In this document: one piece after another, positions 1 through 64,000 of the stretch
How the letters are laid out: every line of letters starts with the position of its first letter
Numbering within the stretch: position 1 is the first letter of the stretch
DNA from: a virus
Lineage: Duplodnaviria; Heunggongvirae; Uroviricota; Caudoviricetes
Virus record (IMG/VR): IMGVR_UViG_2778261035_000005
DNA: 64,000 nucleotides
Reading direction: 5' to 3' (one strand)
Program-made: the position numbers and the translations under genes
Notes under the pieces: generated by a model
What the model was told of the DNA's origin: nothing
What the model saw: the letters and a program-made list of their open reading frames with translations, nothing else
Databases searched by the model: none

Positions 1-1038
1 AAGATGTCCAAGTCTCGCGGCACCTTTATTAAAGCCAGCACCTGGCTGAATCATTTTGACGCTGACAGCCTGCGTTACTACTACACTGCGAAACTCTCTT
101 CGCGCATTGATGATATCGATCTCAACCTGGAGGATTTCGTTCAGCGCGTGAATGCCGATATCGTGAACAAAGTGGTTAACCTGGCCTCCCGTAATGCAGG
201 CTTTATCAACAAGCGTTTTGACGGCGTGCTGGCAAGCGAACTGGCTGACCCGCAACTGTACAAAACCTTTACTGATGCTGCTGAAGTGATTGGTGAAGCA
301 TGGGAAAGCCGCGAATTTGGTAAAGCGATTCGTGAAATCATGGCGCTGGCTGATCTGGCTAACCGCTATGTCGATGAACAGGCTCCGTGGGTGGTGGCGA
401 AGCAGGAAGGGCGCGATGCCGATCTGCAGGCGATTTGCTCTATGGGCATTAACCTGTTCCGCGTGCTGATGACGTACCTGAAACCGGTACTGCCGAAACT
501 GACTGAACGTGCAGAAGCATTCCTGAATACAGAACTGACCTGGGATGGTATCCAGCAACCGCTGCTGGGCCATAAAGTGAATCCGTTCAAGGCACTGTAT
601 AACCGCATCGACATGAAGCAGGTTGAAGCACTGGTGGAAGCATCCAAAGAGGAAGTAAAAGCCGCTGCCGCGCCAGTAACTGGCCCACTGGCAGATGATC
701 CGATTCAGGAAACCATCACCTTTGACGACTTCGCCAAAGTTGACCTGCGCGTGGCTCTGATTGAAAACGCGGAGTTTGTCGAAGGTTCTGACAAACTGCT
801 TCGCCTGACGCTGGATCTCGGTGGCGAAAAACGTAATGTCTTCTCCGGCATTCGTTCCGCTTATCCAGATCCACAGGCACTGATTGGTCGTCACACCATT
901 ATGGTGGCCAACCTGGCTCCGCGTAAAATGCGCTTCGGTATCTCCGAAGGCATGGTGATGGCTGCTGGCCCCGGCGGGAAAGATATCTTCCTGTTAAGCC
1001 CGGATGCTGGTGCTAAACCAGGCCACCAGGTTAAGTAA
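1..1038 (+). CDS. metG: methionyl-tRNA synthetase, C-terminal part (5' end upstream of window)
   Basis: Frame open from window edge; translation starts at class I KMSKS motif and ends ...AKPGHQVK, recognised from memory as enterobacterial MetRS; stop 1036-1038. Confidence 0.93.
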
Positions 1039-1059
1039 TTAAGCAACCATTCTTCACAA

Positions 1060-1085
1060 TGCCCGGCAATACGCTGGGCATTTTC
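1060..1085 (+). terminator. rho-independent terminator after metG
   Basis: GC hairpin tgcccgg...ctgggca followed by TTTT. Confidence 0.5.
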
Positions 1086-1121
1086 ATTTAGACACAATCC
1101 CTTCTGATTTACACATACCCT

Positions 1122-1188
1122 AAAACAATTTGTTTTCTGCCTTTTGTTGATTGAGATAATAAACCACATAAGAAAACAACTTGTTTTG
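1122..1188 (+). promoter_or_regulatory. promoter/operator cassette: two AAAACAA-N-TTGTTTT palindromes flanking a GATAAT box
   Basis: Palindromes at 1122-1136 and 1173-1187, GATAAT at 1154-1159, immediately upstream of RBS/ATG 1200; same cassette recurs at about ten other gene starts. Confidence 0.55.
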
Positions 1189-1199
1189 GAGTGGTTTAA

Positions 1200-1499
1200 A
1201 TGTTGAACATTACCCAAGCCTACCAGGTGGCATTGATCAGCTCATCTCATACATCAGAGGAAGATGCTCGCCGATTCATGATCGCAAGCAATGAGCTGGA
1301 TTGGGTTTCACAAATTGAGTACGGTTGCATTGTCCACGCCGGGTTACAGGACGATGACTGGAAAGATGAGTTGCGTCGATATGGTATATCCGAGGGCGCG
1401 ATTGCGAACATTCAGAAAGTACTTGATGTAGGCTTTGACTCTGTACATTTTGATTGTGGCGCACCGGTCGTTGAAGGGCTTGAGTGCTGGCAATGGTAA
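1200..1499 (+). CDS. hypothetical small acidic protein (99 aa)
   Basis: ORF with GGAG RBS just 5'; own promoter-palindrome cassette. Confidence 0.55.
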   Translation: MLNITQAYQVALISSSHTSEEDARRFMIASNELDWVSQIEYGCIVHAGLQDDDWKDELRRYGISEGAIANIQKVLDVGFDSVHFDCGAPVVEGLECWQW

Positions 1500-1535
1500 T
1501 CCGGCAATCGCTTCATACTAGATAACGGAGAATTT

Positions 1536-1721
1536 ATGCTTAAAGAAGACTCATATCTACTAAAGGCGCTTGAAATGCGTGGCGTTGAACCTACAGTGAA
1601 AAACGCCCACGATATCTACCTTCAGTTTTCACCGGAGCTGAAACGGCTCATAAATCAATACGGGGTTAATGACTCAAGTGTTAAAGCGATGATAGATGAT
1701 GAATTAGACCATCTCATCTAA
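1536..1721 (+). CDS. hypothetical small protein (61 aa)
   Basis: ORF with GGAG-like RBS (acggag) upstream; short. Confidence 0.4.
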   Translation: MLKEDSYLLKALEMRGVEPTVKNAHDIYLQFSPELKRLINQYGVNDSSVKAMIDDELDHLI

Positions 1722-1873
1722 TCGTTATCCTATGATAATGGTTTCACTTTGAGATTGTTATTTTTCATAGCCAAAGCTGATGTTTGTGGAAGGTGGATTG
1801 ATAAACGGATGCGTATTTAGGTTATACAAGTGAGAAAATTGATAATATATAAACGCGATTTTTATGTGATGGA

Positions 1874-2443
1874 ATGGATGTGATGGAAACCCAGAACCAA
1901 CAAACAAAACCTCTGAATAACATTTATGCGTGGATTCTAGCGTTCATGCCTTTCTTCTTTGGAGTATTGCCGGAAGAGTATACCAATTACGCTATTATAA
2001 TTGGGGGTGTAACTACCATCGGTTTGTTAGTAGCTGACAGAATGGCTCTATCGGAGTCTGGCTGTGAACCACCTTCAATTCTATGGGGGGTATTCCTCCT
2101 GCCTGTCTATCTCTGGAAGCGCGCGACTATTACAAAAGGCAGCAGAGTGCCATTTATCATAATCGTTGCGTCGCTGGCTTGGATTATCTTCATCGGCATC
2201 CCACACAAGGACGAGGTTGCTCTTGAAGAAGCAGCCTGCCCTCTCGTGACAACTATTCTGAAAGAGAATAACGGTTCGACTGCACCAAAATGTATGAAGG
2301 TGACAATAGAGGACAAGGTGACGGATAAGTTCTATAGAGCAACGGCTACACTAGACAATGGTAATGACATTAACATTACTCTGGAACTTACCGGTGACAG
2401 GAACTTCTACGTCCGTGTTCCAAATGTTTATCTGAACAACTAA
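1874..2443 (+). CDS. hypothetical membrane protein (189 aa)
   Basis: ORF with several hydrophobic helices in N-terminal two-thirds. Confidence 0.5.
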   Translation: MDVMETQNQQTKPLNNIYAWILAFMPFFFGVLPEEYTNYAIIIGGVTTIGLLVADRMALSESGCEPPSILWGVFLLPVYLWKRATITKGSRVPFIIIVASLAWIIFIGIPHKDEVALEEAACPLVTTILKENNGSTAPKCMKVTIEDKVTDKFYRATATLDNGNDINITLELTGDRNFYVRVPNVYLNN

Positions 2444-2569
2444 CGGTTGCAACTTATTGATAATGGCGGTCACAATTTGATTCTTTTCTATAAGAATCCG
2501 TTGATCGCCACTACTCCCCTTCCATACCTGCAATCATAACCTTAAATATCAATAGGTTATGGTTGTTTA

Positions 2570-3300
2570 TACAAATAAGAAAACAACTAAATAACAGATC
2601 AACGAAACGTCAACGCTTTCACCCGATTTGGTCTAAAAAATTGATGTTTTCACACATCACTTCTTATACCCGTAACTCTACGCAGCAGACAGCGCCACAG
2701 CGTCCAATTTTCACCACAGACGACTCAACACACCACCAACAAAAACACACGCTCAAAATCGCTCCCGTTGCGTTACATAACCATATAAACAACTTATTTT
2801 CAGGCATAACAAAACAACTAAATAACACACATGCCATTCCCCAAAACAACCAACCTCTTTATGGCAGGCTACCGAAAAGACCCACCTCTTCTTCCCAGGC
2901 TACCGGACAACCAACCTAACTTTCACAGGCAATCCGAAAACATTCATACGCGCGATACCCACGATACGCCATTCCCCAAATAGCGAAGCACACCAGAATC
3001 ACTGAAACCCCCAACGAAGCCTGTAACCGCAAGGTTTCTCTCAATCCCAAAAGACACGAAACATAACAATCACGGGAAATGCCATTACCCAATACACGAA
3101 TAACTACAAAAGCCTTTCACACACTCCAGACAAACAACTCAAACACAACAACGAAAGGAATCGCCCACCTGCCATTACTCCATACACAGAGAAGAACAAT
3201 CACCAAAACGACGAGAACACCCCATAGAAGAACCACCGCAAAACGAACGAAACCACATACACCGACAGAGAAAACAACACACCCAATTCACCAACAGAAA
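2570..3300. other. strand-asymmetric A+C-rich tract (G and T nearly absent on + strand), no credible ORF
   Basis: Direct reading: long runs of only a/c; internal repeats (aaaacaactaaataaca at ~2580 and ~2810); ORF-track proteins here are low-complexity T/P/Q/H/N/K strings. Confidence 0.8.
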
Positions 3301-3484
3301 TAGTCGCCGTATAGAACATTCTGGAAGGAGTGAGCATTAACGCCTATAGAGAGGTTGAGACAGATAAAACACAACATGTATAGCGAAGAAGCCAGGTATG
3401 TATAAGTGGGGAGGGAAGGAGGGGTGTCGCCTCCTTTTTCGTATTTATTCAACTCCTGATTTTATCCCCCCGTAACACCCCTAC

Positions 3485-3645
3485 GGTCAGCCTTCGGTCA
3501 ATACAGGGAAAAGGCTGCATCCTGCTACAGAAACGGCTGGGTTGCCTTCGGGGAACGGCTGGGGATTTTCAGGGAAACGGTCGAGTTGCCTGTGTGGATT
3601 TCGGGAAAAGGCTCGATGCCGGTTCAGGAACGGCGGCGTACCGGT
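3485..3645. repeat. iteron-like array of ~6-7 degenerate ~22-bp direct repeats (core GGGAAACGGCTGG)
   Basis: cagggaaaaggctg / cagaaacggctgggttgcc / tcggggaacggctgggg / tcagggaaacggtcgagttgcc / tcgggaaaaggctcgatgcc / tcaggaacggcggcg in tandem. Confidence 0.6.
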
Positions 3646-3953
3646 ATAGCGAGAGGGAGAGTTGCGGCTACCCACCTGTAATGTGCGGGAAGAAGAGAGG
3701 CGCTCACGTGCAGGTGAACTTACTTACCGCTGGATTCCCTCTGAATGCCCAGCTACAGCATAATTGTGCCAGACAGCCAACGGGTCACAATCGATTTCAG
3801 TAGGTTTTCGGGGAGATGATTATTCTGCCCACCAGCCACCTTCGGCTACTAAATCAGAATAATGTAAAAAGTGTACTCGGTACTGAACCTGAAAACTCAC
3901 TGCCAAAACCACATTCACCGGAATAAAATCCTTTTTCGACTGTGCGTTATTGC

Positions 3954-3990
3954 GATAATAACACCATCAAGAAAACATGTTGTTTAAGGA
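3954..3990 (+). promoter_or_regulatory. promoter/operator cassette (GATAAT + palindrome)
   Basis: gcgataataacaccatcaagaaaacatgttgtttaagga; near-identical to cassettes at 6091 and 6575. Confidence 0.55.
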
Positions 3991-3997
3991 TTGCTTT

Positions 3998-4327
3998 ATG
4001 TTTACAAATATCGACATCAACCAAATCAAGAAATTAACTCAAAAAGAGTTTGATCAGTTTTATGAGTTAGAAGGTTGGTCTTCCACTCTGATCAATTCGC
4101 GGTGGGTGCTTGAGCTGATGACTCGTGATGACGCACCTGCTTTGATGATTTGCGACATGGGTGAAGATGCTGACTTTATGGATATGAGCGAATTTTGTGT
4201 GGACACATACAACCGCAGCCAGAAGTACTACTTCACATGCGATAGCGAAAATGACGTGATTTCTAAGGTCTATCTTCACCTCGTCCAGCATTGGGACGTT
4301 CAGGAGTTTCTTGAAGTATTCGAGTAA
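3998..4327 (+). CDS. hypothetical small acidic protein (109 aa)
   Basis: ORF; ATG 3998 chosen because the track start at 3977 lies inside the operator palindrome; RBS aagga upstream. Confidence 0.55.
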   Translation: MFTNIDINQIKKLTQKEFDQFYELEGWSSTLINSRWVLELMTRDDAPALMICDMGEDADFMDMSEFCVDTYNRSQKYYFTCDSENDVISKVYLHLVQHWDVQEFLEVFE

Positions 4328-4453
4328 CCCCAACCAAAGCCAGCATTGCTGGCTTAATTTCTCTATAGCCGCAGGGAAGAACCTGCATATAGCTCATGCA
4401 CCTGATCAATATGCTTTGTAGCCGTTTTCTTACTGGTATTATTTACGCCATTG

Positions 4454-4469
4454 AGAAAACAAGTTGTTT
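4454..4469 (+). promoter_or_regulatory. operator palindrome GAAAACAAGTTGTTTA
   Basis: Perfect AAACAA-G-TTGTTT palindrome 12 nt upstream of ATG 4481. Confidence 0.5.
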
Positions 4470-4480
4470 ACGGAGTTGTG

Positions 4481-4792
4481 ATGAAAAAATCATTGGTTCT
4501 TGGTCTGGACAAAGACCAGAAGAGAAAAGAGAAGCCTACGCTGGTTGCTCAATTAACTTTGCTGGACATCGTTGCCAATGGAACCTCTATTCGTCTGTTC
4601 CGTGAAACAGCGGTGTCTTTCGATAAAAACACCTTTACTCGTTATGTAATGAATGTTCGTCGCCAGCGTGGAAAAGGCTGGGTGGCATTTCAAAGAATGT
4701 GGCCGGAACATCAGCTCGAACTGGCTTTGATGGAAGTTAACCGCGTGGCCCAGCAAGAGATTCAGAGAGCATCAGTGATGGCAATAGCCTGA
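4481..4792 (+). CDS. hypothetical protein (103 aa)
   Basis: ORF, RBS acggag; track TTG start 4451 lies in operator so ATG 4481 preferred. Confidence 0.55.
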   Translation: MKKSLVLGLDKDQKRKEKPTLVAQLTLLDIVANGTSIRLFRETAVSFDKNTFTRYVMNVRRQRGKGWVAFQRMWPEHQLELALMEVNRVAQQEIQRASVMAIA

Positions 4793-4826
4793 TAATGTGC
4801 AAGTGGTAATTAGTCGACCGTACGAC

Positions 4827-4856
4827 AGCCCCGCCATCCTTACGGGGCTTTTTTGT
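4827..4856 (+). terminator. rho-independent terminator
   Basis: agccccg...cggggct hairpin followed by TTTTTT. Confidence 0.65.
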
Positions 4857-4918
4857 ATTGTAAGTACATACTTACGATCATAGAATAGAAAAATAACCAA
4901 TACACTACGGAGAGTGAA

Positions 4919-5314
4919 ATGACCGTTAAACGCGAAAAACTGACAGTTGATGTTTACTATGCCTCTGAAACCGCCGAAGGTAAGAATGTGGCAAAAATTA
5001 CCGTTGTTACGTACAACACCGAAACTGGTGCCGAAGTCCAGGCCAGTACGATCGTGCGTAAAGGTGATGCCTCCGGCGGCGAGTACGCGACTCAATACCA
5101 GTCCATTCTCGATGCAACTGACCCGCTGCTGCTGAAAATCGAGAACTACTTCCGCCAGGTTGATGAAGAGGTGTTTGAAACCATGATGAATATGGTTAAC
5201 ACCGTATTCGCCTCCAGCCTGAATACCAACACTACCTGGATTGGTCAGTACGGCCTGCGCATTACCTCTGGCATTCCTGCCGACACCTTAATCCCTGAAA
5301 GCGTATTCGCTTAA
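4919..5314 (+). CDS. hypothetical protein (131 aa)
   Basis: ORF with RBS (ggagag) upstream and terminator downstream. Confidence 0.55.
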   Translation: MTVKREKLTVDVYYASETAEGKNVAKITVVTYNTETGAEVQASTIVRKGDASGGEYATQYQSILDATDPLLLKIENYFRQVDEEVFETMMNMVNTVFASSLNTNTTWIGQYGLRITSGIPADTLIPESVFA

Positions 5315-5323
5315 TCCTCTTTA

Positions 5324-5350
5324 AATGGCGCGTAAACCGCGCCATTTTAT
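5324..5350 (+). terminator. rho-independent terminator
   Basis: aatggcgcg-taaac-cgcgccatt hairpin then TTAT. Confidence 0.6.
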
Positions 5351-5357
5351 TATGCCC

Positions 5358-5380
5358 GATAACAATTTGTTTTCTGCCTT
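5358..5380 (+). promoter_or_regulatory. operator palindrome (AACAATTTGTTTTCTGCCTT variant, as at 1122)
   Basis: gataacaatttgttttctgcctt matches 1120-1141 nearly base for base. Confidence 0.5.
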
Positions 5381-5431
5381 ATCTGATTTGTGAAAATGAT
5401 TTCACTGAAGCAACTTAATAAGGAAACCATC

Positions 5432-5806
5432 ATGGGACTTGATATCTATATCGAGACGCAGCCTAAAAACGATCTGAATAACGAGGCATCCAGAAAGCAG
5501 GTTGCTTACTTCCGTAAGTTCAATGCGCTCGTTGGGTGGATGGAGCGCAACGTAGGTGAAGTCGAAAATTGTGAGCTTTTAGAATTAACGATGAATGACA
5601 TTTGCCTTCTGAAAGCTCATTTGATGCACATAAACGAAAGCAATTGCGAAGAGTACTTGCCTACCCGGGAAGGTTTTTTCTTCGGCAGTCAGGAGTACGA
5701 CGAAGGTTACTGGCATGATGTGGGGGAGTTGAAAGAGCTTGTGGAAGATCTGATTAAGAACCACGACTTTCACAATAATAGACTGACCTTCTGCGCCTGG
5801 TGGTAA
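5432..5806 (+). CDS. hypothetical acidic protein (125 aa)
   Basis: ORF; ATG 5432 has aaggaa RBS, upstream GTG/ATG candidates do not. Confidence 0.5.
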   Translation: MGLDIYIETQPKNDLNNEASRKQVAYFRKFNALVGWMERNVGEVENCELLELTMNDICLLKAHLMHINESNCEEYLPTREGFFFGSQEYDEGYWHDVGELKELVEDLIKNHDFHNNRLTFCAWW

Positions 5807-5808
5807 AT

Positions 5809-5952
5809 ATGGGCGATTTCAAGAAACGCCTGAAGGAGAGAGCCGAGATGGTCAGAAAGCGAAACGCCTCTTCTGTCATCAGATACGCAAGGCAGTTTAG
5901 TCGCAACAACAAATCAGTTGAGGAAAAGATCCTTAGCGTAATCGGGCGATAA
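5809..5952 (+). CDS. possible small basic peptide (47 aa), translationally coupled
   Basis: ATG overlaps stop context of previous gene; ends just before terminator hairpin; below ORF-track size cut-off. Confidence 0.3.
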   Translation: MGDFKKRLKERAEMVRKRNASSVIRYARQFSRNNKSVEEKILSVIGR

Positions 5953-5956
5953 TTAT

Positions 5957-5982
5957 TAAGACCACCAGCATTGGTGGTCTTA
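5957..5982 (+). terminator. rho-independent terminator
   Basis: aagaccaccagcattggtggtctt hairpin; paralogous to hairpin at 6429. Confidence 0.6.
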
Positions 5983-6090
5983 AATGACTTTTAATAACCT
6001 AAGGTTAATTTTAAACCTGGCTATCAACTTCCAGAACCTTTCTTGTGTATTCAGCCTGTATTAACTTCTTTTATGCCTTATCTACACTGC

Positions 6091-6122
6091 GATAATTACA
6101 CCAACAAGAAAACAACATGTTT
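6091..6122 (+). promoter_or_regulatory. promoter/operator cassette (GATAAT + palindrome)
   Basis: gcgataattacaccaacaagaaaacaacatgttt. Confidence 0.55.
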
Positions 6123-6141
6123 ACGCAGTGAGGATATGCTC

Positions 6142-6423
6142 ATGACTGATTTCACCATTACCACCAAAGCACAAAATGTATTCCTCGAATCATGGCTGGA
6201 CTTGCCGGAAACAGAACAGCAAGAAATGGATCATGTGGATTATGACGAGCAGGTAAGCACGCGATTCTTCCACTTTGAGGGCTGCGTTTACGACATTGCC
6301 GACTTCATGCGAGATGACCGCTTCCCTGAATGGCACGCCAGTTATCCACTAAACGCCTTTGCCATGCTGATGATCCGTGTGGATGATTCAGGGGATACCA
6401 TCGACATCGGTCTGCTCCACTAA
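6142..6423 (+). CDS. hypothetical small acidic protein (93 aa)
   Basis: ORF; ATG 6142 is 7 nt after RBS tgaggat; many D/E residues. Confidence 0.55.
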   Translation: MTDFTITTKAQNVFLESWLDLPETEQQEMDHVDYDEQVSTRFFHFEGCVYDIADFMRDDRFPEWHASYPLNAFAMLMIRVDDSGDTIDIGLLH

Positions 6424-6428
6424 AGGCT

Positions 6429-6452
6429 AAGGCCACCAATGCTGGTGGCCTT
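6429..6452 (+). terminator. rho-independent terminator
   Basis: aaggccaccaatgctggtggcctt hairpin. Confidence 0.6.
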
Positions 6453-6574
6453 AAATGACCATCCTGTTTCCCTCAGGCTAATAACACCAACCTCTTACCT
6501 CCAGGCAACCGACAAACCCACCTGTTCCCGTCCGGCTACCGCAACTTTCCACTTTGACGCCTTATTCGTACAAC

Positions 6575-6607
6575 GATAATTAACACCAACAAGAAAACAA
6601 TTTGTTA
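6575..6607 (+). promoter_or_regulatory. promoter/operator cassette (GATAAT + palindrome)
   Basis: acgataattaacaccaacaagaaaacaatttgtta. Confidence 0.55.
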
Positions 6608-6627
6608 TTTACGATAAGGAATTAATC

Positions 6628-7110
6628 ATGAATTTTATCGCTACTGTGAACGCACCCGCACATGGCAATATCGCTGTAACGTTCTCTGACATTGAAAAAC
6701 GAGTACTTGGTGCATGGCGCGACAATGAGACGGTAGAACTGTCAGTACAAGAAAAATGCATTATTGCACGCGACATCATTGGTAATCGTCGTTACTCGCG
6801 GGTATTTGAGAAAGCGTATGTGGTAAATTCTGGATTCGGAACGTTCGTCTTCCCGGTACGCTCCGGGCGATTCTGCCAGTCCAAGCTGATTGAGTTCGCT
6901 ACGCAGATTTCTGTCTGGATTAAAACTCAATCGTCGTTCAAATTTTCCGACGATGAAGCAGTATCGCAGGGGATGCGAATCGCCAACAATGCAATTAAAT
7001 GCAAAAATATTACGTATACCGCTGGCGTTGACACATGGAAACTGTTTTGCGCTAACTTTATGCTGAATGTATACGCAAGCAACCGCATCCACATCCTTGA
7101 TGGCGTGTAA
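6628..7110 (+). CDS. hypothetical protein (160 aa)
   Basis: ORF with RBS aagga and downstream hairpin. Confidence 0.55.
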   Translation: MNFIATVNAPAHGNIAVTFSDIEKRVLGAWRDNETVELSVQEKCIIARDIIGNRRYSRVFEKAYVVNSGFGTFVFPVRSGRFCQSKLIEFATQISVWIKTQSSFKFSDDEAVSQGMRIANNAIKCKNITYTAGVDTWKLFCANFMLNVYASNRIHILDGV

Positions 7111-7115
7111 CTGAG

Positions 7116-7141
7116 AAGAGGGCCAGAAACGGCCCTTTCTC
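7116..7141 (+). terminator. terminator-like hairpin
   Basis: gggcc-agaaac-ggccc with flanking AGA/TCT. Confidence 0.45.
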
Positions 7142-7144
7142 TAT

Positions 7145-7290
7145 AGACACCAGCTGCCGCAGGGAAATTTTCAGAAACGGCGAGGAACGTATTCATGAGC
7201 CGACGGGAAACGGCCAGGATTTTTTCGGGAAACGGCTGCATTCGCCTTTATGTAGAAAAAAACATCGGGAAGCTGGTGGAATCCAACCAG
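7145..7290. repeat. second iteron-like array (GGGAAACGGC units)
   Basis: cagggaaatttt / cagaaacggcgagg / acgggaaacggccagg / tcgggaaacggctgcattcgcc / atcgggaagctgg. Confidence 0.55.
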
Positions 7291-7655
7291 CGGTTGTCGG
7301 ACAGGCGAGCGGGGAAAATTATGATGACTTTCGTCGCCTGAGACATCCAGATTTCTTTCGTAGCATAATCACATACGTGATTAAGTGGTGTGATTATGTG
7401 AAAAATCACGCGCACATAATACGCGAGCGGATACGGAACAAAACAAAATGCCGATCCGCGCCGACAAATAAACGCGGATCACATAGCAAGACTAAAAGCC
7501 AATGATTAACCATACGCTATAGCGCAATATAACGCGTTTTAAGCGCGTTAATGTGTTAAGTAATGGGTATGTACTGGTAAGGATATAAAAGCGCGTCTAT
7601 GGCGTTATTTGGGTGCTTATTTTTATGTTGTTGGAGTGAGTTAAAGACAATAAAA

Positions 7656-7722
7656 AACGCGCCATCATTGGCGCGTTATGGTGGGAGTATTGGAAACGAA
7701 AAAAAGCGCCCATAGTGGGCGC
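7656..7722. terminator. pair of hairpin terminators (bidirectional) at 3' end of leftward operon
   Basis: aacgcgcc-atcatt-ggcgcgtt and gcgccca-tag-tgggcgc flanked by A-run / T-run. Confidence 0.6.
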
Positions 7723-7728
7723 TCGATT

Positions 7729-7959
7729 TTATTTGTGTAAACTGATTTTAAATCCCATTTCTACAAACGCTTTTAACATTAAAAATATATCAGCGTCGTT
7801 CACGTCTGCTTTTTTTCGCTCCTGGTCGCTCAATAAGTCAATTTTGCGCGTCGTTTCATCTATAAGCTCGACTGCGCGCCCAGCGTAACCAGCGATCCCA
7901 GCGATGCGATTAACATAATATTCATTATGGACGTTAACGCCAGCGATAAGAACAAACAT
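7729..7959 (-). CDS. hypothetical protein (76 aa)
   Basis: ORF, last gene of leftward operon. Confidence 0.45.
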   Translation of the reverse strand: MFVLIAGVNVHNEYYVNRIAGIAGYAGRAVELIDETTRKIDLLSDQERKKADVNDADIFLMLKAFVEMGFKISLHK

Positions 7960-7980
7960 GATTAAGCTCCTTAAAAAAAA

Positions 7981-8184
7981 TTAAATAGAATTTTGAAGTT
8001 TTCCGATTAATGCGCTTAAACGTAAGTATTCACGTTTGCGCTTGCAATCTCGCTTGCTGTTAAGCAAATCAGAAAACGTAAAATTTAATTGGTCGCGTTG
8101 CGCGATTAAATCATCGATTAATTCCAGTTTATAAGCGCGATACTTTGCGCGATATTCCGCGCGGATCTTGTCATAGCTGACCAT
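7981..8184 (-). CDS. hypothetical protein (about 68 aa)
   Basis: ORF; start moved to internal ATG 8184 with aaggag RBS, because hairpin 8202-8220 overlaps the track start. Confidence 0.45.
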   Translation of the reverse strand: MVSYDKIRAEYRAKYRAYKLELIDDLIAQRDQLNFTFSDLLNSKRDCKRKREYLRLSALIGKLQNSI

Positions 8185-8201
8185 TTTTAAAGCTCCTTTA
8201 A

Positions 8202-8220
8202 AGCGCCCATAGTGGGCGCT
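8202..8220. terminator. intercistronic hairpin (same sequence as 7706-7722)
   Basis: agcgcccatagtgggcgct repeated verbatim. Confidence 0.5.
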
Positions 8221-8232
8221 TGATTCCATTAA

Positions 8233-8883
8233 TTACGCTTTGAAAGCATCAGCTAAATAATTGTAGAAATCATTTTTAATGAAGCGATATTGCTGAGTAC
8301 CAGCTTTCGCGCTCCCAGCTCCTTTGACTTTTTCAACAAGTCCAAGACGTTCGCAAAGATTGATCAACTGGTTGGCTTGAGTATAGCCAGCGTCCAATTT
8401 AATTTCACACGCTTTTTTAGCTTCATTCATTAAATCGAAAACAGCGCCATTGGTGAACGTGTCGATCTCGTCGTTAATCATATCGATTAAAGCGAATACA
8501 CGAGATCCTGACATATCAGCGATGGAATAAACGCATTTACCAGATTTAATTGATTTAACCAGATAAACCAGTTTTTCCAGAGAATAACTATTAGTCATTG
8601 CATCACGGAAAAATACTTCTGGCGCTTGTTTGCTTGCTTTAATCGCATAGTAGAAAACAGAGCATAATTTTTCGTCTTCTACTGCGTTTACGACGTTGTT
8701 GATGAAGTAAGCAAGTTTAGTGGTCGCAGCTTGCATATTTGCTTTGTCTGCTTTAGTGTGCGTACCATTTTTATAATGTTCGTTATATGTTTGAGTTGCC
8801 AGATCTGCTTTTTCGCGCAGTTCATCGGATACAATAGATGCAGCTTCAATGATGGATTTTTTAGAAATGATAATGTTAGCCAT
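8233..8883 (-). CDS. hypothetical protein (216 aa)
   Basis: ORF with RBS aggaaa. Confidence 0.55.
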   Translation of the reverse strand: MANIIISKKSIIEAASIVSDELREKADLATQTYNEHYKNGTHTKADKANMQAATTKLAYFINNVVNAVEDEKLCSVFYYAIKASKQAPEVFFRDAMTNSYSLEKLVYLVKSIKSGKCVYSIADMSGSRVFALIDMINDEIDTFTNGAVFDLMNEAKKACEIKLDAGYTQANQLINLCERLGLVEKVKGAGSAKAGTQQYRFIKNDFYNYLADAFKA

Positions 8884-9166
8884 GATAATTTTTCCTTATG
8901 TAAATTTAAAATTTATTGTCGTTAGCGTCTTCGCTTTCGACGAGTTCAATTATCGATACGCGAAAAAAGATTGCAAGTGTTTTTTTTAAATTTTTTGCAG
9001 GGATGAAAGTCCTAGAAATAAAAGCGAGATCGTCGAAGGTGTTCCCTAAATAAATAATCGATTGCGGCTTTAGACCTTATATATATTTAGGTTATTTGAT
9101 TTGTAGATATAAAGAAGTGATGTGAAAAATAATAACCGGACTTAGCCGGTTATTAACCTTATAGAT

Positions 9167-9475
9167 TTATTGAACAGACTCTACAGCCTTACGATTGGTG
9201 TCAAATAGCGCATCAACGAACTGTGCCGATGACTCGCTAGATTCGCAATCCAACATTGCCCGTTCTTCATTTGCCACTTTCTTACACAGTTCCACATTCT
9301 CACCTATCGCTTTTCCTGCTTTTACGGCTGCCGAAAATTGATACATGCAAACTGATACATTCTGAGACGTTGAGCACACGTCATTCATCAGCGACTGAAT
9401 GACAGGCTTATAGTCCATTGCATTTGCCGCAACTGAGCAAAGTAAAAATAATGGTGGTAACAATATCGATTTCAT
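9167..9475 (-). CDS. secreted Cys-rich small protein (102 aa)
   Basis: N-terminal signal peptide MKSILLPPLFLLCSVAANA; 6 Cys in mature part. Confidence 0.55.
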   Translation of the reverse strand: MKSILLPPLFLLCSVAANAMDYKPVIQSLMNDVCSTSQNVSVCMYQFSAAVKAGKAIGENVELCKKVANEERAMLDCESSESSAQFVDALFDTNRKAVESVQ

Positions 9476-9478
9476 AAC

Positions 9479-10003
9479 TCAAAAAGGCAAAATTCGTTCA
9501 ACCCAATCGAACAAAACAACTATTTTTCTACCGTTCTCGACACGTAGTGTAACCTGACAAGCATCTGCGCCTGCTGACACCCCCTCAATTTCACGGCCAT
9601 CCGCCATGTACACCCTTATAGATTTGTTTGCTTTGTAGGCTTGGTTGCAAATTGCAAAAAAATCGCGGCGTGATGGCCGATTATCGACATAATCAGGGTG
9701 AACTGTTAGTCGACCTTTGAAATCGTGAGCGATACTGTCAACCACACCTGATTCAATTGTACTAATGCGTTCAAGTGGGAGCCTTATACGATTTTCTTTG
9801 TCAAAAGGGGCTGGGCAAAGGTCAACTTTGTTACGAGATGGCATGAGGCCATAAACGTACATGCAAAACGCCTGGCCATCTTCGAGAGTGACCCTTACAG
9901 GAATTTGTTCTCTGCGCCAGAACATCAGTAGTTTTTCAACGTTAGTGTAATCTCGCGGCCAGAGTTCAGCTTGGATACCGTAGGTAATATCTTTGGTTGT
10001 CAT
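9479..10003 (-). CDS. hypothetical protein
   Basis: ORF; start trimmed to ATG 10003 to avoid overlap with upstream lipoprotein gene. Confidence 0.45.
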   Translation of the reverse strand: MTTKDITYGIQAELWPRDYTNVEKLLMFWRREQIPVRVTLEDGQAFCMYVYGLMPSRNKVDLCPAPFDKENRIRLPLERISTIESGVVDSIAHDFKGRLTVHPDYVDNRPSRRDFFAICNQAYKANKSIRVYMADGREIEGVSAGADACQVTLRVENGRKIVVLFDWVERILPF

Positions 10004-10007
10004 GTCA

Positions 10008-10430
10008 TCACAGAGTTGTTGGCAGAATGTCGATGTCACCAGAATTGCTGGTGAACACCCTGAACGCTTTTGTGTCTCCATTCTTCAGAGTCGTTTCTCG
10101 CTCTTGACGAGCGGGGTTTAGAGCACATAAACCTGCACCTTCAAGAGATGCACCCACAATTAATTCTCCGGCATTTAAATGGAAAGTCGCTTTTTCGCCT
10201 GTAGCCAGTTTTGCGACAGTTTCGCCGTTGATGAAAATGGAAGCATCACATCCAGCTCCTACAAAACCTGTGTCTCTCATTACCACCAACGTAGCTGGCG
10301 CTGCGCTTTGATACTTGAACACTTTGGCCTGCGGTGCTGGTTTGGCGTCATGGATTGATATTGGGCGTGATTGGCACGCGGTAAGCATCAACACTGGTAA
10401 CGTTAGTAGAGGGAGAAGCGAGTATTTCAT
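10008..10430 (-). CDS. lipoprotein (141 aa)
   Basis: Signal peptide with lipobox LTAC (MKYSLLPLLTLPVLMLTAC). Confidence 0.6.
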   Translation of the reverse strand: MKYSLLPLLTLPVLMLTACQSRPISIHDAKPAPQAKVFKYQSAAPATLVVMRDTGFVGAGCDASIFINGETVAKLATGEKATFHLNAGELIVGASLEGAGLCALNPARQERETTLKNGDTKAFRVFTSNSGDIDILPTTL

Positions 10431-10498
10431 GATAGTTTTAGAACAGAAAGTGAACAGTATGGGAGACTTCATCTTTGTCTCCCTAATTGATAGCGTGA

Positions 10499-10777
10499 TT
10501 ATTTTAATCTGCTTAATAGCGTTTCGAGATCTTCCTTTGTCATATTAGAGTTCTCATAGATACGCATGATTTTCTCACGAGTCTTAGCGGAAGCCCCGAC
10601 AGAAGATATAACCTTGTCAAAGTCGGCCATTGTCAATTGTTCCAGAATGGTATTTATGACTTCAGCCTTAGACATTTTGATATTTTTTTCTTTTAGTTTC
10701 ACTTGAAACTTTCCAAGTTTGTCATTGGCCTTATCAGACAATGCTACCTGACAGTAAGTTGTTTTCTTTTCACTCAT
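10499..10777 (-). CDS. hypothetical protein (92 aa)
   Basis: ORF directly downstream of helicase gene, 2-nt gap. Confidence 0.5.
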   Translation of the reverse strand: MSEKKTTYCQVALSDKANDKLGKFQVKLKEKNIKMSKAEVINTILEQLTMADFDKVISSVGASAKTREKIMRIYENSNMTKEDLETLLSRLK

Positions 10778-10779
10778 AA

Positions 10780-12339
10780 CTAATCTCGTTTCAGAACTCC
10801 AAAATCGAATGCTCCATCAATAGGCAATACACCTTCTGCAAAGCCAGGTGTGGTGTCGATGATGTGTTTTCGCTCATAAGAGTGAGACAACAGGTATTTG
10901 TTGCTAATGTCAATGAAATCAGTGATAAAACACACGTTTGCCTGATTTTTTTTGGCTCGTAAGCCACGACCGACACGCTGTCTCATTTCAACTTCTGCTT
11001 TCCCACCACCAGCAAGAATGACCGCACCAACGCTTGGCACATCAACACCAACATCCAGAATAGTCGAGCCTATTAAAACATCTATTTCACCAGACGCTAA
11101 ACTATTCAGCTTTGCTTGCCTTGTCGTCTGGTTAGATTCCCCATAGATGAAATCAACTTTAAGACCTGACTCCTTCATCATCTCCATCAGGATTTGCCCG
11201 TGGCGTTTAAGACGAACCAGAGTCATGCAGTTGAGTGAATGTTGCTTATAAAGCAATGCCTCGCGCACAATGGCCTCGTTACGTCCCAAATTATACACGA
11301 TCCCCAACTGATAAGCCTTTTGGTAGGCGGTGCTCATACCAACTCTAAAATTGAGGTGTTTGTTGGCAAGTTCGGCCTTGATTCTGGCCTCGTCTGGCTT
11401 GTAGGCAACTTTATGATAAAGGAAGTACGGCTTTGCCAGAATGCCTCGATCAATCAGGTACTTTTCTGTGACTTTAATTTCAATTCGCCCGGCCACCGCC
11501 ATCAGGCGCATGTTGGCTTCCGTCGAATCCTTCATGAACGGCGTGGCTGTAAGCGCCAGACGATAGTCTGCGTTCACACATAATCTGGCGATGTCATAGA
11601 AATTTGAGCCTGAAGACTCATGCGCCTCTTCCAGAATAAGAAGAGAGACACTTGAAAGGAAGCGTTTCACCAACTCCCGACGTTTGAGGTGGTAGCTTTT
11701 CTTATCTGGTGTTGCATCGCGTGGTGGTTCTTCGAGGAAACTTGCAAGAGTTTGAACTGTAGCGACGTTGATATGTCGTGATACCTGGAACTCACCCGAG
11801 CCAATGACTCCAACCTTTTGGTCTTTTAACCACGGTTCGCCATTTTCGGCGCGGTAGTCGATGGATCTCTGGAAGTTTTCGGCCATTTGAAACATCAGAA
11901 CAGAGCGGGTTGTTAAAAATAATGTCATTCGACCGATACGTGCAGCTGCTTTGCAGGCAACGTTAGATTTCCCGCCACCAGTAGCGATCTGCGCAATCAT
12001 CATTCCCTCTCGAACCAGTGTTTCCACAGTCTGATCCTGATACGCATAATCAGGATTGTATGGGAATGGGTTAACCGCAGGATTTGGTTTACCAAGCGCC
12101 GGGGCTTTGTCTTTGCGGATATGAACACATTTGATGCCCGCCTTGTTCAAGTTCGCCGCTACAGGCTTGGCAAAGCCAGCAGGGAACGAGTTTCTACTCC
12201 AGTTGAACATCGTGCTTGTGCCCTTCCAGTCGCCAGTCTCGACTTCGTAGCTCAACATCTGTTGCACCATTTGCTTTACCTTGTCATCTGCGCCAGAAAT
12301 AAGCGCATTAACTGCGTTAGATACAATCCGAACAGTCAT
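10780..12339 (-). CDS. superfamily 2 DEAD/DEAH-type helicase
   Basis: Walker A ATGGGKS, DEAH-like LILEEAHE, motif III LTATP, motif VI QRVGRGLR. Confidence 0.8.
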   Translation of the reverse strand: MTVRIVSNAVNALISGADDKVKQMVQQMLSYEVETGDWKGTSTMFNWSRNSFPAGFAKPVAANLNKAGIKCVHIRKDKAPALGKPNPAVNPFPYNPDYAYQDQTVETLVREGMMIAQIATGGGKSNVACKAAARIGRMTLFLTTRSVLMFQMAENFQRSIDYRAENGEPWLKDQKVGVIGSGEFQVSRHINVATVQTLASFLEEPPRDATPDKKSYHLKRRELVKRFLSSVSLLILEEAHESSGSNFYDIARLCVNADYRLALTATPFMKDSTEANMRLMAVAGRIEIKVTEKYLIDRGILAKPYFLYHKVAYKPDEARIKAELANKHLNFRVGMSTAYQKAYQLGIVYNLGRNEAIVREALLYKQHSLNCMTLVRLKRHGQILMEMMKESGLKVDFIYGESNQTTRQAKLNSLASGEIDVLIGSTILDVGVDVPSVGAVILAGGGKAEVEMRQRVGRGLRAKKNQANVCFITDFIDISNKYLLSHSYERKHIIDTTPGFAEGVLPIDGAFDFGVLKRD

Positions 12340-12382
12340 AAACCTCTTTCCTTAGTGCCTTTTGTATGTTATTTGGCTATTA

Positions 12383-12404
12383 TAATAAGTAAGTGATTAC
12401 CTAG
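12383..12404. promoter_or_regulatory. TAAGTA-family motif in divergent promoter region
   Basis: taataagtaagtgattacctag between helicase (-) and ParB-like (+) genes. Confidence 0.4.
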
Positions 12405-13102
12405 TGGATTGTAGCAATAAAATGGATGTAAAAATCACGATTTTGCAGGTTGATGTTGCCAACCTTCGCCCGAATACCTGGAACACCAATTCGGTTGGTG
12501 CGCAGAATTTTGAAAAACTGAAAGGTTCTATCGAAAAATTGGGCTTTTTTAAGCCAATTTTGGCTCGTGAACTTGAAGATGGATTTTTTGAAATCCTCGG
12601 CGGCGAACATCGCTGGCGTGCTGCTATTGAGCAAGGAATTTCAACGGTTCCGGTGCTTTCTGTGGGCAAAATTAGCGATGTCGTAGCTAAACAGATGTCA
12701 CTGGTGGACAACGAGCGATACGGTGAAGACGACCAAATCGCATTGCAACGCTTCATTGAAGAAATTCAGTCAGAACTTGACTATCAACTGTCTGAAATCG
12801 CCCCGTATGACGACGAAATCTCGATGGTTTTAGCAAAAGAGGCGGCAATCGACCTTGAAGCACTGGAGGCGTTGTCTCGTGGTAGTGATGAGCCTGTCGA
12901 TACCGACAAACGAGAGAAAACCGAACGTGTGGGTGCGGAACATCAGACCATGCGCTTCAAAGTAACTTTCGATGCGTCAGATCGTGTTGCAGAAACCATA
13001 AAAAACATCATCAAAGAGCAGGCTATTAACACCGGTAATGAAATGGAGAACGCTGGTGAGGCTCTGGTGTGGCTGGTCGACTACTACAAGGAGCGTATGT
13101 AA
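12404..13102 (+). CDS. ParB/Srx-like nuclease-domain protein
   Basis: ParB N-terminal domain signature ...FEILGGEHRWRAA...; GTG 12404 or ATG 12422. Confidence 0.7.
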   Translation: MDCSNKMDVKITILQVDVANLRPNTWNTNSVGAQNFEKLKGSIEKLGFFKPILARELEDGFFEILGGEHRWRAAIEQGISTVPVLSVGKISDVVAKQMSLVDNERYGEDDQIALQRFIEEIQSELDYQLSEIAPYDDEISMVLAKEAAIDLEALEALSRGSDEPVDTDKREKTERVGAEHQTMRFKVTFDASDRVAETIKNIIKEQAINTGNEMENAGEALVWLVDYYKERM

Positions 13103-13770
13103 TGACCAAAAAGTTTGAAATCGTATATCGCGACCCGGCAGATCTTATTCCCTATGAGATGAATGCCAAAAAGCATGATGAACAGCAGATCCGAGATCTA
13201 GCCGCAGCCATTAAAAAGCGCGGATTTGACCAGCCAATTACGGTCGATAAGAACGACGTAATTATTACTGGCCACGGCCGCCGTGAGGCTGCAATTTTTG
13301 CTGGACTTGAGCGCGTACCGGTTATTGTTCGCGATGATCTCAGTGATGACGAGGTTCGTGCGAAGCGCCTTGAAGATAACCGACTTGCCAGCATTGATTA
13401 CGATGCAATTAAGCTACAGAAAGAGCTTGAGTCGCTTGTTCTGGACGATATCGAGGTTTTCGGCTTTGAAGAGCGTGAGTTGAATGTTCTCGTTGGCAGC
13501 ATGACAGAAGAAATGGACACCGACTCGCTAGTTATCGATCTTGGCGAAGAAACTAAACGACAGAAGGATGAACACACCGAGATCAGTCGTGAAGTTGCAG
13601 CGGAAGAAGTACGTGTTGTCGACGTATTGGGCTTTAAAACGCTTCCTGCTGGCTCTGCCATTGTTGTTGGTGATTTGCTTGCCCACATGGAAGAAATGAC
13701 GGGAGAAAGCGGGGTAGACGCATTTGTGGCATATGCGGAGAAGATCTCTTCCGGGGAGATGGCTGCATGA
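13102..13770 (+). CDS. second ParB/Srx-like domain protein
   Basis: ...VIITGHGRREAAIFAG... ParB-like motif; start overlaps previous stop (taATGa). Confidence 0.7.
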   Translation: MTKKFEIVYRDPADLIPYEMNAKKHDEQQIRDLAAAIKKRGFDQPITVDKNDVIITGHGRREAAIFAGLERVPVIVRDDLSDDEVRAKRLEDNRLASIDYDAIKLQKELESLVLDDIEVFGFEERELNVLVGSMTEEMDTDSLVIDLGEETKRQKDEHTEISREVAAEEVRVVDVLGFKTLPAGSAIVVGDLLAHMEEMTGESGVDAFVAYAEKISSGEMAA

Positions 13771-14432
13771 GCAAATACATCATCAACGTATCGTTTCAGA
13801 CACGCGTAAATAAAACCACGCGCACGTTGGAAATCGCTGAGTCGTTCGGGCTTGGCCTGGACGAAAAAGAGTGGACGCTTTACGACAATCTGGAGCTGGA
13901 AGTGAAGCAGGGCGATGTGGTGTACATCACCGGCCAATCCGGTTCCGGCAAATCCGTTGTGCTGCGCGAGTTGCAACGACAGATGAAGGATGAAGGGCTG
14001 TCTGTAGCCTCCATCGATGATTTTACCTTCGATAATGAGGTTAACGTCATCGATCAGTTGGGCAAAACGACCAGCGATGCGCTTGGGTTGTTATCTATGG
14101 CTGGTCTGAACGATGCATATCTGTTTGTTCGCAAGCCTTCTGAAATGTCAGACGGTCAGAAATATCGTCTCAAGATTGCCAAACTGATTGAGTCAGGCGC
14201 TAAAGTGTGGGCTGCTGACGAGTTCGGCGCTGTTCTCGACCGTGTAACCGCTCAGGTTGTGGCGTCTAACCTCCAGCGTGCCGCTCGAAAGGTTGGTGCG
14301 ACGGTAATGGTGGCGACGACTCACGAAGACCTGAAGAACGCGCTGCGCCCGGATATGCAGATCACCAAGCACTACAAAGAACGCGTGAAGGTGGAATATC
14401 ACAATGGTAGTCATGATGAGGTCCATTCATGA
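13767..14432 (+). CDS. ABC-type P-loop ATPase
   Basis: Walker A GQSGSGKS, ABC-signature-like MSDGQKYR, Walker B VWAADEF, H-loop ATTHE; overlaps neighbours by 4 nt. Confidence 0.7.
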   Translation: MSKYIINVSFQTRVNKTTRTLEIAESFGLGLDEKEWTLYDNLELEVKQGDVVYITGQSGSGKSVVLRELQRQMKDEGLSVASIDDFTFDNEVNVIDQLGKTTSDALGLLSMAGLNDAYLFVRKPSEMSDGQKYRLKIAKLIESGAKVWAADEFGAVLDRVTAQVVASNLQRAARKVGATVMVATTHEDLKNALRPDMQITKHYKERVKVEYHNGSHDEVHS

Positions 14433-15319
14433 CGGACATCATCATTAAACGCTACCGCCCTGAAGAGTTTCCGCGTCATCTGGACTTTCTGGAGCGAATG
14501 ACTGTTACAAAGGGAACTGTAGAGGACTGGCACGCTCTTAAGTCGCTTCACTACAAAACAGACGGCAAACCTTTCGCGCCAACTTACTATCGCTGCGAAC
14601 TTGATGACCGTCTGGTGGGCGTCGTGGTTATGGCTTACCCGAAACTACTGTTGGCACCTCGCCACCGCATGTTTCCTAAGTTGAAACCAACCACTAATAC
14701 CACCGTGGCTAACCAGTACTGGGGTCGGTACGTGAATAACAACTTTGCGGTGATCAGTCGCTCAGTTGTGGATACTCAGTATCGTGGCGTAGGCGTCTCT
14801 TATCGAATGATTAACCTGGTTAGCAGGATGCATGACCGGCCAATCATTGAGATCCAGTCCTCGATGAGCAAATACAATCCCTTCGCCATGAAAGCAGGGT
14901 TTAAGTTCATCCGCCCTGAGCGACCGAAGAGCTATGAAAGTGCACTGCGTGTATTCCAGCGCCATTTCCGTTCCGACCCGGGTGATAACGAGGCGATCGT
15001 CAAAGAGTTGTTCGCAATGAGCGAGTCTCGTCGTCGCCGTGCACTGCGTGATCTGGTGGCGGACTACCACAAGAACAGTTCCCTGGCAAAAGCTGGGCGG
15101 AATCGTGGCACGACGATTCAGGACATTGCCGACAGTCTGGTGGACGAGGCCAGCATTGTGAAGCTGCTCAAGGACATTCACAACCTGAGCTTTACGTCTC
15201 CGTTGTATGGTGTGTACCGAAACCCTGACTTTGGCCGTCGACTGCCTGACACGCTGCCACTGCTGGCATTCGACAAACAACCTTTGGATAAACCGTTAGA
15301 AATTGCTTTACCGGCATAA
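14429..15319 (+). CDS. GNAT-fold-like protein (296 aa)
   Basis: Acetyl-CoA-binding-like motif VVDTQYRGVGVSYRMINLV; weak assignment. Confidence 0.45.
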   Translation: MTDIIIKRYRPEEFPRHLDFLERMTVTKGTVEDWHALKSLHYKTDGKPFAPTYYRCELDDRLVGVVVMAYPKLLLAPRHRMFPKLKPTTNTTVANQYWGRYVNNNFAVISRSVVDTQYRGVGVSYRMINLVSRMHDRPIIEIQSSMSKYNPFAMKAGFKFIRPERPKSYESALRVFQRHFRSDPGDNEAIVKELFAMSESRRRRALRDLVADYHKNSSLAKAGRNRGTTIQDIADSLVDEASIVKLLKDIHNLSFTSPLYGVYRNPDFGRRLPDTLPLLAFDKQPLDKPLEIALPA

Positions 15320-15328
15320 GGATTTGCC

Positions 15329-15595
15329 ATGACGTTAACCGATAAACAAAAGGACATCATCAAAACGCTCAATCTCGGTTATGAGCGAGGTCATCTACTT
15401 GACCTGGACGAATTGCTTGAAGTTTTGCCGTACAAGACAACCAAGCAAAGTATCCAGTTCTCAATTCGCGCTCTGATAAAAAAGGGGCTGGTGGAGAAAG
15501 GGCATACGCGCCAACGCAGTGACAATCGCTATCACCGCCGGACTCTTGGGTTAACCACTTTAGGTCGAGCCAAAGCGAAGTTACTGGTGATGTAA
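15329..15595 (+). CDS. small basic protein, possible winged-helix DNA binder
   Basis: 88-aa ORF; helix-rich basic segment SIRALIKKGLVEKG. Confidence 0.4.
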   Translation: MTLTDKQKDIIKTLNLGYERGHLLDLDELLEVLPYKTTKQSIQFSIRALIKKGLVEKGHTRQRSDNRYHRRTLGLTTLGRAKAKLLVM

Positions 15596-15626
15596 TCGGT
15601 CTGGGAGCTTATTTAAAGACCTGCAT

Positions 15627-15675
15627 CTGTATATATAAATAATAAGTAACTTATTAAATATATACGGAAGCAGGC
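15627..15675. repeat. ~50-bp AT-rich palindromic element, copy 1
   Basis: ctgtatatataaataataagtaacttattaaatatatacggaagcagg; near-identical copy at 47203-47252. Confidence 0.75.
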
Positions 15676-15710
15676 TTCGTAAGACATGCCAGACCTAATT
15701 AAACACCCCA

Positions 15711-15750
15711 GAAAACAAGTTGGTTAGCAGATGCAGTAAACAAGTTGTTT
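15711..15750 (+). promoter_or_regulatory. operator palindrome plus half-site (GAAAACAAGTTGG ... AAACAAGTTGTTT)
   Basis: Same motif family as left-arm cassettes. Confidence 0.5.
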
Positions 15751-15751
15751 T

Positions 15752-15780
15752 AGAGCGCATGGACGCGCTCTGTGTGTTTT
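15752..15780 (+). terminator. terminator-like hairpin in leader of packaging operon
   Basis: agagcgc-atggac-gcgctct followed by gtgtgtttt, 12 nt before TerS start. Confidence 0.45.
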
Positions 15781-15790
15781 AGAGGGATCT

Positions 15791-16423
15791 ATGACGGTCG
15801 AAAAAGACGAGGTAAAAACTCGCCTGACACCAGCGGAGTGGGCCGAAGCTGAAGCCAAATGGACGTCAGGCGAATATACACTCTCAAAGCTGGAGGAAGA
15901 GTACGGCATTCGTCGTGAAACACTCTCCAGACATTTCAAAAAGCGAGGATTAGAGAAAGGCGCGGACTCTGTTGGGAAGATGGTTCGTGAGTCTCTTAAA
16001 TCTGACGCAGAGCTTCGCGCTAAAGCCCGTGCGGAAAAGATAGAAGAACGTCGTACACGTTATGACGGCTGGGCGTATGCGTTGGGGCAGATGGTGATGG
16101 TCGAAGTCACTACGGCCAAACGTGAGGGTAAGCCTTTAGGGGCGATTGAGGATTCTCTCAAGAGCTTACAGAGAGCCAGTAATACCCTTGCAAAATGCTT
16201 TGAAGTTTCGTCCAAAGCATTGGGCATGGATCATGCGGAAAATGACGAGGAAGAAATTCCGAACCTGGTATTTGGTGAGCTTACGCCTTCCCAGGTGGCG
16301 AAATTACGTCAGGAAGACGACGAGCCTGAAATCATCGATGACGAATTGCTTGAGACGTTGGAAGAAGAAGCTCTAAGCGAATTTGATGCGACAGATGATG
16401 GAAGTGAAGGGGAGGACGAATAA
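15791..16423 (+). CDS. terminase small subunit candidate
   Basis: Position immediately 5' of TerL with ATGA overlap; HTH-like N-terminus, acidic C-terminus. Confidence 0.5.
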   Translation: MTVEKDEVKTRLTPAEWAEAEAKWTSGEYTLSKLEEEYGIRRETLSRHFKKRGLEKGADSVGKMVRESLKSDAELRAKARAEKIEERRTRYDGWAYALGQMVMVEVTTAKREGKPLGAIEDSLKSLQRASNTLAKCFEVSSKALGMDHAENDEEEIPNLVFGELTPSQVAKLRQEDDEPEIIDDELLETLEEEALSEFDATDDGSEGEDE

Positions 16424-17679
16424 TGGCAATCCCGTCCTCGCTCAGTCTTGTGCAACTGCATTCTGGACAGATGAAAGTCTTCCAGTCTCCGCATCGATTT
16501 AAAGTTGTTTGTGCTGGTCGACGCTGGGGAAAATCCCGGTTGTCGATCTCCACTATTATTCGTGCGGCGGCAAAGGAAAAAAAGCAAAGGGTCTGGTATG
16601 TCGCTCCTACATACCAGATGGCTCGCCAGATTTTGTGGGACGATCTACAGGAAGTTCTGCCTCGTAAGTGGGTTAGGAAAAAGAACGACACCACGATGAC
16701 AATCGTGTTGAAGAACGGTTCGGAGATCGCCCTCAAAGGTGCTGATAAGCCTGACACTCTGCGCGGCGTAGCGTTGCATTTTGTAGTGCTTGATGAATTT
16801 CAGGATATGAAGGCTGACACCTGGTACAAGGTGTTACGACCTACTCTTTCATCGACACGCGGCGGTGCACTGATCATTGGTACGCCAAAAGGCTTCTCGG
16901 AATTTCACAAACTGTGGACTATAGGCCAGAACGTAGAGCTGCAAAGAAAGGGACAGTGGAAGAGCTGGCAGTTTGTAACTGCCGATTCTCCGTTTGTACC
17001 TACGGCGGAAATTGAAGCTGCTAAGAACGATATGGACCCGAAATCGTTCGCTCAGGAGTACCTGGCGAGCTTTGAGAACATGTCCGGGCGCGTTTACTAC
17101 CCGTTCGATCGTAACGTGCATGTAAAACCGCTTCAGTTCAACCCTCGGTTGCCTATATGGGTAGGGCAGGACTTCAACATTGACCCGATGTCTTCAGTAA
17201 TTTTGCAACCTCAGCCAAATGGTGAGCTATGGGCAATTGATGAATTGGTGCTCTTTTCCTCTAACACGGCAGAGGTTTGTGATGAGCTTGAGAGACGCTT
17301 CTGGCGCTGGAAATCACAGATAACGGTATTTCCAGATCCGGCAGGTGCTTATCGCCAACATGCTCGCGGGGAGTCTGACGTCGACATATTCAAAGAGAAG
17401 GGATTCTTACGTGTCGATTATTCGAAAAAGCACCCGCCAATTGCGGATCGTGTTAATGCTGTTAACCGAATGCTGATGACCGCATCTGGAGATATCCGGC
17501 TGTATATCGATCCGAAGTGCAAGCATTTGATTGATTCACTGGAAAAAGTCATCTACAAGCCTGGAACACGAGATATGGATAAGACAGGTGGCATTGAGCA
17601 TAGTGCAGACGCATTGGGCTATCCAGTACATCGTAGGTATCCAGTCAAAAACCGTGTTATTCTTGGTGGTTCTCGATAG
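16423..17679 (+). CDS. terminase large subunit
   Basis: Walker A CAGRRWGKS, Walker B HFVVLDEF, C-terminal nuclease-like region. Confidence 0.85.
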   Translation: MAIPSSLSLVQLHSGQMKVFQSPHRFKVVCAGRRWGKSRLSISTIIRAAAKEKKQRVWYVAPTYQMARQILWDDLQEVLPRKWVRKKNDTTMTIVLKNGSEIALKGADKPDTLRGVALHFVVLDEFQDMKADTWYKVLRPTLSSTRGGALIIGTPKGFSEFHKLWTIGQNVELQRKGQWKSWQFVTADSPFVPTAEIEAAKNDMDPKSFAQEYLASFENMSGRVYYPFDRNVHVKPLQFNPRLPIWVGQDFNIDPMSSVILQPQPNGELWAIDELVLFSSNTAEVCDELERRFWRWKSQITVFPDPAGAYRQHARGESDVDIFKEKGFLRVDYSKKHPPIADRVNAVNRMLMTASGDIRLYIDPKCKHLIDSLEKVIYKPGTRDMDKTGGIEHSADALGYPVHRRYPVKNRVILGGSR

Positions 17680-17705
17680 GTAAGTAATTATCTAAGGTTA
17701 TTCAA

Positions 17706-19280
17706 ATGGAATTGAACGACAAACAAATTAAGGATCTGGTGGCGCGACGCCACCCGGAATACGAAAAGAAAAAAGAACATTGGGACTTCCTCGCCAGCAC
17801 TTACGCTGGCGGGCGTGGTTGGTTTACAGACAATATCTTTCGTTACTTTAAAGAGGGAGATCAGGAGTTTAAGGAGCGAGTTGAACGTGCTTATCGCTTC
17901 AACCATACTCGTGAGGTGGTAAACCTCATCAACAAATATCTCTTTAAAGAAGACATTCATAGAAATATCGAAGAGGCACCAGAGCAGATCCGCATTTTCT
18001 GGAAACGTGCGACTCGCCAGAATGCCTCTATTGACTCATTTATGGCCGCTATTGATTTGCAGTCGTCTATTTACGGTCGCATATGGGTTGTTGTCGATAG
18101 CACGATGAGTGGTGATGTTGAGTCAGTAGCTGACGAGAAAAAGAAAGATGCTCGCGCCTACGCCTACTGGATTTCACCTCAGCAAATGCTGGATGTGGCA
18201 TGGGACGACGACGGGAATATGTTGTGGGCGTTAATTGTGGAAGTCGCTCGTGATGACGCAGATCCTTTTACTTCTACAGGTCAGGAATACCAACGTTATC
18301 GTCTGTGGACACAAAACGAGTGGTATCTGTTCCGTGAGGAAGTGAAGAAGGGCGCTGGTGGAGCAGGTCGCCGTCAGGCAAAAGTTATTTTAGAGGATAG
18401 CGGTGAGCATAATCTCGGCGTAGTTCCTGTGTTTCCTGTTGATTGTATTGGAGAAAGTGAATCACCGTATTTCAGCCCATCGTTGATCGATGATATCGCT
18501 TATCTTGATCGTGCGGTTGCAAACTATCTGTCAAACCTTGATGCCATTATTCAGGATCAGACATTTAGCCAGTTGGCTATACCGGTACAGTCGCTTTTAC
18601 CTGGTGATGAAAACCACACTAAAGTGCTTGAAATGGGCACAAAGCGAGTCTTCACCTACGATTCTGAAGGTGGAAACCAGCCGTTTTATCTGTCACCAGA
18701 CCCGAAACAAGCTCAGATGATCATCACTACGATTAAGACGGTGATTAACGAAATCTACCATTCAGTTGGTGTAGCTGGTGAGCGAACGAAGCAGGACAAC
18801 GCACAGGGAATCGATAATTCATCTGGTGCCGCAAAAATGTATGACTTCCAGCGTGTAAATAGCTTGCTTGTCACAAAAGCAGAGCGTCTGGAAAGGGCTG
18901 AACGCCAAATCATGCTACTGGTTGCGAAATGGATGGGGGTAGATCTGGACGAAGACCACTCTTTAATTGCGTATCCAGAAAGTTTCGATATTCGTGGCCT
19001 TACTGATGAATTTTCTGTTGCCGAGAAACTGTCATTACTTCAGGCACCGGACTCTGTACGTCGTCACCAGATGGAAATGCTTATTGAGAAGATTTTCCCG
19101 AACATTACTGAGGCGATGAAAAAGGAATTTGATAAAGATCTCTTGAATTTTCCTCCAAAAAATGATCTAAATACCCTTGAAAATAAGTCAGTACTTACTT
19201 ATGATCGTGGTACAGCCCAAGAAAGCGGGCAAGATCAACCCCGAGGGAATGGGGACTCATCTACTCAAGAGAACGAGTGA
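17706..19280 (+). CDS. portal protein
   Basis: 524-aa ORF directly after TerL; size and order. Confidence 0.7.
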   Translation: MELNDKQIKDLVARRHPEYEKKKEHWDFLASTYAGGRGWFTDNIFRYFKEGDQEFKERVERAYRFNHTREVVNLINKYLFKEDIHRNIEEAPEQIRIFWKRATRQNASIDSFMAAIDLQSSIYGRIWVVVDSTMSGDVESVADEKKKDARAYAYWISPQQMLDVAWDDDGNMLWALIVEVARDDADPFTSTGQEYQRYRLWTQNEWYLFREEVKKGAGGAGRRQAKVILEDSGEHNLGVVPVFPVDCIGESESPYFSPSLIDDIAYLDRAVANYLSNLDAIIQDQTFSQLAIPVQSLLPGDENHTKVLEMGTKRVFTYDSEGGNQPFYLSPDPKQAQMIITTIKTVINEIYHSVGVAGERTKQDNAQGIDNSSGAAKMYDFQRVNSLLVTKAERLERAERQIMLLVAKWMGVDLDEDHSLIAYPESFDIRGLTDEFSVAEKLSLLQAPDSVRRHQMEMLIEKIFPNITEAMKKEFDKDLLNFPPKNDLNTLENKSVLTYDRGTAQESGQDQPRGNGDSSTQENE

Positions 19281-19301
19281 TAAGTAACAAAAGGAATTTT
19301 T

Positions 19302-20189
19302 ATGAATCTGTGGCAAATGCTTTTGGCCCGTCGTGGTCTGATGGATGTCGCTGAAGCGCATGAGCGTGGAGGCGCTGGCGGTGTAGCTGCTGATAATGAG
19401 CAGAGTACACAAGATCCTGACAAACAGGGTGAACAAAAAGAGCAGCCGAAGGGCGATGACGAATACGCTGGCATGACTCAGGAAGAGTTACTGGCCGAAC
19501 TTCGTAAAACCAAGAAAGCTGGTGCTGAACTGCTGAAGGAGAACATGAAGCGCAAAGAGAAAGAGCGCACATTGGCCGATCAGCTTGCTCAGTACGGTGA
19601 TATCGATCCGGCTCGTGCTCGCCAGCTTTTAGAAGCTGAACAGGCCGCAGAAAACGCACGTCGTGAGGCGGAGCAAGCTGAACTGGAGCGTCGTGGTGAG
19701 TTCGATGCTGTTAAAAAACAGATGATCGAAGCACACCAGGCAGAGCTGGCACAGCGTGACGAACGTTATGCAGCACTGGAAAGTGAAAACGCATCACTGA
19801 AATCTCAATTAGTCGAGATGACCGTGGGCGCTTCCTTCAGTAACTCTCTCTTCCTACGTGACAAAGTTCTGATGACCCCGGCAAAAGCCCGCGTGATCTA
19901 CGGTTCTCATTTTGAAGTGGGTGAAGACGGTAGCGTAGTGGGTTATGACAAACCGGCAGGTCACAAAGAACGAGCTGTTCTGGTTGACGGTGAAGGTAAG
20001 CCGTTGCCGTTTGAATCCGCGATTGAACGCATTGTGCGGGCAGATCCGGAAGCTGACGCATTGATGCGTAGCGAAGCCAAGCAGGGTGTAGGCTCACATT
20101 CCAAATCGACCTACACAATATCCCAACCGAAGAACAAGTCGACTATGGATAAGTTGGCCTCCGGTCTGGGGAAAATTGGACTTAAGTAA
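19302..20189 (+). CDS. scaffolding protein
   Basis: Charged, coiled-coil-rich 295-aa protein between portal and capsid. Confidence 0.55.
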   Translation: MNLWQMLLARRGLMDVAEAHERGGAGGVAADNEQSTQDPDKQGEQKEQPKGDDEYAGMTQEELLAELRKTKKAGAELLKENMKRKEKERTLADQLAQYGDIDPARARQLLEAEQAAENARREAEQAELERRGEFDAVKKQMIEAHQAELAQRDERYAALESENASLKSQLVEMTVGASFSNSLFLRDKVLMTPAKARVIYGSHFEVGEDGSVVGYDKPAGHKERAVLVDGEGKPLPFESAIERIVRADPEADALMRSEAKQGVGSHSKSTYTISQPKNKSTMDKLASGLGKIGLK

Positions 20190-20214
20190 CATCTAAATCA
20201 AAGGGAATTGATAG

Positions 20215-21090
20215 ATGCCATTACTGCGTGAAGAAGCTGAAAAGCTGTCTAACAACGAACTTGAACAGGGTGTGATCGAAACTATCATCGATCGCGATGA
20301 CCTGTTTGCCATCCTGCCTTTTATGAAAATTAATTCAAAGGCATATCTGTACAACCGTGAAAAAACGCTGAGTGAAGCTACCTTCATCGACGTTAACGAC
20401 ACCATCCCTGAAGGTGCAGCAACCTTCGAAGAATGCGTTGCGAAACTGCGTATTCTGGCTGGTGACGTAGACGTTGATAAATTCCTGGCGACCACTATGG
20501 CCGACACCAACAACCAGTTGGCTATTCAGGTTCGTCAGAAAGTTAAAGGTCTGGCTCGTGCGTTCCGTCGCAACCTGATTTTGGGTGACTCCAGCTCCAA
20601 CAACAAGGCGTTTGACGGCATTCCACGCCTGATGCACGCAGATCAGAAGATCGATATCGCCGGTGCATCTATGACTTTCTCTATGTTCGACGAACTGGTC
20701 GATGCGGTGAAAGATCTTGGTGCTGACTGCATCATGATGCGTTCAGAGCACCTGCGTGCTTACCGTGCGCTGCTGCGTACAGTAAACGTAGGTCCGTCTG
20801 AAATCATGATGGAGAACTTCGGTCGTCCGATGCTGTGTCATAACGGCGTTCCGTTCATCATCAACGACTTCATCCCGACCGATGCTGGCAAAGCAAGCAT
20901 CTACTGCCTGCATCTGTCAGAAGAGAACGGCGTTACTGGTCTGTATGGCGGCGACAACGCAGGTATCGTTGTTGAAAACATTGGTACTGTACAGAACAAA
21001 GACGCAGTACGTACCCGTGTGAAGTGGTACTGCTCTCTGGCGAATAAGCACGATAAGGCTATCGCTGCACTGACCAATGTAAAAATTTAA
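20215..21090 (+). CDS. major capsid protein
   Basis: 291-aa ORF, strong RBS, followed by strong terminator; position after scaffold. Confidence 0.75.
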   Translation: MPLLREEAEKLSNNELEQGVIETIIDRDDLFAILPFMKINSKAYLYNREKTLSEATFIDVNDTIPEGAATFEECVAKLRILAGDVDVDKFLATTMADTNNQLAIQVRQKVKGLARAFRRNLILGDSSSNNKAFDGIPRLMHADQKIDIAGASMTFSMFDELVDAVKDLGADCIMMRSEHLRAYRALLRTVNVGPSEIMMENFGRPMLCHNGVPFIINDFIPTDAGKASIYCLHLSEENGVTGLYGGDNAGIVVENIGTVQNKDAVRTRVKWYCSLANKHDKAIAALTNVKI

Positions 21091-21122
21091 TCAGTGTGGT
21101 AGATAGGTAGTTATCTATGTTA

Positions 21123-21150
21123 AAGGGTGGGCTATACGCCCACCCTTTTT
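21123..21150 (+). terminator. rho-independent terminator after capsid gene
   Basis: aaagggtgggc-tata-cgcccaccctttttg. Confidence 0.75.
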
Positions 21151-21163
21151 GTAGGAGCGAGAA

Positions 21164-22084
21164 ATGCCAGAACAAAAGATGAAGATTACGGAAGAGGCAT
21201 TTTCGGATTTTACGGGGCATATGTGCCGTGCCGGATTTACCAATTCTATCTCCGATGAACCTTTAACCGAGCGGCAACAAAGTCAGCTATCTGCTTGTTT
21301 GCAGGCGGTTCCCCTCTCCCAATCCGTAAACATAACCCCGGCTTCACCGTCAGTTTTGGTTGGGAAAACTGTTCAACTTAGTGCAGGTATTAGTATGGGT
21401 AAGAGTGCCAGTTCATTCACCTGGAAGTCAGCAAATGACCAAATTGCAACCGTTAACGGCACTGGATTAGTAACTGGCGTAGCACCAGGCAAAGTAAAAA
21501 TTACTGCAACTGATCAGGAAACCCAGCTTTCCGCTTCAGTGGAAGTCACCGTAAATCCGGTAGCCGTTCAATCCGTAACGGTAACGCCAGAATCAACGTC
21601 TGTTGAGAAAGGGAAATCAGTCAGTCTGAAAGCGAATGTTCAGCCGTCAAATGCGACGAATAAGGCTGTTACCTGGTCTTCCAAAAATGAAGATAAGGCA
21701 ACGGTAGACCAGAGCGGGAACGTTACTGGTGTAGAAGTTGGCACTGCGACGATTGAGATCGTTTCCCAAGATGGCAGCAAAAAGGGAACTGCAACGGTGG
21801 AAGTAACTGCGCCTGTTGTGGCTGTTACCGGCGTCGAAATCGACCCAAATAGCACAACCGTTGAGGCAAACAAAACTGTTCAGCTGACCGCAAATGTCGA
21901 GCCGGCAGGAGCAACAAATAAAACCGTTACTTGGGAATCCAAAAATACCGAGTTTGCAACGGTGGATAGCGAAACCGGTGTTGTAACTGGCGTTGCGGCT
22001 GGTACTGCCACAATCGAGGTTACTACCCAAGATGGTAGCCACAAAGCGACAGCGACCGTAGAAGTCACTGCTGCACAGGAATAA
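21164..22084 (+). CDS. Ig-like (BIG2) repeat protein, probable capsid decoration
   Basis: Three tandem repeats of the pattern TVxLxAxVxPxxATNKxVTWxSxNxxxATVDxxGxVTGV. Confidence 0.7.
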   Translation: MPEQKMKITEEAFSDFTGHMCRAGFTNSISDEPLTERQQSQLSACLQAVPLSQSVNITPASPSVLVGKTVQLSAGISMGKSASSFTWKSANDQIATVNGTGLVTGVAPGKVKITATDQETQLSASVEVTVNPVAVQSVTVTPESTSVEKGKSVSLKANVQPSNATNKAVTWSSKNEDKATVDQSGNVTGVEVGTATIEIVSQDGSKKGTATVEVTAPVVAVTGVEIDPNSTTVEANKTVQLTANVEPAGATNKTVTWESKNTEFATVDSETGVVTGVAAGTATIEVTTQDGSHKATATVEVTAAQE

Positions 22085-22128
22085 TCAATATTGGGCGGCG
22101 AAAGCCGCCCATGTAGAGAGAATGCGTT

Positions 22129-22563
22129 ATGAAACCAGCAAAAATTGTTTTATTAGAACCGCAATTTTCCGGTTATTCGGGAATGTTGTGCGGCGTTCAG
22201 TTCGAGAACGGGGTGTCCGTAGCGGAGTTGCCTTTTATCGATCAGCAAAGGATTTGTGCCTCAATGCGAGCATCAACAGTCGAGGGCAAAAATGTTTCTC
22301 CGTCTGCCGCATACAGTGATCGTGGCGAGTTGACCGCAGACCTGATTACCGAGCCAGCAGCACCTGACATTGTGCCAATGAAACGTGGGACACCAGATGA
22401 ACCGGCCAAACAGATCCAGACTTTCACACGAGAAGAGTTGGAGTCAATTGCAGACAATGAAGGCATTGCCGGTCTACGTGTGATTGGTAATCAGGTTGGT
22501 GTCAAAGCGAAAGGAATTGTCGAGATGATTGAAGGCATCCTGAAAGCACAAGGCGGTGAGTAA
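22129..22563 (+). CDS. head/connector-module protein
   Basis: ORF in structural operon. Confidence 0.45.
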   Translation: MKPAKIVLLEPQFSGYSGMLCGVQFENGVSVAELPFIDQQRICASMRASTVEGKNVSPSAAYSDRGELTADLITEPAAPDIVPMKRGTPDEPAKQIQTFTREELESIADNEGIAGLRVIGNQVGVKAKGIVEMIEGILKAQGGE

Positions 22564-23396
22564 TGGCGCAGATCGACTCGTATCGTAGCGGTGAAGCTGT
22601 TTCCCTTTCATTTGCCTTCAACGTGCTGGATATCGAATCTGCTACCTACACAGTAAAGGACAGCACCGGGGCTATTCTCGTTGATGGCGAGCCGCTAGAA
22701 ATTACCAGCGGTCAAATGTCGATTCCGGTTGTCGTGTCGGCTGAATATAACCAGCTCTCTGAGAAAGAACGCGATCTGCGGTACGTCATTGTGAAGGCTG
22801 TTGCATCGGGTCTGACGCATGAAGAGCGGCAAATGTATGTTCTGCTGAATAGTTTTGAACTGTCGATACCAGAACAGTCGTTTGCAACTGTCGCTGATGC
22901 TCAAATGCAGGCGATCGATATGCTGAATGGGGACACTTTGCTGTCGGATGGTGAAGGCTTAATGCGCAAGCGTCTCATTGAGGCTACCAGACGAATTAAA
23001 ACTTTACCGTTCTCAATCCGCAAAATTCTACGTATCGACTTTGACCGATACGATCGCCCTCAAAATATGCTGAATGTGTATGACATTCCGTGGGGAGCAG
23101 ATGGAGCGTACCGGCATGATTTAGTCGATTGGGAAAAGATGACGCAGGAGAAGTTTGAAGAGTTCCCTGACTACTTCAAAGAAGCGTTGATGCTTGCCGT
23201 TGTCAACGAAGCGTGTGAGATCGCAAATGGCAATGATGTTGCCGCAGCACGAGAGGATGGCATTTTGTCAGAGTCAATCGGTGAAACAACCAACATGTAC
23301 CGTACCGGTAAAGCTGCAAACGTGCATGTGGCTCGCAGTACCTGGCGCTTGCTGGTCAGTTACATCAACAACCGTATGATTGTTCGCCGTGCGTAA
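22563..23396 (+). CDS. head/connector-module protein
   Basis: ORF, start overlaps previous stop. Confidence 0.45.
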   Translation: MAQIDSYRSGEAVSLSFAFNVLDIESATYTVKDSTGAILVDGEPLEITSGQMSIPVVVSAEYNQLSEKERDLRYVIVKAVASGLTHEERQMYVLLNSFELSIPEQSFATVADAQMQAIDMLNGDTLLSDGEGLMRKRLIEATRRIKTLPFSIRKILRIDFDRYDRPQNMLNVYDIPWGADGAYRHDLVDWEKMTQEKFEEFPDYFKEALMLAVVNEACEIANGNDVAAAREDGILSESIGETTNMYRTGKAANVHVARSTWRLLVSYINNRMIVRRA

Positions 23397-23475
23397 CGCC
23401 AGTCGCATTATTTACTTTTGGTCGAAAGGGTTTTTGGCCAGTAATGAGAGCGACCGACAACAACAGAGAGAGAGC

Positions 23476-23820
23476 ATGAATATTTCGTGGCAAACAGAAA
23501 TTGCGATCTACCGCTTTGGCGCAAAGAACGTTTACGGCGAGGCGCAATTACAATTCGTCAGGAAGACGAATGTCGGCGTGGTTAAGTTCGAACAGAGTAA
23601 TGAGAAATCGTCAGTTCGTGCTGATAGCTCTGGTAGTCGTGGTAAGGCGAGTCTGGAGCTGTTTGATGCTGTGTTAGTTGTCCCTTTAGAAGCGGCTGTA
23701 CAACTTGATGATGTGCTGATCCTTGAAGGTCAAAAATTAAAGGTGTCCAGTGTTCATCGCCGCTGGGGGCTACGAGGAAGACCTGGGCATCTTGAAGTAG
23801 GGGCGAATATATGGGTCTGA
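23476..23820 (+). CDS. head-tail joining protein candidate
   Basis: ORF; internal ATG chosen to avoid overlap with previous gene. Confidence 0.4.
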   Translation: MNISWQTEIAIYRFGAKNVYGEAQLQFVRKTNVGVVKFEQSNEKSSVRADSSGSRGKASLELFDAVLVVPLEAAVQLDDVLILEGQKLKVSSVHRRWGLRGRPGHLEVGANIWV

Positions 23821-24284
23821 AATACGATGCGCATCAGTTCAAACGTGCGGGGAATCGACTCAACAACAGCCAGAAAGCATTTAAGCGATATCTTATCCGG
23901 GACATGGAAAAGCTGGCGCGTTTGGTTGAGCGTCTCAGCCGTGCAATGGCCCCGCTGGAAACCGGATCTCTGGAGACAGCCATCTTTGCCAGGGTGATTA
24001 AAGAAGGTTATTCAGGGCTGCGTATTAAGCTTTCTGTGTCTGGAGCAAAACCACGTCAGGGGCATCCGGGCGTAGAAGTAGGTGACTATGCTAAGTACAT
24101 GGAGCTGGGTAAATACCGACTCGGTTATCTTTCTCGAATGAAGAACGTGACAAACCCACCAATTGCCGGTGTTAAACCCCGTGTTGGGCCACACTTTCTG
24201 GAAAGAGCGGTGGAAATTAGCGAGAAGCAGTTCTCAGAAGCGATTCTTGAGGCTGCCAGAAAAGCCGGATTTACGAGAGGTTAA
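23811..24284 (+). CDS. head-tail joining protein candidate
   Basis: ORF in structural operon. Confidence 0.45.
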   Translation: MGLKYDAHQFKRAGNRLNNSQKAFKRYLIRDMEKLARLVERLSRAMAPLETGSLETAIFARVIKEGYSGLRIKLSVSGAKPRQGHPGVEVGDYAKYMELGKYRLGYLSRMKNVTNPPIAGVKPRVGPHFLERAVEISEKQFSEAILEAARKAGFTRG

Positions 24285-24285
24285 T

Positions 24286-24669
24286 GTGTTTATTGAAGCG
24301 TTTGCAAGTTTGATGCAGAAGGCAAAGATTGGCACGGTCGGGACTGACATTTTCTGTCACTACTTGCCTGCCAATGTGAAATCTGGCGTCCTGCTTATTA
24401 ACCCAAATACCGGCATCAGCATCGATCATGAGCTACAGGGCTTTTATCACGAATCATTCACAATCATTGTGCGTGGTTCGTCAATTACTACGACGGTTGA
24501 GAAAGCCAATAAAATCATTGAGATGTTTCCAGTAGAGGAAACGGAATCTGGTGGTGTTTATTTTCGACTTGTACGACCGATGGCGATGCCAATCATTTAT
24601 CCCAAAAATGATGGGGCATTAATAGAAGCAGGCATTCCTGTTGAATTTGCTGGCTATTTATTGAATTAA
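24286..24669 (+). CDS. tail completion protein candidate
   Basis: GTG 24286 directly after previous stop; track ORF 24163 otherwise overlaps 120 nt. Confidence 0.4.
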   Translation: MFIEAFASLMQKAKIGTVGTDIFCHYLPANVKSGVLLINPNTGISIDHELQGFYHESFTIIVRGSSITTTVEKANKIIEMFPVEETESGGVYFRLVRPMAMPIIYPKNDGALIEAGIPVEFAGYLLN

Positions 24670-24677
24670 CTCAATTG

Positions 24678-24693
24678 GTAAGTATATACTTAC
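24678..24693. promoter_or_regulatory. perfect palindrome GTAAGTATATACTTAC
   Basis: Member of TAAGTA motif family, upstream of major tail gene. Confidence 0.45.
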
Positions 24694-24743
24694 TATTAGC
24701 GCAATGAATGCGTAGAATTAACGGAAAAAGGAGTTTTCCATCA

Positions 24744-25490
24744 ATGTCTAATACCCATGTAAAAAACATCAAACTTGGTGCCTGTAAGGTGTCGTTTGGT
24801 GGTGTGGATTTGGGTTACACCAAAGGTGGTGTTCAGGTTGAAGTAGCCACTGAAACGCTGAAAGTCACCGTCGATCAGTTGGGGCAGACCGTAATTTCCG
24901 AATTAGTTCAGGGGCGCAACATTACCATCACCGCGCCTCTGGCTGAGTCTGTACTCCAAAACATGGTTGACCTGATGCCTGGTTCTACTCTGAGCGAAGA
25001 TGACAACTCTGTCACGATCACATCTGCACAGGGCGTTAACCTGATTGATGTGGCGAAGGAGCTGGTTCTGACTCCGCAGGACACCACCGACTATGTGTTG
25101 ACCATCCCGAAAGCGGCAACCGCGGGCAACTTCACTATGACCTACCAGTCTGATGATGTTCGTGTGTTCTCTGTTCAGTTCAGCGCATACCCGGATGATG
25201 AAGGCGTTCTGGGCAAAATGAGCGGTCCTAAACCGGTAAAAACTGTGTCGATCTCACCGGAATCTCCAACCGTAAAAGCTGGAGAAACTGTGCAACTGAC
25301 AGCCGAAATCACTCCAGCTGATGCCGCAGACAAAACCGGTGTTTGGGAATCCGAAGACCAGGAAAAGGCCACGGTAGATCAAACGGGTCTTGTGCGCGGT
25401 GTGGCGCAGGGTACTGCAAACATCTCCTTCACCAGCAATAGCGGTTCTAAGAAGGCTACTAAGTCAGTAACGATTAACTCCGCAGATTAA
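24744..25490 (+). CDS. major tail protein with C-terminal Ig-like (BIG2) domain
   Basis: aaggag RBS before ATG 24744; C-terminus has the same BIG2 pattern as 21164 gene; position before G/GT and tape measure. Confidence 0.7.
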   Translation: MSNTHVKNIKLGACKVSFGGVDLGYTKGGVQVEVATETLKVTVDQLGQTVISELVQGRNITITAPLAESVLQNMVDLMPGSTLSEDDNSVTITSAQGVNLIDVAKELVLTPQDTTDYVLTIPKAATAGNFTMTYQSDDVRVFSVQFSAYPDDEGVLGKMSGPKPVKTVSISPESPTVKAGETVQLTAEITPADAADKTGVWESEDQEKATVDQTGLVRGVAQGTANISFTSNSGSKKATKSVTINSAD

Positions 25491-25545
25491 TCAGTAATTA
25501 AGCAGAGGCTCAGGATGAGCCTCTCTTTTAAAAGGATTTTAACCA

Positions 25546-25863
25546 ATGACCAAATTACTCGATCTCGATTCCATTCTGCCTCCGAAGAAAAGCATCAAAT
25601 TTGGCGGTCAGGAATATCCCATCGTTGAAATGACGGTAGGTCTGTTCGTTTCCATCAAGCAGATGGAAGGCAAAGATCTCATGAACATGTCTCCTGTTGA
25701 GCAAGTGACAGCTTATGCAGATCTGGTTCGTAAGGTTATCCCTTCAGTACCTGACGAAGTTCTTGAAAAACTGACTGTTCCGCAACTCCAGCAGATCTTC
25801 ACCTTCGCTATGGAAGTGATTGATGAAGAAAACGAAAAAGCGGCTGGCGAAGGGGCAAAGTAA
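25546..25863 (+). CDS. tail assembly chaperone (lambda G-like)
   Basis: Small ORF between major tail and tape measure genes. Confidence 0.6.
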   Translation: MTKLLDLDSILPPKKSIKFGGQEYPIVEMTVGLFVSIKQMEGKDLMNMSPVEQVTAYADLVRKVIPSVPDEVLEKLTVPQLQQIFTFAMEVIDEENEKAAGEGAK

Positions 25864-26213
25864 TTTCCCGCGATGAATCCGGGACAAGGACCGTCTCAAT
25901 AGATCTCGGATTCTATTTCAGTCGTGTAGTTGCTCACTACGCCGTGTCGCCATTAGAGCTACTGAACGTTCCTCTCACGATGTTCTGGATGCTCAGTCGC
26001 AATATAGACCGTCTGCGTGCGGAAGAGGATGTCCGCAACTTACAAGTCGCTCGTGCGTCCCAGGCGGATGGCGAGGCTGTGAAGGCGTTCATGGAGGGTT
26101 TGCAACTCAGGATTGGAAGACCAGTCGTAACAGATAAAGTCTACGATCCAAGCCAGGATAAGGCAGACCCTGACGCCAAAGAGCAACTGATGCAAATATT
26201 TGGCAGAGGATGA
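25857..26213 (+). CDS. frameshift extension of tail chaperone (lambda GT-like), reached by -1 slip
   Basis: The -1 frame is open across the G stop (CAAAGTAA) and continues to 26213, overlapping tape-measure start. Confidence 0.45.
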   Translation, partial: KVISRDESGTRTVSIDLGFYFSRVVAHYAVSPLELLNVPLTMFWMLSRNIDRLRAEEDVRNLQVARASQADGEAVKAFMEGLQLRIGRPVVTDKVYDPSQDKADPDAKEQLMQIFGRG

Positions 26214-29200
26214 CAAGGGAATGTCACAAAACGTAGAGTTTATCCTGTCGCTGGAAGACAAACAGTTTACAGCGTCAATCGATCGTGCGGGGAAACTGCT
26301 TACTCGATTTGGTGAGCAGGTAACAAAGCCTGCTCAAAAAATCCAAACCTTTGAACGCTCTTTGGGTTCGGTCGCCCGTATCATTGGCGTTCTGGAAAGC
26401 AAGCTCGATTCTACGGCAGATAAACTACAGGATGTAGCTGCCGGTTTTGAGCTTGCTTCAGATGCTACGCGTAAAATGCGTGGCAACATCACCAGCCTCA
26501 ATTCTGGTCTTAAAGCCCTGATTGAGCGCGTCGATACGACAACTTCTTCAGTAGATAAACTCACCGCGTCATTACGTAAAGTGCAATCAGAGCTAAATGA
26601 TTTCTCTGATTGGGCGACCTATGCAAGCAAAAGCGCAAGCCGCTTTGGTACGGAGGTCAAAGAAGCCTCTGCGTCCGTGAGTGGCATGAATACGCGCCTT
26701 AATACCACGACGAAGCGACTCAGTAATTGGGGTGTCACAACGAGTCAGGCTGCCGAGGGACTGAAAAAGGTTCGTGAGCAGATGGACGAAGTTATCGGAC
26801 GTCAGCAACTGATTAGCAAGCCGGTACGCGTTCGTACATCTGGCAGTGGCGATGGTGGTAGCGGGCAGCGTAGCGGCGCTTCTAGTCACAGCGGTAAAAA
26901 TAACGAAGGAGGTATGTTCTCTGGCCTTCGTGGCAACATTTTCCTGCTTGGCGAGATCGGAGATGCAGCCAGAACGATTACTGACATCATGTTTGGGTGG
27001 CAGAAGCCTATTGTTGAAGCTGCGGCCGAAATGGAACGTATGCGGGTGATGCTTCGAGGGTTGAATAAGGAGAAGTCCAACCCTGGCCAGGCTGCCGCTG
27101 ATGATATGAAGTACATCGTAGACATGGCGCAAAATGCGCCGTTCGCGATGCAGGCGTTAACAGATTCCTTCGTGAAGTTTCGTTCTGCTGGCTTAGATCC
27201 AACCGATGGCTCTCTGAAGGCGCTGGTGGACTCCGTTGCTCGTTTTGGTGGTGATAGTGAGCTGTTGAAACGTGCGGCTGTGGCCGTTCAGCAGATGTCC
27301 GGTAAGGGCGTCGTGTCAATGGAAGAGCTACGTCAGCAATTAGGTGAAGCCGTTCCTAACGCGATGCAGGCAATGGCAGACGCCGCAGGCATCACTATGG
27401 GGGAACTGACTAAAGCCGTTGCCAGCGGTACGGTTGAGGCAAAGCAGGCGTTGTCTCTGATGTTTGTTGGTCTGCGTGCGGAGAACGAGAACGCAGCGAA
27501 AGACATGATGCAAACCTACACAGGTGCGCTGGCACAACTTCAGACCTCATTTACGCTATTTGCAGATCGTGTTGGTCAGGCCGGATATCTGGATTCTCTA
27601 TCAAAGGGGATGAAAGAACTGGCTTCAATCATGAATAGCGCGGAAGGGATTTCGTTTGCCAATTCTTTAGGTTCGGGGTTAACGACGGCAATCGATGGGT
27701 TGCGTCAGCTTGCTCAATGGTTAGCAAAGAACCAAGAGTTGGTAATTAATCTCGGTAAGGTTGTGGCCGCGATGGTTGCGTTCAAACTGATGCGAGCAGG
27801 GGTCATGGGGGTAGTTGGCGCTGGCAGCCAGATGGTTAGCACCTTTGCCACGATGGCGACCGCTATACAGACTCCATTTAACCTCGGCGCTACAGCAGTA
27901 ACTCGATTCAATCGTGCGGCACGTCTGGGGCTGGCTCCGATCCCCTCTCTTATTTTCGCCATCCGTGGGGCGATTACGGGGCTTAAAGGCGCTTTTGCAG
28001 GATTAACGGCGTTCATTGCGGCAAACCCTATAGGGGCAGCATTTACAGTCGCCACTGTAGCTGTTGCTGGCCTAATCACGTACATGACCATGCTCCGCAG
28101 CGAAACTTCAAAGGTCGTTGACGAGATTAGGAAAATACCAGAGGCGATGACGGCGGCCAAACGTGCACAAATGGCCGACCGCGCAGAAAAGCTCGAAAAG
28201 CAGATTCTTGCTGATCAACGAGCATTAAAAACTGGTGAGGGTGTTAATTACGTATCTAACTCTGCCGGTGTTATTACTCACAAAGAGTCGAAGGCTGACA
28301 TCGAAGCACGCCTGAAAAAAAATCAGGAGGAGTATCAAAAGATAACCGGCACGATAGCTCTTGGTGACGGCGCTGTAGCAAAGCGTTTGGCTAAAGAGGC
28401 TGCCGAATCTCAGATTGAGAAAATTCGAGCGGAAAACCAGATTTTCGCGGCAACATTCGTGAAAGCCCGGCAAGAGGCTCTGGATAAGATCCGGAAAATC
28501 AATGATGACGGTTCACTTTCAGATGACGAAAAGAACAAGCTATTGGCACCGTTACGTGAAACGGTAAACAAAAGCTATCTGGAGCCTGCGCAAAAACTGG
28601 TTGATTCACTTTCTTCTCGTAAGAATGCGACCGAGAAGCAAATTGCGACTCTTAATGATCAGCTTGAAAAAGCCAAAAAGGATGGAAATACCGAGCAGAT
28701 CCAGAAACTGCAAGGCAGTATTCGTGGTTATCAGGAGCATTTGGAAGCCGTTGCTCAGGAGCTGACTCAGGCAGAGTTCGAGAGAGATAACGCGGCCAAA
28801 ACTGGTAAGGGCGTAATGTCAAACCAGGGGACTGTTCTGGGGTTAGGTACAACTGATAAAGCTGCTCAGAAGGCGTTGGCGCAATATATGCGAAACCAGA
28901 TGGATTCTGCGACTTATCAGCGTACTTTGCCTGACGGCACTCCGATGATGGACTTCGAAGGTAAGCCGATTATTGGGCCTAAACAACTCAAGACGCAGCT
29001 TAATTTGCAGAAAGCATCCAGTGCCAGCTCTCTGGAGAAAATGAGCGATGAAGAGCGTGCCGCAGCCATTGCCGCACTTACTAAAGCTCGTGAACAGGAT
29101 GCAGCAGCTGCCGAGAAAGCAGCCCAACGATCAGCTAACGCCTCGCAGCGTGCGGCCAAGAAGGAACAGGCAGCGCAACAGAAACTGGCAGCCGGATACC

Positions 29201-30774
29201 AGAAGGCTCTGGACAAGGCTGATCAGCTTATGGGGCAAATGGGTGAAAGCTCTAAGGCTACGGTATCGTTTGATCAGTCTCTTCGCGATACAACGAAATC
29301 GCTGACAGATTTGGCTAATGCGGTACCTAACGAGTTCATCACTCAAGAGATGATCGACAAGGCGAAAAAACGTCTTGAAGACCTCAAAAATGCGACACCT
29401 GAATATCGCGAGATGTTTAATCGCCGCAATGTTGAGCAGATGATCTCCACTTGGGCACCGGAGGCGGATTCCATTATTAGTGCTGGCTATACGCCGTCTC
29501 GCGAAGAGAAAGTTGCTGATTTCGAAGACACCTACAACCGCAATCTCAAAGCGTTGATAGAACTTCGTGATAAGGCGTCTGATCCTAAAGTTGTGGCGCT
29601 TTATACAAAGAAAATCAATCAACTGATTGCTGCTGGCAATACCGCGCTTATTAAAGAGACGGGGACTGCGACGCAGAAGTTGGCACTGGAATACGAAAAT
29701 CTGGCAGAGCAGATCGAAAGCACCTGGACTGATTTGTTTAGTGGCTTAACTGATGTCCTGACTGATTTCGTTATTAACGGGAAGATGAGCTTCTCCAGCC
29801 TATCTCAGTCCATTTTGAAAGATATCACCAATATGGTCGTGAAGTCGCAGATCACGCTGCCTCTAATGAACATGTTGGGGATGGGAACCACCGCAGCTGG
29901 TAGTTCACAGAGTGGTAATTTGCTCACCGGGGTTGCTTCCGCAGTTGCCAATCAAGGTGTGCGCATAAGCAACACTGTTAATGGCGACAAGTCGGTAGGA
30001 GAAGCCACGAAGGAGACGTCCAGTTCGGTAACTGGATTGGGGCAAACAACACAGCAGACCACCAGCGCAATTGGCACTGCAACAAATGCGATTGGTAGCT
30101 GGGTATCAGGGCTATTTGATAGCACCGAAGCCAAAGATGCTGAGACAAAAGCAGTGAAGGATTCCATCTTCTCGATGCAGAACCTCAGCTCTGTTACCGG
30201 CGCGCTGTCTGCCGCGTTTGCAATGCTTGGAGCTAATGCTTCCGGCTCTGGTAATAAGTGGTTGAGTTTTGGAGCAACGGTTGCATCTGGTCTTGTTTCA
30301 GCTTGGGCTGGCGGTGGTTTCGACAGCGTGACATCAAGCTCTGCTAAAACCGCAACCAGCAGTGTGGCTGACGGAACTAAAGGCATTCCTGCAATCCCGA
30401 AGTTTGCAAATGGAGGAATATTCGGAAAAGACGGCGTGATCCCGCTCCGGGCATACCAGAAAGGCGGTATTGCTAACTCGCCTCAATTAGCGTTGTTTGG
30501 GGAAGGTTCTATGAATGAGGCGTATGTTCCATTGCCTGATGGCCGAACAATCCCTGTAACGCTCAGTACCGATGGTATGAGTGGAGGCGGAAATGTTCTT
30601 TCTCCTGTATCAATTGAGATCAACGTCCATAGTGACGGTAGCACGACAGAATCCGGCGATACAGAAAGCATATGGAACAATGCCGCTCAACGGATGAAAG
30701 CAATCGCGCTTGAGACTATCGCTCAAGAGAAACGCCCTGGCGGGTCACTCAACCCAAACACTCAACGTAACTAA
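26200..30774 (+). CDS. tail tape measure protein
   Basis: 1524 aa, helix-rich with hydrophobic central segment; position. Confidence 0.9.
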   Translation: MAEDDKGMSQNVEFILSLEDKQFTASIDRAGKLLTRFGEQVTKPAQKIQTFERSLGSVARIIGVLESKLDSTADKLQDVAAGFELASDATRKMRGNITSLNSGLKALIERVDTTTSSVDKLTASLRKVQSELNDFSDWATYASKSASRFGTEVKEASASVSGMNTRLNTTTKRLSNWGVTTSQAAEGLKKVREQMDEVIGRQQLISKPVRVRTSGSGDGGSGQRSGASSHSGKNNEGGMFSGLRGNIFLLGEIGDAARTITDIMFGWQKPIVEAAAEMERMRVMLRGLNKEKSNPGQAAADDMKYIVDMAQNAPFAMQALTDSFVKFRSAGLDPTDGSLKALVDSVARFGGDSELLKRAAVAVQQMSGKGVVSMEELRQQLGEAVPNAMQAMADAAGITMGELTKAVASGTVEAKQALSLMFVGLRAENENAAKDMMQTYTGALAQLQTSFTLFADRVGQAGYLDSLSKGMKELASIMNSAEGISFANSLGSGLTTAIDGLRQLAQWLAKNQELVINLGKVVAAMVAFKLMRAGVMGVVGAGSQMVSTFATMATAIQTPFNLGATAVTRFNRAARLGLAPIPSLIFAIRGAITGLKGAFAGLTAFIAANPIGAAFTVATVAVAGLITYMTMLRSETSKVVDEIRKIPEAMTAAKRAQMADRAEKLEKQILADQRALKTGEGVNYVSNSAGVITHKESKADIEARLKKNQEEYQKITGTIALGDGAVAKRLAKEAAESQIEKIRAENQIFAATFVKARQEALDKIRKINDDGSLSDDEKNKLLAPLRETVNKSYLEPAQKLVDSLSSRKNATEKQIATLNDQLEKAKKDGNTEQIQKLQGSIRGYQEHLEAVAQELTQAEFERDNAAKTGKGVMSNQGTVLGLGTTDKAAQKALAQYMRNQMDSATYQRTLPDGTPMMDFEGKPIIGPKQLKTQLNLQKASSASSLEKMSDEERAAAIAALTKAREQDAAAAEKAAQRSANASQRAAKKEQAAQQKLAAGYQKALDKADQLMGQMGESSKATVSFDQSLRDTTKSLTDLANAVPNEFITQEMIDKAKKRLEDLKNATPEYREMFNRRNVEQMISTWAPEADSIISAGYTPSREEKVADFEDTYNRNLKALIELRDKASDPKVVALYTKKINQLIAAGNTALIKETGTATQKLALEYENLAEQIESTWTDLFSGLTDVLTDFVINGKMSFSSLSQSILKDITNMVVKSQITLPLMNMLGMGTTAAGSSQSGNLLTGVASAVANQGVRISNTVNGDKSVGEATKETSSSVTGLGQTTQQTTSAIGTATNAIGSWVSGLFDSTEAKDAETKAVKDSIFSMQNLSSVTGALSAAFAMLGANASGSGNKWLSFGATVASGLVSAWAGGGFDSVTSSSAKTATSSVADGTKGIPAIPKFANGGIFGKDGVIPLRAYQKGGIANSPQLALFGEGSMNEAYVPLPDGRTIPVTLSTDGMSGGGNVLSPVSIEINVHSDGSTTESGDTESIWNNAAQRMKAIALETIAQEKRPGGSLNPNTQRN

Positions 30775-30816
30775 CTATCGACTGCCCCGACCGGGGCAGT
30801 CTCACAAGGATGTGAG

Positions 30817-31152
30817 ATGGAAAGACAAACGTTTAATTGGTATCCAGATTACGAATCTGAAAAGAGCGTAAAACCGAATGTAACGGTACTTAATTTTGGT
30901 GATGACTACGAGCAGCGACAGGCTCAAGGTCTTAATCGTATTAAAGAAGAATGGTCGTTAACCTTTACCAGATCATACAACGAAATTAATGCAATCGATG
31001 ACTTCCTGACTGAGCGATCAGGTGTTGAATCGTTCTATTGGGTTAATCCAAGAGGCAAGCAGATTGTAGTTGTATGTGACAGTCATACGGTCAAGCGATA
31101 TCAGGGGTACTGTGTCTTAACTGCTACATTCAGACAAGTATTTGAGGCTTAA
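30817..31152 (+). CDS. minor tail protein (lambda M-like)
   Basis: 111 aa directly after tape measure; M-L-K-I-J order. Confidence 0.65.
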   Translation: MERQTFNWYPDYESEKSVKPNVTVLNFGDDYEQRQAQGLNRIKEEWSLTFTRSYNEINAIDDFLTERSGVESFYWVNPRGKQIVVVCDSHTVKRYQGYCVLTATFRQVFEA

Positions 31153-31234
31153 GCATCTGGATAAGTAAGTACTAATTTACTATCATTGTGGCGCTGACAG
31201 GATGTTAGCGCCTACTTATTTCAAGGATGAAACA

Positions 31235-31933
31235 ATGGGAATTAAAGCTGATATTCAGAGCTTATCTCCCTCTGCACTCATTGAGTTGTTCGTATTGGAT
31301 ATGTCGAACACAACTTCAGGGGGGAAGCTATTCTTCCACGCCGGAACAAACGAACTGATGCAACCGGTCGTCTGGCAAGGAGTGACATACGAGCCGTGGC
31401 CAATCAAAGCATCAGGCTTTGACAAAACTGGCCAGGGAACGTTGCCACGTCCAAAAATTCAGGTATCGAACTTTGCCGGAACCGTCTCTGCGGAAGTTCA
31501 GGCGAACGATGATCTTGTTGGCTGCCGCATTATTCGCAAGATGACGCTGGCTCGCTTCCTCGATGCCGTTAATTTTAAAGACGGCAACCCAACAGCAGAT
31601 CCAAACCAACATTTCCCGGATGAAATGTGGTTTATCGAACAGAAAACTCTCGAAACTCATCAGGTTGTCGAGTTTGAATTGTCCAGTGTGTTCGATTTGA
31701 TGGGGGTGCAACTGCCGTATCGTCAGATCATTAAAAACACCTGCCCGTGGAAATACCGAGGGCCAGAATGCGGCTATACCGGTCCATATTTCGACAAAAA
31801 TAACCAGCAGACGTCTATGTCTGGTGCGGATTACTGCACAAAACGTTATGACGCCTGTAATGCGCGTCGGAATTATTTTGCCGACGGTGTGATCCATTTT
31901 GGCGGATTTATTGGAGCTACGCGGTATGGGTAA
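31235..31933 (+). CDS. minor tail protein (lambda L-like)
   Basis: Cys cluster near C-terminus (CPWKYRGPECGY...C...C) as in L-type proteins. Confidence 0.7.
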   Translation: MGIKADIQSLSPSALIELFVLDMSNTTSGGKLFFHAGTNELMQPVVWQGVTYEPWPIKASGFDKTGQGTLPRPKIQVSNFAGTVSAEVQANDDLVGCRIIRKMTLARFLDAVNFKDGNPTADPNQHFPDEMWFIEQKTLETHQVVEFELSSVFDLMGVQLPYRQIIKNTCPWKYRGPECGYTGPYFDKNNQQTSMSGADYCTKRYDACNARRNYFADGVIHFGGFIGATRYG

Positions 31934-32723
31934 TAAAGCAATCCCTGAGCTTGGCTCTGACGTTATGCAGCGAATCTATCTCTGCGCCATAAATCGCTAC
32001 CCTAATGAAGCGTGTGGCTTTCTGGTTAGAACTAATGGCGACAAATATCGCTTTATGGAAGCGCGGAATGTTTCGGAGAACCCGCAGAACACTTTTGTAA
32101 TGCACGTTGACGACATTATGGCGGCAGAGGATGCGGGTGATGTTATCGCAATCTGGCATTCACATACTGATGAATCAGCAGAAGCATCTTATGCCGATCG
32201 TGCAGGCTGCGAAGCGACGGAAGTTCCGTGGATGATTCTGGCTATTCGCAAGAATGTTGAGGGAGATGCCCCTTTCCATTTTAGCGAGATGAATGTGATC
32301 ACACCTGATGGTTTCGAAATGCCATACCTGGGCAGACCGTATGTATTTGGCGTATTTGATTGCTGGATGTTGTGTCGGGACTATTTGAAGCGTGAGTTTA
32401 ACGTCGAACTAAACCCGAACGCACACCTGCATATTCCATCGTGGTACACCGGCGATAACGACATTCTCGATCAGAACTACCGAAACGAAGGATTGGTACG
32501 GCTTGCGCCCGGAACAGAACCTCAACGTGGGGACGTCTTCTTTATCCAATACGGAAAAATGCCTGACCACTGTGCGGTTTATATCGGCGATGGAATGATT
32601 CTTCATCACCAGATCGACCGCCTTAGTTGTCGTGCTTATTACGGCGGGATGTATCAGAAACATACGACGCATCACTTGCGTCACAGAGACTTGCTCAAGG
32701 GAGATGAGACGTGTCTGAGTTAG
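31926..32723 (+). CDS. tail tip protein (lambda K-like; JAB/MPN + NlpC/P60)
   Basis: JAMM-like IWHSHTDESAEASYAD and Cys/His peptidase motifs (FDCWMLC, HCAVY). Confidence 0.75.
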   Translation: MGNKAIPELGSDVMQRIYLCAINRYPNEACGFLVRTNGDKYRFMEARNVSENPQNTFVMHVDDIMAAEDAGDVIAIWHSHTDESAEASYADRAGCEATEVPWMILAIRKNVEGDAPFHFSEMNVITPDGFEMPYLGRPYVFGVFDCWMLCRDYLKREFNVELNPNAHLHIPSWYTGDNDILDQNYRNEGLVRLAPGTEPQRGDVFFIQYGKMPDHCAVYIGDGMILHHQIDRLSCRAYYGGMYQKHTTHHLRHRDLLKGDETCLS

Positions 32724-33304
32724 TTCATGTGCAGCTTGGCGGCCCTATGGCCAAACATTTTGGCCGCCACTGGCATCTAAAGGTGCGCAATACAAAACAG
32801 GCTCTGGATTTAATTGAGGCCAACAAGCCAGGGTTTAAAGCATGGATGAAGCGCAACATCAAAACCTATGACAGATACCACATCCAGATCACCAATAAAC
32901 AGGGCCACAAGTGGTCTGTGGACGAGAGTGAATATCAGATGATGGGGCAGTCTGACAACATTGCAAAAATCCGCATTACCCCTGTTCCGCGAGGGAGCGG
33001 CGGATCTGCTTTTGGGTGGTTTCAGACGGTAGTAGGGGCCGCTTTGTTGGTTGTATCGGCGGTAATGATGCCTGCTTTAGCACCTCTCGGTTTGTCACTG
33101 ATGATGGGCGGTATATCACAAATCATATCGCCGCAAGCCACTAACGAAAGTGTGAGGCAAGCGGATAATTCGAACTCATATTATTTCGACGGCCCTCAAA
33201 ATACAGAAAACCAGGGAAACCCAGTACAACTTATCTACGGCGAGGAAATTCTGGTTGGCTCACAGGTTGTGAGTTCTTCAATCACGATTGACCAGCTAAT
33301 GTAA
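32711..33304 (+). CDS. tail assembly protein (lambda I-like)
   Basis: 197 aa with hydrophobic glycine-rich centre; position. Confidence 0.65.
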   Translation: MSELVHVQLGGPMAKHFGRHWHLKVRNTKQALDLIEANKPGFKAWMKRNIKTYDRYHIQITNKQGHKWSVDESEYQMMGQSDNIAKIRITPVPRGSGGSAFGWFQTVVGAALLVVSAVMMPALAPLGLSLMMGGISQIISPQATNESVRQADNSNSYYFDGPQNTENQGNPVQLIYGEEILVGSQVVSSSITIDQLM

Positions 33305-33315
33305 ACAAGGATTTT

Positions 33316-36300
33316 TTGAACATGGAACAGTTCAAGAAGAAAAAGCTACCGCTGTTTATTGCCGGTGCGGGTGGTAAAAAAAGCAGCAAAAGCTCCAGCC
33401 GTACACCGGTTGAAGCCGACGATACCGTAAATTCTCGTGCAATGGCCGCTATCCTCGATCTTCTTGGGGAAGGGGTAATTGGCGGCTTAGTAAATGGCGC
33501 AAGATCTATTTTTATCGACGATCTGCCGATTGTAAATGAAGACGGTTCCTCCAACTTCAGCGGAATCACATGGGATTTTCGCGACGGTTCACAAGACCAG
33601 ACTCCAATGTCTGGCTTTGATTTCGTTGAAACGCCTAAATCCGTCAATATCCAGTTAAAAAAAACACATTATGTAACGGTTTCAATCGATAACGATGAAG
33701 CTGATCGGGTTCGTGTCATCATGAAGTTTCCTTCTTTGCGAAGCATAGATAAAAAAACTGGTGACACGAACGGTACGACTGTTGAGTACAAGTTCCAGAT
33801 AGCAAATGGCGACTCAACATTTGTAGATGTGGTCGCGGAAGGTGAAAAAAGCGTTGGCATTAAGCTAACAGCAAAGAAGACCAGCGTTTATTACCGTAGC
33901 TACGAGCTGAAGCTGCCTAAGCCTGGACGCGCATACAAGGTTCGTGTAGTCCGTATTACCGATGATAACAGTAGCCAGTATCTCTATAACGATACATGGG
34001 TGGATTCAATCGGGGAAATTGTCGATACACCGATGAACTATCCAAACTCTGTTTTAGTTGGATTGAAGGTAAACTCTGAGCAATTCGGCAGCACCATGCC
34101 ATCTCGCTCTTATCTGGTGCGTGGCCTAAAAATTCGAGTACCTTCAAACTATAACGAGTCCAGTAACACTTACGCTGGGGTATGGGATGGCACTTTTAAG
34201 CTGTTGTCTTCTTCGAACCCCGCGTGGATTCTCTTTGATTTGCTGACCAATGCTCGATATGGCCTTGGTCAGTATGTGTCGGAATCTATGATTGACCTTG
34301 GCCAGTTGTACCAGATTGGTCGATATTGTGACGAAGAGGTCGATGATGGCTTTGGTGGCAAAGAGAAACGCTTTGCAATCAATACGCAGATCACCAGTCG
34401 ACAGGACGCATACCGACTAATTCAGGATATTGCTGGAGCATTCCGCGGCATGGTGTTTTGGGCTGGTGGGATGGTTAACATCATGCAGGATAGCCCATCA
34501 GATCCGGTAATGATGTTTACCAACTCTAACGTCAAAGATGGATTGTTTACCTATAAAGGTTCTGCGCGTAAAGATCGCCCATCCGTTGCGCTCGTAACCT
34601 ACAACAACAAGGAGGACGGTTATAAGCAAAACATCGAGTACGTTGAAGATCAGGACGCAATGCGCCGTTATGGTGAGCGTAAGACAGAAGTCGTAGCATT
34701 TGGCTGTACAAGCCGAGGGCAGGCTCACCGAGTTGGTTTGTGGCTTTTATATACCGCCAGAATGGAGTCGGATGTAATTACATTTACTGCCGGCTTAGAC
34801 GCGTCATTTCTGATGCCTGGTGAAACCGTTCTGATTCAGAACAAATATCGCGCAGGCAAACGTAACTCAGGTCGAATTGTGGCGTTTACCAAAAACAGCG
34901 TCACACTCGATGCGCCGGTGTCGTTAGCCAAAGGCGGCTGCTTTATTCGAATACTGAATCAGGAAGGCAAAATCGTTGAACGCGATGTTCTTGAAACTGG
35001 CGAAAATATAACAAAAGTTACGTTTTCAAAATCCCTGTCTTCGGCTGAAACGCCTGTTTTGAACGGCGTCTGGACTATTACAGAACCAGACCTCGAACCT
35101 ATGCGCGTTCGCATCGTTAACATCGCGCAGGGGGAAACGCCGGGTAGCTTTGACATCACCGCTGTTGAGAACAATCCGTCTAAATATGAGGCGATCGACA
35201 ATGGTGCAACGCTTATCCCGCAAAATACGACGGTATTGGACCCGACTTACTCCAAGCCGTCTAATTTGCAAATCACCGAAGGGACTTATCTCTCAAGCCC
35301 TGGCAACCTGTCAGTAAAACTGACTGCAACATGGGAAGGGAAATCTCCAGAGTATTGGATCAGTTGGCGACGTTCTGATGAAAACAATGTATCGAACTGG
35401 CAATCGGCGCGTGTAACCGAAGAGCAATACGAAATCGTTAATGTTGCGGAGAATGGACGCTACGACTTCCAGCTGTATGCGGTTTCATTCAACGGTAAAA
35501 AAACAGAGATTATCAGTACCGTTTATCAGGTGCTGGGCACAATGACACCGCCAGATGCCCCAACGTCATTAACGGTCGTTGGAGACTATCGTAATGTGAT
35601 ACTGAATTGGGTTAATCCAGATTCGGTAGACCTTGATCACATTAATGTTTACGCATCCCAGACCAACAATCTGGATACGGCGAAACTGATCGCAGAGTCT
35701 GCAAGCACCACCTTTACACATGCTGGTCTTGGGGATAGCGAAACGTGGTATTACTGGGTTCGAGCATCGAACAAGCGAGGTATGTTAAGTCCTCCGAACT
35801 CAAACTTGGGTACAGAGGCGACAACTCGCGATGTACTGTCGTTCCTGACTGGCAAAATTACATCTTCCGAGCTTGGTCAGGCTCTGCTTGAGGACATCAA
35901 CAGCAAAGTCTCTCAAGAAGCAGTTGACGAGTTAAATGAGCATATCAACCAGAGCGTCGAATCTTTGGAGGGGTCGGTAAACGACGTTAAGGAAGATATA
36001 GCTGAATTAGATAAGCAGTTCAGCGATAACCTCGCGGATTTTGAAATAAAATTCAACGAGCGTAGCGATGCTTTGGAGAACGCACAAACCGAGCTTAAAG
36101 GTGAGGTTTCGGCAACGATCGACAAGGTCAATGAAGCGTTTGAAAAAATTGATGCTACTGATGCTGCAATTGTTGAAATCGAAAACACCGTATCTGAACA
36201 CGATAAAGCTCTCGCTAATACAGTCGAGGCAATAAAGGCTGCAAGAGATGAAGCGGCGGCTCTTATTGCTAAGGAAAGCGAGGCTCGTGTTGAAGGCGAT

Positions 36301-38049
36301 GCTGCAAACGCTAAACAATTGGAAGTGTTGCAGTCAACGGTAGAGGAAAGCTCCGCTGCCGTTGAAGAAATGAAAAAGACGGTTGCAGAGGTCGATCGTG
36401 CAAGTGCAGAACTGACTACGAACATTGAGGCTTTGGCCAAAACAAATATTGACCTGGCTCTTCGTCAAGATGAAGACCAGCACAAGCAGATGGTCAATAA
36501 CGCGAAGATCGCAACAACACAGAAAACCTTTGCTGATGATATGTCTGCAATGGCCACGAAGGTTGAGGAAATTCGCGTAGAAATTGGCGAAGACATTAAG
36601 GCCAGTATTCTGGAAGAGTCCACCGCTCGTGCCGATGGCGATGAAGCGTTGGCAAAGCGTGTCACTCAGCTGCAATCTAAGTTTGAAGGAGATATCAGCG
36701 CGGCGATTAGTACAGAGCAGGAGGCTCGTACATCTGCCGATGAAGCTCTGACGACACAGATCACTCAGCTTGAGTCGAAAGTAAGCAACGATATCGTCGC
36801 AGCTATTAAGGAAGAGCAAGAAGCCCGAGCAACGGAAGATTCGGCTCTGGCAAGCCAGATCACCCAACTTCAGGCAAAGGTTGATGATGATATTTCTGCT
36901 GCAATACGTAGTGAGCAGGAGGCCCGAGCAAGCGGGGACTCTGCGTTAGCCAAACAAATAAACCAGCTTCAGTCAAAGGTTGACGGTGATATATCCGCGG
37001 CCATCACTCAGGAGCAGGAGGCCAGAGCAAGTGCTGACCAGGCGCTCTCACGAGAAATTAACAGCCTGCGAGCACAAACCGGAACTGATATTGCCGCAGC
37101 GGTTGCTGTAGAGACAAAAGCAAGGACTGATGCCGATAGTGCATTGTCTACCCAGATTACGTCTCTTACAGCAAAAGCTAATGATCTCGAGGCGTCTCTT
37201 GCCAGAGAAACAACGGCTCGTGCAGATGGTGATACCGCTTTAACAAAAGAGGTTTCAAGTTTAAAAGCACAGACAGCGAAAGATATTAGTGCGGCCGTTG
37301 CAGTTGAAACGCAGGCTCGAACTGATGCTGACTCGGCGTTGTCGTCTCAGATCACCAAGCTGACCTCTCAATACAAAGAGGATATTAAAGCGGCTGTAGC
37401 AACCGAAACGAAAACGCGTACAGAGCAAGATGCTGCATTGGCGACTCAAATCACAAACTTAGAGTCTCAAACAGCAGCCAACATTTCTGCGGCGGTCACA
37501 ACTGAAACGACAGCGAGAACGCAGGCAGATAATGCTCTAAGTGGGCGAATCGATACTCTGAAAGCAGAGGTGGATGGAAATACCGCGACAATTCAACAGC
37601 AGGCAACAGCCATTGCTGATACCAACAAAAAAGTCTCAACCGCGTGGACGTTGAAAATGGAGACTTCAACGAGCGGAGGGCAGAAGTATGTTGCCGGTAT
37701 TGCGCTTGGTATCGACACCACCGGTCTTTCTCAGTTTTTGGTGCAGGCGGACAGATTTGGTTTGGTCAACTCTGTTAACGGGAAGATCACCACGCCATTT
37801 GTTATCGAAAACAGTATCGCCTATATGAATGGTGCGTATATCAAGGATGGCACAATCACCAATGCAAAAGTAGGCGATCTGCAATCTACCAATTTTGTTA
37901 GCGGTAGATCTGGATGGCGGTTCGGCAAAAATGGAACGCTTGAGATTAACGGTAATAGCGGCGGCAATGGGCGATTGGTCATAAATGGTCAGCGGATTGA
38001 CGTTTATGACGATAACAACGTCCTCCGAGTGAGAATTGGCCTTCTGTGA
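33316..38049 (+). CDS. host specificity / central tail fibre protein (lambda J-like) with inserted tandem coiled-coil repeats
   Basis: 1577 aa; J-like N-terminal two-thirds; ~36.25-37.6 kb holds ~14 repeats of EQEARxxADxALxxQITxLxSKVxxDIxAAI. Confidence 0.8.
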   Translation: MNMEQFKKKKLPLFIAGAGGKKSSKSSSRTPVEADDTVNSRAMAAILDLLGEGVIGGLVNGARSIFIDDLPIVNEDGSSNFSGITWDFRDGSQDQTPMSGFDFVETPKSVNIQLKKTHYVTVSIDNDEADRVRVIMKFPSLRSIDKKTGDTNGTTVEYKFQIANGDSTFVDVVAEGEKSVGIKLTAKKTSVYYRSYELKLPKPGRAYKVRVVRITDDNSSQYLYNDTWVDSIGEIVDTPMNYPNSVLVGLKVNSEQFGSTMPSRSYLVRGLKIRVPSNYNESSNTYAGVWDGTFKLLSSSNPAWILFDLLTNARYGLGQYVSESMIDLGQLYQIGRYCDEEVDDGFGGKEKRFAINTQITSRQDAYRLIQDIAGAFRGMVFWAGGMVNIMQDSPSDPVMMFTNSNVKDGLFTYKGSARKDRPSVALVTYNNKEDGYKQNIEYVEDQDAMRRYGERKTEVVAFGCTSRGQAHRVGLWLLYTARMESDVITFTAGLDASFLMPGETVLIQNKYRAGKRNSGRIVAFTKNSVTLDAPVSLAKGGCFIRILNQEGKIVERDVLETGENITKVTFSKSLSSAETPVLNGVWTITEPDLEPMRVRIVNIAQGETPGSFDITAVENNPSKYEAIDNGATLIPQNTTVLDPTYSKPSNLQITEGTYLSSPGNLSVKLTATWEGKSPEYWISWRRSDENNVSNWQSARVTEEQYEIVNVAENGRYDFQLYAVSFNGKKTEIISTVYQVLGTMTPPDAPTSLTVVGDYRNVILNWVNPDSVDLDHINVYASQTNNLDTAKLIAESASTTFTHAGLGDSETWYYWVRASNKRGMLSPPNSNLGTEATTRDVLSFLTGKITSSELGQALLEDINSKVSQEAVDELNEHINQSVESLEGSVNDVKEDIAELDKQFSDNLADFEIKFNERSDALENAQTELKGEVSATIDKVNEAFEKIDATDAAIVEIENTVSEHDKALANTVEAIKAARDEAAALIAKESEARVEGDAANAKQLEVLQSTVEESSAAVEEMKKTVAEVDRASAELTTNIEALAKTNIDLALRQDEDQHKQMVNNAKIATTQKTFADDMSAMATKVEEIRVEIGEDIKASILEESTARADGDEALAKRVTQLQSKFEGDISAAISTEQEARTSADEALTTQITQLESKVSNDIVAAIKEEQEARATEDSALASQITQLQAKVDDDISAAIRSEQEARASGDSALAKQINQLQSKVDGDISAAITQEQEARASADQALSREINSLRAQTGTDIAAAVAVETKARTDADSALSTQITSLTAKANDLEASLARETTARADGDTALTKEVSSLKAQTAKDISAAVAVETQARTDADSALSSQITKLTSQYKEDIKAAVATETKTRTEQDAALATQITNLESQTAANISAAVTTETTARTQADNALSGRIDTLKAEVDGNTATIQQQATAIADTNKKVSTAWTLKMETSTSGGQKYVAGIALGIDTTGLSQFLVQADRFGLVNSVNGKITTPFVIENSIAYMNGAYIKDGTITNAKVGDLQSTNFVSGRSGWRFGKNGTLEINGNSGGNGRLVINGQRIDVYDDNNVLRVRIGLL

Positions 38050-38142
38050 TAGTAGAAAAAAATATTTACATCGGTAAAAATAAGTAGGTACTTACTTTAT
38101 GGTGGGCAAGGATAGCCCACCAAATCAAGGAGCATATTCAAC

Positions 38143-41100
38143 ATGTGGTACAGGGAAGGTACTATCACATTTACACAGGGTAGCAATACCCTCGTTGGTG
38201 TTGGAACAGCCTGGAACGTAACAGCTAATGGTGTGTTGCCGGGCATGATCGTCATTGGCCCCGACAATAAGCTGTATGAGATCAAGCGCGTAACCAGTGA
38301 TACAAACATTGTTCTCTCAGAACCTTATACCGGCGAAACTCAGTCTGAAGTTCCGTGCCGAATCATTACGACCTATGAAGGTGACTTAACGCAGTTTAGC
38401 GCGCGCTTTACTGCACTAATGTCGCGTATGTCGGCTGATTCCAAGTCTATGCGCAGTTGGTTGACTGCTCTTGATGAGGTGACAATCGAGCGTGAAGACG
38501 GTACAGAAGTGACCGTTAAGCCGCTAATGCAGATCGTCAACGAGCACAACGAAAACGTTGAGTGGTATAAAAATAACACTGACGCGATTGATGCTGCTGG
38601 CGACAAAGCTCGTGAGGCGGCGGCCAGTGCTGCCGCAGCGGCAGAAAGCGCCAATACCGCTGGAGAAAAAGCATCTCAAGCGTCTCAAAGTGCATCCGCT
38701 GCGGCATCCTCACAAAGTGCTGCAAGTGCGAGTGCAACTGCTGCGAAAAGATCTGAAACGAACGCAGAGGCCGCCAAAGAAGCGGCAGCAGAATCAGCGT
38801 CTGTAGCATCGACCAAAGCATCGGAGGCTGCAATATCTGCGTCCAGTGCCTCTGCATCTAAGGATGCAGCCAAAGCATCAGAGACTAACGCTTCATCGAG
38901 TGCAAACGCGGCTGCATCATCGGCAACAGAAGCTGCAAATTCCTCTAAGGCAGCAAAAACGTCAGAGGCAAACGCAAAAGCATCTGAAACGGCAGCCGAA
39001 CAGAGTGCATCGTCTGCAAACAGTTCGAAATCTGCGGCAGAAGCGTCAGCAAGTGCAGCCTCAGCAAGTGCGGATAGTGCTTCATCAAGTGCAACAGCGG
39101 CAGGAAAATCTGCGGATAGCGCATTGTCATCCGCGACAACAGCTACCACAAAAGCGACAGAGGCGACGAGTCAGGCTACAGCTGCTAAAAATTCAGCATC
39201 GGCAGCAAAAACCTCTGAAACAAATGCAAAGACCTCAGAAGACAATGCTGCTTCCTCTAAGGCGGCAGCTGCTGAATCTGCAAGTTCTGCGTCTGCATCA
39301 GCCACCTCAGCATCCGCTTCAAAAGATGAGGCGACCAAGCAGGCATCAGCAGCGAAGAGCAGTGCTTCAACGGCATCCACGAAGGCAACAGAGGCGGCAG
39401 GCAGTGCGACAGCTGCATCTCAGAGCAAAACTGCTGCTGAATCCGCTGCGACCCGTGCGGAAGCTGCCGCTGATCGTGCTGAAGAGATTGCCGGTGCAGT
39501 TGCGATGGAAGACGCAAGCCTTACCACCAAAGGTGTTGTGAAACTTAGCAGTGCTGTCGACAGCACCAGTGAATCGCTGGCCGCAACGCCAAAAGCAGTT
39601 AAAGCAGCCAATGACAATGCGAATAGCAGGGTGCCATCTAACCGAAAAGTTAACGGTAAAGCACTGACTGCGGATATCACATTAACGCCGAAAGATATTG
39701 GTACTTTAAATTCAGTAACGATGTCTTTCTCTGGCGGGGCTGGGTGGTTCAAACTGGCTACGGTTACCATGCCACAAGCGAGTTCCATCGTTTACATCGC
39801 ATTGATTGGTGGCGCTGGTTACAACGTCGGCTCCCCACATCAGGCAGGCATTTCAGAACTGGTTCTACGAGCAGGCAATGGAAACCCCAAAGGGATTACA
39901 GGTGCTTTGTGGAAGCGTACAGCTGTCGGATTAACGAATTTCGCCTGGATCAACACATCCGGCGATACATATGATATTTACGTTGAGATTGGCAATTATG
40001 CGACGAGTGTAAATATCCATTGGGATTGTACTGCAAATGCGACAGTTTCTATTTATACATCGCCAACATATTCAGCGAGTAAGCCTTCCAGCGTTACCGA
40101 TGGTGTTGTTTATACGATGTATAGCACACATCAGAAACCGACGCCGTTAGATATTGGTGCACTGCCAACAACCGGAGGAACAGTTTCAGGTCCGTTGTCT
40201 GTTACTGGTGGGATCACCGGAACATTAAATGGTAATGCAAGTACAGCAACGAAATTACAGACGGCAAGATCTATCGGTGGAGTTGGTTTCGACGGTTCTG
40301 CCAATATTAATCTTCCAGGTGTAAACACTACGGGTAATCAGAACACCACTGGTAATGCCGCAACTGCTACAAAACTACAGACGGCAAGAACTATCGGCGG
40401 CGTGAGCTTTGATGGTACTGCAAATATTAATTTGCCAGGTGTTAATACGACTGGTAATCAGAATACAACAGGTAATGCGGCTACTGCTACGAAGTTGCAG
40501 ACTGCGCGTACTATTAATGGGGTGTCGTTTGACGGTTCGGCAAATATTTCCTTGTCACCAGCAAATATAGGTTGCCCAGCATCTCCTACTGGTTGGTTAA
40601 CTACAGGAAGTAATGGCGGAGCAATAACAACAGCCCAGTTAGTGACGTTATTGCAAAATAATGGAGCCTTTAACACAAAGTCATGGATTGCTCGATGTGC
40701 GTGGGCCTATGCCAATAGTGCAACCATACCAAATAGTGAAACTGGTTGTGGCGTTATTCCATTGGCAGGAGCTGTTATAGAGGTATTTAATAACGGTAGT
40801 AGCTCAAACAATTATACGATCCGTATAACAACGGCCACAACGACGAGTGTCTCTGGTGCTCTCACTAATGCGGAGTTTATCTATGTATTTAATGGCACAG
40901 ATTATTCTCCAGGATGGCGAAGAGTATATAACACGAAAAACAAACCAACAGCCTCTGATGTCGGTGCATTACCTCTTACCGGTGGTACATTATCTGGAGG
41001 TTTGACATCTTCTGGCGAGATCATTTCAAAATATGCAAATGGTTTCCGCATTGCTTACGGTAGCTTTGGGTTCTTTATCCGTAATGATGGGTCGAACACA

Positions 41101-42171
41101 TATTTCATGCTAACAGCATCAGGAGACACATTAGGTTCATGGAACGGTTTGCGACCGATTACAATTAACAATACCAGCGGTGCTGTATCAATTGGTAATG
41201 GACTAAATGTGACTGGTGGCGTAAATGGTAGTTTGAACGGTAATGCTTCAACAGCTACGAAGTTGCAAACAGCGAGAAACATCAATGGTGTTAAGTTTGA
41301 TGGCTCAGGCGATATCAACATTAATACATTGGTATCTCGTGGCCGAGTTACGGCGTTAAGCGGTTCTGCTCAAGGTACTGCTGGCATTCAAATGTACGAG
41401 GCGTACAGCAATAGCTACCCGACCACGTATGGCAACGTATTGCACATGAAAGGTGCGAGTGCTGCTGGTGAGGGCGAGTTGCTTATTGGCTGGAGTGGTA
41501 CGAGCGGTGCACATGCGCCGGTTTTCATTCGCTCCCGAAGAGATACCACTGATGCGGCATGGTCAGCGTGGGCGCAGGTATATACCGCTAAGGATTCAAT
41601 ACCTGGTGTGAATACAACCGGTAATCAGAACACTACTGGTAATGCTGCCACCGCCACAAAATTGCAGACAGCAAGGAAAATTGCTGGTGTGGCGTTTGAT
41701 GGCTCTGCCGATATTACTTTGACTGCGGCTAACCTTAATGCCTATACGAAAACAGAGGTAACAAACCTTCTAAGTTCCTATGTGAAGAGCAGTGCTCTTC
41801 CAAGTATGACTGTGCGAACTTCCTCTGTTTCAGGTGGGGATATGGGCATGAGTTTGTCCACATTCATTAGCCACCTAAAATCAAATGGGGCGTTTAGCAA
41901 AAGTTATTGGATTGGCTTTGGCGATGCTATGGGATTCAATGCTGGCAGTATCAACAATATAACGGGATTTGGTGCTGTAGAATTAGCAGAATCTATAATC
42001 GAAGTTTTTAATCTACCTAACGGTGATTATACAATTCGTTTAACAACGTCACATAAAGCTGACTACGGTGGAGTTACAAACGCAATCCTCGTTTATCACT
42101 ACCGTAGTAATAGAAGTCCGTCAGGTCAATGGCTGAAATTTGCAGGTACTGTTGGGGCAACAAGTAACTGA
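38143..42171 (+). CDS. side tail fibre (lambda Stf-like)
   Basis: Ala/Ser-rich KTSETNAK-type repeats and repeated GNQNTTGNAATATKLQTAR...FDGSANINLPGVNTT motifs typical of Stf/long tail fibres. Confidence 0.8.
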   Translation: MWYREGTITFTQGSNTLVGVGTAWNVTANGVLPGMIVIGPDNKLYEIKRVTSDTNIVLSEPYTGETQSEVPCRIITTYEGDLTQFSARFTALMSRMSADSKSMRSWLTALDEVTIEREDGTEVTVKPLMQIVNEHNENVEWYKNNTDAIDAAGDKAREAAASAAAAAESANTAGEKASQASQSASAAASSQSAASASATAAKRSETNAEAAKEAAAESASVASTKASEAAISASSASASKDAAKASETNASSSANAAASSATEAANSSKAAKTSEANAKASETAAEQSASSANSSKSAAEASASAASASADSASSSATAAGKSADSALSSATTATTKATEATSQATAAKNSASAAKTSETNAKTSEDNAASSKAAAAESASSASASATSASASKDEATKQASAAKSSASTASTKATEAAGSATAASQSKTAAESAATRAEAAADRAEEIAGAVAMEDASLTTKGVVKLSSAVDSTSESLAATPKAVKAANDNANSRVPSNRKVNGKALTADITLTPKDIGTLNSVTMSFSGGAGWFKLATVTMPQASSIVYIALIGGAGYNVGSPHQAGISELVLRAGNGNPKGITGALWKRTAVGLTNFAWINTSGDTYDIYVEIGNYATSVNIHWDCTANATVSIYTSPTYSASKPSSVTDGVVYTMYSTHQKPTPLDIGALPTTGGTVSGPLSVTGGITGTLNGNASTATKLQTARSIGGVGFDGSANINLPGVNTTGNQNTTGNAATATKLQTARTIGGVSFDGTANINLPGVNTTGNQNTTGNAATATKLQTARTINGVSFDGSANISLSPANIGCPASPTGWLTTGSNGGAITTAQLVTLLQNNGAFNTKSWIARCAWAYANSATIPNSETGCGVIPLAGAVIEVFNNGSSSNNYTIRITTATTTSVSGALTNAEFIYVFNGTDYSPGWRRVYNTKNKPTASDVGALPLTGGTLSGGLTSSGEIISKYANGFRIAYGSFGFFIRNDGSNTYFMLTASGDTLGSWNGLRPITINNTSGAVSIGNGLNVTGGVNGSLNGNASTATKLQTARNINGVKFDGSGDININTLVSRGRVTALSGSAQGTAGIQMYEAYSNSYPTTYGNVLHMKGASAAGEGELLIGWSGTSGAHAPVFIRSRRDTTDAAWSAWAQVYTAKDSIPGVNTTGNQNTTGNAATATKLQTARKIAGVAFDGSADITLTAANLNAYTKTEVTNLLSSYVKSSALPSMTVRTSSVSGGDMGMSLSTFISHLKSNGAFSKSYWIGFGDAMGFNAGSINNITGFGAVELAESIIEVFNLPNGDYTIRLTTSHKADYGGVTNAILVYHYRSNRSPSGQWLKFAGTVGATSN

Positions 42172-42189
42172 TTTAGACATTATTTATAT

Positions 42190-42221
42190 GGCTGTGAGGT
42201 TTAAAATGCGATCTCACAGCC
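42190..42221 (+). terminator. terminator after tail fibre gene
   Basis: ggctgtgag...ctcacagcc hairpin. Confidence 0.55.
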
Positions 42222-42290
42222 GCAATCATAGGGATATATTAGTGAGTTACTAGATACGAATTTGAACAGCCGTTAAACGGTATATACATA

Positions 42291-42310
42291 GATAGGTAAG
42301 TATATACCTA
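42291..42310. promoter_or_regulatory. palindrome ATAGGTAAGTATATACCTAT
   Basis: TAAGTA-family motif upstream of lysis cassette. Confidence 0.45.
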
Positions 42311-42373
42311 TAATTGAAAGGAGAAGTGTGATATAAATCCGCCATCCCGATTTGACTTTTCATGGAGGAAAAC

Positions 42374-42697
42374 ATGTCGAACGAGATGGCGGGCGTTACA
42401 ACAGAGCAAGTTGAGCGTATAGCCGCGATCGTTGCTCGGGAGGTTGTTGGCAAATTAGGTAAAGAGCTACGTGAAGAAATTGGCCAGGAGGTCAATGATC
42501 AGCTGAAAACCTACTTTGGTGATATGACCCCGGCGCAACATAGTATTCAACACTCCAATCTGGACAAACTCCTTAACCGGTTAGATTCCATCTCAAGTGG
42601 GTTCTTTGGCGGCATTGTTTCTAAAATAACGTCGTTCATTATTACCGCACTGCTTTTGGGGTTAGCCGCGTATGGCGTAAAAAGTGGACTGCAATAA
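42374..42697 (+). CDS. holin candidate (small protein with C-terminal TM helix)
   Basis: ggagg RBS before ATG 42374; hydrophobic ITSFIITALLLGLAAYGV; first gene of lysis cassette. Confidence 0.4.
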   Translation: MSNEMAGVTTEQVERIAAIVAREVVGKLGKELREEIGQEVNDQLKTYFGDMTPAQHSIQHSNLDKLLNRLDSISSGFFGGIVSKITSFIITALLLGLAAYGVKSGLQ

Positions 42698-42710
42698 CAG
42701 GAGATCAAGG

Positions 42711-43403
42711 ATGAAGACTCCGAGAGGCATTCGTAATAATAACCCCGGTAATCTTGATAAAGGATCACCGTGGCAAGGTCTGGTTGCGAATCCAGACGAA
42801 CCGCGCTTTTGCACGTTTAAAGACCCTGTTTGGGGGATTCGTGCGCTGGCGGTGACTCTAATTACCTACCACGATAAACGTCGCGCAAAAGACGGCACAA
42901 GTATCGATACCATTCGTGAAGTTATTGAACGCTGGGCACCGCCGAATGAAAACAATACTGACGCCTACATTAATGAGGTTTCTAAAGCCGTTGGTGTAAC
43001 CGCAGACATGATCATCGATCTGCATGATTACGACATCCTTCGACCTTTGGTTGAGGCAATCATTCGCCACGAGAATGGCCGAGGCCCGCTAAAAACGCTG
43101 AACACCTGGTATGCGGCAGAAGTTATTGAGGAAGGTCTGCGTCGAGCTGGCGTTGTTAAGCCGGTGAAAACCGTGAAGGCTGTTCCTGTAACTAAAGAAA
43201 CCGCAGGCGCAACTGTTACAGCAGGTATTGGTCTGGCGCAGCTGGCCGATGTTATGCCGCAGGTTTCCGCTGCTATGGATAAAGCACAAGGTCATATCTC
43301 TAGCGGGGATACAGTACGCATCATCTTCGGTATTGCCACTATTGTTGTGGCAGGATTCATTGCCTGGTCGCAGGTAAGAAAACATCAGAAAGGGATGGTC
43401 TAA
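42711..43403 (+). CDS. endolysin candidate with C-terminal membrane anchor (family not recognised)
   Basis: Position holin-X-Rz-Rz1; caggag RBS before ATG 42711; C-terminal hydrophobic helix. Confidence 0.35.
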   Translation: MKTPRGIRNNNPGNLDKGSPWQGLVANPDEPRFCTFKDPVWGIRALAVTLITYHDKRRAKDGTSIDTIREVIERWAPPNENNTDAYINEVSKAVGVTADMIIDLHDYDILRPLVEAIIRHENGRGPLKTLNTWYAAEVIEEGLRRAGVVKPVKTVKAVPVTKETAGATVTAGIGLAQLADVMPQVSAAMDKAQGHISSGDTVRIIFGIATIVVAGFIAWSQVRKHQKGMV

Positions 43404-43404
43404 T

Positions 43405-43656
43405 ATGCTAGGCAGCCTGATGACAAAGCTAAAAGTTGCTTTGATTACGCTGGCTGCCGTTCTTTTCGTTCTTGTCGGCGCTTACACGATGGGCGGGAAT
43501 GCGGCGCGACGAGCAATGGAAGAGAAGGCAAAACAGGAAGACAGAAAACGACTTCAAAGCACAGTGGAAGTGGTGAATGAGACGAGCAATAAAATACGTC
43601 AGAAAGATGCTTCTGCCGTTCATCGTGAGTTGTATGATAAGTGGGTGCGTCATTAA
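43405..43656 (+). CDS. i-spanin (Rz-like)
   Basis: N-terminal TM helix then charged coiled-coil-like segment; 83 aa. Confidence 0.6.
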   Translation: MLGSLMTKLKVALITLAAVLFVLVGAYTMGGNAARRAMEEKAKQEDRKRLQSTVEVVNETSNKIRQKDASAVHRELYDKWVRH

Positions 43657-43792
43657 ACCACAAACCGCCAGCGTATTGTTCTGCGATGGAGCTGGGCCTA
43701 TCTATATCAGCAATAATGATGTGATGACCGAAGAAACCGAACGCCAAATCCTTTTTCACAATACGATGGGAGAGAGAGTTTGCGGTTGGTGA
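43607..43792 (+). CDS. o-spanin (Rz1-like lipoprotein), overlapping Rz out of frame
   Basis: Lipobox MISGC; starts inside Rz in another frame and extends beyond it. Confidence 0.55.
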   Translation: MLLPFIVSCMISGCVIKPQTASVLFCDGAGPIYISNNDVMTEETERQILFHNTMGERVCGW

Positions 43793-43799
43793 TGCGAAG

Positions 43800-43817
43800 T
43801 TCCCCTCACTTGAGGGG
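43800..43817. terminator. bidirectional terminator between lysis genes and toxin gene
   Basis: cccctcacttgagggg hairpin. Confidence 0.55.
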
Positions 43818-43823
43818 AGTACA

Positions 43824-44345
43824 TTATTCTTCGAACAATTTTTCGATAGATTTTGTAGGATAGAACAAAGAACGCTCGTTGTTACCAACCAGCTGGATAA
43901 AGCCTAAACTTTTATAAAACGCCTTGGCTTTGTCATTTAACGCCTCAACGAAAAGTCCATGAATGCCTACAGCAAGAGATGCATTGTACACAACGCGCAT
44001 TGCATGTGTTACAAGCATTGAGCCAAATCCTTGACCTTGAAGGGACTTGTCCAAAGCCAGCCTACCCAAAGTAACACTTGGAACATTCCGATAAGGTACC
44101 TTCTTTTGCTGGCTTCTTGAAGGTAAGGACTCCTTTTCAAAGCAGCTACCTGACAAAGTGTAATACCCTAACACTTTTGGTCTGCCTTCTTTCGTGCAAA
44201 GCACATAAGCGCGAAGAATTTTTCCCTCATGCTGCCTTTTTAAGTGGTTGGTTAAAAAGGCATTTAGTGATTCTTCACCGCAATCAAAACCATTCAAATC
44301 ATAATCTTTCTCTCCAGAGAAAATTTCTATCTTTATATTATCCAC
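43824..44345 (-). CDS. GNAT-family acetyltransferase toxin (TacT/AtaT-like)
   Basis: GNAT motif GRLALDKSLQGQGFGSMLV; immediately downstream of DUF1778-type antitoxin. Confidence 0.75.
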   Translation of the reverse strand: MDNIKIEIFSGEKDYDLNGFDCGEESLNAFLTNHLKRQHEGKILRAYVLCTKEGRPKVLGYYTLSGSCFEKESLPSRSQQKKVPYRNVPSVTLGRLALDKSLQGQGFGSMLVTHAMRVVYNASLAVGIHGLFVEALNDKAKAFYKSLGFIQLVGNNERSLFYPTKSIEKLFEE

Positions 44346-44352
44346 GAGTAAA

Positions 44353-44622
44353 CTACTCCATGCTTTTCAGACGATCAGCAGCTCGTTTCAGCTTGTCGTT
44401 CGGTGCCGGAGGATTGCTTATAGCGTCCATAACCAGATTCCAGGATTCTTCATTCAGAACTAGTCTACGGTGTTGCTCTATAACTTTCACGGCACGTTCA
44501 GATGCACTGCTAACCATAAACTGAGTAATGCTCTGGTTAGACATTGCGGCAGCTTCCTCGATGATGCTTTTATCGTCATCGGTTAATCTCAAATCGATGC
44601 GCTGCTTTTTTAGTGCTGACAT
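44353..44622 (-). CDS. DUF1778/RHH antitoxin (TacA/AtaR-like)
   Basis: MSALKKQRIDLRLTDDDKSIIEEAA... characteristic N-terminus; antitoxin-first order. Confidence 0.75.
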   Translation of the reverse strand: MSALKKQRIDLRLTDDDKSIIEEAAAMSNQSITQFMVSSASERAVKVIEQHRRLVLNEESWNLVMDAISNPPAPNDKLKRAADRLKSME

Positions 44623-44890
44623 GTATTCCTCCTGATGGCCGTGATGTAGGAAGGCCATCAATCTCCTCTGTTCAAACTGAGTTTTCGACTCAAAAATTAC
44701 TTTAAAAGGCTATAGCCCATTACGTGTGCATTATCAAATTGTGTACGGCATATCACCGTACTTGTAATATAGAGGTCATTGTTACTTTTTTCAACAGACA
44801 AATACAAGCTATGATTGCCAATTGTTAATCACAACCTACCATTTAACCTTTACACCGCAGCCGTAGGCATTTAGGCTATATCACATATAA

Positions 44891-44906
44891 GAAAACAAGT
44901 TGTTTC
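44891..44906 (+). promoter_or_regulatory. operator palindrome GAAAACAAGTTGTTTC upstream of parA
   Basis: Same palindrome family as left arm. Confidence 0.5.
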
Positions 44907-44940
44907 AGACAATAATAATAGACGCAAAGGGAACTCTCCA

Positions 44941-45609
44941 ATGACCAAGATCTTTGTGGTTGGCGGCACAAAGGGCGGGCCTGGCAAATCCACCGTTGCC
45001 CAGCAAATTGCCGTTTGCCTGAAAGTCAAAAAGAAGAAGAAGGTTTATATCACTGATATAGATATTCAGCGCACGACAACAAGCTGGTGTGAAGACCGTC
45101 GACAGAACGAAGACCTTGAGCTGATTCCTTTTGCATACGTTCAGGATGACATCATTAAGCACCTAAAATCGCTTCAGGGTAGAGCTGAGTTTGTAGTGGT
45201 AGATGCTGGTGGCTTTGACTCCGAAATTCAGCGACAAGCGATGCTGATGGCCGACGTTATCATTATCCCGCTTCGTCCTAAGCGTCGTGATTTGAAATCT
45301 CTGCGTGACATCGATCCTATTATCGACAATGTTCGTAATGTAAACGATAAAGTGAAGGTCCGCGCGGTCATGAACCAGTGCCCGGCTTTGCCATCACAAG
45401 TGTCTCGCATTCTGGCGGCTAAAGAGATTGTCGAGACGTTTGGCATCGAGTCTGCGCCAGTCAATCTATATAACCGCAACGTCTACGATGATGCGGAAGA
45501 GTCTGGTCGTTCTATCTTTGAAATGACCGGTAGCGAGCGCGACAAAAAGGCGGAAGCCGAGTTTGAAGAATTTGTAGATTATCTGTTGAGTCTGGAGGAA
45601 GAAGAATAA
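44941..45609 (+). CDS. parA: ParA-family partition ATPase
   Basis: Deviant Walker A GGTKGGPGKST; 222 aa. Confidence 0.85.
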   Translation: MTKIFVVGGTKGGPGKSTVAQQIAVCLKVKKKKKVYITDIDIQRTTTSWCEDRRQNEDLELIPFAYVQDDIIKHLKSLQGRAEFVVVDAGGFDSEIQRQAMLMADVIIIPLRPKRRDLKSLRDIDPIIDNVRNVNDKVKVRAVMNQCPALPSQVSRILAAKEIVETFGIESAPVNLYNRNVYDDAEESGRSIFEMTGSERDKKAEAEFEEFVDYLLSLEEEE

Positions 45610-45968
45610 TGTCCATGAAAATGGGTGACCTAGCAAAGCGCAAAGAGCCTGATGCACCGGCCAAGAACACAACTCCTTTGCGCCAACCAGTCAGACCACA
45701 GGGACGCCCGACTCGTGGCAAAGAGAAAATTAAAAGCCGCACAATGTCACTGGAAGACGAATACTTCGAACTGCTGGAGATGATGAAGTTCATCCCTCGC
45801 TTCGAGAAATTCACCCGCTCTGATGTGATTCGTGCTGCTATTTTCCATCTTGCGGAGAAGACACCGCAGGAAATCGAGGACATCGTAAAGCTGAACGAGG
45901 CGATCACAGCTGCCGATGTCACGATGCGTACCGATGAAATTAAACGCGAGTTGATGAAGAAAGGTTAA
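45609..45968 (+). CDS. RHH centromere-binding protein (ParG-like)
   Basis: Basic disordered N-terminus + C-terminal RHH-like segment; ATGA overlap with parA. Confidence 0.55.
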   Translation: MSMKMGDLAKRKEPDAPAKNTTPLRQPVRPQGRPTRGKEKIKSRTMSLEDEYFELLEMMKFIPRFEKFTRSDVIRAAIFHLAEKTPQEIEDIVKLNEAITAADVTMRTDEIKRELMKKG

Positions 45969-45971
45969 TAA

Positions 45972-45997
45972 TGTGGGCTGTCTAGCCCACATTATTT
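45972..45997 (+). terminator. terminator after partition operon
   Basis: aatgtgggc-tgtcta-gcccacatt then TTTT. Confidence 0.6.
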
Positions 45998-46019
45998 TAA
46001 TTAAAGTGGAGTGATAATT

Positions 46020-46772
46020 ATGCATTCGTTAGTATTTGCATTTAAAAACATACTCAAGAATGTTATAAACATACTAGGGATGTTAAATATTTTTTTGTCT
46101 GTGAGGGTGAGGAGAAAAGATATAAAAGATAAATTAAAGGAACTTAACAAAGAAAAAGAACAATTAAAAAGCGAAGAAATTATTATTGATTTATACAAGA
46201 AAAAACTCGCATCTAGCAAGGGGAAAGCTAATGATAAAATCAAAGGAAAAATAATTCACTATATTATTGCTAGAGAGTTGGGGAATGATCCTGATAATGA
46301 AGATTTGCGACATAATCTTTTTACAAAGATAAAAGAATCAGAAGAACAGGTTGAAGTTCTGGTTCATCAAAGAGAAGTAAGTGAGCAGGCGAACAAAAAA
46401 GAAACGGTTGTCAATTTATTTTTATTGTATGAAAAAAATAAATTGTTTAAAGCTAAGGGGTTGGCTGTGTTTCTTATAGTTATAAACTTAATTATAGTTG
46501 CGACTCTCGATCTTCCAGCTTGGTCATTGATTATAAGTTTTTTTATTCTCTCTTTGATTATGTTGAAAGATCAGATACTTACTATTCGTGTCTCTAAAGG
46601 ATATTTTGGCACAAGTGCGTATGAAGCGGTTCAATTGCTTAAATTCATCAGAGAAAATTCAGACAAATTTGACTCAGATGATAATGACGGTAGCCCACGA
46701 CGGATATTGAATCCGAAGGGAACAACAAAAAAATCAGACAACCTATTCGATAAAGGGTGGCAAAATGTTTGA
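46020..46772 (+). CDS. AT-rich gene: membrane protein (about 250 aa)
   Basis: N-terminal TM, K/E-rich coiled-coil segment, two more TM helices; composition visibly more AT-rich than flanks. Confidence 0.55.
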   Translation: MHSLVFAFKNILKNVINILGMLNIFLSVRVRRKDIKDKLKELNKEKEQLKSEEIIIDLYKKKLASSKGKANDKIKGKIIHYIIARELGNDPDNEDLRHNLFTKIKESEEQVEVLVHQREVSEQANKKETVVNLFLLYEKNKLFKAKGLAVFLIVINLIIVATLDLPAWSLIISFFILSLIMLKDQILTIRVSKGYFGTSAYEAVQLLKFIRENSDKFDSDDNDGSPRRILNPKGTTKKSDNLFDKGWQNV

Positions 46773-47187
46773 CCTTGACGCCATCACTAAGTTCTTAAAT
46801 CAGTGTTTTGATCTACTTTTGCTCAAGCAGCCTTTAAGAACTGTTTTCGGAATACTGATTGGTTTCATTATTTTTGTTTTTGTTTACACGTTTAGGTTTG
46901 CGATAGCTCAAGATTTTTATGAAATAGATGGCGTGCATTACGCTGCATGTTTCGTCATCGGTGTTTTAGTTGTTCACACAAGAACATTTTTTGACGTTAT
47001 CAAGGGCACCGCAGTTGATGAAGAAATAGATAGTATGATCAGAGTTATTACGAAGCAGCCACACCTATCTAACCATCAAAAAAACATAATGATTGCTGAA
47101 ATACTTCAAAAAGAAATTGCAGCCATAAGTCAAAAGAGATTGGATAAAGTTGCACAAGAAATAACGGAGAAAAAGACAACTGATTAA
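46765..47187 (+). CDS. AT-rich gene: small membrane protein with two TM helices
   Basis: Overlaps stop of previous gene; hydrophobic segments LRTVFGILIGFIIFVFVYTF and VHYAACFVIGVLVV. Confidence 0.55.
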   Translation: MFDLDAITKFLNQCFDLLLLKQPLRTVFGILIGFIIFVFVYTFRFAIAQDFYEIDGVHYAACFVIGVLVVHTRTFFDVIKGTAVDEEIDSMIRVITKQPHLSNHQKNIMIAEILQKEIAAISQKRLDKVAQEITEKKTTD

Positions 47188-47202
47188 TTTAATTACCTGT
47201 TT

Positions 47203-47252
47203 CTGTATATAAATAATAAGTAACTTATTAAATATATATACGGAAGCAGGTC
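47203..47252. repeat. ~50-bp AT-rich palindromic element, copy 2
   Basis: ctgtatataaataataagtaacttattaaatatatatacggaagcagg. Confidence 0.75.
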
Positions 47253-47358
47253 TTTTAAAAGACACCCACCAGAACAACTCCCTTCCGTTTCCACTTCCAA
47301 AAACTGCCACCAGTCGCTATCATCCGCTCATTGTGATAAGTAAGTAACTACCTACCAG

Positions 47359-48108
47359 GTGAGCCACATGAGCCAAATCTTTTTCGATACCATCGACAAC
47401 AACCAGTACGACTTCATGACAGAGTGGAATACCGCTGTTATGGACAAGTGGGTTGCTGAAAACATTGGTTTGTCGCGCTGCAAAGACGAGGCTGAACTCT
47501 TCGAGACGAAGTGGTTTGATTACCGCGACATGCATCCTCTCATGGCCACCTGCCTTTTTACGGAGGCATACAAACGTCAGTACTCAAATATCATGCTGAC
47601 GCACGGTCGCGAACACTTTGAAACAGCTCCGTTCACCACCGGGTTAAAACGCCTGCCTTATCAGGAGTTGTCGACTGCCAATAAAACGTCTCTATGGAAA
47701 GCACGCCAGTTTGCTGACCGCTATTGCTGCTCATACGACTACTTTATCTCCACCGTTCTTTCCGCAGCTGCACGACGGCTGTGGGACAAGCTGCCGCGCC
47801 CACAGCATTTATGGCAGCCAGAACTGATTGAGATATTTGAAGAGAAATTAGCCAGACGCGCAACAACCCGTCTGGATGACTCTCTGGTTAGCTTTAAGCA
47901 TATGGGAGACATGCAGTTCAACCCGATTCAGGAAAGCTATTTTGAATGGATTCTGGAGCGTTTGCGCACCATCCCTCGCAGTAAGCGCATACGCGCAATT
48001 TTCTCCGCTATCTGGCTAATGGAAATCGTTCCAGAGCGCCTTATTTCCGCCCACTTTCCAGAAGAACTGGAAGAAGCACGGCGGTTTATTGATCCCCTAT
48101 CTAATTAA
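47359..48108 (+). CDS. hypothetical protein (249 aa), possibly replication-associated
   Basis: ORF (GTG 47359 or ATG 47368) immediately upstream of helicase. Confidence 0.5.
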   Translation: MSHMSQIFFDTIDNNQYDFMTEWNTAVMDKWVAENIGLSRCKDEAELFETKWFDYRDMHPLMATCLFTEAYKRQYSNIMLTHGREHFETAPFTTGLKRLPYQELSTANKTSLWKARQFADRYCCSYDYFISTVLSAAARRLWDKLPRPQHLWQPELIEIFEEKLARRATTRLDDSLVSFKHMGDMQFNPIQESYFEWILERLRTIPRSKRIRAIFSAIWLMEIVPERLISAHFPEELEEARRFIDPLSN

Positions 48109-48118
48109 CTAATACTAG

Positions 48119-48134
48119 AAAACAATTTGTTTAA
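48119..48134 (+). promoter_or_regulatory. operator palindrome GAAAACAATTTGTTTA upstream of helicase
   Basis: Same palindrome family. Confidence 0.5.
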
Positions 48135-48151
48135 AAAACAAAGGAAAGCAC

Positions 48152-49492
48152 ATGACCGAACTTTGCCATACAGGACGCGGGCTGTCCGAAGAGTTTGATG
48201 AAGATTTCCAGAACAGACTGACGGCATATTTTTGTCGTGATCACGAGTTTCTTACTCGTGCGGGAGATCTGGTTGTGCCTAGCCAATTTGCCAATGCGGC
48301 CAATGCCATATTGGTTAATATGGTTTCGGGCTATTACCGTATGTACAAGAGCGCGCCTTCTTCATCTGCGATTCTGGATATGCTTAAGCGTGCGAAACGC
48401 GATAAGACCATCCGTGAGGAACTCTTCCCGGATGTTGTTGCTGCGTTTAAGCGCATCCTTGCAGAAAAATTGTCTGATACCTCGTACATGGTTGACCAGG
48501 TATCCACATTCGCAAAAAGTGTAGCGTTTGATGATGCTCTGATTAAAGCTGCTGAACTGAAAGAGAAGGGCGACTTTCAGGGGGCGATGGCAATCATGGC
48601 CAAGGTTCAGCAGATAGGCTCGAACGAAGCGACCGGAATCTATGACTACTACACCTCCGCAAGTGAGCGATTGAAAGCGCGTGAATATGAGGCTTCAGAG
48701 GAGTATGTGCCAAACAGCATTACAACTGGACTCCCTCTGCTTGATAGATTGCTGTACCAAAAAGGCTGGGCAAAGCGCGAAATGGTGCTCTTCATGGGTT
48801 TTGCTAAATCCGGTAAATCGACCGCAATGGGTGAGTTTTCCATAAACGCAACGCTTGCTGGCTACAATGTTCTGTATCTCTCGCTGGAGGTTCACACCAC
48901 CATTTTATCCGACCGTTTTGATGCAAGATTGTCGGAGACAGAAATGTCCAAGCTGGTGGAACGGCGCGATGAGGTTCATCGTAAGTTGGCAGAGTTGGGA
49001 GCCACGAAGGGGATTGGTAGTTTGTGGGTGGTTGAGCGTCCGTCAGGAAGTATGTCACCGGCAGATCTGGACCGTATGCTTAACAGCATGAAAGCCAACG
49101 GCATGGTGCCTGACATGGTTGTTGTCGACTACGCAGATTTGATGCGTGCCAGTTATGACCTTCGTGATGATCGCGCCAACATTCGTAGTATCTACACCGA
49201 TTTACGTGCTCTTTATGACAAGCATAACGTTGCTGGAATAACGGCATCGCAGACAAACCGTGAAGGTGGCGCGTCAGAAGTTGCCACAATGATGCACGCC
49301 GCCGACAACATCGAAAAAGTACGTATTGCTGACCTGGTAATAACGATCAACAAAACCGAAGAAGAAGAAGCGAAAGGAGAGGCTCGTCTCTACTTTGCTG
49401 GTTCGCGTAACCAGCAGGGAGGGATCAGCATTCGCGTTAAACAAAACCTCGAACAAATGCGCTTCATTGAGCGAATCTTAGACGTTACCTAA
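48152..49492 (+). CDS. DnaB-like replicative helicase (RecA-fold)
   Basis: Walker A GFAKSGKST, Walker B VVVDYADLM. Confidence 0.65.
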   Translation: MTELCHTGRGLSEEFDEDFQNRLTAYFCRDHEFLTRAGDLVVPSQFANAANAILVNMVSGYYRMYKSAPSSSAILDMLKRAKRDKTIREELFPDVVAAFKRILAEKLSDTSYMVDQVSTFAKSVAFDDALIKAAELKEKGDFQGAMAIMAKVQQIGSNEATGIYDYYTSASERLKAREYEASEEYVPNSITTGLPLLDRLLYQKGWAKREMVLFMGFAKSGKSTAMGEFSINATLAGYNVLYLSLEVHTTILSDRFDARLSETEMSKLVERRDEVHRKLAELGATKGIGSLWVVERPSGSMSPADLDRMLNSMKANGMVPDMVVVDYADLMRASYDLRDDRANIRSIYTDLRALYDKHNVAGITASQTNREGGASEVATMMHAADNIEKVRIADLVITINKTEEEEAKGEARLYFAGSRNQQGGISIRVKQNLEQMRFIERILDVT

Positions 49493-49573
49493 AAAATAAG
49501 CGTGGAGAACACCTCCACGCTTGATTCATTGGTGAAACAACTTTTCTTTTGCCAAACCACAAAAGAAAAACAC

Positions 49574-50755
49574 ATGAGCCTTTATGTTATATCAACATTT
49601 AGGTTGGTAACAATATTGCCTGTTAAAAGTGGAATTATCGTGAGCGAGCTGAAAGAGTTAATTACCGAATTAGATTTTGAACAATGGTTGGACACTGAAG
49701 GTATCGTTTATCGACGTGGAGGCGTGAGTACTCGCGGTCGTGAAGTGAATATCAAGGAGTGTCCGGTATGCGGCAGCTCCAACTGGAAGGTATATTTCAA
49801 TCTGACCAGTGGCGTCGGTAAATGCTTCGCTGGTGATCATCCCGAAGAGATTCAGTTCAATAAGCTGGTCTTCCTCAAGCACTACAGCGGCAAATCACGA
49901 CGACAGTTCGAGGAATATGTGCAGAACGCCCTTCTTTCCCAGGGGTGGGCACCAAAGAAAGAAGAGCTAGTGCTTGCAAGCACAGTCGAGTTAGAGGGGC
50001 CAGTTGCACTCCCTCGTCATTACGAACTTCCTATAGATGGCCGTCTTCCAGACTATCTGGTTGAACGAAATATATCGCCTGAAATGGCAAAGTATTTTGA
50101 CCTACGATACTGCGTCGAAGGTAAGCACGCCTATGTAGATCCGTATACAGATCAGGTTAAAGGACAGATATTCGATATGCGAATACTGATACCGGTTTAC
50201 GATCTGGATGGGGTAATGAAGACATTTCAGGGACGAGACATTACCGGTACAGCAGAACGCCGCTACCTCTTTCCTATGCAGCTTCCAGCTTCAGGTAAGT
50301 TTCTCTACAACGGCTATAATGCAGTCGGCAAACAGACTGTAGTTGTCTGTGAGGGGGCGTTCGATGTTATGGGGGTTAAACGAGCTATTTTTGACGAAGA
50401 AACATTACGTGATTACGTGGAACCAATAGGAACGTTCGGGATGCATCTATCTGGTAACACCACTCAGGATGCAGAAGATCAGTTAGGCGCGTTCCTGACG
50501 CTCAAGGCGCGTGGGTTACGTAATGTGATCATGATGTGGGATAGTGAAAAGCAAGCTATACGAAACACTATGGCCGCAGCCAGGCGACTGACCAGTATCG
50601 GTCTTAATGTGAAAATTGCATGTTTGGGCGAGGAAGGACTCGACCCCGGCGATGCGACCCCGGGGCAGATTATCAAAGCCTACTATTGCGCAAAACCTTA
50701 CTCACGACAGCTTGAACTTTTAAGCAAGGTAAAAGGCATAGCAGCATTAGTTTGA
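49574..50755 (+). CDS. DnaG-type primase (zinc ribbon + TOPRIM)
   Basis: CPVCGSSNW...CFAGDH zinc ribbon; TOPRIM VVVCEGAFD and MMWDSEKQ; start uncertain (49502 GTG / 49574 ATG). Confidence 0.75.
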   Translation: MSLYVISTFRLVTILPVKSGIIVSELKELITELDFEQWLDTEGIVYRRGGVSTRGREVNIKECPVCGSSNWKVYFNLTSGVGKCFAGDHPEEIQFNKLVFLKHYSGKSRRQFEEYVQNALLSQGWAPKKEELVLASTVELEGPVALPRHYELPIDGRLPDYLVERNISPEMAKYFDLRYCVEGKHAYVDPYTDQVKGQIFDMRILIPVYDLDGVMKTFQGRDITGTAERRYLFPMQLPASGKFLYNGYNAVGKQTVVVCEGAFDVMGVKRAIFDEETLRDYVEPIGTFGMHLSGNTTQDAEDQLGAFLTLKARGLRNVIMMWDSEKQAIRNTMAAARRLTSIGLNVKIACLGEEGLDPGDATPGQIIKAYYCAKPYSRQLELLSKVKGIAALV

Positions 50756-51892
50756 ACCAGTATTAGTCACGTACACATTGACCGAAAATGATTTAACTTC
50801 TGTGTTGAAGTTGTCAGTCATTACCGCGAGGTAGGCATTCTTGGTATCTCTGAATTGCTTCAGTATGATTTGAACGTTATCGGTGCAAACAAACGAGGTA
50901 GCCAGATTGCCTCCTTTCTCTGAAAAATCCTTCAGGAAGGTGCAGTCAACTTTGCCATCATTAGCGGTGAAGGTAGCATCATCACCCTGCCAGGTAAATG
51001 TAGCGTTAACGCCCTTATCAATGGATTTAGCAATAAGTCGCTGGGTGGCGGATTTTGTTTTGGCTTTGGAAGCCGGCGCTCGATATTTGCCGCTTTCTTT
51101 CAGTTCTGCAATGTAATCACAGCCATTTTTATCTTCTTTATCACAAGCAGCCTGATAAAGCTCAGCTGCTTTTTTATAGTCTTTTTTAACCCCTTCACCA
51201 TACTCATACATAATGCCAAGATTTGTCATGGCATCGGCGTTTCCGAGTTCAGCAGCTTTTTTATACCACTTAATTGCTTCGGCATCGTTGCGTTTAACAC
51301 CTAAACCGTCATCGTATAAGGTGCCTAATGCGAACATGCCATCTGAACTACCTTGATCCGCCGCTTTTTTGTAATAAGTAAAAGCTTTTTTATAACTCTT
51401 TTGTACACCTTTACCATATTGGTAATACGCACCAAGAAGGTAGCTAGCTTTAACATACCCGGCATCAGAGGCTAGATTGAAGTATTTAATGGCGAGCGCA
51501 TGATCTACTTTACCAAGCATCCCCTTTTGATAAATAGCACCAAGATTGTTATAGGCTCTACCTTCACGAGCATCTCCCGCAAGTTTGTAGTACTCAACTG
51601 CTTTATTTAAGTCTTTATCTACACCCTCGCCAAATGTGTACATAACCCCAAGTGCATAATATGCTACTTTGTCTCCCTTTTCTGCAGCGAGATCAATCCA
51701 CTTCTTGGCCTCAACTACATCCTTATCAAAACCATTGATACCATCAAAATAATTTGTCCCTAACTCACTTTGTGCTGCGGTATCCCCTGCGGTAGCGGCT
51801 TCTATCAGCGTTTGTTTATTGTCTGCGTTAACGAATCCAGAGCTAAAAAGCAAAGTTAATGCCAGCAACGATGAAGATTTTATGTATTTCAT
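50747..51892 (-). CDS. secreted Sel1-repeat protein
   Basis: Signal peptide MKYIKSSSLLALTLLFSSGFVNA, then ~8 Sel1-type repeats and a ~110-aa C-terminal domain. Confidence 0.8.
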   Translation of the reverse strand: MKYIKSSSLLALTLLFSSGFVNADNKQTLIEAATAGDTAAQSELGTNYFDGINGFDKDVVEAKKWIDLAAEKGDKVAYYALGVMYTFGEGVDKDLNKAVEYYKLAGDAREGRAYNNLGAIYQKGMLGKVDHALAIKYFNLASDAGYVKASYLLGAYYQYGKGVQKSYKKAFTYYKKAADQGSSDGMFALGTLYDDGLGVKRNDAEAIKWYKKAAELGNADAMTNLGIMYEYGEGVKKDYKKAAELYQAACDKEDKNGCDYIAELKESGKYRAPASKAKTKSATQRLIAKSIDKGVNATFTWQGDDATFTANDGKVDCTFLKDFSEKGGNLATSFVCTDNVQIILKQFRDTKNAYLAVMTDNFNTEVKSFSVNVYVTNTGSN

Positions 51893-52125
51893 ATTTTTTG
51901 TTCTGTTGATATAGGATGAACAGTTTAGACGCGGCAAGTGTCAAGTGTGCGAAAAATGGTACTTAAATTTAGTTAATATGTCAGCTTTGTTGATTTAGTT
52001 TATGGTCGGTAAAGTTACTAGGAAACTAATAACCATAAGAAATAGTACGTCATTTAATTATTGTGGCACTGCTCGTGTTTTGATTAACTAATACCTGCGA
52101 TAAATATAAATAAAGGGAAGCCAAC

Positions 52126-52539
52126 ATGAGCAAAAATAAGCTGATTTTAACAGGAGCTTTATTGTCTTTGTTTGCTTTAGTGGGGTGTAAGCCTACAGAC
52201 GAGAAGGCTATTGCTCTGGGCCAACAAGCAATTGCGGATGATATGAAAGATCCCACGTCGGTGATGTTTAGGAAAGATAAGTTTGTCAGGACTGATCATG
52301 ACGATGGGAGTGTGACAGGCTTTGTGTGCGGAGAATTGAACGCCAAAAATGGCTTTGGTGCATACGTGGGCTATCACTCATATGTTGTTGAACTCGAAAT
52401 GAAGCCAAAGGGCATGTTTTCGAAAGGGGTGGTATACAAAATCCTATCGAAGTCGTTGGCACCTAATGATCCTCATGACTTACAGCGTTATAAGCAGGTC
52501 TACAGAAAGATGTGCAACAGTGAGGCTGTAGCTCATTAA
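52126..52539 (+). CDS. lipoprotein
   Basis: Lipobox LVGC in MSKNKLILTGALLSLFALVGC; RBS aaggga. Confidence 0.65.
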   Translation: MSKNKLILTGALLSLFALVGCKPTDEKAIALGQQAIADDMKDPTSVMFRKDKFVRTDHDDGSVTGFVCGELNAKNGFGAYVGYHSYVVELEMKPKGMFSKGVVYKILSKSLAPNDPHDLQRYKQVYRKMCNSEAVAH

Positions 52540-52664
52540 TGGTGAATGCCGGGCAGACTATAAGCCCGGCATCTTCGTATAGGGAACTATTGCGCCTAAA
52601 ATGATAAGTAGATACATACTTAGTTTTTTGTAAGAATACTTTCATCTGTTAGCTAGGAGTTGGT

Positions 52665-53441
52665 ATGAAAGACGAAATTCAGAAATTGGCCTGTGACATC
52701 ATTGATAAAACAGGTTTAGAAATCAGCGAGGGCAGTCGACTAGACATCATTGGAAAGGCCGTCAATACAGCAATGAATCATATCGCTGCTCGTATGGACG
52801 AGATCCCGCTACCAGGGTTGCCTTATCTGAAAGTTGAGTTACACGTATGGGGCGAACCTTCTTGTGCACGGCGTTCTGCATTAGTTGTTTTTATTAGCAA
52901 AGAAAACCCGCTCAGTCTTAAAGTGCAGGTTGGAGCATGGCTTGATGGCAGAGTGATCTACACAAATACCGTTTTTTGTCTTTCAAACGACGAAACTATT
53001 GAAGCGGCCATTCAAGAAGCAGTTCTAGCAATGCGCAGCAGCGGTTTGATGAAGAATAACTACGAAGAGTACTTGCGTTCGATAAGTGGTGAAAAGACAT
53101 TATCTCTGAAAGCAGATTTCGTTACCCCGAAAAATCTGTTGGAAGTTTTGATTAATAAAGGGGCTAATAGTGCCGTAAATGTAATCAGAGAGAGTGAATA
53201 CGCGTCTCTTTGGGATATGTGCAAAAGCCAGTTGGATCTTGTGCATATCGTTGTTGATGCGGGGAAGGCTTGTGATGGCGTAATGGCGGAATTTGCTGGG
53301 AAGATGGTCAGGATTGCTAACGAATTACCGATGATTAAGCAAGAGGCTAAATCATACGCCACCAATCATGTCACAGAGCTTCTTGCCCCTTATCGCTTAG
53401 AAAGCGATCAGCGCAAGATGATTAGCTGGGGAAGTTGGTAA
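52665..53441 (+). CDS. hypothetical protein (258 aa)
   Basis: ORF with RBS aggag. Confidence 0.5.
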   Translation: MKDEIQKLACDIIDKTGLEISEGSRLDIIGKAVNTAMNHIAARMDEIPLPGLPYLKVELHVWGEPSCARRSALVVFISKENPLSLKVQVGAWLDGRVIYTNTVFCLSNDETIEAAIQEAVLAMRSSGLMKNNYEEYLRSISGEKTLSLKADFVTPKNLLEVLINKGANSAVNVIRESEYASLWDMCKSQLDLVHIVVDAGKACDGVMAEFAGKMVRIANELPMIKQEAKSYATNHVTELLAPYRLESDQRKMISWGSW

Positions 53442-53508
53442 GCTCTCTGTGTGTCGTTTTTTACGCAAACAATGATAGGTAAGCACAAGATTATTTCTGG
53501 CGGTAATT

Positions 53509-53979
53509 GTGAAAGCTGATTTATCAAAAATCCCTTCTATTTCAGGAAATAACGGTTATTCACTTCGTTGTGAGGAAGTAAAGATAAACGGTGAGTCGGC
53601 ATATTGCAGCTATTCCGTTTGCCAGCACACCATTCTTGCCTTCAAAGAAAACCGTCTTCCTCGAACTTCTTTCCAGTCGTGCGCAACCGCTATTAAAGCA
53701 GGCAAATGCAAGGCGTTAAAAATGATGGTTGAAGAGATTCGTAAAGGAGAATCTCTGTATTTCGAAGATATGACCGCACTCATTAAGGAGGTTGAAGAAC
53801 GGAATAAACAAGCCAGAACTATAAAACGAAAACGTGACAGTGTAACGATTAATAGCATGGTTAAGAAGAGCGCCACATCACAAACAGCGATCACTGACGT
53901 GTATGCGGCGTTGCTTGAAGAAACAACAAAAGAAACACATGAGCAAATCGATCAACATATGGAGGCAAAACAACAATGA
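53509..53979 (+). CDS. hypothetical protein with Cys-rich N-terminus
   Basis: ORF (GTG start); C-x11-C-x4-C-x17-C arrangement. Confidence 0.45.
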   Translation: MKADLSKIPSISGNNGYSLRCEEVKINGESAYCSYSVCQHTILAFKENRLPRTSFQSCATAIKAGKCKALKMMVEEIRKGESLYFEDMTALIKEVEERNKQARTIKRKRDSVTINSMVKKSATSQTAITDVYAALLEETTKETHEQIDQHMEAKQQ

Positions 53980-55298
53980 AAAAGTTGATCGCACTTAAGC
54001 ATAAGCTGGACGAAATGAAAGCTATGGGAACCAATGCAAAAAAAGAGGCATTGGCCAACATGGATGACTTCGAGCAAAGCATGGTTTCATTGATGCTCAA
54101 CCCTTTCATCCGTTTTGGGGTAAAGAAATACAAAGTGGTAGAGCCGCTTAGTGAGTCCGTCCCAAGTGACGAAAAAGCCATTGATATACTGAATAAGCTG
54201 GCCTCTCGCGAGCTGACGGGGAACGCAGCAATAGCTGCTGTTGAGTCTATCGTGGCGTCAATGTGCGCCGATGGGCAGGACGTCTTCCGTCGTTTCCTCT
54301 TAAAAGATCCGAAAGCTGGCGTTGGGATTAGCCTATGCAACAAGGTTTTTGAAAATCCCATTCCGAAATTCGAGGTGCAGCTGGCGTCACCGTATAAAGA
54401 AAAAGGCGACAAATACCCCTTCAAGCCAAACCCTAAAGCAAAATGGCCGATGATTGGCAGCCTTAAGCTCGATGGTTTGCGAGTAATTTGCGAGGTTATT
54501 GTTGACGAGGAAGAGGTTAACTTCCTTTCTCGTACTGGTAATCCAATCACGTCTCTCGATCACTTAAAGCCAGCCATGCTCGAATTAGGCAAACTTTCAG
54601 GCCACAAACACATCTTCTTCGATGGTGAAGGAACAGCCGGTTCATTTAACCAGTCCGTATCTGCATTGCGCAAAAAGAACGTGCAGGCAATTGGCGCTAT
54701 TTATCATGTTTTCGACTTCTTCCTACCGGAATGGCGAGCACAGGCTAAATCCAAAGAGTATGCAAAGACAGGTATGAAGCTGAAAGAGCGCCTGGCTATG
54801 CTGGTGGCGTTGTTCAAAAACGATCGCAGTGAAGGCTACACACAAGACATTCACCTGCATCCGTTCTACATCATCCATAGCCACGAAGACTTCATCGAAC
54901 GCTTCATGAAACGCCTGGACGATAACGAAGAAGGGGAGATGGGCAAAGATCCGAACTCTGTTTACGAGTTTAAACGTACCCGCAGCTGGTGGAAGTTAAA
55001 AGACGAAGACTCAGAAGATGGTGAAATTATCGACTTTGAGCCGGGCGACCCGGACTCTGGTTTTGCCAACACGCTTGGAAAAATTGTTATTCGCCTTGAA
55101 AACGGTGTGATTGTTCGTGCGAGCGGCATTAAGCATAAATATCTGGACGAGATCTGGAACAACAAAGAGAAGTACCGTGGTCGTATTGTCGAGGTTCATT
55201 GTCACGAGAAAACGCCGGATGGCAGCTTACGCCACCCACGACTGAAATGGCCGCGTTGCTTACGCGATACAGAAGATCGAATCGGAGATAAAGAATGA
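53976..55298 (+). CDS. ATP-dependent DNA ligase
   Basis: Adenylation motif I KLDG (SLKLDGLRVI) with downstream nucleotidyltransferase-like motifs. Confidence 0.75.
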   Translation: MKKLIALKHKLDEMKAMGTNAKKEALANMDDFEQSMVSLMLNPFIRFGVKKYKVVEPLSESVPSDEKAIDILNKLASRELTGNAAIAAVESIVASMCADGQDVFRRFLLKDPKAGVGISLCNKVFENPIPKFEVQLASPYKEKGDKYPFKPNPKAKWPMIGSLKLDGLRVICEVIVDEEEVNFLSRTGNPITSLDHLKPAMLELGKLSGHKHIFFDGEGTAGSFNQSVSALRKKNVQAIGAIYHVFDFFLPEWRAQAKSKEYAKTGMKLKERLAMLVALFKNDRSEGYTQDIHLHPFYIIHSHEDFIERFMKRLDDNEEGEMGKDPNSVYEFKRTRSWWKLKDEDSEDGEIIDFEPGDPDSGFANTLGKIVIRLENGVIVRASGIKHKYLDEIWNNKEKYRGRIVEVHCHEKTPDGSLRHPRLKWPRCLRDTEDRIGDKE

Positions 55299-55474
55299 TG
55301 CTCGGCTGGATGATTGCATTTTTAGCAGTTGGTTTTTTCATCGGTATTGTGGTGATGTCCAGTTGCATTAATGACTACATTAAAAACGGTGTTATAGAAA
55401 GACGCGGTCGCATTTATCGCATTGTAGAAATAACCAACACCGTGAAGGAGATTAAGGATGATCGTATTAAGTAA
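55295..55474 (+). CDS. small single-TM protein (59 aa)
   Basis: ATG overlaps ligase stop; paralogous to 55670 ORF; below ORF-track size cut-off. Confidence 0.35.
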   Translation: MMLGWMIAFLAVGFFIGIVVMSSCINDYIKNGVIERRGRIYRIVEITNTVKEIKDDRIK

Positions 55475-55673
55475 ACGGGAGAAGGAAACACTTTATGAAA
55501 TCAGTAAGTGGCCGGAGTTCCCTGAGTACTGGAAGCCTAAAACGCGGGCTAAGTTAGAGCGGTTAGGGTTGGTTGCAAACGTTTCTGAAACGAGGGGGTC
55601 GGCCAACTACCAGTTAACTGATAAAGGGAAAGTATTGCTACAGCAATTAGTAGAATCAGGAGCGTTAAAATGA
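55458..55673 (+). CDS. small protein (71 aa)
   Basis: Good RBS aaggag before ATG 55458. Confidence 0.5.
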   Translation: MIVLSKREKETLYEISKWPEFPEYWKPKTRAKLERLGLVANVSETRGSANYQLTDKGKVLLQQLVESGALK

Positions 55674-55822
55674 TTCCATACATCTCATTAGCTTTTATGG
55701 GTGGCTTTCTTATCGGCTTCGGCATCTGTCGTGATTTAATTAAGCAGGAACTTAAAACCAAAACACTGTGCATCGGAAAGCGTGTGTATCGGGTAGTTCA
55801 TGAAACAAAGGTTAGAAAATGA
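55670..55822 (+). CDS. small single-TM protein (50 aa)
   Basis: MIPYISLAFMGGFLIGFGIC...; begins with the 13-bp repeat AATGATTCCATAC. Confidence 0.4.
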   Translation: MIPYISLAFMGGFLIGFGICRDLIKQELKTKTLCIGKRVYRVVHETKVRK

Positions 55823-56109
55823 GCAATTTAACTTCTTGGGACTGGTGGTTGGCCACCTATTTCTTAGCGGCCGGAGTCGCATTCGCCTTTTACGTAGGTC
55901 AGTTAGTCGTAAAACTGTTGCTGATTAAATTTGCTAGTCATAAACGTATCGATGATGGTCTGTGGCGTCTTGGCACCCTGGTGGAAACTCGCTACGGGCA
56001 ACTTAAGGAGAACGAAACCATTACTATCCAAGCGAAACGATTCACTGCCACCATCACAAGAACACCTAGTCGTAGAGTGGCCTTGATCAAAAAAGTCGCA
56101 ACCGAATAA
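55819..56109 (+). CDS. membrane protein (96 aa)
   Basis: ATGA overlap with previous ORF; N-terminal TM helix. Confidence 0.5.
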   Translation: MSNLTSWDWWLATYFLAAGVAFAFYVGQLVVKLLLIKFASHKRIDDGLWRLGTLVETRYGQLKENETITIQAKRFTATITRTPSRRVALIKKVATE

Positions 56110-56115
56110 AAACAC

Positions 56116-56140
56116 AATGATAAGTATTTACTTACTTATC
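56116..56140. promoter_or_regulatory. palindrome GATAAGTA-N6-TACTTATC
   Basis: gataagtatttacttacttatc. Confidence 0.45.
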
Positions 56141-56682
56141 TTTTATGTATAAGATGACTTTGTTTTCGTTGAGACGCGACTGTTTGAACTTAAATACAAG
56201 TGCAAACGAAGAAGTCTATCTGGCAGTAGCCTAATAAGCCAAACACCAGCGAGGTCAGTTTCCAGCCTCGTTACCGAAATGGGACACACTGAGCGAGTGT
56301 GATTGCAGAACGCAGGAGGGAACATGAATGTTCCCTCCGATGAAGTAACAGAATGGGCGGTCAGTATATTTTCAACTCATATACGACTCCCGGATTCTTA
56401 TCCAATGACCGCCCATCCTGTTACGTCATTTTGTTCAATTATGTCGTTTATACTGGGTTAAAAAGCGGCGACGTAGCCCGGCTGGTATGGTTAGCCAGCA
56501 CACAACGTTGAGGCCATTACATTTTTATCAATTCTAAGGTTCTATTCACAGAGATACCGGCGAGCGTTGATATGTAACATGTTGGGCAAACATTCAATCG
56601 GAGTAGTGGCCTCAACGTTGTGAAGACAGGATAGTTGTGTAGGTTTAACCACTGTTGCCATTGGTGCCTGTTTTCACAACAA

Positions 56683-56772
56683 ATGATTCCATACATCACA
56701 TTGTATAAATTACAAAGTAAGTGCAGTCCTCAGAAACATCATCTACTTAAAGATTTTGCCTTCTACTATTGA
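56683..56772 (+). pseudogene. truncated duplicate of the 5' end of the 55670 small-ORF
   Basis: AATGATTCCATAC repeated; frame closes after 29 codons. Confidence 0.3.
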
Positions 56773-56888
56773 GCGAAGTCGAAAGCGTCTGGCACTAACG
56801 AAAAGTGCAAGTAGCGGTGCGTTTCCTGGCAGAAACTAAACCGTCGCGATTGGCACTGTTGAGTAATAAATACTGGCAGTGCCGAATT

Positions 56889-56963
56889 GATGGTGTAGCT
56901 CAGCGGTAGAGCAGTTGGCTGTTAACCAACTGGTCGGTGGTTCGAATCCACCCACCATCGCCA
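56889..56963 (+). tRNA. tRNA-Asn (anticodon GTT)
   Basis: Cloverleaf read by hand: acceptor gatggtg/caccatc, anticodon loop ctGTTaa, T-loop ggtggttcgaatccacc, 3' CCA. Confidence 0.85.
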
Positions 56964-56965
56964 AT

Positions 56966-57041
56966 GCCGGTTTAGCTCAGTTGGTAGAGCACCTGCCTTG
57001 TAAGCAGGATGTCAGCGGTTCGAATCCGTTAACCGGCACCA
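56966..57041 (+). tRNA. tRNA-Thr (anticodon TGT)
   Basis: acceptor gccggtt/aaccggc, anticodon stem cctgc/gcagg, loop ctTGTaa, T-loop ttcgaat, 3' CCA. Confidence 0.85.
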
Positions 57042-57254
57042 ACACAACAGGAAAGAGCATTGAGAACCGCCGAGACTGCCCTGTTTGAAGCGTAAGTCCG
57101 TGCAAACGTCATACAGTGCTCTTTTCGTTGTGGTGAATGCGGCTAAGCGCACGCGGGGAAATGGTTATATTGATCCTTTGTGATGACTATTGGCTCCGTC
57201 CACGGTGGATAACCAGCCAAAGGACACCGGGAAGCACCCGGCACCACAACAATT

Positions 57255-57341
57255 GGAGAGTAGGGAGCATGGTGCTCAAGCGGTCTTGAAAACCGTCCCA
57301 TTGCGCAAGCGATGATGGTTCGATTCCATTACTCTCCGCCA
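57255..57341 (+). tRNA. tRNA-Ser-like (anticodon TGA, long variable arm), D-arm atypical
   Basis: acceptor ggagagt/actctcc, anticodon loop ctTGAaa, variable-arm hairpin cattgc-gcaa-gcgatg, T-loop ggttcgattcc, 3' CCA. Confidence 0.6.
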
Positions 57342-57496
57342 GACACAGCGTTGAGCGGTTTGGCCTTTTAATCACCCAGATTAAGACTCCGCTAACATAA
57401 ACCAGACCGCTCAACGCTGTGATAGACAATTACGGCAGACGTTCTTAACCATAGCTTGCTAACATCCTAGCAACACTTTTTTTCAGCGCAAAATTC

Positions 57497-57521
57497 AAAG
57501 GGGCTTCGGCCCCTTTTTGGC
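57497..57521. terminator. bidirectional rho-independent terminator
   Basis: aaaggggcttcggcccctttttgg. Confidence 0.75.
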
Positions 57522-57525
57522 TGGG

Positions 57526-58806
57526 TTAATTAAAACCGAATGAATCAAGTTCTGCTTTTAATTTATCGACCATTTTTTCAACTTCAACCACAATTTCGCC
57601 AATCACCTTTTCTTTGTGTTGATTAGAGCTAAGTTCAAAATAGGCGTTATATAACGCATAACGAGACAGAAAATTTCTAATCTCATTAGCGGGTCTAATG
57701 GTGTAGCCATCGGTTAACACGATATCGGTCTGTCTAGAGTGCTTCTCGTTGAGTTTTATTAGCCGCTTTATCTGTTTTTCATCCTTGAGCACTATCACTT
57801 TGTTAGCTGCAATTTCAAGCTCCCAGCCGACAAAATAACGCAGCGTAGAATTTAATTTAGCCACTTCCTCGGCTGCAATTTCCATTTTCAGCTCAATGTA
57901 GTTTCGCATATGCATAGGTAGGTCATTAAATCTTTGCAGCAAATGTTGTCGGCAGGGGTTGTTGTAAGACCAAAGAACTGCAAACGTAAGCCTATGATAA
58001 CAGCTTATCGCATTGGTATTACAGGCCGAATCACCAACAATCATGCGATCAACATAAAACTCTACGTCTTTTTGGTATTCTTTATTGAATATATCAGCGG
58101 CATAGGTGTCCAGGTAATGAACTTTAGATATTGCATCTTCAAAGAAAAGTTCATTTTCGAAGAAGTTGTATTTGTTCAGGAGACGATAAAGTTTCTTTGC
58201 GTCGTAGGTTTTGCTATTGTCGACATTAAGACCAAAAATAGCAATCAGCAGACTTACTTTTGGACTAATGCTGTTGCGCAGTTGTTCTATGTAAGATCTC
58301 TTTTCACTATCCGCAGATGACGGCAGATAGAAGTCTTTATCTACATAATTTAGAATTAAAATAATGTGGTTAACATACTTAATATAAACAGGGTTTTTTG
58401 TTGCATAGTAATAAACGCCCTTGACGACTTTTATATTCAATTTCAAATTGTACTGACTATCATCCAGTAAGGTTTTGTTAACATCCTCAAGTAATTTATT
58501 ATGCTGTTCAAGTAATATGCCGTACCATTCCTTAAAAGAAGATTTTTTCATTTCAAGAAGCGAAGCCGCCGTCAGCCTGGTCGCTCTCATTGCCGCCTTT
58601 GCACTATGCCTTGCCTCATAAGCGGCCCATGCTGTGGCTAAAAAGGCAAGTGAAGTAGCAAGCGTACCTATAACCTCTACGTTTTCCTTGACGGTATCCC
58701 AGAAAATAATCATCACTGTCCCAAGTATGAGGATTAACAAAACAGGCATTTTATCAGTGTCTTTGGTTAATTTTGAAACTGAATGATACCTAATCGACCA
58801 TACCAT
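57526..58806 (-). CDS. AT-rich gene: membrane-anchored protein (426 aa) of unknown function
   Basis: Two N-terminal TM helices then ~330-aa soluble domain; no motif recognised; composition visibly AT-rich. Confidence 0.6.
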   Translation of the reverse strand: MVWSIRYHSVSKLTKDTDKMPVLLILILGTVMIIFWDTVKENVEVIGTLATSLAFLATAWAAYEARHSAKAAMRATRLTAASLLEMKKSSFKEWYGILLEQHNKLLEDVNKTLLDDSQYNLKLNIKVVKGVYYYATKNPVYIKYVNHIILILNYVDKDFYLPSSADSEKRSYIEQLRNSISPKVSLLIAIFGLNVDNSKTYDAKKLYRLLNKYNFFENELFFEDAISKVHYLDTYAADIFNKEYQKDVEFYVDRMIVGDSACNTNAISCYHRLTFAVLWSYNNPCRQHLLQRFNDLPMHMRNYIELKMEIAAEEVAKLNSTLRYFVGWELEIAANKVIVLKDEKQIKRLIKLNEKHSRQTDIVLTDGYTIRPANEIRNFLSRYALYNAYFELSSNQHKEKVIGEIVVEVEKMVDKLKAELDSFGFN

Positions 58807-58955
58807 TTCAGCTAGTTTAAAGCTGTCTTGCCGGTTCTAGTGTGTCAACCTCACAAAGCCATTTCTGCTTAGTAACCAAACACATTAAATAGGTAATGAC
58901 TCACCTATTCATTTTAGCTATAGTCACGACACTTACTCACTTGAAAGGACTCTAT

Positions 58956-59081
58956 ATGGGAAACAAACGTAAACAGGCGCGTCGCGCAGCTCGTCAGGCA
59001 GTGAAGTCAAAGCCACGCATCCACGGCTACGAAATTGACACAATCATCGTTAATGAACAGCAGTTGCACGAGGTGAAGTGA
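58956..59081 (+). CDS. possible small basic protein
   Basis: ATG 58956 with RBS aaggac; ATGA overlap with glutaredoxin gene. Confidence 0.3.
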   Translation: MGNKRKQARRAARQAVKSKPRIHGYEIDTIIVNEQQLHEVK

Positions 59082-59326
59082 TGAAAGTCGTTATCTACGG
59101 ACGAGATAACTGCTCATACTGCAAACGTGCGGTCGAGCTGGCGAAGCAACTAAAGGGACATGGCTACGGTGATTATGAGTACATAAACATCACCACTGCC
59201 GGTATCGATAAGGAAAAACTTAGCGAAATTGTTGGTAAACCGGTAGAGACTATCCCCCAGGTGCTGATCGATGGCCAGCCGATTGGCGGATACACAGAGA
59301 TGGCATCTTTCGTAAGTTTCTTATAA
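59078..59326 (+). CDS. glutaredoxin-like protein
   Basis: CxxC active site (YGRDNCSYCKRA) and thioredoxin-fold size (82 aa). Confidence 0.75.
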   Translation: MMKVVIYGRDNCSYCKRAVELAKQLKGHGYGDYEYINITTAGIDKEKLSEIVGKPVETIPQVLIDGQPIGGYTEMASFVSFL

Positions 59327-59364
59327 GTAAAAGCCACATCTTTGTACATATAGTACATATAACA

Positions 59365-59388
59365 AAAAAGGCCCATATGGGCCTTTTT
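59365..59388. terminator. bidirectional terminator
   Basis: aaaaaggcccatatgggccttttt. Confidence 0.75.
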
Positions 59389-59510
59389 CATAACTTCTAG
59401 CTAACCACTACAGTGGCTTAAAGACCACTTCACCCTTGCGTTCAGCTTCAGCTTTAGCAGTCATGAATCGTTTGATCATTTCGACTTTGCTAGCATGGAT
59501 AGTTTTAAAA

Positions 59511-60065
59511 TCAATCTTCCCTTTGTTTTGGGTAGTGTTGTGTTCGTATCGCATAGGAAGCTCCGTCATTTAAATAAGTTAGGCCACGCTCTTGTGTAAA
59601 TCTCTTCACATATCTCTTGTATGTGGCCATCAGTTCTTCGCGTTCTGCCGCAAAGAATAAAATCTGTATGCCTTCATTGTCGGCAACTTTGAGCATTAAG
59701 TCAACTAAAGTACCGTAAAGGTATTGAAGTTCACCTAAAGTAAGATTAAAAGACCCTTCGGGTTTGGCAAATACGTTAATTGGCTCTTCCGCTCCAAGAG
59801 CGACATTCTGGAGCTGTTCTTGCTGCCTGTCAAGTTGAATCATGTCCACAAAACTAACGACAGATACACACAACCCATAAACATCAGCACCTAACATATT
59901 ATGCATAGTTTCTGCGGCAACAGGATCTAAAGAAGGAGGGCAAAAGACTAAACGGTATCTAGCCTTACGAGCTTCATTGCCAGAGAAAACAAAGTCTATA
60001 TCTAAATATGACAGATCACCCGGCAATGAAGCCAAACCAGGTGTAACCAACTTATGCAAGTGCAT
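59511..60065 (-). CDS. hypothetical protein (184 aa)
   Basis: ORF. Confidence 0.45.
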   Translation of the reverse strand: MHLHKLVTPGLASLPGDLSYLDIDFVFSGNEARKARYRLVFCPPSLDPVAAETMHNMLGADVYGLCVSVVSFVDMIQLDRQQEQLQNVALGAEEPINVFAKPEGSFNLTLGELQYLYGTLVDLMLKVADNEGIQILFFAAEREELMATYKRYVKRFTQERGLTYLNDGASYAIRTQHYPKQRED

Positions 60066-60201
60066 CTGTCTCGAATCCCTCTTTATTAGTATAAGTTGTC
60101 TTATTGTACCCTACCAAACGTTTATATGCATTGTTATGTATTATTTTGATTTTCAATATTACCTCCTAGAACGAAGGGTAGATTTCAAAAAACGCACCCT
60201 C

Positions 60202-60234
60202 AATGATTCCATACCTACTATGTATGGAATCATT
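60202..60234. repeat. inverted repeat AATGATTCCATA-N9-TATGGAATCATT upstream of integrase (candidate recombination site)
   Basis: 12-bp perfect arms; left arm is third copy of AATGATTCCATAC (also at 55669 and 56682). Confidence 0.5.
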
Positions 60235-60332
60235 ACTGAAAATGAGTTACTTTTACTCTTGATCCTATAAGAATCTATGCCTAATATACTGTTTACTTAT
60301 ACAGTGCATCGGCGTAACTCGGTGATTGTCAT

Positions 60333-61436
60333 ATGAAAAATAGCTTTGACAGAGCACGCGCTGCGGAGAACACCTCAAAAGAGGCGATTGAGTATCTCGA
60401 AAGAGCATCTCAAATGCAGGCCGTTATGATCTCCCAGGTCAGCAATGACATGAGATTCTCGGACGCATTCATGTTATTCACTCGCTTATCTCTGCTGATA
60501 ACAAGACGTCGGCCAGAGATCGCTGTTCATTGTATTTTGATACATGTTTTGCCGCACATTGCCGATGTAAAAGTAAGTGATATTAATAGGTTCATGGTGA
60601 ACCAACTGGTCAACCCACTAATACTGGATGGCAAAATTGTTATGGGTCGCCGCGTTTTCTCTCTGATGAAGCAGTTCCTCAGCTGGTGCGCCTTCCAGGG
60701 GATGATCGACGTGTCACCGTTAAACGATATGTCACTTAACAAAGTTGCCGGTGGCGCAAAGCCCACACCTCGCGAGCGGAAGCTAACCGACGCAGAGGTA
60801 TGGGTGTTCTGGAATATATGGGACTACTTCAATGTGTGTGCTGGTACAAAATGGGCGGCCAGGCTATGTCTTGTATCCGCAAGACGACCTGACGAAGTAC
60901 TGCGGGCTAAAAAAAGTGAGTTCAACCTCCAGCGTGGGGTTTGGAATCAAGGCAAGAGAAACAAATCAGCCCGTGAGCATTCTCTGCCTTTAAGCACATT
61001 AATGCGCACATGCATTGAAGAGTTATTCGAATATGGTAAAGGCAGCCAGTGGCTTGTGCCTTCGAATAAAAAAATCGGGAAAGATCTTCCGATGTCTAAA
61101 GTGGCAATAGCCCAGGCATTACGCCGTATCCTGGAACGACCAGAACTGATGGAGCTTGAGCCATTTACACCACGAGATTTGCGTCGTACTGCGCGTAGTT
61201 ACTTCCCAGCATTAGGCATAAGCCAGGAGGTATCACGTAAAATCATGAACCACAGTCTTGAGGGGATAGATCGGGTCTACGACCGGCACGATTATATGGA
61301 CGAGATGCGAGACGCCTTAGAAAGTTTCTCGACGTACATCGCATCAATCGTAGAGCAACCGGATTTAGACGAAATTGACCACAAATTCAAGGGAGATCGT
61401 CTATCGACAGAGCTTATTCGTGTAAATTTTTCATAG
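60333..61436 (+). CDS. tyrosine integrase / site-specific recombinase
   Basis: C-terminal catalytic motifs ...PRDLRRTARS... and NHSLEGIDRVYDRHDY (H-x-x-R ... Y). Confidence 0.75.
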   Translation: MKNSFDRARAAENTSKEAIEYLERASQMQAVMISQVSNDMRFSDAFMLFTRLSLLITRRRPEIAVHCILIHVLPHIADVKVSDINRFMVNQLVNPLILDGKIVMGRRVFSLMKQFLSWCAFQGMIDVSPLNDMSLNKVAGGAKPTPRERKLTDAEVWVFWNIWDYFNVCAGTKWAARLCLVSARRPDEVLRAKKSEFNLQRGVWNQGKRNKSAREHSLPLSTLMRTCIEELFEYGKGSQWLVPSNKKIGKDLPMSKVAIAQALRRILERPELMELEPFTPRDLRRTARSYFPALGISQEVSRKIMNHSLEGIDRVYDRHDYMDEMRDALESFSTYIASIVEQPDLDEIDHKFKGDRLSTELIRVNFS

Positions 61437-61817
61437 AGACTTTATGGCCTCAACAACCTTTTGTGATGCGCCTTTCTCTTTACCGAATCGCTCGTTATAT
61501 GCAGCAAGAACCTGTTTTTCGTCCTCGTTAAGAGGAGCAGTGCCTTCTTTGTATAAAAATGCTGCGAGTTCGGGTTGGCGTTCTTCCAGCACCATCATCA
61601 TAAGACGACTTGGCTCAATACCCAGTGCCAGCGCCAGCGGACGAACCTTATCGATAGGCAAAGGAATTTTGCCGCTTTTAATTAAAGAAAGGTTGTTGGC
61701 GTTTTTATACCCAATTGTTTTGGCTATCTGGGCCTGGCTCATAGGTGAGGATTCAATCAACCCTGCGATAAAAGCAGCGTAGCGACTTTCTATAAATTCA
61801 ATCTTGTTGTCAGACAT
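61431..61817 (-). CDS. XRE-family HTH repressor (CI/Cro-like)
   Basis: HTH MSQAQIAKTIGYKNANNLSLIKSGK; divergent from downstream rightward genes. Confidence 0.7.
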   Translation of the reverse strand: MSDNKIEFIESRYAAFIAGLIESSPMSQAQIAKTIGYKNANNLSLIKSGKIPLPIDKVRPLALALGIEPSRLMMMVLEERQPELAAFLYKEGTAPLNEDEKQVLAAYNERFGKEKGASQKVVEAIKSL

Positions 61818-62068
61818 TGTTACAACCTTTGCGCGTTCAATTCTCTCTGGTAAGTGCTTACCGATATTACATCAAAGGTTAGGGTTGTAAAGCTATTATC
61901 ATTTTTTTCGGCAGGCACTTTAAAGACCGGACAAAGACCAATGCATGGTGAAAAACTAGCCCCAAATAGGTAAGAAAATTAACTTGCATCTAATATGGAT
62001 GTATTCAGTATTGATATAAATTTTAGTAGTATTCCTTACAATAGTATAAGTAAGAATGGATTGATTGA

Positions 62069-62281
62069 ATGAACACCACTATTTCCAGCCTAATAGCTCT
62101 TGAGATCGGACACGTACAAAAATTAGCTGATGAGTGTGTAGCTGACATCCTCACCGAGCTACCGAATGAGCAGATTGAGGTTGGTGTGAATGACACAACT
62201 GGCTTTATATTCGAACTTAACAACAAACGCTTCACGCTTATCAATACCGGCTCCGGGTCTTTAGCCGTCAGAACCTGTTAA
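62069..62281 (+). CDS. small protein (70 aa), Cro-position
   Basis: ORF divergent from repressor. Confidence 0.35.
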   Translation: MNTTISSLIALEIGHVQKLADECVADILTELPNEQIEVGVNDTTGFIFELNNKRFTLINTGSGSLAVRTC

Positions 62282-62379
62282 TCCCTCTTCTACCTGCGCG
62301 AATGGCTTAGTTCCCTGTTCGCGCAGTGCTACATTAAACACACTAGTAAATAATTTGTTTTCATAACAAAGGATTAGCC

Positions 62380-64000
62380 ATGTCCAAAAAACGTTCCATC
62401 AAAGAGGTTCAGGACTTCCGTGACAGTGTAAAACGAGTAGTCGCTCTCCTTTCAGGTAAAAACATCCCTGTTGCAGAACGAGGGGACGACGCTTATGTAC
62501 GCTATAACGATGATGGAGAGCCAATTCTCGTAAACATCCCATCAATCCCAGATAACGCAACACCGGCATTGATGAATGCAGTACGCGGATTTCTAGATCA
62601 TGAAGTTGCTCACATTTTGTTTACCGATATTCATGTGTCCAACAAAATGAGAGAAAAAGGACACGTCCCTTCCTGGTCACTATGGAATGCCTTAGAAGAC
62701 GTGTTCATCGAGCGAAAAATGGGGCAGGTCTTTAACGGAACAAGACGTAATCTGATGGCAACTCAGCGCCTGATAATCGAAAAAGTCTTTAAACCAAAGG
62801 CTTCAGAGGCTATTACTTATTGTGGCAAAGATCAGCGCGCGCTTTTTCTAAACTTCTTTCTCTGTCCGGTTGTAAGAGCCTGGGATGGCCAAGCACCGTT
62901 CGTAGATTTCATGGATGAATACTGGCCTGTCATTGAGAAACCAATTTCATTATTAAAAGAACATGGTATCGATGTGGCCGTGCGTAACATGTCTTGCACC
63001 GAGGATTGTTTAAAGGTGGCTGCGACCATAGCTAAGATCCTCAAAGACACAGAAAGTGAAAGCAAAGGTAAGGAGTCAGCTCCGGGAAAAACTCCCGATC
63101 CTTCAGACGCTGACCAAGCGGATTCCTCTGGAGAAAGTAATGAAGACAATGAAGATCACAAGACACATGAGATGCTAGATAACCACATATCTATAGATGA
63201 TGAGTCACACGGTAAGTACATACATGATGATAACGATAGTGATGATTCAGATAATTCTGAATCATCAGAAACAATATTCGATGATACAAAAAATGATAAA
63301 GAGGTATTAGATTCTGATACTTCCAATAGCGCGACGACAGAAGCAACTACCTCGGATCACGAAAAAAGAAAAACGGCAGAAGACGGCTCTTCAGACATTC
63401 CCACTCCGTCCAAAATGAGTCTGGAAGAGGCTTTAGAGGAGCTTGATAGCATGGAAGATGAAGTCGGAGGCATGACAGAAGATGCACTATCCGAAACGAT
63501 TAAAAGCGAGTTAACAGAAAGCTCGAAAAGCGAATACAGGCCATACAATCGCTCATACGACTTCATCGGTTCGATTGATCAGGCAGAAGCCCATATCAAA
63601 CGGCTTATTAAAACATTCTCCGATATTGATTTAGGTGGATATCCAATCAGCCGTTATCGCATCGTTCCTGAAGGCAACCAACTCTTCGACAAATATATTG
63701 AAAAGCATCTTTCGTCAGGTGTTTCGTCGACGCTGGCAAAAGACCTGGAGCGTGCAATTGCAAGCAGAAACAGAGTTCAGTTTATACCGGGCCAGCGTCG
63801 GGGGCGCATTCATGGTTCTAGTATCTACAGATTAGCAATGAATGATGATCGCGTGTTTCGTAAAAAAGAAGAATCTAAGGCCGTTAACGCCTGTGTTCAA
63901 CAAGTGATTGATTTATCAGGTTCAATGAGCGGCGAAACGATTAAACTGGCTCTTGCAAGTGCATATACCATCGCCGATGCGCTTGATCGAATAAATGTTC
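62380..64000 (+). CDS. CobT-like protein with acidic linker and C-terminal vWA domain (3' end beyond window)
   Basis: ATG 62380 after palindrome taatttgttttc and RBS aaggat; D/E/S-rich region; MIDAS motif DLSGSM near window end; not in ORF track because no stop in window. Confidence 0.65.
   Translation, partial: MSKKRSIKEVQDFRDSVKRVVALLSGKNIPVAERGDDAYVRYNDDGEPILVNIPSIPDNATPALMNAVRGFLDHEVAHILFTDIHVSNKMREKGHVPSWSLWNALEDVFIERKMGQVFNGTRRNLMATQRLIIEKVFKPKASEAITYCGKDQRALFLNFFLCPVVRAWDGQAPFVDFMDEYWPVIEKPISLLKEHGIDVAVRNMSCTEDCLKVAATIAKILKDTESESKGKESAPGKTPDPSDADQADSSGESNEDNEDHKTHEMLDNHISIDDESHGKYIHDDNDSDDSDNSESSETIFDDTKNDKEVLDSDTSNSATTEATTSDHEKRKTAEDGSSDIPTPSKMSLEEALEELDSMEDEVGGMTEDALSETIKSELTESSKSEYRPYNRSYDFIGSIDQAEAHIKRLIKTFSDIDLGGYPISRYRIVPEGNQLFDKYIEKHLSSGVSSTLAKDLERAIASRNRVQFIPGQRRGRIHGSSIYRLAMNDDRVFRKKEESKAVNACVQQVIDLSGSMSGETIKLALASAYTIADALDRINV

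What the first reader, a model, noticed from the sequence alone, without database searches (positions are those of the whole stretch)
46011..47187. AT-rich two-gene membrane cassette between partition and replication modules: candidate defence or exclusion system
Two overlapping genes with visibly lower GC than their neighbours encode a ~250-aa protein (N-terminal TM, K/E-rich coiled coil, two further TM helices) and a 140-aa two-TM protein. The cassette is framed by a terminator upstream and the 50-bp palindromic element downstream. Foreign composition, membrane localisation and position in an accessory slot are the hallmarks of abortive-infection or superinfection-exclusion morons; no known family recognised.
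Basis: partly seen in the sequence, partly recalled or inferred. Interest (0 to 1): 0.75.

Follow-up and report, generated by a model that had tools for sequence, protein, structure and literature searches.

The report
Mobile two-gene membrane cassette, unknown function
Two overlapping AT-rich genes for small inner-membrane proteins form a strictly paired cassette that sits in swap-in/swap-out slots of several unrelated temperate phages and phage-plasmids, which makes it a good but untested candidate for a new anti-phage or exclusion system.

Summary
Gene A (46020-46772, 250 aa) and gene B (46765-47187, 140 aa) overlap by 8 nt. They form the lowest-GC 1.2 kb of the window (0.33 vs 0.46, z -3.8), between a parA/parB-like pair and the replication genes of an SSU5-like phage-plasmid.

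The swapped segment is 45971-47194. Most E. coli relatives carry other cargo there, including PADLOC defence candidates PDC-S31 and PDC-S49.

The pair is not a one-off. Every A homologue examined (window plus 44 loci) has a B-sized ORF overlapping it downstream; 42 of the 45 (window included) were confirmed as B homologues by profile. It occupies this slot in SSU5 itself and in Klebsiella, Enterobacter, Citrobacter, Cronobacter and Salmonella relatives.

It also sits in accessory slots of P2-like prophages, including the orf30 slot, downstream of a CI repressor beside a SIR2 gene, beside a P4-like satellite carrying AbiU, and after rusA.

A exhaustive profile search found 362 clusters. Neither protein matches Pfam, NCBIfam, PADLOC 2.0 or PDB, and profile comparison found no similarity to lambda RexA/RexB or (A only) P2 Orf30. 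Both are under purifying selection but evolve about 5 times faster than ParA or DnaB.

Best reading: a lysogen-expressed membrane exclusion or abortive-infection module (about 0.5). Function is inferred from context only.

The parts
44941..45968 (+). Context: parA (44941-45609) and a small parB-like gene (45609-45968), the conserved left border of the slot and probable source of transcription into the cassette
   Evidence: ParA/CbiA/MipZ Pfam hits on homologues. Annotated as AAA family ATPase. Flank identity of 98% with relatives ends at 45970-45972. In SSU5-type relatives A starts 2-5 nt after the parB-like stop.
45967..45996 (+). GC-rich hairpin with T-rich tail overlapping the parB-like stop codon; a terminator-like or attenuator element at the left edge of the variable segment
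   Evidence: 13-bp perfect stem, 4-nt loop. RNA fold -18.5 kcal/mol, z -4.5. Kept through compensatory changes in 8 cassette-bearing relatives.
45971..47194 (.). The exchangeable (variable) segment of the slot: hairpin plus gene A plus gene B
   Evidence: Pairwise blastn against relatives with other cargo. Homology stops at 45970-45972 and resumes at 47195-47196. GC is 0.327, the lowest in the window.
46020..46772 (+). Gene A, 250 aa. It has an amphipathic N-terminus and a variable K/E-rich helical region. A conserved juxtamembrane helix (126-146) precedes a TM hairpin (147-189). The conserved motif R-V-x-K-G-Y-F-G-x-x-x-x-E-A (190-203) and a C-terminal tail follow.
   Evidence: phrog_22270 E 2.9e-115. 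362 representative clusters in the exhaustive profile search, aligned mainly to positions 110-240. dN/dS 0.21-0.32.
46765..47187 (+). Gene B, 140 aa, overlapping A by 8 nt. It has two hydrophobic helices (30-48, 61-79) and a charged C-terminal helical region. It is the obligate partner of A.
   Evidence: phrog_17322 E 7.8e-69. A B homologue lies directly downstream of A wherever A was found: 42 confirmed by profile search and 3 more by gene geometry. dN/dS 0.25-0.31.
47195..47258 (.). Imperfect palindrome of about 64 bp at the right border of the slot; a backbone element, not cargo
   Evidence: -26 kcal/mol, z -8. 98% conserved in relatives with other cargo. Second copy at 15611-15675.

Best explanation
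Genes A and B are one member of an undescribed, strictly paired two-gene module encoding inner-membrane proteins. The module moves as a unit between the accessory (hotspot) slots of temperate mobile elements of Enterobacterales. It most likely acts in the lysogen as an anti-phage exclusion or abortive-infection system.

Shown:
- The pair is always together and translationally coupled (4-, 8- or 11-nt overlaps).
- It is dispensable for the element.
- It is under purifying selection yet fast-evolving.
- It sits where other elements carry defence genes or defence candidates.

Inferred topology: A is held in the inner membrane by a helical hairpin. Its variable helical N-terminal region and its two conserved juxtamembrane segments (126-146 and 190-222) face the cytoplasm, following the positive-inside rule (KAK before TM1, K/R after TM2). 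B is a small two-helix membrane partner with a cytoplasmic C-terminal helix.

Inferred expression: transcription comes from the constitutively expressed partition operon. Coupling is direct in SSU5-type relatives and runs through a hairpin attenuator here. In one 186/P2-like prophage it comes from the CI repressor transcript.

Inferred mechanism: the variable part of A senses or scaffolds, and the conserved A core with B forms the membrane effector. That effector would either block incoming phage DNA or collapse membrane integrity on infection.
For: Pairing:
- All 45 places with an A homologue (window plus 44 loci) have an overlapping B-sized ORF downstream.
- 42 were verified with a B profile (gene geometry).
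- This holds down to about 20% identity for A.

Dispensability and slot variability:
- 7 of 251 flank-matching plasmids and 7 of 5426 complete E. coli genomes carry the cassette.
- Alternative cargo in the same slot includes PDC-S31 (E 1e-40) and PDC-S49 (E 2e-22).

Mobility between unrelated elements:
- P2-like orf30 slot between gpS and gpV, in two independent A lineages. P2's own record shows nonessential Orf30 there, and PMC3091744 names it a horizontally acquired region.
- Next to gpD/gpU.
- Next to gpG/H/I together with an acyltransferase.
- Next to a P4-like Psu/alpha region with AbiU (E 4e-152).
- After RusA.
- Downstream of a CI repressor and followed by bPH and SIR2 genes.

Selection: dN/dS is 0.21-0.32 for A and B against 0.02-0.05 for ParA and DnaB, with dN about 3 times higher.

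Domain pattern: variable N-terminal part, conserved C-terminal core.

Operon link: A starts 2-5 nt after the parB-like stop in SSU5 and 10 other loci.

Background: curing a whole SSU5-like plasmid from K. pneumoniae raised plasmid uptake and phage burst (PMC8969562, abstract). That result is not gene-specific.
Against: - No experiment or homology links either protein to defence. PADLOC 2.0 gives only insignificant coiled-coil-type hits.
- PDC-S31 and PDC-S49 are themselves only candidates.
- Hotspots also carry toxin-antitoxin, conversion and unknown genes, so context is suggestive rather than specific.
- In the SSU5 supergroup the pair is common and syntenic with parAB, which could instead point to a plasmid-maintenance role.
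- AF2 models are poor (pLDDT 56 and 68), so the proposed topology and complex are unverified.
- No promoter was found for the window copy.
- DefenseFinder models newer than 2023 could not be checked.
Confidence: 0.5

Rival explanations
1. The pair is an addiction or toxin-antitoxin-like stability module. One membrane protein (for example B, or the conserved A core) is a membrane-damaging toxin, and the partner restrains it. Cells that lose the phage-plasmid or prophage are killed. Any phage defence would be a by-product.
For: - Tight two-gene architecture with translational coupling.
- Location directly behind parAB, and co-operonic with it in SSU5-type elements.
- The neighbouring slot of the same element holds a GNAT/DUF1778 toxin-antitoxin pair.
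- Toxin-antitoxin modules also populate prophage hotspots.
Against: - No similarity to any toxin-antitoxin family in Pfam, NCBIfam or PADLOC.
- Both partners are membrane proteins of 140-250 aa, unlike typical small membrane toxins with RNA or small protein antitoxins.
- Most E. coli relatives are maintained without it.
- The pair also occurs in integrated prophages, where segregational loss is not an issue.
Confidence: 0.15
2. The pair is a lysogenic-conversion or other host-directed moron unrelated to phage conflict, for example an envelope, stress or colonisation factor expressed from the prophage.
For: - Membrane location.
- In Pantoea it lies beside an Acyl_transf_3 gene, a typical surface-modifying conversion gene.
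- AT-rich accessory genes in enterobacteria often encode such traits.
- No defence homology.
Against: - Both proteins are predicted to expose their conserved parts to the cytoplasm, with only very short periplasmic loops. That is unlike surface-modifying factors.
- Direct neighbours and slot alternatives are mostly defence genes or defence candidates (AbiU, SIR2, PDC-S31, PDC-S49).
- Fast protein evolution fits conflict genes.
Confidence: 0.12
3. The pair serves the element itself: a membrane tether or regulator for partition or replication of the phage-plasmid, or a lysis-timing (holin/antiholin-like) accessory.
For: - Position between the partition and replication modules, and operon fusion with parAB in SSU5-type elements.
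- Wide conservation of this synteny across genera.
- In P2-like phages the slot follows the lysis and tail-completion genes.
Against: - The pair is absent from about 97% of flank-matching E. coli relatives, which keep the same par and rep genes.
- It is present in integrated P2-like prophages, beside a P4-like satellite and after a CI repressor, where no plasmid partition is needed.
- The element has its own holin, endolysin and spanin-like set at 42362-43656.
- No Pfam lysis family matches.
Confidence: 0.08
4. The ORFs are chance reading frames or decaying remnants in AT-rich spacer DNA.
For: Low GC, and no known domain.
Against: - dN/dS is 0.2-0.3 with saturated synonymous change between variants.
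- Blocks are conserved across 39 diverse homologues.
- 362 homologous clusters.
- Pairing and overlap are conserved.
Confidence: 0.02

Closest known systems
Lambda RexA/RexB (prophage-encoded two-gene exclusion system transcribed with the cI repressor)
   Same: - A two-gene, lysogen-expressed accessory module of a temperate phage, with similar sizes (279 + 144 aa against 250 + 140 aa) and a membrane component.
- One family member (L039) lies downstream of a CI repressor on the same strand, as rexAB does.
   Different: - No sequence relationship: hhalign probability is 0.1% for A against RexA, 0.2% for B against RexB and 0.06% for A against RexB.
- From established knowledge, RexA is soluble and RexB has four TM helices. 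Here both partners are membrane-anchored by hairpins.
- In the window the pair follows parAB, not a repressor.
P2 accessory loci: orf30 slot, old/tin (TO region) and Z/fun
   Same: - The A-B pair occupies exactly the gpS|gpV slot that holds nonessential Orf30 in P2.
- It also lies next to gpD and next to gpG/H/I in other P2-like prophages.
- These are the regions described as horizontally acquired (PMC3091744) and, for old/tin and Z/fun, as phage-exclusion hotspots (PMC9122126; bioRxiv 10.1101/2024.10.15.618418).
   Different: - No similarity of A to P2 Orf30 (hhalign probability 0.14%).
- old, tin and fun are single soluble proteins with defined targets.
- The orf30 slot itself has no demonstrated defence role.
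PADLOC phage-defence candidates PDC-S31 (DUF2971) and PDC-S49 (P-loop NTPase)
   Same: They occupy the same parB|palindrome slot in sister E. coli SSU5-like plasmids. PDC-S31 sits immediately next to the A-B pair in SSU5 as SSU5_037.
   Different: They are unrelated single soluble proteins. They are candidates from genomic enrichment, and this work did not confirm them as validated defence systems.
Small-membrane-protein superinfection exclusion and abortive-infection effectors (T4 Imm, P22 SieA, 2TM/4TM effectors of CBASS, Pycsar and retrons, SLATT domains)
   Same: Short helical-hairpin inner-membrane proteins encoded by mobile elements. They are proposed to block DNA entry or depolarise the membrane (established knowledge; PMC9122126 discusses TM effectors).
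   Different: - No Pfam or PADLOC match to any of these. A single A homologue hit the PADLOC '4TM effector' model at E 0.0011, which is insignificant.
- The A-B pair lacks an associated enzymatic sensor or signal generator.
- Imm and SieA sequences were not compared directly.

Membership tests
PHROG families phrog_22270 (A) and phrog_17322 (B) | Significant full-length match to the family HMM | tested here: met
   A: E 2.9e-115 over profile positions 16-255 of 255. B: E 7.8e-69 over 1-136 of 136. Both families are labelled 'unknown function'.
Known or candidate anti-phage systems in PADLOC-DB 2.0 (2023) | Significant HMM match of the proteins to a system component | tested here: not met
   Best hits are PDC-M02B at E 0.0012 and LeoBC at E 0.0088 for A, and JetC at E 0.01 for B. 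All lie in the charged helical regions. 39 diverse A homologues give no consistent family.
Defence-hotspot cargo (operational definition) | A conserved flanked slot with mutually exclusive cargo, some of it defence genes, where the same cargo recurs in other elements' hotspots | tested here: met
   - Sharp junctions at 45970-72 and 47195-96.
- At least five alternative cargos, including PDC-S31 and PDC-S49.
- The pair recurs in the P2 orf30 slot, gpD-proximal, CI-proximal, P4-like and rusA contexts, with AbiU and SIR2 as neighbours.
Lambda RexAB | Homology of the larger protein to RexA and of the smaller one to RexB | tested here: not met
   hhalign probabilities of 0.1% and 0.2%.
Lambda RexAB | Co-transcription with the prophage repressor in the lysogen | tested here: inconclusive
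   Gene order CI - 184 aa - A - B on one strand in L039. In the window the pair follows parAB instead. No transcript data.
P2 Orf30 | Homology to P2 Orf30 (NP_046770) | tested here: not met
   hhalign probability 0.14% for the A profile against Orf30. Only the slot is shared.
Phage lysis proteins (holin, antiholin, spanin) | Match to a holin or spanin family, and location within the lysis cassette | tested here: not met
   No Pfam or NCBIfam hit. The element's holin, endolysin and spanin-like genes are at 42362-43656, separated from the pair by a variable slot and parAB.
Toxin-antitoxin / addiction module | One partner is toxic alone and is neutralised by the other | not testable with these tools
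   Needs expression experiments. No toxin-antitoxin family match in Pfam, NCBIfam or PADLOC.
Abortive infection or superinfection exclusion system | Reduces plating or burst of a challenging phage, with or without death of the infected cell | not testable with these tools
   No phenotype data exist for these proteins. Accession and locus-tag searches of the literature and of the DefensePredictor supplements found nothing.
Any structurally characterised protein family | Sequence-profile match to a PDB chain | tested here: not met
   The best E-value is 0.1 for the A profile and 0.42 for the B profile, all to unrelated helical proteins. AF2 models were too poor for fold search.

The most novel reading that the evidence does not exclude
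A and B define a new family of two-component inner-membrane anti-phage systems. A hairpin-anchored protein has a hypervariable cytoplasmic helical region acting as sensor and a conserved juxtamembrane core (R-V-x-K-G-Y-F-G...E-A). It works with an obligate small two-helix partner. The cassette shuttles among the hotspots of P2-like phages, P4-like satellites, lambdoid phages and SSU5-like phage-plasmids. In the phage-plasmids it is wired to the partition operon, so it would be on whenever the plasmid prophage is maintained.
Probability: 0.45. Interest if true: 0.65.

Novelty: new variant of a known kind. Interest (0 to 1): 0.55.

Why it matters
If the pair is a defence or exclusion system, it adds a protein family with no recognisable domains to the catalogue.

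It would also show that the parB-proximal slot of SSU5-like phage-plasmids is a defence hotspot that exchanges cargo with the P2/P4 hotspots. SSU5-like elements are common in clinical E. coli, Shigella, Klebsiella and Salmonella.

It would give a simple, small (1.2 kb) system for studying how membrane-anchored sensors detect infection.

Even if it is not defensive, the family is large (362 clusters at 50% identity) and strictly paired. Neither partner matches any Pfam or NCBIfam family. It is therefore a well-defined target for functional work.

Tried and rejected
- Pfam, NCBIfam and PADLOC scans of A, B and the alternative cargos. Nothing significant for A or B. The same holds for 39 diverse A homologues and 17 B homologues.
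- PDB sequence-profile searches found nothing.
- AF2 on shallow alignments gave pLDDT 56 (A) and 68 (B). I therefore ran no fold searches, since matches to such all-helical low-confidence models would be meaningless.
- hhalign of A against RexA, RexB and P2 Orf30, of B against RexB, and of A against B found no relationship.
- The search for related loci with the full 39-sequence alignment failed because no block was conserved enough. The 'KGWYGRNEYEA' subgroup found nothing in viral contigs.
- The genome scan returned only 4 loci.
- The P2-slot variants of the cassette are absent from E. coli complete genomes.
- Literature searches on accession numbers, SSU5 locus tags and PHROG ids found nothing, and the DefensePredictor supplements hold none of the accession numbers searched. 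Brenes & Laub 2025 is not held.
- DS-37, a DefenseFinder system reported on Salmonella SSU5-like elements, is a single gene linked to AbiH, so it is not this pair. I could not identify DS-33.
- The promoter scan gave no more sites than shuffled sequence, and none is placed to drive A.
- I rejected the idea that the palindrome is part of the cassette, because it is conserved in relatives with other cargo.
- I rejected 'recent foreign insertion' as the cause of low GC. Every variant in every host keeps 30-40% GC despite saturated synonymous divergence.
Full report
**What the window is.** The region around the finding has the gene order of an SSU5/pHCM2-like phage-plasmid:
- tail fibre (38143-42171);
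- holin-like, endolysin-like and an 83-aa gene (42362-43656);
- a GNAT toxin with a DUF1778 antitoxin on the minus strand (43824-44661);
- ParA (44941-45609) and a small ParB-like gene (45609-45968);
- the two genes of the finding;
- a phrog_2500 gene (47359-48108), a DnaB-like helicase and a primase.

Megablast finds 99.5-99.9% identical stretches on six roughly 76-114 kb E. coli plasmids. One Enterobacter hormaechei plasmid matches at 81%.

**Observation check.**
- Gene A is best placed at 46020-46772 (250 aa). The ATG follows a GGAG by 9 nt, and RefSeq annotates it this way in identical plasmids. Gene B is 46765-47187 (140 aa). They overlap by 8 nt.
- The 1222-nt segment 45973-47194 has GC 0.327 against a window mean of 0.458 (z -3.8). 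It is the lowest-GC segment of the whole 64 kb. GC3 is 0.29 and 0.33 against 0.45-0.57 in the neighbours.
- Hydropathy gives A a clear helical hairpin (147-165, 171-189) and B two hydrophobic helices (30-48, 61-79). The N-terminal 'TM' of A is only an amphipathic, sub-threshold segment, although most distant homologues have one or two strong N-terminal TM helices.
- The upstream hairpin (45967-45996; -18.5 kcal/mol, z -4.5) and the downstream palindrome (47195-47258; -26 kcal/mol, z -8) are real.

**The slot and its borders.** Relatives that carry other cargo match the window at 98% up to 45970-45972. That is just past the ParB-like stop codon. They match again from 47195-47196, the first base of the palindrome. 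The exchangeable unit is therefore 45971-47194: hairpin, A and B.

The palindrome is backbone. A second copy (88% over 66 nt) lies at 15611-15675, also intergenic.

Of 251 PLSDB plasmids matching the flanks, only 7 carry this cargo. Of 5426 complete E. coli genomes, 7 carry it, always on plasmids. The same slot elsewhere holds:
- a 225-aa lipoprotein-like gene;
- a 352-aa gene;
- a DUF2971 protein that matches PADLOC PDC-S31 (E 1e-40);
- a P-loop NTPase that matches PDC-S49 (E 2e-22).

**The pair is not peculiar to this plasmid.** tblastn finds A homologues on 74 plasmids: 51 Klebsiella (including pKPHS1), plus Enterobacter, Cronobacter, Citrobacter and Salmonella. It also finds one in phage SSU5 itself.

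In all of these the pair follows the parA/parB-like genes. In SSU5 and ten other loci A starts 2-5 nt after the ParB-like stop, with no hairpin, so it is almost certainly part of the partition operon. Where an intergenic gap exists, a hairpin with compensatory stem changes is conserved.

In the window only 23 nt separate the hairpin from the start codon, and no sigma-70-like site fits. I therefore infer attenuated read-through from the par promoter. This is untested.

**A much larger family, always paired.**
- The word-indexed search found only 8 (A) and 4-8 (B) clusters, all on SSU5-like contigs.
- The exhaustive profile search found 362 representative clusters at E <= 1e-3, and 40 at E <= 1e-10. 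They align mainly to profile positions 110-240.
- Across 39 diverse members the N-terminal 125 residues are essentially unconserved (12-14% identity to the window protein). The juxtamembrane helix (126-146) keeps about 47% identity and the post-hairpin motif (190-222) about 52%. R190, G197 and E202 are invariant, and G194 and A203 nearly so.
- Every place where an A homologue was examined (window plus 44 loci) has an overlapping ORF of 134-150 aa directly downstream. Of these, 42 were confirmed as B homologues with a B profile, and 3 by gene geometry.
- A and B are not homologous to each other.

**Contexts outside the phage-plasmids.**
- In P2-like prophage contigs, two different A lineages sit between gpR/gpS and gpV. 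This is the slot of nonessential Orf30 in P2, one of three regions of P2-like phages regarded as horizontally acquired (PMC3091744).
- Other copies lie next to gpD/gpU and next to gpG/H/I with an O-acyltransferase in Pantoea.
- One copy lies beside a P4-like satellite (Psu, alpha-primase fragment) that also carries AbiU, in Pectobacterium.
- One copy follows rusA on a lambdoid-type contig.
- One copy lies in a 186/P2-like early region, on the same strand as and downstream of a CI repressor, and is followed by bPH and SIR2 genes.
- In SSU5 the neighbour SSU5_037 is PDC-S31.

This distribution argues strongly against a partition, replication or lysis role. It is what is expected of a mobile accessory cassette engaged in inter-element conflict. 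P2/P4 hotspots are known reservoirs of antiviral systems (PMC9122126).

**Evolution and composition.**
- dN/dS is 0.21-0.32 for A and 0.25-0.31 for B, against 0.04-0.05 for ParA and 0.02 for DnaB in the same genome pairs.
- Non-synonymous divergence is about three times higher, and synonymous sites are saturated between more distant variants.
- The cassette has 29-40% GC in every locus, whatever the flanks (44-62%).
- Low GC is therefore an intrinsic, maintained property rather than a sign of recent arrival.

**Comparison with known families.**
- No match in Pfam, NCBIfam, PADLOC 2.0 or PDB sequences.
- PHROGs holds both proteins as unknown-function families.
- hhalign shows no relation to lambda RexA or RexB, or of A to P2 Orf30.
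- AF2 models are all-helical but of low confidence, so I did not attempt fold searches.
- Literature searches found no study of these proteins.
- A survey of SSU5-like phage-plasmids reports various known defence systems on them but not this pair (bioRxiv 10.1101/2025.09.12.675607).
- Curing a whole SSU5-like plasmid from K. pneumoniae increased plasmid uptake and phage burst (PMC8969562). That is compatible with the defence reading but not specific to it.

**Most likely mechanism.** Shown:
- an obligate, translationally coupled membrane pair;
- dispensable and mobile between hotspots;
- fast-evolving, with a variable N-terminal part and a conserved core.

Inferred:
- A is anchored by its hairpin, with both the variable helical region and the conserved juxtamembrane segments in the cytoplasm (positive-inside rule).
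- B is a small membrane partner with a cytoplasmic C-terminal helix.
- The pair is expressed in the lysogen from the par operon, or from the repressor transcript in the 186-like case.
- It acts as an exclusion or abortive-infection device at the inner membrane.

I put this at about 0.5. The rivals are an addiction or toxin-antitoxin module (0.15), a non-defence conversion gene pair (0.12), an element-intrinsic role (0.08) and non-genes (0.02).

**Verdict.** The family is new in sequence terms, but it belongs to a familiar kind of thing, the prophage hotspot cassette. Interest is moderate to high (0.55), mainly as a clean, small, widely distributed candidate system and as evidence that the parB-proximal slot of SSU5-like phage-plasmids trades cargo with the P2/P4 hotspots.

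Noticed in passing
window 47195-47258 and 15611-15675: A roughly 64-bp imperfect palindrome occurs twice in the window (88% identity over 66 nt). Both copies are intergenic and follow plus-strand ORFs. The 47 kb copy is the conserved right border of the cargo slot. It could be a bidirectional terminator, a centromere-like site or an operator.
   Followed up: partly
window 43657-44940 (GNAT toxin 43824-44345 and DUF1778 antitoxin 44353-44661, minus strand): A second variable slot lies between the lysis genes and parA. The window holds a TacT/TacA-like toxin-antitoxin pair. Relatives hold instead a HEPN protein (L013 1141-2352), a 127+249-aa pair (L004, L007, L050), a 132+263-aa pair (L005), a 399-aa gene (L006) or a 185-aa gene (L008). 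The partition operon is thus flanked by two cargo slots.
   Followed up: partly
L049 1814-2569; L050 3311-5005; L011 4999-5757: Alternative or adjacent cargo of the same slot matches PADLOC defence candidates: DUF2971 proteins match PDC-S31 (including SSU5_037, right next to SSU5's A-B pair), and a 564-aa P-loop NTPase matches PDC-S49.
   Followed up: yes
L039 7322-9628: A bPH-domain gene and a 615-aa SIR2 gene (which matches pAgo-associated SIR2 and PDC-S65 models) directly follow the A-B pair. They lie downstream of a CI repressor in a 186/P2-like prophage, and a putAbiC gene sits at the other end of the early region.
   Followed up: partly
L012 (pKPHS1) 3831-5000: In K. pneumoniae HS11286 plasmid pKPHS1 the A homologue is split into two ORFs (3831-4016 and 4163-4597). 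The B ORF (4590-5000) is intact but annotated only as a 53-aa fragment. This may be a decaying copy or a sequencing or annotation problem.
   Followed up: no
L009/L010 5605-7276: In a Citrobacter relative the phrog_2500 gene is truncated to 132 aa, and no DnaB-like helicase lies between it and the primase. The A-B pair and parAB are kept.
   Followed up: no
window 7915-9136 and 57343-58564: These are the next lowest-GC 1.2-kb segments of the window (0.361 and 0.376) and may be further accessory cargo.
   Followed up: no
window 50747-51937 (minus strand): A 396-aa protein with an N-terminal signal-like segment and Sel1/TPR-type repeats, annotated as a tetratricopeptide repeat protein in relatives. 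It converges on the primase gene and has GC3 of 0.37.
   Followed up: no

What the first reader, a model, noticed from the sequence alone, without database searches (positions are those of the whole stretch)
50747..52539. Secreted Sel1-repeat protein and adjacent lipoprotein as envelope-targeted morons
A signal-peptide protein with ~8 Sel1 repeats and an extra C-terminal domain is encoded antisense to the replication genes, with a divergently oriented lipoprotein next to it. Sel1 proteins mediate protein-protein interactions in the periplasm; in a prophage they are candidates for lysogenic conversion or receptor interference.
Basis: partly seen in the sequence, partly recalled or inferred. Interest (0 to 1): 0.5.

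Follow-up and report, generated by a model that had tools for sequence, protein, structure and literature searches.

The report
Two envelope-protein morons in a phage-plasmid
A plasmid-like prophage of E. coli carries two optional add-on genes, one for a periplasmic Sel1-repeat protein and one for an outer-membrane lipoprotein; both are real, conserved and typical phage cargo, but nobody has tested what they do.

Summary
The window is a ~110-kb SSU5-like E. coli phage-plasmid, 100% identical to pWP4-S18-ESBL-07_2. The minus-strand gene at 50747-51892 encodes a 381-aa protein that starts at the ATG, not the upstream TTG. It has a Sec signal peptide, six Sel1 repeats (not ~8) plus two half-repeat caps, a short linker, and an orphan ~95-aa all-beta domain with two conserved cysteines. 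The plus-strand gene at 52126-52539 encodes a 137-aa lipoprotein (lipobox LVGC, Lys at +2). It has a confidently predicted cystatin/NTF2-like fold and belongs to a large family with no Pfam model.

The two genes fill a cargo slot between the primase and the next replication gene. In relatives this slot is empty, or holds the Sel1 gene alone, the lipoprotein alone, both, or unrelated genes. They are therefore independent morons, not a pair. About 21% of E. coli relatives carry both.

Both families recur in other temperate phages at classic moron positions. Both parts of the Sel1 gene are under purifying selection (dN/dS about 0.1). Its repeat array has been swapped by recombination onto a constant C-terminal domain.

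Function is untested. My best inference is that these are periplasmic binder/inhibitor proteins that protect the lysogen's envelope. This is ordinary-to-moderately interesting: new members of a known kind.

The parts
50756..52595 (.). Accessory block (about 1.84 kb) relative to the empty-slot relatives. It lies between the primase stop codon and the conserved leader of the phrog_4248 gene.
   Evidence: Alignment with phage Cyrano. Megablast covers only the flanks in 4 phages. The full block is present in 50 of 349 plasmid hits and 53 of 252 E. coli genomes. GC is 41.2% against 47.4% and 44.3% in the flanks.
50747..51892 (-). Gene for the 381-aa exported Sel1-repeat protein (RefSeq WP_097292385.1, 'tetratricopeptide repeat protein'). 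Its stop codon overlaps the primase 3' end by 9 nt.
   Evidence: dN/dS against other alleles is 0.09-0.16.
51824..51892 (-). Sec signal peptide, residues 1-23 (MKYIKSSSLLALTLLFSSGFVNA, cleavage before DNK).
   Evidence: Read from the sequence. Equivalent N-termini occur in homologues.
51077..51823 (-). Sel1 array, residues 24-272: an N-terminal cap helix, six 36-aa repeats (39-254), and a C-terminal cap helix pair carrying a Cys-x7-Cys motif.
   Evidence: Pfam PF08238, 174 bits, 6 stretches. DNA direct repeats spaced 216 nt. PDB sequence matches to Sel1 proteins 6ok3 and EsiB 4bwr. This is the variable, recombining part of the gene (dS 1.67).
51035..51076 (-). Lys/Ser/Ala/Thr-rich linker, residues 273-286.
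   Evidence: Poorly conserved (29-64% identity). pLDDT below 50 in the model.
50750..51034 (-). Orphan C-terminal all-beta domain, residues 287-381, with two invariant cysteines. This is the constant part of the protein.
   Evidence: No Pfam or PDB match. 97-100% identical among E. coli alleles whose Sel1 arrays are only 53-88% identical. dS is 0.10 here against 1.67 in the array. The AlphaFold model is poor (pLDDT 57) and shows only beta strands.
51893..52125 (.). AT-rich (32.6% GC) divergent intergenic region, presumed to hold the promoters of both genes.
   Evidence: One weak sigma-70-like match points toward the Sel1 gene (51984-51956, minus strand), but the number of matches is no higher than in shuffled sequence. 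Promoters are not demonstrated.
52126..52539 (+). Gene for the 137-aa lipoprotein (WP_021512314.1). Lipobox LVGC, Cys21, Lys at +2. The mature domain has a cystatin/NTF2-like alpha-beta4-alpha fold with a conserved Cys68...Cys130 pair.
52546..52572 (+). A 9-bp GC-rich hairpin starting 6 nt after the lipoprotein stop codon. It is a possible terminator, but the U-tract is weak.
   Evidence: RNA fold -21.6 kcal/mol, z = -2.9. It lies inside the block that is missing from Cyrano.
49640..50755 (+). Left flank: DNA primase of the replication module.
52665..53441 (+). Right flank: conserved replication-module gene of unknown function (phrog_4248).

Best explanation
These are two independent accessory ('moron') genes parked in a recombinational cargo slot of an SSU5-like E. 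coli phage-plasmid, between the primase gene and the next replication-module gene. Each encodes a cell-envelope protein.

(1) The first is a Sec-exported periplasmic protein. It joins a six-repeat Sel1 array, which is a protein-binding solenoid, through a flexible linker to a constant ~95-aa disulfide-containing beta domain.

(2) The second is an outer-membrane-anchored lipoprotein facing the periplasm. It has a cystatin/NTF2-like domain from a very large uncharacterised family.

Inferred mechanism, not shown: both act as stoichiometric binders or inhibitors in the periplasm of the lysogen. They would neutralise envelope-active proteins arriving from outside, such as tail-associated cell-wall hydrolases or injection proteins of superinfecting phages, type VI effectors, or similar toxins. 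Alternatively they could restrain host cell-wall hydrolases. On this reading the exchangeable Sel1 array supplies target specificity, and the constant C-terminal domain supplies a common anchoring or effector function.

Shown: gene reality, export signals, domain architecture, presence/absence polymorphism, independence of the two genes, recurrence in temperate phages, purifying selection, and array swapping.
Inferred: location in vivo, expression in lysogens, and the binding-and-protection role.
For: Element identity: 100% match to pWP4-S18-ESBL-07_2, with terminase, portal, capsid, tape measure, J-like tail tip, ParA/ParB, DnaB helicase, primase and ligase.

Slot states in relatives:
- empty: Cyrano and most E. 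coli relatives
- Sel1 gene only: Enterobacter p4-20710 and an E. coli 5-repeat allele
- lipoprotein only: Salmonella and Cronobacter
- both: 53 of 252 E. coli genomes
- a phrog_22938 protein: S. Typhi pHCM2 and E. coli p503440_100
- a DUF4145/phrog_1305 protein: Citrobacter

The Sel1 family is phage cargo elsewhere:
- after the tail-fibre genes at the ends of lambdoid prophages (Leclercia)
- in an E. kobei prophage region and beside P2-like tail genes
- within plasmids, its C-terminal domain lies beside a gene annotated as primase in most of the 40 sampled records, out of 91 hits on ~100-115-kb non-mobilizable plasmids

The lipoprotein family:
- 1346 clusters at E<=1e-3, no Pfam model
- sits between ogr and int in P2-like SEN5, and between tail genes K and I in HK97-like Fraca
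- its relatives are fused to peptidoglycan-binding SPOR or SH3 domains
- the fold is that of classical enzyme inhibitors (cystatin, latexin) and of periplasmic VirB8/TraM domains

Selection: dN/dS is 0.09-0.16 in both parts of the Sel1 gene. dS is 1.67 in the array against 0.10 in the C-terminal domain of the same gene pair, which indicates array replacement by recombination. Alleles with 5, 6 and 7 repeats share one C-terminal domain.

Precedents for periplasmic Sel1 proteins acting as direct inhibitors:
- P. aeruginosa IltA inhibits the lytic transglycosylase MltF (PMC10746161)
- K. pneumoniae Sel1E, a Sel1 array with an uncharacterised C-terminal extension, is the immunity protein to the type VI toxin VgrG4 (PMC7108748)
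Against: There is no experimental or expression evidence, and no target has been identified.
- PADLOC and NCBIfam give nothing specific.
- No effector gene is adjacent in the window.
- The Sel1 similarity to any characterised protein is generic repeat similarity that aligns in several registers.
- The C-terminal domain could not be modelled (pLDDT 57), so its role is a guess.
- Presence of the block is not linked to the tail-tip allele, which gives no support to masking of the element's own receptor.
- Promoters were not detected above background.
Confidence: 0.45

Rival explanations
1. Lysogenic conversion aimed at the animal host. The Sel1 protein would act like EsiB, Hcp or LpnE-type Sel1 proteins (binding secretory IgA, modulating immune cells, adhesion or invasion), and the lipoprotein would act like Bor/Iss-type serum-resistance lipoproteins.
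For: EsiB of E. coli CFT073 (4bwr, E=1.6e-65) and HcpC (1ouv) are among the best PDB sequence matches. Many carrier plasmids come from clinical or animal E. coli.
Against: The similarity is confined to generic Sel1 repeats. EsiB lacks the C-terminal domain. A Sec signal alone delivers a protein only to the periplasm. The Sel1/C-terminal-domain family also occurs in Pantoea, Leclercia and Pseudenterobacter. The lipoprotein family occurs in phages and plasmids of Paracoccus, Pseudomonas, Acinetobacter and Sphingopyxis. The lipoprotein matched only PHROG families of unknown function.
Confidence: 0.15
2. The two products form a functional pair: an inhibitor/anti-inhibitor module like P. aeruginosa IltA (periplasmic Sel1 protein) and LiiA (outer-membrane lipoprotein), tuning a host cell-wall hydrolase. 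This could affect lysis timing or beta-lactam tolerance of the lysogen.
For: The genes are arranged divergently around a shared spacer in 55 plasmids. There is a published precedent of a Sel1 protein plus a lipoprotein controlling MltF (PMC10746161). Relatives of the lipoprotein carry peptidoglycan-binding domains.
Against: Each gene occurs alone in the same slot. Prophage and chromosomal Sel1 homologues have no lipoprotein neighbour. LiiA is a 262-aa protein with a helical N-terminal domain and an OmpA-like C-terminal domain, unlike this 137-aa cystatin-like protein. IltA has 3 repeats and no beta domain.
Confidence: 0.1
3. The Sel1 protein is an orphan immunity protein against a periplasm-acting interbacterial toxin (type VI phospholipase or VgrG-type effector, or a contact-dependent toxin), carried by phages as a portable shield. 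This is a specific sub-case of the best explanation.
For: Sel1E precedent (PMC7108748). PA5087 (5jkp) is cited in that paper as the template used to model Sel1E, and it is a weaker PDB match to this protein. The Pseudenterobacter homologue sits between orphan CdiA-type toxin modules. Two Sel1 genes lie in tandem after the tail fibres in one prophage, resembling immunity-gene arrays. The recognition array is swappable.
Against: No effector is adjacent in the window or in most other contexts. A pattern-based scan of one genome per species found the C-terminal domain in only 5 Enterobacterales species and in no Klebsiella. The similarity to PA5087 is much weaker than to generic Sel1 proteins.
Confidence: 0.15
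4. Neutral hitch-hikers or decaying cargo with no current function.
For: Roughly 80% of E. coli relatives lack the block. IS elements interrupt or flank it in some plasmids (IS1 in E. fergusonii, IS100, ISEcp1, IS1414). Truncated copies exist (P0002, P0004, P0006, P0008).
Against: dN/dS is 0.09-0.16 across highly diverged alleles. Intact reading frames, export signals and cysteines are conserved from E. coli to Pantoea. The lipoprotein family has invariant motif residues over 59 aligned diverse sequences drawn from 1346 hits.
Confidence: 0.05

Closest known systems
Phage morons encoding exported proteins (the concept reviewed in 'The moron comes of age', PMC3594210; the examples lambda bor/lom, phi80/N15 cor, T5 llp and HK97 gp15 are from my own knowledge)
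   Same: Optional genes in otherwise conserved temperate-phage modules. The Sel1 gene has its own orientation. The block has lower GC. The products go to the envelope. Homologues sit beside tail or tail-fibre genes, or near att/int, in other phages.
   Different: No sequence relationship to any characterised exclusion or conversion protein; all PHROG matches are of 'unknown function'. Here the insertion site lies in the replication module of a plasmid-prophage. Expression in lysogens has not been shown.
K. pneumoniae Sel1E, the immunity protein to the type VI toxin VgrG4 (PMC7108748)
   Same: A Sel1-like repeat array followed by a C-terminal extension that sequence searches could not assign. 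It acts as a protective binder.
   Different: Sel1E is encoded next to its toxin inside a type VI locus, and its localisation predictions were inconclusive. No homology between its C-terminal extension and this beta domain was found; the genome scan returned no Klebsiella hit. The Sel1E sequence itself was not available to me for a direct comparison.
[quoted passage not shown]
   Same: A periplasmic Sel1 protein and an outer-membrane lipoprotein acting on cell-wall metabolism. It shows that periplasmic Sel1 proteins can be direct enzyme inhibitors.
   Different: IltA has 3 repeats and no beta domain. LiiA is 262 aa with a helical N-terminal domain and an OmpA-like C-terminal domain. The genes are chromosomal and unlinked. 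Here the two genes occur independently of each other.
EsiB (E. coli CFT073 c5321, PDB 4bwr) and Helicobacter HcpB/HcpC secreted Sel1 proteins
   Same: Signal peptide plus tandem 36-aa Sel1 repeats. The last helix pair carries a Cys pair as in Hcp proteins.
   Different: They have no C-terminal beta domain, different repeat numbers, and are not phage-borne. The similarity is repeat-generic.
Cystatin/latexin inhibitor fold and VirB8/TraM/DotI periplasmic NTF2-like domains
   Different: About 10% identity. The cystatin QxVxG motif is absent from the sequence. The family has its own signature (DPxS ... CGxxNAKNxxGxYxG ... C). No functional link has been shown.

Membership tests
Sel1-like repeat proteins (Pfam PF08238) | Tandem ~36-aa Sel1 repeats scoring above the curated cut-off | tested here: met
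   174.2 bits against a cut-off of 30.7, with six stretches. The 108-nt periodicity is visible in the DNA.
phrog_8741 (phage protein family, unknown function) | End-to-end match to the family profile, including the C-terminal domain | tested here: met
   E=9.6e-209. Residues 16-396 of the long ORF match profile positions 1-380 of 380.
Sec-exported periplasmic protein | N-terminal signal peptide with a signal peptidase I site | tested here: inconclusive
   An n/h/c region and a VNA|D site are evident and conserved in homologues. No signal-peptide predictor or experiment was available.
Bacterial lipoproteins | Lipobox [LVI][ASTVI][GAS]C at the end of a signal peptide | tested here: met
   ALVGC, with Cys21. 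A Cys at the aligned position is present in most aligned family members. Acylation itself is not testable here.
phrog_2320 and related lipoprotein family (no Pfam model) | The conserved core motif DPxS ... CGxxNAKNxxGxYxG ... C | tested here: met
   phrog_2320 E=1.9e-39. 1346 relatives. Invariant or nearly invariant D42, P43, S45, C68, G69, N72, K74, N75, G78, Y80, G82 and C130.
Moron (as defined in PMC3594210) | Present in some and absent from other closely related phage genomes | tested here: met
   Absent from Cyrano, CMS-2020a and PhiR41_1, and from about 80% of related E. coli plasmids.
Moron (as defined in PMC3594210) | Independent transcription unit with its own promoter and terminator | tested here: inconclusive
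   The Sel1 gene has the opposite orientation, there is an AT-rich 233-bp spacer, and a hairpin follows the lipoprotein gene. However, promoter-like sites do not exceed the shuffled expectation. In lipoprotein-only relatives the gene sits 33-57 nt downstream of primase on the same strand.
Moron (as defined in PMC3594210) | Expressed from the repressed prophage | not testable with these tools
   Needs transcriptomics of lysogens.
Type VI immunity proteins of the Sel1 type (Sel1E; PA5086-5088) | Encoded adjacent to a cognate effector and protective against it | tested here: not met
   The window has no effector, VgrG, PAAR or phospholipase gene near the block. Protection itself is not testable.
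IltA/LiiA system | LiiA-like lipoprotein architecture (helical N-terminal domain plus OmpA-like C-terminal domain, 262 aa) partnered with a 3-repeat Sel1 protein | tested here: not met
   The lipoprotein is 137 aa with a single alpha-beta4-alpha domain. The Sel1 protein has 6 repeats plus a beta domain. The LiiA/IltA description comes from PMC10746161. Direct sequence comparison was not possible.
Known anti-phage defence systems (PADLOC-DB) | A significant match to a defence-protein model | tested here: not met
   The only match is a spurious 21.9-bit hit to PtuA with no qualifying stretch. The lipoprotein has none.
Cystatins | Cystatin fold plus the QxVxG inhibitory loop motif | tested here: not met

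The most novel reading that the evidence does not exclude
The Sel1/beta-domain protein and the cystatin-like lipoprotein could be the founding members of two uncharacterised classes of phage-borne periplasmic 'envelope immunity' proteins. On this reading the Sel1 protein is modular: an exchangeable recognition array of 5, 6 or 7 repeats on a constant anchor or effector domain. The lipoprotein would be an inhibitor scaffold working at the peptidoglycan layer. Each would block tail-associated cell-wall hydrolases of superinfecting phages or incoming antibacterial effectors. The primase-proximal slot of SSU5-like phage-plasmids would then be a dedicated exchange site for such modules.
Probability: 0.2. 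Interest if true: 0.6.

Novelty: new member of a known kind. Interest (0 to 1): 0.33.

Why it matters
SSU5-like phage-plasmids are common in clinical and livestock E. coli, Salmonella (pHCM2), Enterobacter and Citrobacter, and they carry resistance genes. Knowing where they accept cargo, and what that cargo does, bears on lysogen fitness and on phage therapy.

The lipoprotein belongs to a very large family (more than 1300 clusters at 50% identity) with a confident structure model but no Pfam model and no known function. The Sel1 protein carries an orphan domain and shows allele swapping of its binding array.

If either protein turns out to be a periplasmic inhibitor of phage or toxin proteins, it would give a function to a widespread 'hypothetical' phage gene family. 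If not, this is simply a well-delimited example of ordinary phage cargo.

Tried and rejected
- Word-index homologue searches with the C-terminal domain and with the lipoprotein returned only 4 close hits each. The exhaustive representative search was needed for the lipoprotein.
- The afdb50 fold library was unavailable. BFVD gave only unnamed or uncharacterised proteins.
- Pfam at E<=10 and a PDB profile search for the C-terminal domain found nothing beyond the last Sel1 helix.
- NCBIfam gave only sub-threshold generic Sel1 hits: MerG, AlgK, MotX and ExoR, all far below their cut-offs. PADLOC gave nothing.
- Profile-profile comparison of the C-terminal domain against the lipoprotein family showed no relationship (probability 0.3%).
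- A search for flanking direct or inverted repeats, or transposon ends, at the block boundaries found only short two-copy matches, which I judge to be chance.
- Rfam found only two of the three downstream tRNAs; ARAGORN found all three.
- Linkage between the block and the tail-tip (J C-terminus) allele: none. The same 96-99% identical allele occurs with and without the block.
- Literature searches for SSU5 plus Sel1, for the RefSeq accessions, and for phrog_8741 found nothing. A recent phage-plasmid survey does not mention these genes.
- I considered and rejected: the pair being an operon or obligate two-gene system; cystatin membership; IltA/LiiA membership.


Full report
**What the window is.** The 3.5 kb around the finding is 100% identical to E. 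coli plasmid pWP4-S18-ESBL-07_2 (110,167 bp). It is 92-99.5% identical to about 50 other ~110-kb non-mobilizable E. coli plasmids, including pECOH89. The annotated record shows terminase, portal, major capsid, tape measure, minor tail proteins, a J-like tail-tip protein and a second large tail protein. It also shows ParA/ParB-type partition genes, a GNAT/DUF1778 toxin-antitoxin pair, a DnaB-like helicase, a primase, an ATP-dependent ligase and three tRNAs. Its nearest sequenced phages are Escherichia phages Cyrano, CMS-2020a and PhiR41_1. The literature calls this group SSU5-like phage-plasmids, or 'phage-like plasmids' (PMC3999498, PMC7969092).

**Checking the observation: the Sel1 gene.** Both ORFs exist as described. 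The minus-strand ORF matches Pfam Sel1 at E=2e-52 in six stretches. It matches PHROG family phrog_8741 over the whole profile at E=1e-208. The PHROG match starts at residue 16 of the TTG-started ORF. RefSeq and all homologues start at the ATG at 51892, so the protein is 381 aa.

By inspection the protein reads as follows:
- residues 1-23: signal peptide MKYIKSSSLLALTLLFSSGFVNA|DNK
- an N-terminal cap helix
- six 36-aa Sel1 repeats (39-254)
- a half-repeat cap with a Cys-x7-Cys motif, as in Helicobacter Hcp proteins
- a Lys/Ser/Thr-rich linker (273-286)
- a ~95-aa C-terminal region (287-381)

The C-terminal region matches nothing in Pfam even at E<=10. A profile search of PDB sequences matches only the preceding helix pair.

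**Checking the observation: the lipoprotein gene.** The plus-strand ORF encodes 137 aa with a textbook lipobox (L-V-G-C, Cys21) and Lys at +2. By the E. coli +2 sorting rule, which is established knowledge, this predicts an outer-membrane lipoprotein. It matches phrog_2320 (E=2e-39) and six further PHROG families, all of unknown function. The two genes diverge from a 233-bp spacer of 32.6% GC.

**It is an insertion in a cargo slot.** Megablast against phages covers only the flanks. In Cyrano the primase gene is followed within ~75 nt by the phrog_4248 gene. The extra block is about 50756-52595 (1.84 kb). Its GC is 41.2%, against 47.4% and 44.3% in the flanks. The Sel1 gene's last codons overlap the primase stop by 9 nt, and Enterobacter relatives keep the same arrangement.

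Sampling of 455 related plasmids, plus inspection of representatives, shows at least six states of this one slot:
- empty (most E. coli, many Enterobacter and Salmonella)
- Sel1 gene alone (Enterobacter/Citrobacter p4-20710 type, and an E. coli element with a 5-repeat allele)
- lipoprotein gene alone (Salmonella pZ1322HSL0038-2, Cronobacter pCsaC105731a)
- both genes
- a 350-aa phrog_22938 protein (S. Typhi pHCM2, E. coli p503440_100)
- a DUF4145/phrog_1305 protein (Citrobacter)

Fifty-three of 252 E. coli genomes that carry the flanks have the two-gene block. The two genes are therefore independent modules that happen to share a hotspot. They are not an operon or an obligate pair. No terminal repeats or mobile-element ends flank the block. 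Exchange by homologous recombination through the conserved flanks is the simplest route; this is an inference.

**The Sel1/beta-domain family.** Full-length relatives at 46-98% identity are confined to Enterobacterales. A pattern scan of one genome per species found the C-terminal domain in only five species: Escherichia whittamii, Pantoea, two Leclercia and Pseudenterobacter.

In the plasmid collection it occurs in 91 records on ~100-115-kb non-mobilizable plasmids. In most of the 40 sampled records the match lies beside a gene annotated as primase. Elsewhere it is again mostly phage cargo:
- directly after the tail-fibre genes at the end of lambdoid prophages, once followed by a second Sel1 gene lacking the beta domain
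- after tail-fibre genes in Leclercia
- in an Enterobacter kobei prophage region, truncated by an IS, and beside P2-like tail genes
- as a small islet with an IS3 remnant between ompW and yciA in Escherichia
- between orphan CdiA-type toxin modules in Pseudenterobacter

No lipoprotein homologue accompanies the chromosomal copies that I searched directly (L006, L007).

**Mosaic evolution of the Sel1 gene.** Among E. coli phage-plasmid alleles the C-terminal domain is 97-100% identical, while the Sel1 array is only 53-96% identical and has 5, 6 or 7 repeats. Codon analysis shows this is mosaicism, not relaxed or positive selection. Against the 7-repeat allele of pTLYA-2, dS is 1.67 in the array but 0.10 in the C-terminal domain, and dN/dS is 0.13 and 0.09 respectively. 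The array has thus been replaced by recombination on a constant C-terminal domain. Both parts are under purifying selection, so the gene is functional.

**The lipoprotein family.** An exhaustive HMMER search found 1346 cluster representatives at E<=1e-3. Most are 105-145 aa. Fifty-nine aligned members share D42, P43, S45, C68, G69, N72, K74, N75, G78, Y80, G82 and C130. The two cysteines suggest a periplasmic disulfide. None of the members tested matches a Pfam model for this domain. Some longer relatives add a C-terminal SPOR or SH3 domain, both of which bind peptidoglycan, and phage annotations mention SPOR and PG_binding_1.

Homologues sit at moron positions in unrelated temperate phages: between ogr and int in P2-like Salmonella phage SEN5 (48% identity), and between tail genes K and I in HK97-like phage Fraca.

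**Transcription signals.** A 9-bp GC-rich hairpin lies 6 nt after the lipoprotein stop (-21.6 kcal/mol, z=-2.9), but it lacks a good U-tract. Promoter-like hexamers do not exceed the shuffled expectation. In lipoprotein-only relatives the gene lies 33-57 nt downstream of primase on the same strand. There it is probably read with the replication genes. Those genes must be at least partly active in a plasmid-prophage; this is an inference.

**Mechanism.** Nothing here measures function. Export signals, a protein-binding solenoid and an inhibitor-type scaffold all point to periplasmic binding proteins. The literature supplies direct precedents for periplasmic Sel1 proteins acting as stoichiometric inhibitors:
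- IltA of P. aeruginosa binds and inhibits the lytic transglycosylase MltF, and is itself bound by the outer-membrane lipoprotein LiiA (PMC10746161).
- K. pneumoniae Sel1E, a Sel1 array with an unassignable C-terminal extension, is the immunity protein against the type VI toxin VgrG4 (PMC7108748).

Four further points fit a protective role: recurrence of both families as temperate-phage cargo next to tail genes, their presence in environmental as well as clinical bacteria, the swappable recognition array, and the peptidoglycan-binding fusions of the lipoprotein family. Taken together, the most likely role is protection of the lysogen's envelope by binding incoming envelope-active proteins, either from superinfecting phages or from interbacterial toxins. 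Control of host cell-wall hydrolases is a close alternative. I put about 0.9 on the structural and evolutionary description and about 0.3 on this mechanism.

Membership in the IltA/LiiA, Sel1E/Tli, cystatin or known-defence families is not supported (see the membership table). An animal-host virulence role remains possible, but only generic repeat similarity to EsiB and HcpC supports it. The tail-tip allele is the same in elements with and without the block, so there is no sign of co-evolution with the element's own receptor specificity.

**Novelty and verdict.** Both genes are already in RefSeq and PHROGs as hypothetical or unknown proteins, and no paper mentions them. The finding is a correct reading of two ordinary but uncharacterised morons.

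What this analysis adds:
- the multi-state cargo slot
- the independence of the two genes
- the array-swapping mosaic on a constant orphan domain
- a confident fold for a very large lipoprotein family that has no Pfam model

Interest is moderate to low unless a protective function is demonstrated.

Noticed in passing
L011:3015-4067 (S. Typhi pHCM2), L013:3002-4054 (E. coli p503440_100), L012:3045-3764 (Citrobacter pRHB20-C15_2): The same primase-proximal slot holds unrelated minus-strand cargo in other SSU5-like elements. One is a 350-aa protein with no Pfam domain (phrog_22938, unknown function). Another is a 239-aa DUF4145/phrog_1305 'DNA binding protein'. The slot is a general cargo hotspot.
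   Followed up: partly
window 43824-44622 (minus strand): A GNAT acetyltransferase plus DUF1778 gene pair lies between the tail genes and the ParA-like partition gene, also antisense to its neighbours. This is a TacT/TacA-type toxin-antitoxin arrangement; that assignment rests on my own knowledge.
   Followed up: no
window 56889-57341: A cluster of three tRNA genes (Asn-GTT, Thr-TGT, Ser-TGA) lies downstream of the ligase. It is conserved in phage Cyrano.
   Followed up: no
L021:10047-10982: In a lambdoid prophage, the Sel1/beta-domain gene that follows the tail fibres is followed in turn by a second phrog_8741-like Sel1 gene. That gene matches only the repeat part of the profile (positions 62-270) and lacks the beta domain. 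It is a tandem array of Sel1 genes.
   Followed up: partly
plasmids NZ_CP035843.1, NZ_CP057094.1/NZ_CP056962.1, NZ_CP115378.1, NZ_JBUBIR010000005.1: IS elements (IS100, IS1B, ISEcp1, IS1414) are inserted in or beside the block in several relatives. In E. fergusonii an IS1 leaves a 97-aa remnant of the C-terminal domain (P0002). ISEcp1 is the usual carrier of blaCTX-M-15 in this plasmid group.
   Followed up: no
NZ_CP030078.1 72951-73229 (Enterobacter p4-20710): Elements that carry only the Sel1 gene in the slot still encode a distant paralogue (30% identity) of the lipoprotein family elsewhere on the same phage-plasmid.
   Followed up: no
window 46001-47187: This is the lowest-GC kilobase of the window (32%). 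It covers two small ORFs (46011-46772 and 46765-47187) just upstream of the replication genes. The second looks membrane-spanning. It may be another acquired segment.
   Followed up: no
L006:5768-7128 and 11174-13894 (Pseudenterobacter timonensis): The chromosomal Sel1/beta-domain homologue is embedded among orphan filamentous-haemagglutinin/PT-VENN toxin fragments, with small downstream ORFs. This looks like a contact-dependent-inhibition orphan island, with a NERD-domain gene and IS remnants nearby.
   Followed up: partly
window 50782-50792 and 52595-52605: An 11-nt near-repeat (CCGAAAATGAT / CCTAAAATGAT) has its right copy at the right junction of the block. Its left copy lies 27 nt inside the left junction. 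It is probably chance, given the many similar two-copy matches.
   Followed up: partly

Follow-up and report, generated by a model that had tools for sequence, protein, structure and literature searches.

Within the 64,000-nt window (the whole stretch of DNA analysed), which is an E. coli phage-plasmid of the SSU5/pHCM2/pLF82 type, one 13-bp sequence recurs in the region before a gene annotated as an integrase. What is this sequence for: does it delimit DNA that the integrase mobilizes, or does it have another function? An exact search recovered the three plus-strand copies of the 13-mer, AATGATTCCATAC, that the first-pass annotation had reported, and one more on the minus strand (Table 1). 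Two copies are inverted relative to each other and compose one 33-bp palindrome, 60202–60234. The inverted repeat described before the integrase is real, although its perfect arms are 13 bp rather than 12 bp long; its end is 98 bp from the ATG (60333), in agreement with the "about 100 bp" given earlier. It was also correctly supposed that chance is an unlikely source: 4 matches were found versus 0.14 expected (with at most one mismatch), and 4 was reached in none of 100 shuffles. A fifth copy, in the reverse-complement orientation, lies outside the window, within the dnaE coding sequence of the same plasmid (L010:2356).

Table 1. Positions of the repeat copies, the palindrome and the associated features in the window
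Feature	Position	Strand	Basis or remark
Copy 1, isolated half-site, left-arm orientation	55669..55681	+	exact 13-mer
Copy 2, isolated half-site, 3′ edge of conserved structured noncoding block	56682..56694	+	exact 13-mer
Variable cargo slot, tRNA-Asn end to palindrome module	56965..60183	.	homology breakpoints vs 8 relatives
A-tract motif AGATTTCAAAAAA, ~10 bp left of palindrome	60180..60192	+	possible accessory/bending element
Palindrome left arm, putative recombinase-binding element	60202..60214	+	exact 13-mer
Spacer CTACTAT, 7 bp, asymmetric, putative crossover region	60215..60221	+	length fixed in all lineages
Palindrome right arm	60222..60234	-	exact reverse complement of left arm
Tyrosine recombinase ("integrase"), 367 aa	60333..61436	+	PF00589
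HTH regulator ("putative repressor", CYRAN_45 homologue)	61431..61817	-	PF12844 weak match; annotated in Cyrano

The full site, AATGATTCCATAC-CTACTAT-GTATGGAATCATT, is a perfect 13-7-13 palindrome and is located upstream of the apparent integrase promoter. Three features were found by comparing lineages. One is that the arm core reads TGATTCCATAC in 80 of 80 IMG/VR loci and in every SSU5-type plasmid fetched, whereas distant lineages have TGACTCCAGAC. Another is that the spacer varies in sequence, the IMG/VR set having 7 variants and the distant lineages further ones, and can face either way relative to the integrase gene. The last is that the A-tract motif is loosely kept (AGAWTT..AAA) in most lineages and is absent from pMT1 and the pEc1675-type plasmids, in which the cargo directly adjoins the palindrome.

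A 12/13-7-12/13 palindrome was found approximately 15–140 bp upstream of every integrase homologue fetched (44–100% identity, about 15 genera), the hosts being E. coli, Klebsiella, Salmonella, Yersinia, Citrobacter, Enterobacter, Kluyvera, Buttiauxella, Chimaeribacter, Nissabacter, Serratia, Providencia, Xenorhabdus, Photorhabdus and Erwinia. When 185,579 species genomes were searched, 7 of the 8 exact-arm matches adjoined an integrase homologue. The pair occurs without a detectable homologue of the HTH regulator in Erwinia (L038) and Chimaeribacter (L023, L025 and L028), and the palindrome is present without the 71-aa winged-helix ORF in K. variicola (L035); across the sequences compared, the palindrome tracks the integrase and not the neighbouring genes. 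Moreover, both arms change together, from TGATTCCATAC to TGACTCCAGAC and from ATG to GTG: 97% of the cells are paired, 4 pairs are altered on both sides, and the co-variation score is 0.164 versus 0.062 in shuffles (none of 500 as high), with 26–40% pairing in slid controls. Any dimeric binder, or a DNA or RNA hairpin, would be expected to give such symmetric co-variation just as well.

If the hairpin were what is conserved, the palindrome would act as a terminator or a processing hairpin, and copies 1 and 2 would be translation-start motifs of identical sequence (AUGAUUCCAUACAUC, "MIPYI"), copy 2 being a mini-ORF of 5–7 codons or a mimic of copy 1. The co-variation is consistent with base pairing, and the predicted hairpin is stable (−11 kcal/mol as DNA, z = −7.4). 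Copy 2 starts a short ORF, MIPYI(Q/T/S)-stop, in several lineages, an ATG-to-GTG change in it still leaves a start codon, and the block at whose 3′ edge it lies is strongly structured. However, a U-tract adjoins the stem on neither strand, a terminator scan made no call, a Shine-Dalgarno sequence was not found before copy 2, and no Rfam family was matched. A spacer fixed at 7 bp that flips its orientation says nothing for or against a protein site and is not specifically predicted for a loop. Overall, this RNA-level or hairpin explanation is highly improbable.

A dimeric binder other than the integrase would make the palindrome and the half-sites operators, through which the HTH "repressor" or the 71-aa winged-helix protein would control the expression of the integrase, the cargo and the small ORFs. 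This perfect dyad is located between genes that are divergent or in tandem and precedes the integrase promoter region, a position that would also suit an autoregulatory operator; the HTH gene adjoins the integrase in most lineages, and the end of the 71-aa ORF is overlapped by copy 1. Against these points stand the above loci, in which the palindrome and the integrase occur without a detected HTH homologue or without the 71-aa ORF. The 13-mer is also absent from the divergent promoter region of the HTH gene (61818–62068), which has a different dyad, TTACAACC.../...GGTTGTAA. Arms of 13 bp are long for an HTH half-site and, by analogy, a 33-bp site fits the tyrosine-recombinase core sites better than an HTH operator. 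Operator function is thus decidedly unlikely, and the HTH regulator is probably not the binder of the palindrome. Judging from the sequences, the neighbouring tyrosine recombinase very probably has the palindrome as its DNA target.

The recombinase gave a PF00589 match of 39.5 bits (cut-off 27.1) and a weak PF22022 match. No sequence match to it was found in the PDB, and the best PDB folds for its AF2 model (pLDDT 85.8) were the lambda Int core-binding and catalytic domains, Tn1549 Int and Xer, the Foldseek E value being about 2e-7 to lambda Int versus about 2e-2 to Cre. Among the homologues, R185, K211, R284 and Y316 are invariant, and R281 and H307 are nearly invariant. A partial NF007246 match was obtained, and relatives with 26–34% identity carry the arm-binding domain PF13356; by sequence comparison, the recombinase is distantly related to the P4-type integrases and branches from them. 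PF13356 was not found in the recombinase itself, whose N-terminus (residues 1–40) is helical, and this combination points to a simple-site enzyme.

Among 5,426 complete E. coli genomes, all 255 places occupied by the element with the recombinase were on plasmids, and none was chromosomal. The integrase is the one annotated site-specific recombinase of the 110-kb plasmid, for which the PLSDB annotation is incomplete and may miss another. The integrase-palindrome module was also found on a 33.8-kb Photorhabdus plasmid (ParA/Rep3), and large contigs of Erwinia and Chimaeribacter carry it amid metabolic, non-phage genes. Phage SSU5 has neither the integrase nor the palindrome. SSU5 has been used as a lytic phage; if this holds, the module would serve the plasmid state and not lytic growth. 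In the SSU5 supergroup, tyrosine recombinases count among the persistent genes, and a need for dimer resolution is expected of phage-plasmids (PMC7969092).

Since the element is a low-copy, non-integrating plasmid prophage, the most likely job of the recombinase and the palindrome, as inferred from the context, is multimer resolution, which would keep the plasmid monomeric. The best explanation, with a probability of roughly 0.55, is that the palindrome is the core recombination site of the recombinase, lox- or dif-like, and likely used for multimer resolution. The architecture, the strict gene linkage, the symmetric co-variation, the recombinase fold, the catalytic residues and the plasmid-only distribution all speak for it. 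One recombinase monomer would bind each 13-bp arm, two palindrome sites would synapse as a tetramer, and strand exchange would take place, at putative cleavage positions, within the asymmetric 7-bp spacer, in the manner of loxP, dif and the lambda core. A possible second role would be to circularize or re-assort incoming genomes, as Cre/loxP does for P1. Host XerCD could perform multimer resolution instead. A description of the palindrome site was not found in the literature searched.

The annotation "integrase" may suggest that the palindrome is an attP for occasional chromosomal integration of the phage-plasmid and not a resolution site. The distant P4-type kinship (the partial NF007246 match and the PF13356-carrying relatives), the lambda-Int-like fold with the 7-bp site spacer, and the tRNA genes adjoining copy 2, which are classical targets of the P4-type family, are compatible with this idea. 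Nevertheless, none of the 255 E. coli places was chromosomal, every locus seen had an intact palindrome, the protein lacks an arm-binding domain, it is accompanied by no conserved Xis-like partner, and the same module occurs on non-phage plasmids. In addition, surveys give only rare chromosomal remnants of phage-plasmids, which were not attributed to integrases (PMC12977533). An attP function is accordingly unlikely; occasional chromosomal integration may occur in hosts other than E. coli.

The interval from copy 2 to the palindrome is the hypervariable cargo hotspot of the plasmid family: it is 1.2–7.1 kb long, with 39 different left flanks versus an invariant right flank. The cargo genes differ in every lineage; the slot holds tRNA-Thr, tRNA-Ser, a 426-aa AbiC-like gene, grx and a 184-aa CYRAN_43 homologue here, and Y. 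pestis pMT1 carries caf1 in the interval. This hotspot would suit the earlier proposal of a cassette, in which attL/attR-type cores are provided by copy 2 and the left arm, or by copies 1 and 2, and the integrase excises or inserts the intervening DNA. The repeats are direct and have the exact 13-mer in common; in the K. variicola/michiganensis lineage, copy 2 reads GTGATTCC and both palindrome arms share its A-to-G change; and the half-sites are all distal to the integrase, with the full site adjoining it, as expected from repeated circle insertion. However, the site next to the integrase is an entire palindrome instead of a hybrid att site, and copy 2 lacks a conserved right arm. The two sites also differ in the 7 bp that follow the arm they share (ATCACAT at copy 2 versus CTACTAT at the palindrome; 3 of 7 identical), so that the identical crossover region required by tyrosine recombinases is absent.

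The relatives were equally unfavourable to the cassette. Deletion junctions between copy 2 and the palindrome, or between copies 1 and 2, were found in none of about 190 close plasmids. The breakpoints of the relatives are at tRNA genes, at grx and about 18 bp before the palindrome, and none is at copy 2; SSU5 lacks 56965–62282, the endpoints of which coincide with no repeat. Further half-sites were not found between the cargo genes at up to two mismatches, nor was a half-site scar found where the 184-aa gene insertion and the pMT1 caf1 island have their far ends, and copy 2 is kept as a discrete site without scar-like decay. Because no junctions, no matching crossover sequences and no gain or loss bounded by the repeats were found, the cassette is not supported and is very unlikely. 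The putative core site at the palindrome survives from the first-pass annotation (integrase linkage, symmetric arms); the mobile 56.7–60.2 kb segment does not.

Copies 1 and 2 themselves are putative half-sites conserved family-wide. Copy 1 spans the overlapping ATGA in which the 71-aa ORF (55458–55673) stops and a 50-aa membrane ORF (55670–55822) starts, and ATGATTCCATACATC is constant there in about 10 diverged lineages while the following codons vary. Copy 2 is located about 195 bp before tRNA-Asn, and its 14-mer TGATTCCATACATC is invariant though the flanks are unrelated in L030, L031, L035, L036 and L039. The description of copy 2 as a duplicate of the small-ORF start is fair at the sequence level: 55668–55689 and 56681–56702 match at 21 of 22 nt. 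Both copies persist in SSU5, which has no integrase and shows the sole change in the copy 2 core. Single half-sites cannot alone support strand exchange; the two copies are probably, if tentatively, extra binding sites of this same protein, and their role would be regulatory or architectural. They have no counterpart in the Cre/lox-type systems.

Among the known systems, the heterobivalent integrases of the lambda/P4 type provide the best structural match (core-binding and catalytic domains), the 26–34% identical relatives, and, in lambda, an overlap as long as the 7-bp spacer. They differ in having PF13356 in addition to these two domains, whereas here the core is a perfect palindrome, integrated copies were not found in complete E. 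coli genomes, and the extra copies, which match the core arms exactly and lie kilobases off, do not resemble arm-type sites. Xer/dif-cer and the single-recombinase Xer systems (XerH/difH and XerA) share the proposed multimer resolution at a short dyad site, and Xer structures are among the fold matches; however, the site is unrelated to dif in sequence, the enzyme is plasmid-encoded, and no accessory-sequence architecture was recognised. A plasmid-borne resolution recombinase system is also known in ResD/rfsF of F. In TnpI/IRS (Tn4430, Tn5401), as proposed here, the binding motif of a tyrosine recombinase forms an inverted-repeat core and also occurs as extra single copies, which are accessory or regulatory there. 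These directly neighbour the core, at up to about 116 bp, or are situated in the transposon ends, the additional copies of Tn5401 also being far off, whereas of the half-sites here one falls in a gene start and the other on the margin of a noncoding block. As in integron IntI/attI, variable cargo gathers directly beside the recombinase site, but attC-like sites were not found between the cargo genes, and the cargo differences resemble ordinary mosaic replacement. Finally, P1 Cre/loxP, Dre/rox, Vika/vox and the YR series likewise combine a single tyrosine recombinase with a site adjoining its gene on a plasmid prophage, the site having perfect 13-bp inverted arms and a short asymmetric spacer, and a multimer-resolution role would be expected by analogy with Cre/loxP. 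The spacer is 7 bp and not 8 bp as in loxP (13-8-13; PMC10250229), the protein is not Cre-like but branches from the P4-type integrases, and two extra conserved half-sites lie 3.5 and 4.5 kb off. The logic of the identification, a palindrome near a recombinase gene, is nevertheless that of the Cre-type pairs, for which 8 of 17 predicted palindromes adjoining tyrosine-recombinase genes were validated as active targets (PMC10250229).

The 13-mer AATGATTCCATAC occurs exactly three times on the plus strand of the window, at 55669, 56682 and 60202, as the first-pass annotation had noted, and a fourth copy lies at 60222 on the minus strand. The accompanying view that such recurrence is unlikely to arise by chance is borne out: four matches were found against 0.14 expected, and none of 100 shuffled sequences reached four. 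The copy at 60202 does lie in an inverted repeat in front of the integrase gene; this repeat is a perfect 13-7-13 palindrome (60202–60234), with 98 bp between its right end and the ATG. The copies at 55669 and 56682 are single arms, hereafter referred to as copy 1 and copy 2, respectively. The palindrome spacer, CTACTAT, is asymmetric, and its 7 bp lie within the range of loxP/FRT/dif-type spacers (6–8 bp); in all 23 distinct site sequences compared, the spacer is 7 bp long and non-palindromic. The proposed genome-wide exact search was run, and beyond the window it returned one more copy on the plasmid, in reverse complement, within the coding sequence of dnaE. This exact 12/13-mer lies at 2356–2367 of L010 (plasmid record 62355) and reads Cys-Met-Glu-Ser-Leu. 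Elements of E. coli and Serratia, pEc1675 and SSU5 all retain it, probably through a coincidence of coding. An internal GTATGGAATCAA in the integrase gene was rejected as an additional site: it codes for a conserved VWNQG motif and is missing from the window.

Coordinates of the repeat copies and neighboring features in the window
Feature	Coordinates	Strand or orientation	Remark
71-aa winged-helix ORF	55458-55673		
Copy 1, lone half-site	55669-55681	+	
50-aa membrane ORF	55670-55822		
Structured noncoding block, ~580 nt	56125-56700		immediately precedes the tRNA cluster; 3' edge formed by copy 2
Copy 2, lone half-site	56682-56694	+	~195 bp before tRNA-Asn
184-aa gene, function unknown, CYRAN_43 homologue	59511-60065	-	directly left of the palindrome
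Palindrome arms	60202-60214 and 60222-60234	inverted	13 bp, perfect; within the 11-14 bp of loxP/FRT/dif-type elements
Integrase, 367-aa tyrosine recombinase	60333-61436	+	
HTH regulator, CYRAN_45 homologue	61431-61817	-	

The palindrome is closely linked to the integrase gene. An inverted repeat of the form 12/13-7-12/13 was found roughly 15–140 bp upstream at each integrase homologue fetched (44–100% identity); the hosts of those fetched down to 44% identity were Nissabacter, Serratia, Klebsiella michiganensis, K. variicola, Photorhabdus, Xenorhabdus, Providencia, Erwinia and Chimaeribacter. There are two main arm versions, TGATTCCATAC and TGACTCCAGAC, and an ATG-to-GTG variant, and the changes are mirrored between the arms. 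Over the 23 distinct sites, 97% of the cells in the arm pairing were complementary, with four positions changed on both sides; the observed co-variation was reached in 0 of 500 shuffles, and slid controls were 26–40% complementary. The 12-mer ATGATTCCATAC is the same in both arms of every relative, the flanks are 70–78% identical, and the 7-bp spacer is variable. Likewise, the arms are invariant at 80 IMG/VR loci, which carry seven spacer variants; the integrase alignment there comprised only relatives of 82–100% identity and hence added no new distant lineages. The palindrome is unbroken in all loci seen. When 185,579 species (one genome each) were searched for the exact arms, eight matches were obtained, seven of which directly adjoin an integrase homologue. 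The eighth (L029:316–347; 12-bp arms, 8-nt gap) lies on an unrelated 2.2-kb Planctomycetota MAG contig that carries no integrase homologue. By our own arithmetic about 0.01 matches of this kind are expected by chance, and the arm pair may represent contamination or an unrelated dyad.

Some further features of the site were observed. The spacer is found both ways round in otherwise collinear plasmids (TTGTAAG vs CTTACAG in L017:10215 vs L019:6014, and CTATTAA vs TTAATAG in L013 vs L022), and CTATTAA is common to Salmonella, Yersinia, Enterobacter, Buttiauxella and Erwinia; such flipping may come from hairpin-mediated inversion or antiparallel synapsis. A loose A-tract motif is present about 10 bp left of the palindrome in most lineages. 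It is absent from pMT1 and the pEc1675-type plasmids, in which the cargo touches the palindrome arm itself.

The integrase matches the catalytic profile PF00589 over residues 172–320 (39.5 bits; cut-off, 27.1), and its central core-binding domain gives a weak profile match. Among 31 homologues (24–87% identity), no variation occurs at the catalytic residues R185, K211, R284 and Y316 (nor at Y321), and almost none at R281 and H307; in the HxxR motif, Arg replaces the first His. The AF2 model (pLDDT 85.8) has a two-domain fold, core-binding plus catalytic, and the Foldseek search returned lambda Int (1z1b, E = 2e-7), Tn1549 Int (3e-7) and Xer (5e-6), with Cre far weaker; by sequence, no PDB chain was detectably similar. 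The arm-binding domain PF13356 was not matched in the integrase clade, in which the first 40 residues are helical, and is present in relatives of 26–34% identity. The profile, the residues, the modeled fold and the lack of an arm-binding domain thus indicate a predicted 'simple' recombinase, which would act at a short core site without arm-type sites.

Two other proteins were considered as readers of the palindrome. The usual neighbor of the integrase is the HTH regulator, annotated in phage Cyrano as the 'putative repressor' CYRAN_45. No homologue of it was detected beside the palindrome and integrase in Erwinia and Chimaeribacter, where the surrounding genes are metabolic, and its own divergent promoter region (61818–62068) contains a different dyad and no copy of the 13-mer. 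The K. variicola lineage lacks the 71-aa winged-helix ORF, yet retains all three sites. The co-occurrence pattern argues against both proteins as the binder: since the regulator is undetected in some lineages and has another dyad at its promoter, and since the winged-helix ORF is missing from one lineage, the site follows the integrase. The 33-bp size and 13-bp arms also fit a recombinase core site better than an HTH operator. Neither the palindrome nor copy 2 was called as a promoter or terminator by the scan, and neither matched Rfam at the gathering or E-value thresholds. The palindrome was also rejected as an intrinsic terminator, the scan being negative and the minus-strand T-run beginning 9 nt past the stem. 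By inspection, a weak candidate promoter of the integrase, below the tool threshold, can be placed at 60259–60287 (TTGATC-17-TAATAT). No paper describing the site was found, and the exact 12-mer appeared in the literature only in unrelated primers. The most likely reading is that the palindrome serves as cognate crossover site for a conserved plasmid-maintenance recombinase, which would bind the arms and exchange strands within the spacer.

The distribution of the module bears on its function. The region is 100% identical to the E. coli plasmid pWP4-S18-ESBL-07_2 (NZ_AP022089.1, 110 kb); pLF82/phage Cyrano are close relatives, and Salmonella phage SSU5, S. Typhi pHCM2, the Klebsiella pKpn-type plasmids and Y. 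pestis pMT1 are remoter ones. The element thus belongs to the SSU5 supergroup of phage-plasmids. The integrase module is carried on plasmids in 252 of 5,426 complete E. coli genomes (255 places), and none of its places in these genomes, the systematically surveyed set, is chromosomal. One homologue was listed on an 897-kb contig, and the places returned were all plasmid-sized. The integrase-plus-site module also adjoins ParA and Rep genes on a 33.8-kb Photorhabdus plasmid, and on the present 110-kb plasmid the integrase is the sole annotated site-specific recombinase. Phage SSU5 (L009, 10949–11013) lacks the equivalent of 56965–62282, which begins where tRNA-Asn ends and stops just short of cobT, and with it the cargo, palindrome, integrase and HTH 'repressor'. 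Provided that SSU5 serves as a lytic phage, lytic growth would not require the module. The plasmid-only places, the unbroken palindrome, the Photorhabdus module, the sole annotated recombinase and the absence from SSU5 together make multimer resolution, by analogy with Cre/loxP in P1, the best-supported function that the integrase and palindrome would serve.

Between copy 2 and the palindrome lies the variable cargo slot of the family, 1.2–7.1 kb long, in which 39 different 25-nt left flanks face an invariant right side. Depending on the lineage, it holds AbiC-like, AbiGi, PhoH, Gp49, grx, YafO toxin-antitoxin, colicin immunity or Acb2/Tad1/Tad2 anti-defence genes, or caf1 (pMT1). The cargo is rich in defence and counter-defence genes: in the window, a 426-aa gene (57526–58806, minus strand) weakly matches AbiC, and the slots of the relatives L004, L018, L031, L035, L036 and L039 hold AbiGi, Acb2/Tad1-hairpin, Tad2-like, YafO toxin and colicin immunity genes. 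The 184-aa gene beside the palindrome is missing from many sister plasmids; its homologue CYRAN_43 is reported to stand 723-fold above the local background in RNA-seq of the LF82 lysogen (PMC9928086). In pMT1 (L015, 8507–14275), the F1 capsule operon caf1R-caf1M-caf1A-caf1 fills the same slot. Its right junction touches the outer edge of the palindrome, and on the left the operon joins the structured noncoding block internally, just past the long hairpin, so that copy 2 is deleted there.

The suggestion that the segment between the repeats is an integrase-mobilised cassette, or that the repeats are attachment cores, was not supported. The 7-bp crossover sequences are unlike (ATCACAT at copy 2 vs CTACTAT at the palindrome), and comparison of presence and absence among the relatives placed the breakpoints off the repeats, at 56965, 57061, 57233–57527, 59304 and 60184, with the SSU5 gap at 56965–62282. 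The breakpoints between relatives lie at tRNA genes, at grx and some 18 bp to the left of the palindrome. Chimeric queries joining copy 2 to the palindrome, or copy 1 to copy 2, which a record had to cover to at least 80%, detected no deletion junction in about 190 close plasmids. Among the cargo genes (56.7–60.2 kb), no further half-site was found at up to two mismatches, and half-site scars are likewise missing from the distal ends of the 184-aa gene insertion and the pMT1 caf1 island. An integron-like cassette array was not supported because no attC-like sites were found between successive cargo genes at up to two mismatches, nor was an integrated element bounded by attL/attR because of the unlike crossovers, the breakpoints off the repeats and the zero chromosomal copies in E. 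coli. A capture platform resembling an integron, composed of the integrase, the palindrome and the same-orientation half-sites, would account for the cargo position, including that of the defence/anti-defence and toxin-antitoxin genes and the pMT1 caf1 operon. The integrase-proximal site would take up circles with one good arm; every insertion would restore a perfect palindrome on the integrase side and a half-site would stay behind at the opposite end, and the half-sites would be retained since the recombinase still uses them. We regard this scheme as very improbable. The cargo pattern is ordinary mosaic replacement beside the module, of which the palindrome is the leftmost indispensable element.

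Copies 1 and 2 agree at 21 of 22 nt; both are single arms oriented like the left arm and followed by ATC, and no conserved right arm is present at either. Their spacing is 914–1,024 bp in all relatives, with two small membrane ORFs and the ~580-nt noncoding block between them. Copy 1 is the ATGA overlap between the end of the 71-aa ORF and the start of the 50-aa ORF, and four of its synonymous positions are fixed in about 10 diverged lineages, in which the next codons vary. Copy 2 forms an island of 14 nt, TGATTCCATACATC, bordered in several lineages by unrelated sequence. Its form in the K. variicola/michiganensis lineage is GTGATTCC, the same as both palindrome arms there, and copy 1 still has ATG. 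Among 77 copy 1–copy 2 pairs, the core of copy 2 is substituted once, in SSU5 (TGATTCCGTAC), the one element without the integrase. From this single co-variation and single loss event, it seems that the factor reading the arms may also read copy 2 and possibly copy 1. Less probably, the two copies could act at the RNA level as identical start motifs, copy 2 opening a mini-ORF of 5–7 codons. The TGACTCCAGAC-arm lineages have no lone half-sites within 10 kb of the integrase, and the ligase–noncoding–tRNA block is also absent there; the half-sites thus do not appear to be obligatory in the integrase module. Both lone copies are conserved half-sites.

The noncoding block is 77–81% conserved in SSU5-type plasmids of E. 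coli, Klebsiella, Salmonella, Citrobacter, Enterobacter and Yersinia and is strongly structured, with z = −6.4 on the plus strand and −5.1 on the minus strand. In its consensus fold, compensatory changes occur at 18 of the 133 pairs, and many G-U pairs are invariant on the plus strand; the block matched no Rfam family and is a candidate large structured RNA or origin-like region. Long hairpins at 56501–56622, within the block, and at 57344–57421, directly after tRNA-Ser, have related arm starts (CACAACGTTGAGG... and CACAGCGTTGAGC...), and 57109–57277 (plus strand), between tRNA-Thr and tRNA-Ser, gives a near-threshold match to the enterobacterial sRNA STnc100 (44.1 bits vs a gathering threshold of 47). 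The left flank of copy 2 (56669–56688) matches 62356–62375, just upstream of the cobT start, at 18 of 20 positions (TGTTTTCA[C/T]AACAAA[T/G]GATT). At up to two mismatches, four matches were found vs 1.75 expected, no significant excess; two copies are exact.

Phage-plasmids of the SSU5/pHCM2/pMT1 type, common in E. coli, Klebsiella, Salmonella Typhi and Y. pestis, have been described as lacking functional integrases, yet all encode the conserved 'integrase'. Now that a 33-bp target is defined and a role in maintenance is plausible, this uncharacterized gene becomes testable and may offer a handle for curing or destabilizing these plasmids. As a simple enzyme–site pair with two natural arm specificities, many natural spacers and a lineage unrelated to Cre, it is also a possible recombinase tool. 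The palindrome further marks the fixed edge of a cargo hotspot that includes defence genes and the pMT1 F1 capsule operon, a landmark for comparing cargo exchange.

Among known systems, TnpI of Tn4430 and Tn5401 has extra lone copies of the recombinase-binding motif; to our knowledge, none lies at the distance seen here. The lambda/P4-type integrases are nearer in protein ancestry, the arm-binding domain having been lost in the present clade, and Xer/dif-cer and the plasmid resolution recombinases are alike in the proposed function. Cre/loxP of P1 and the Cre-type pairs come closest in architecture and context; they were found through the same logic of a palindrome near the gene, and roughly half of the sites predicted in this way were active (PMC10250229).
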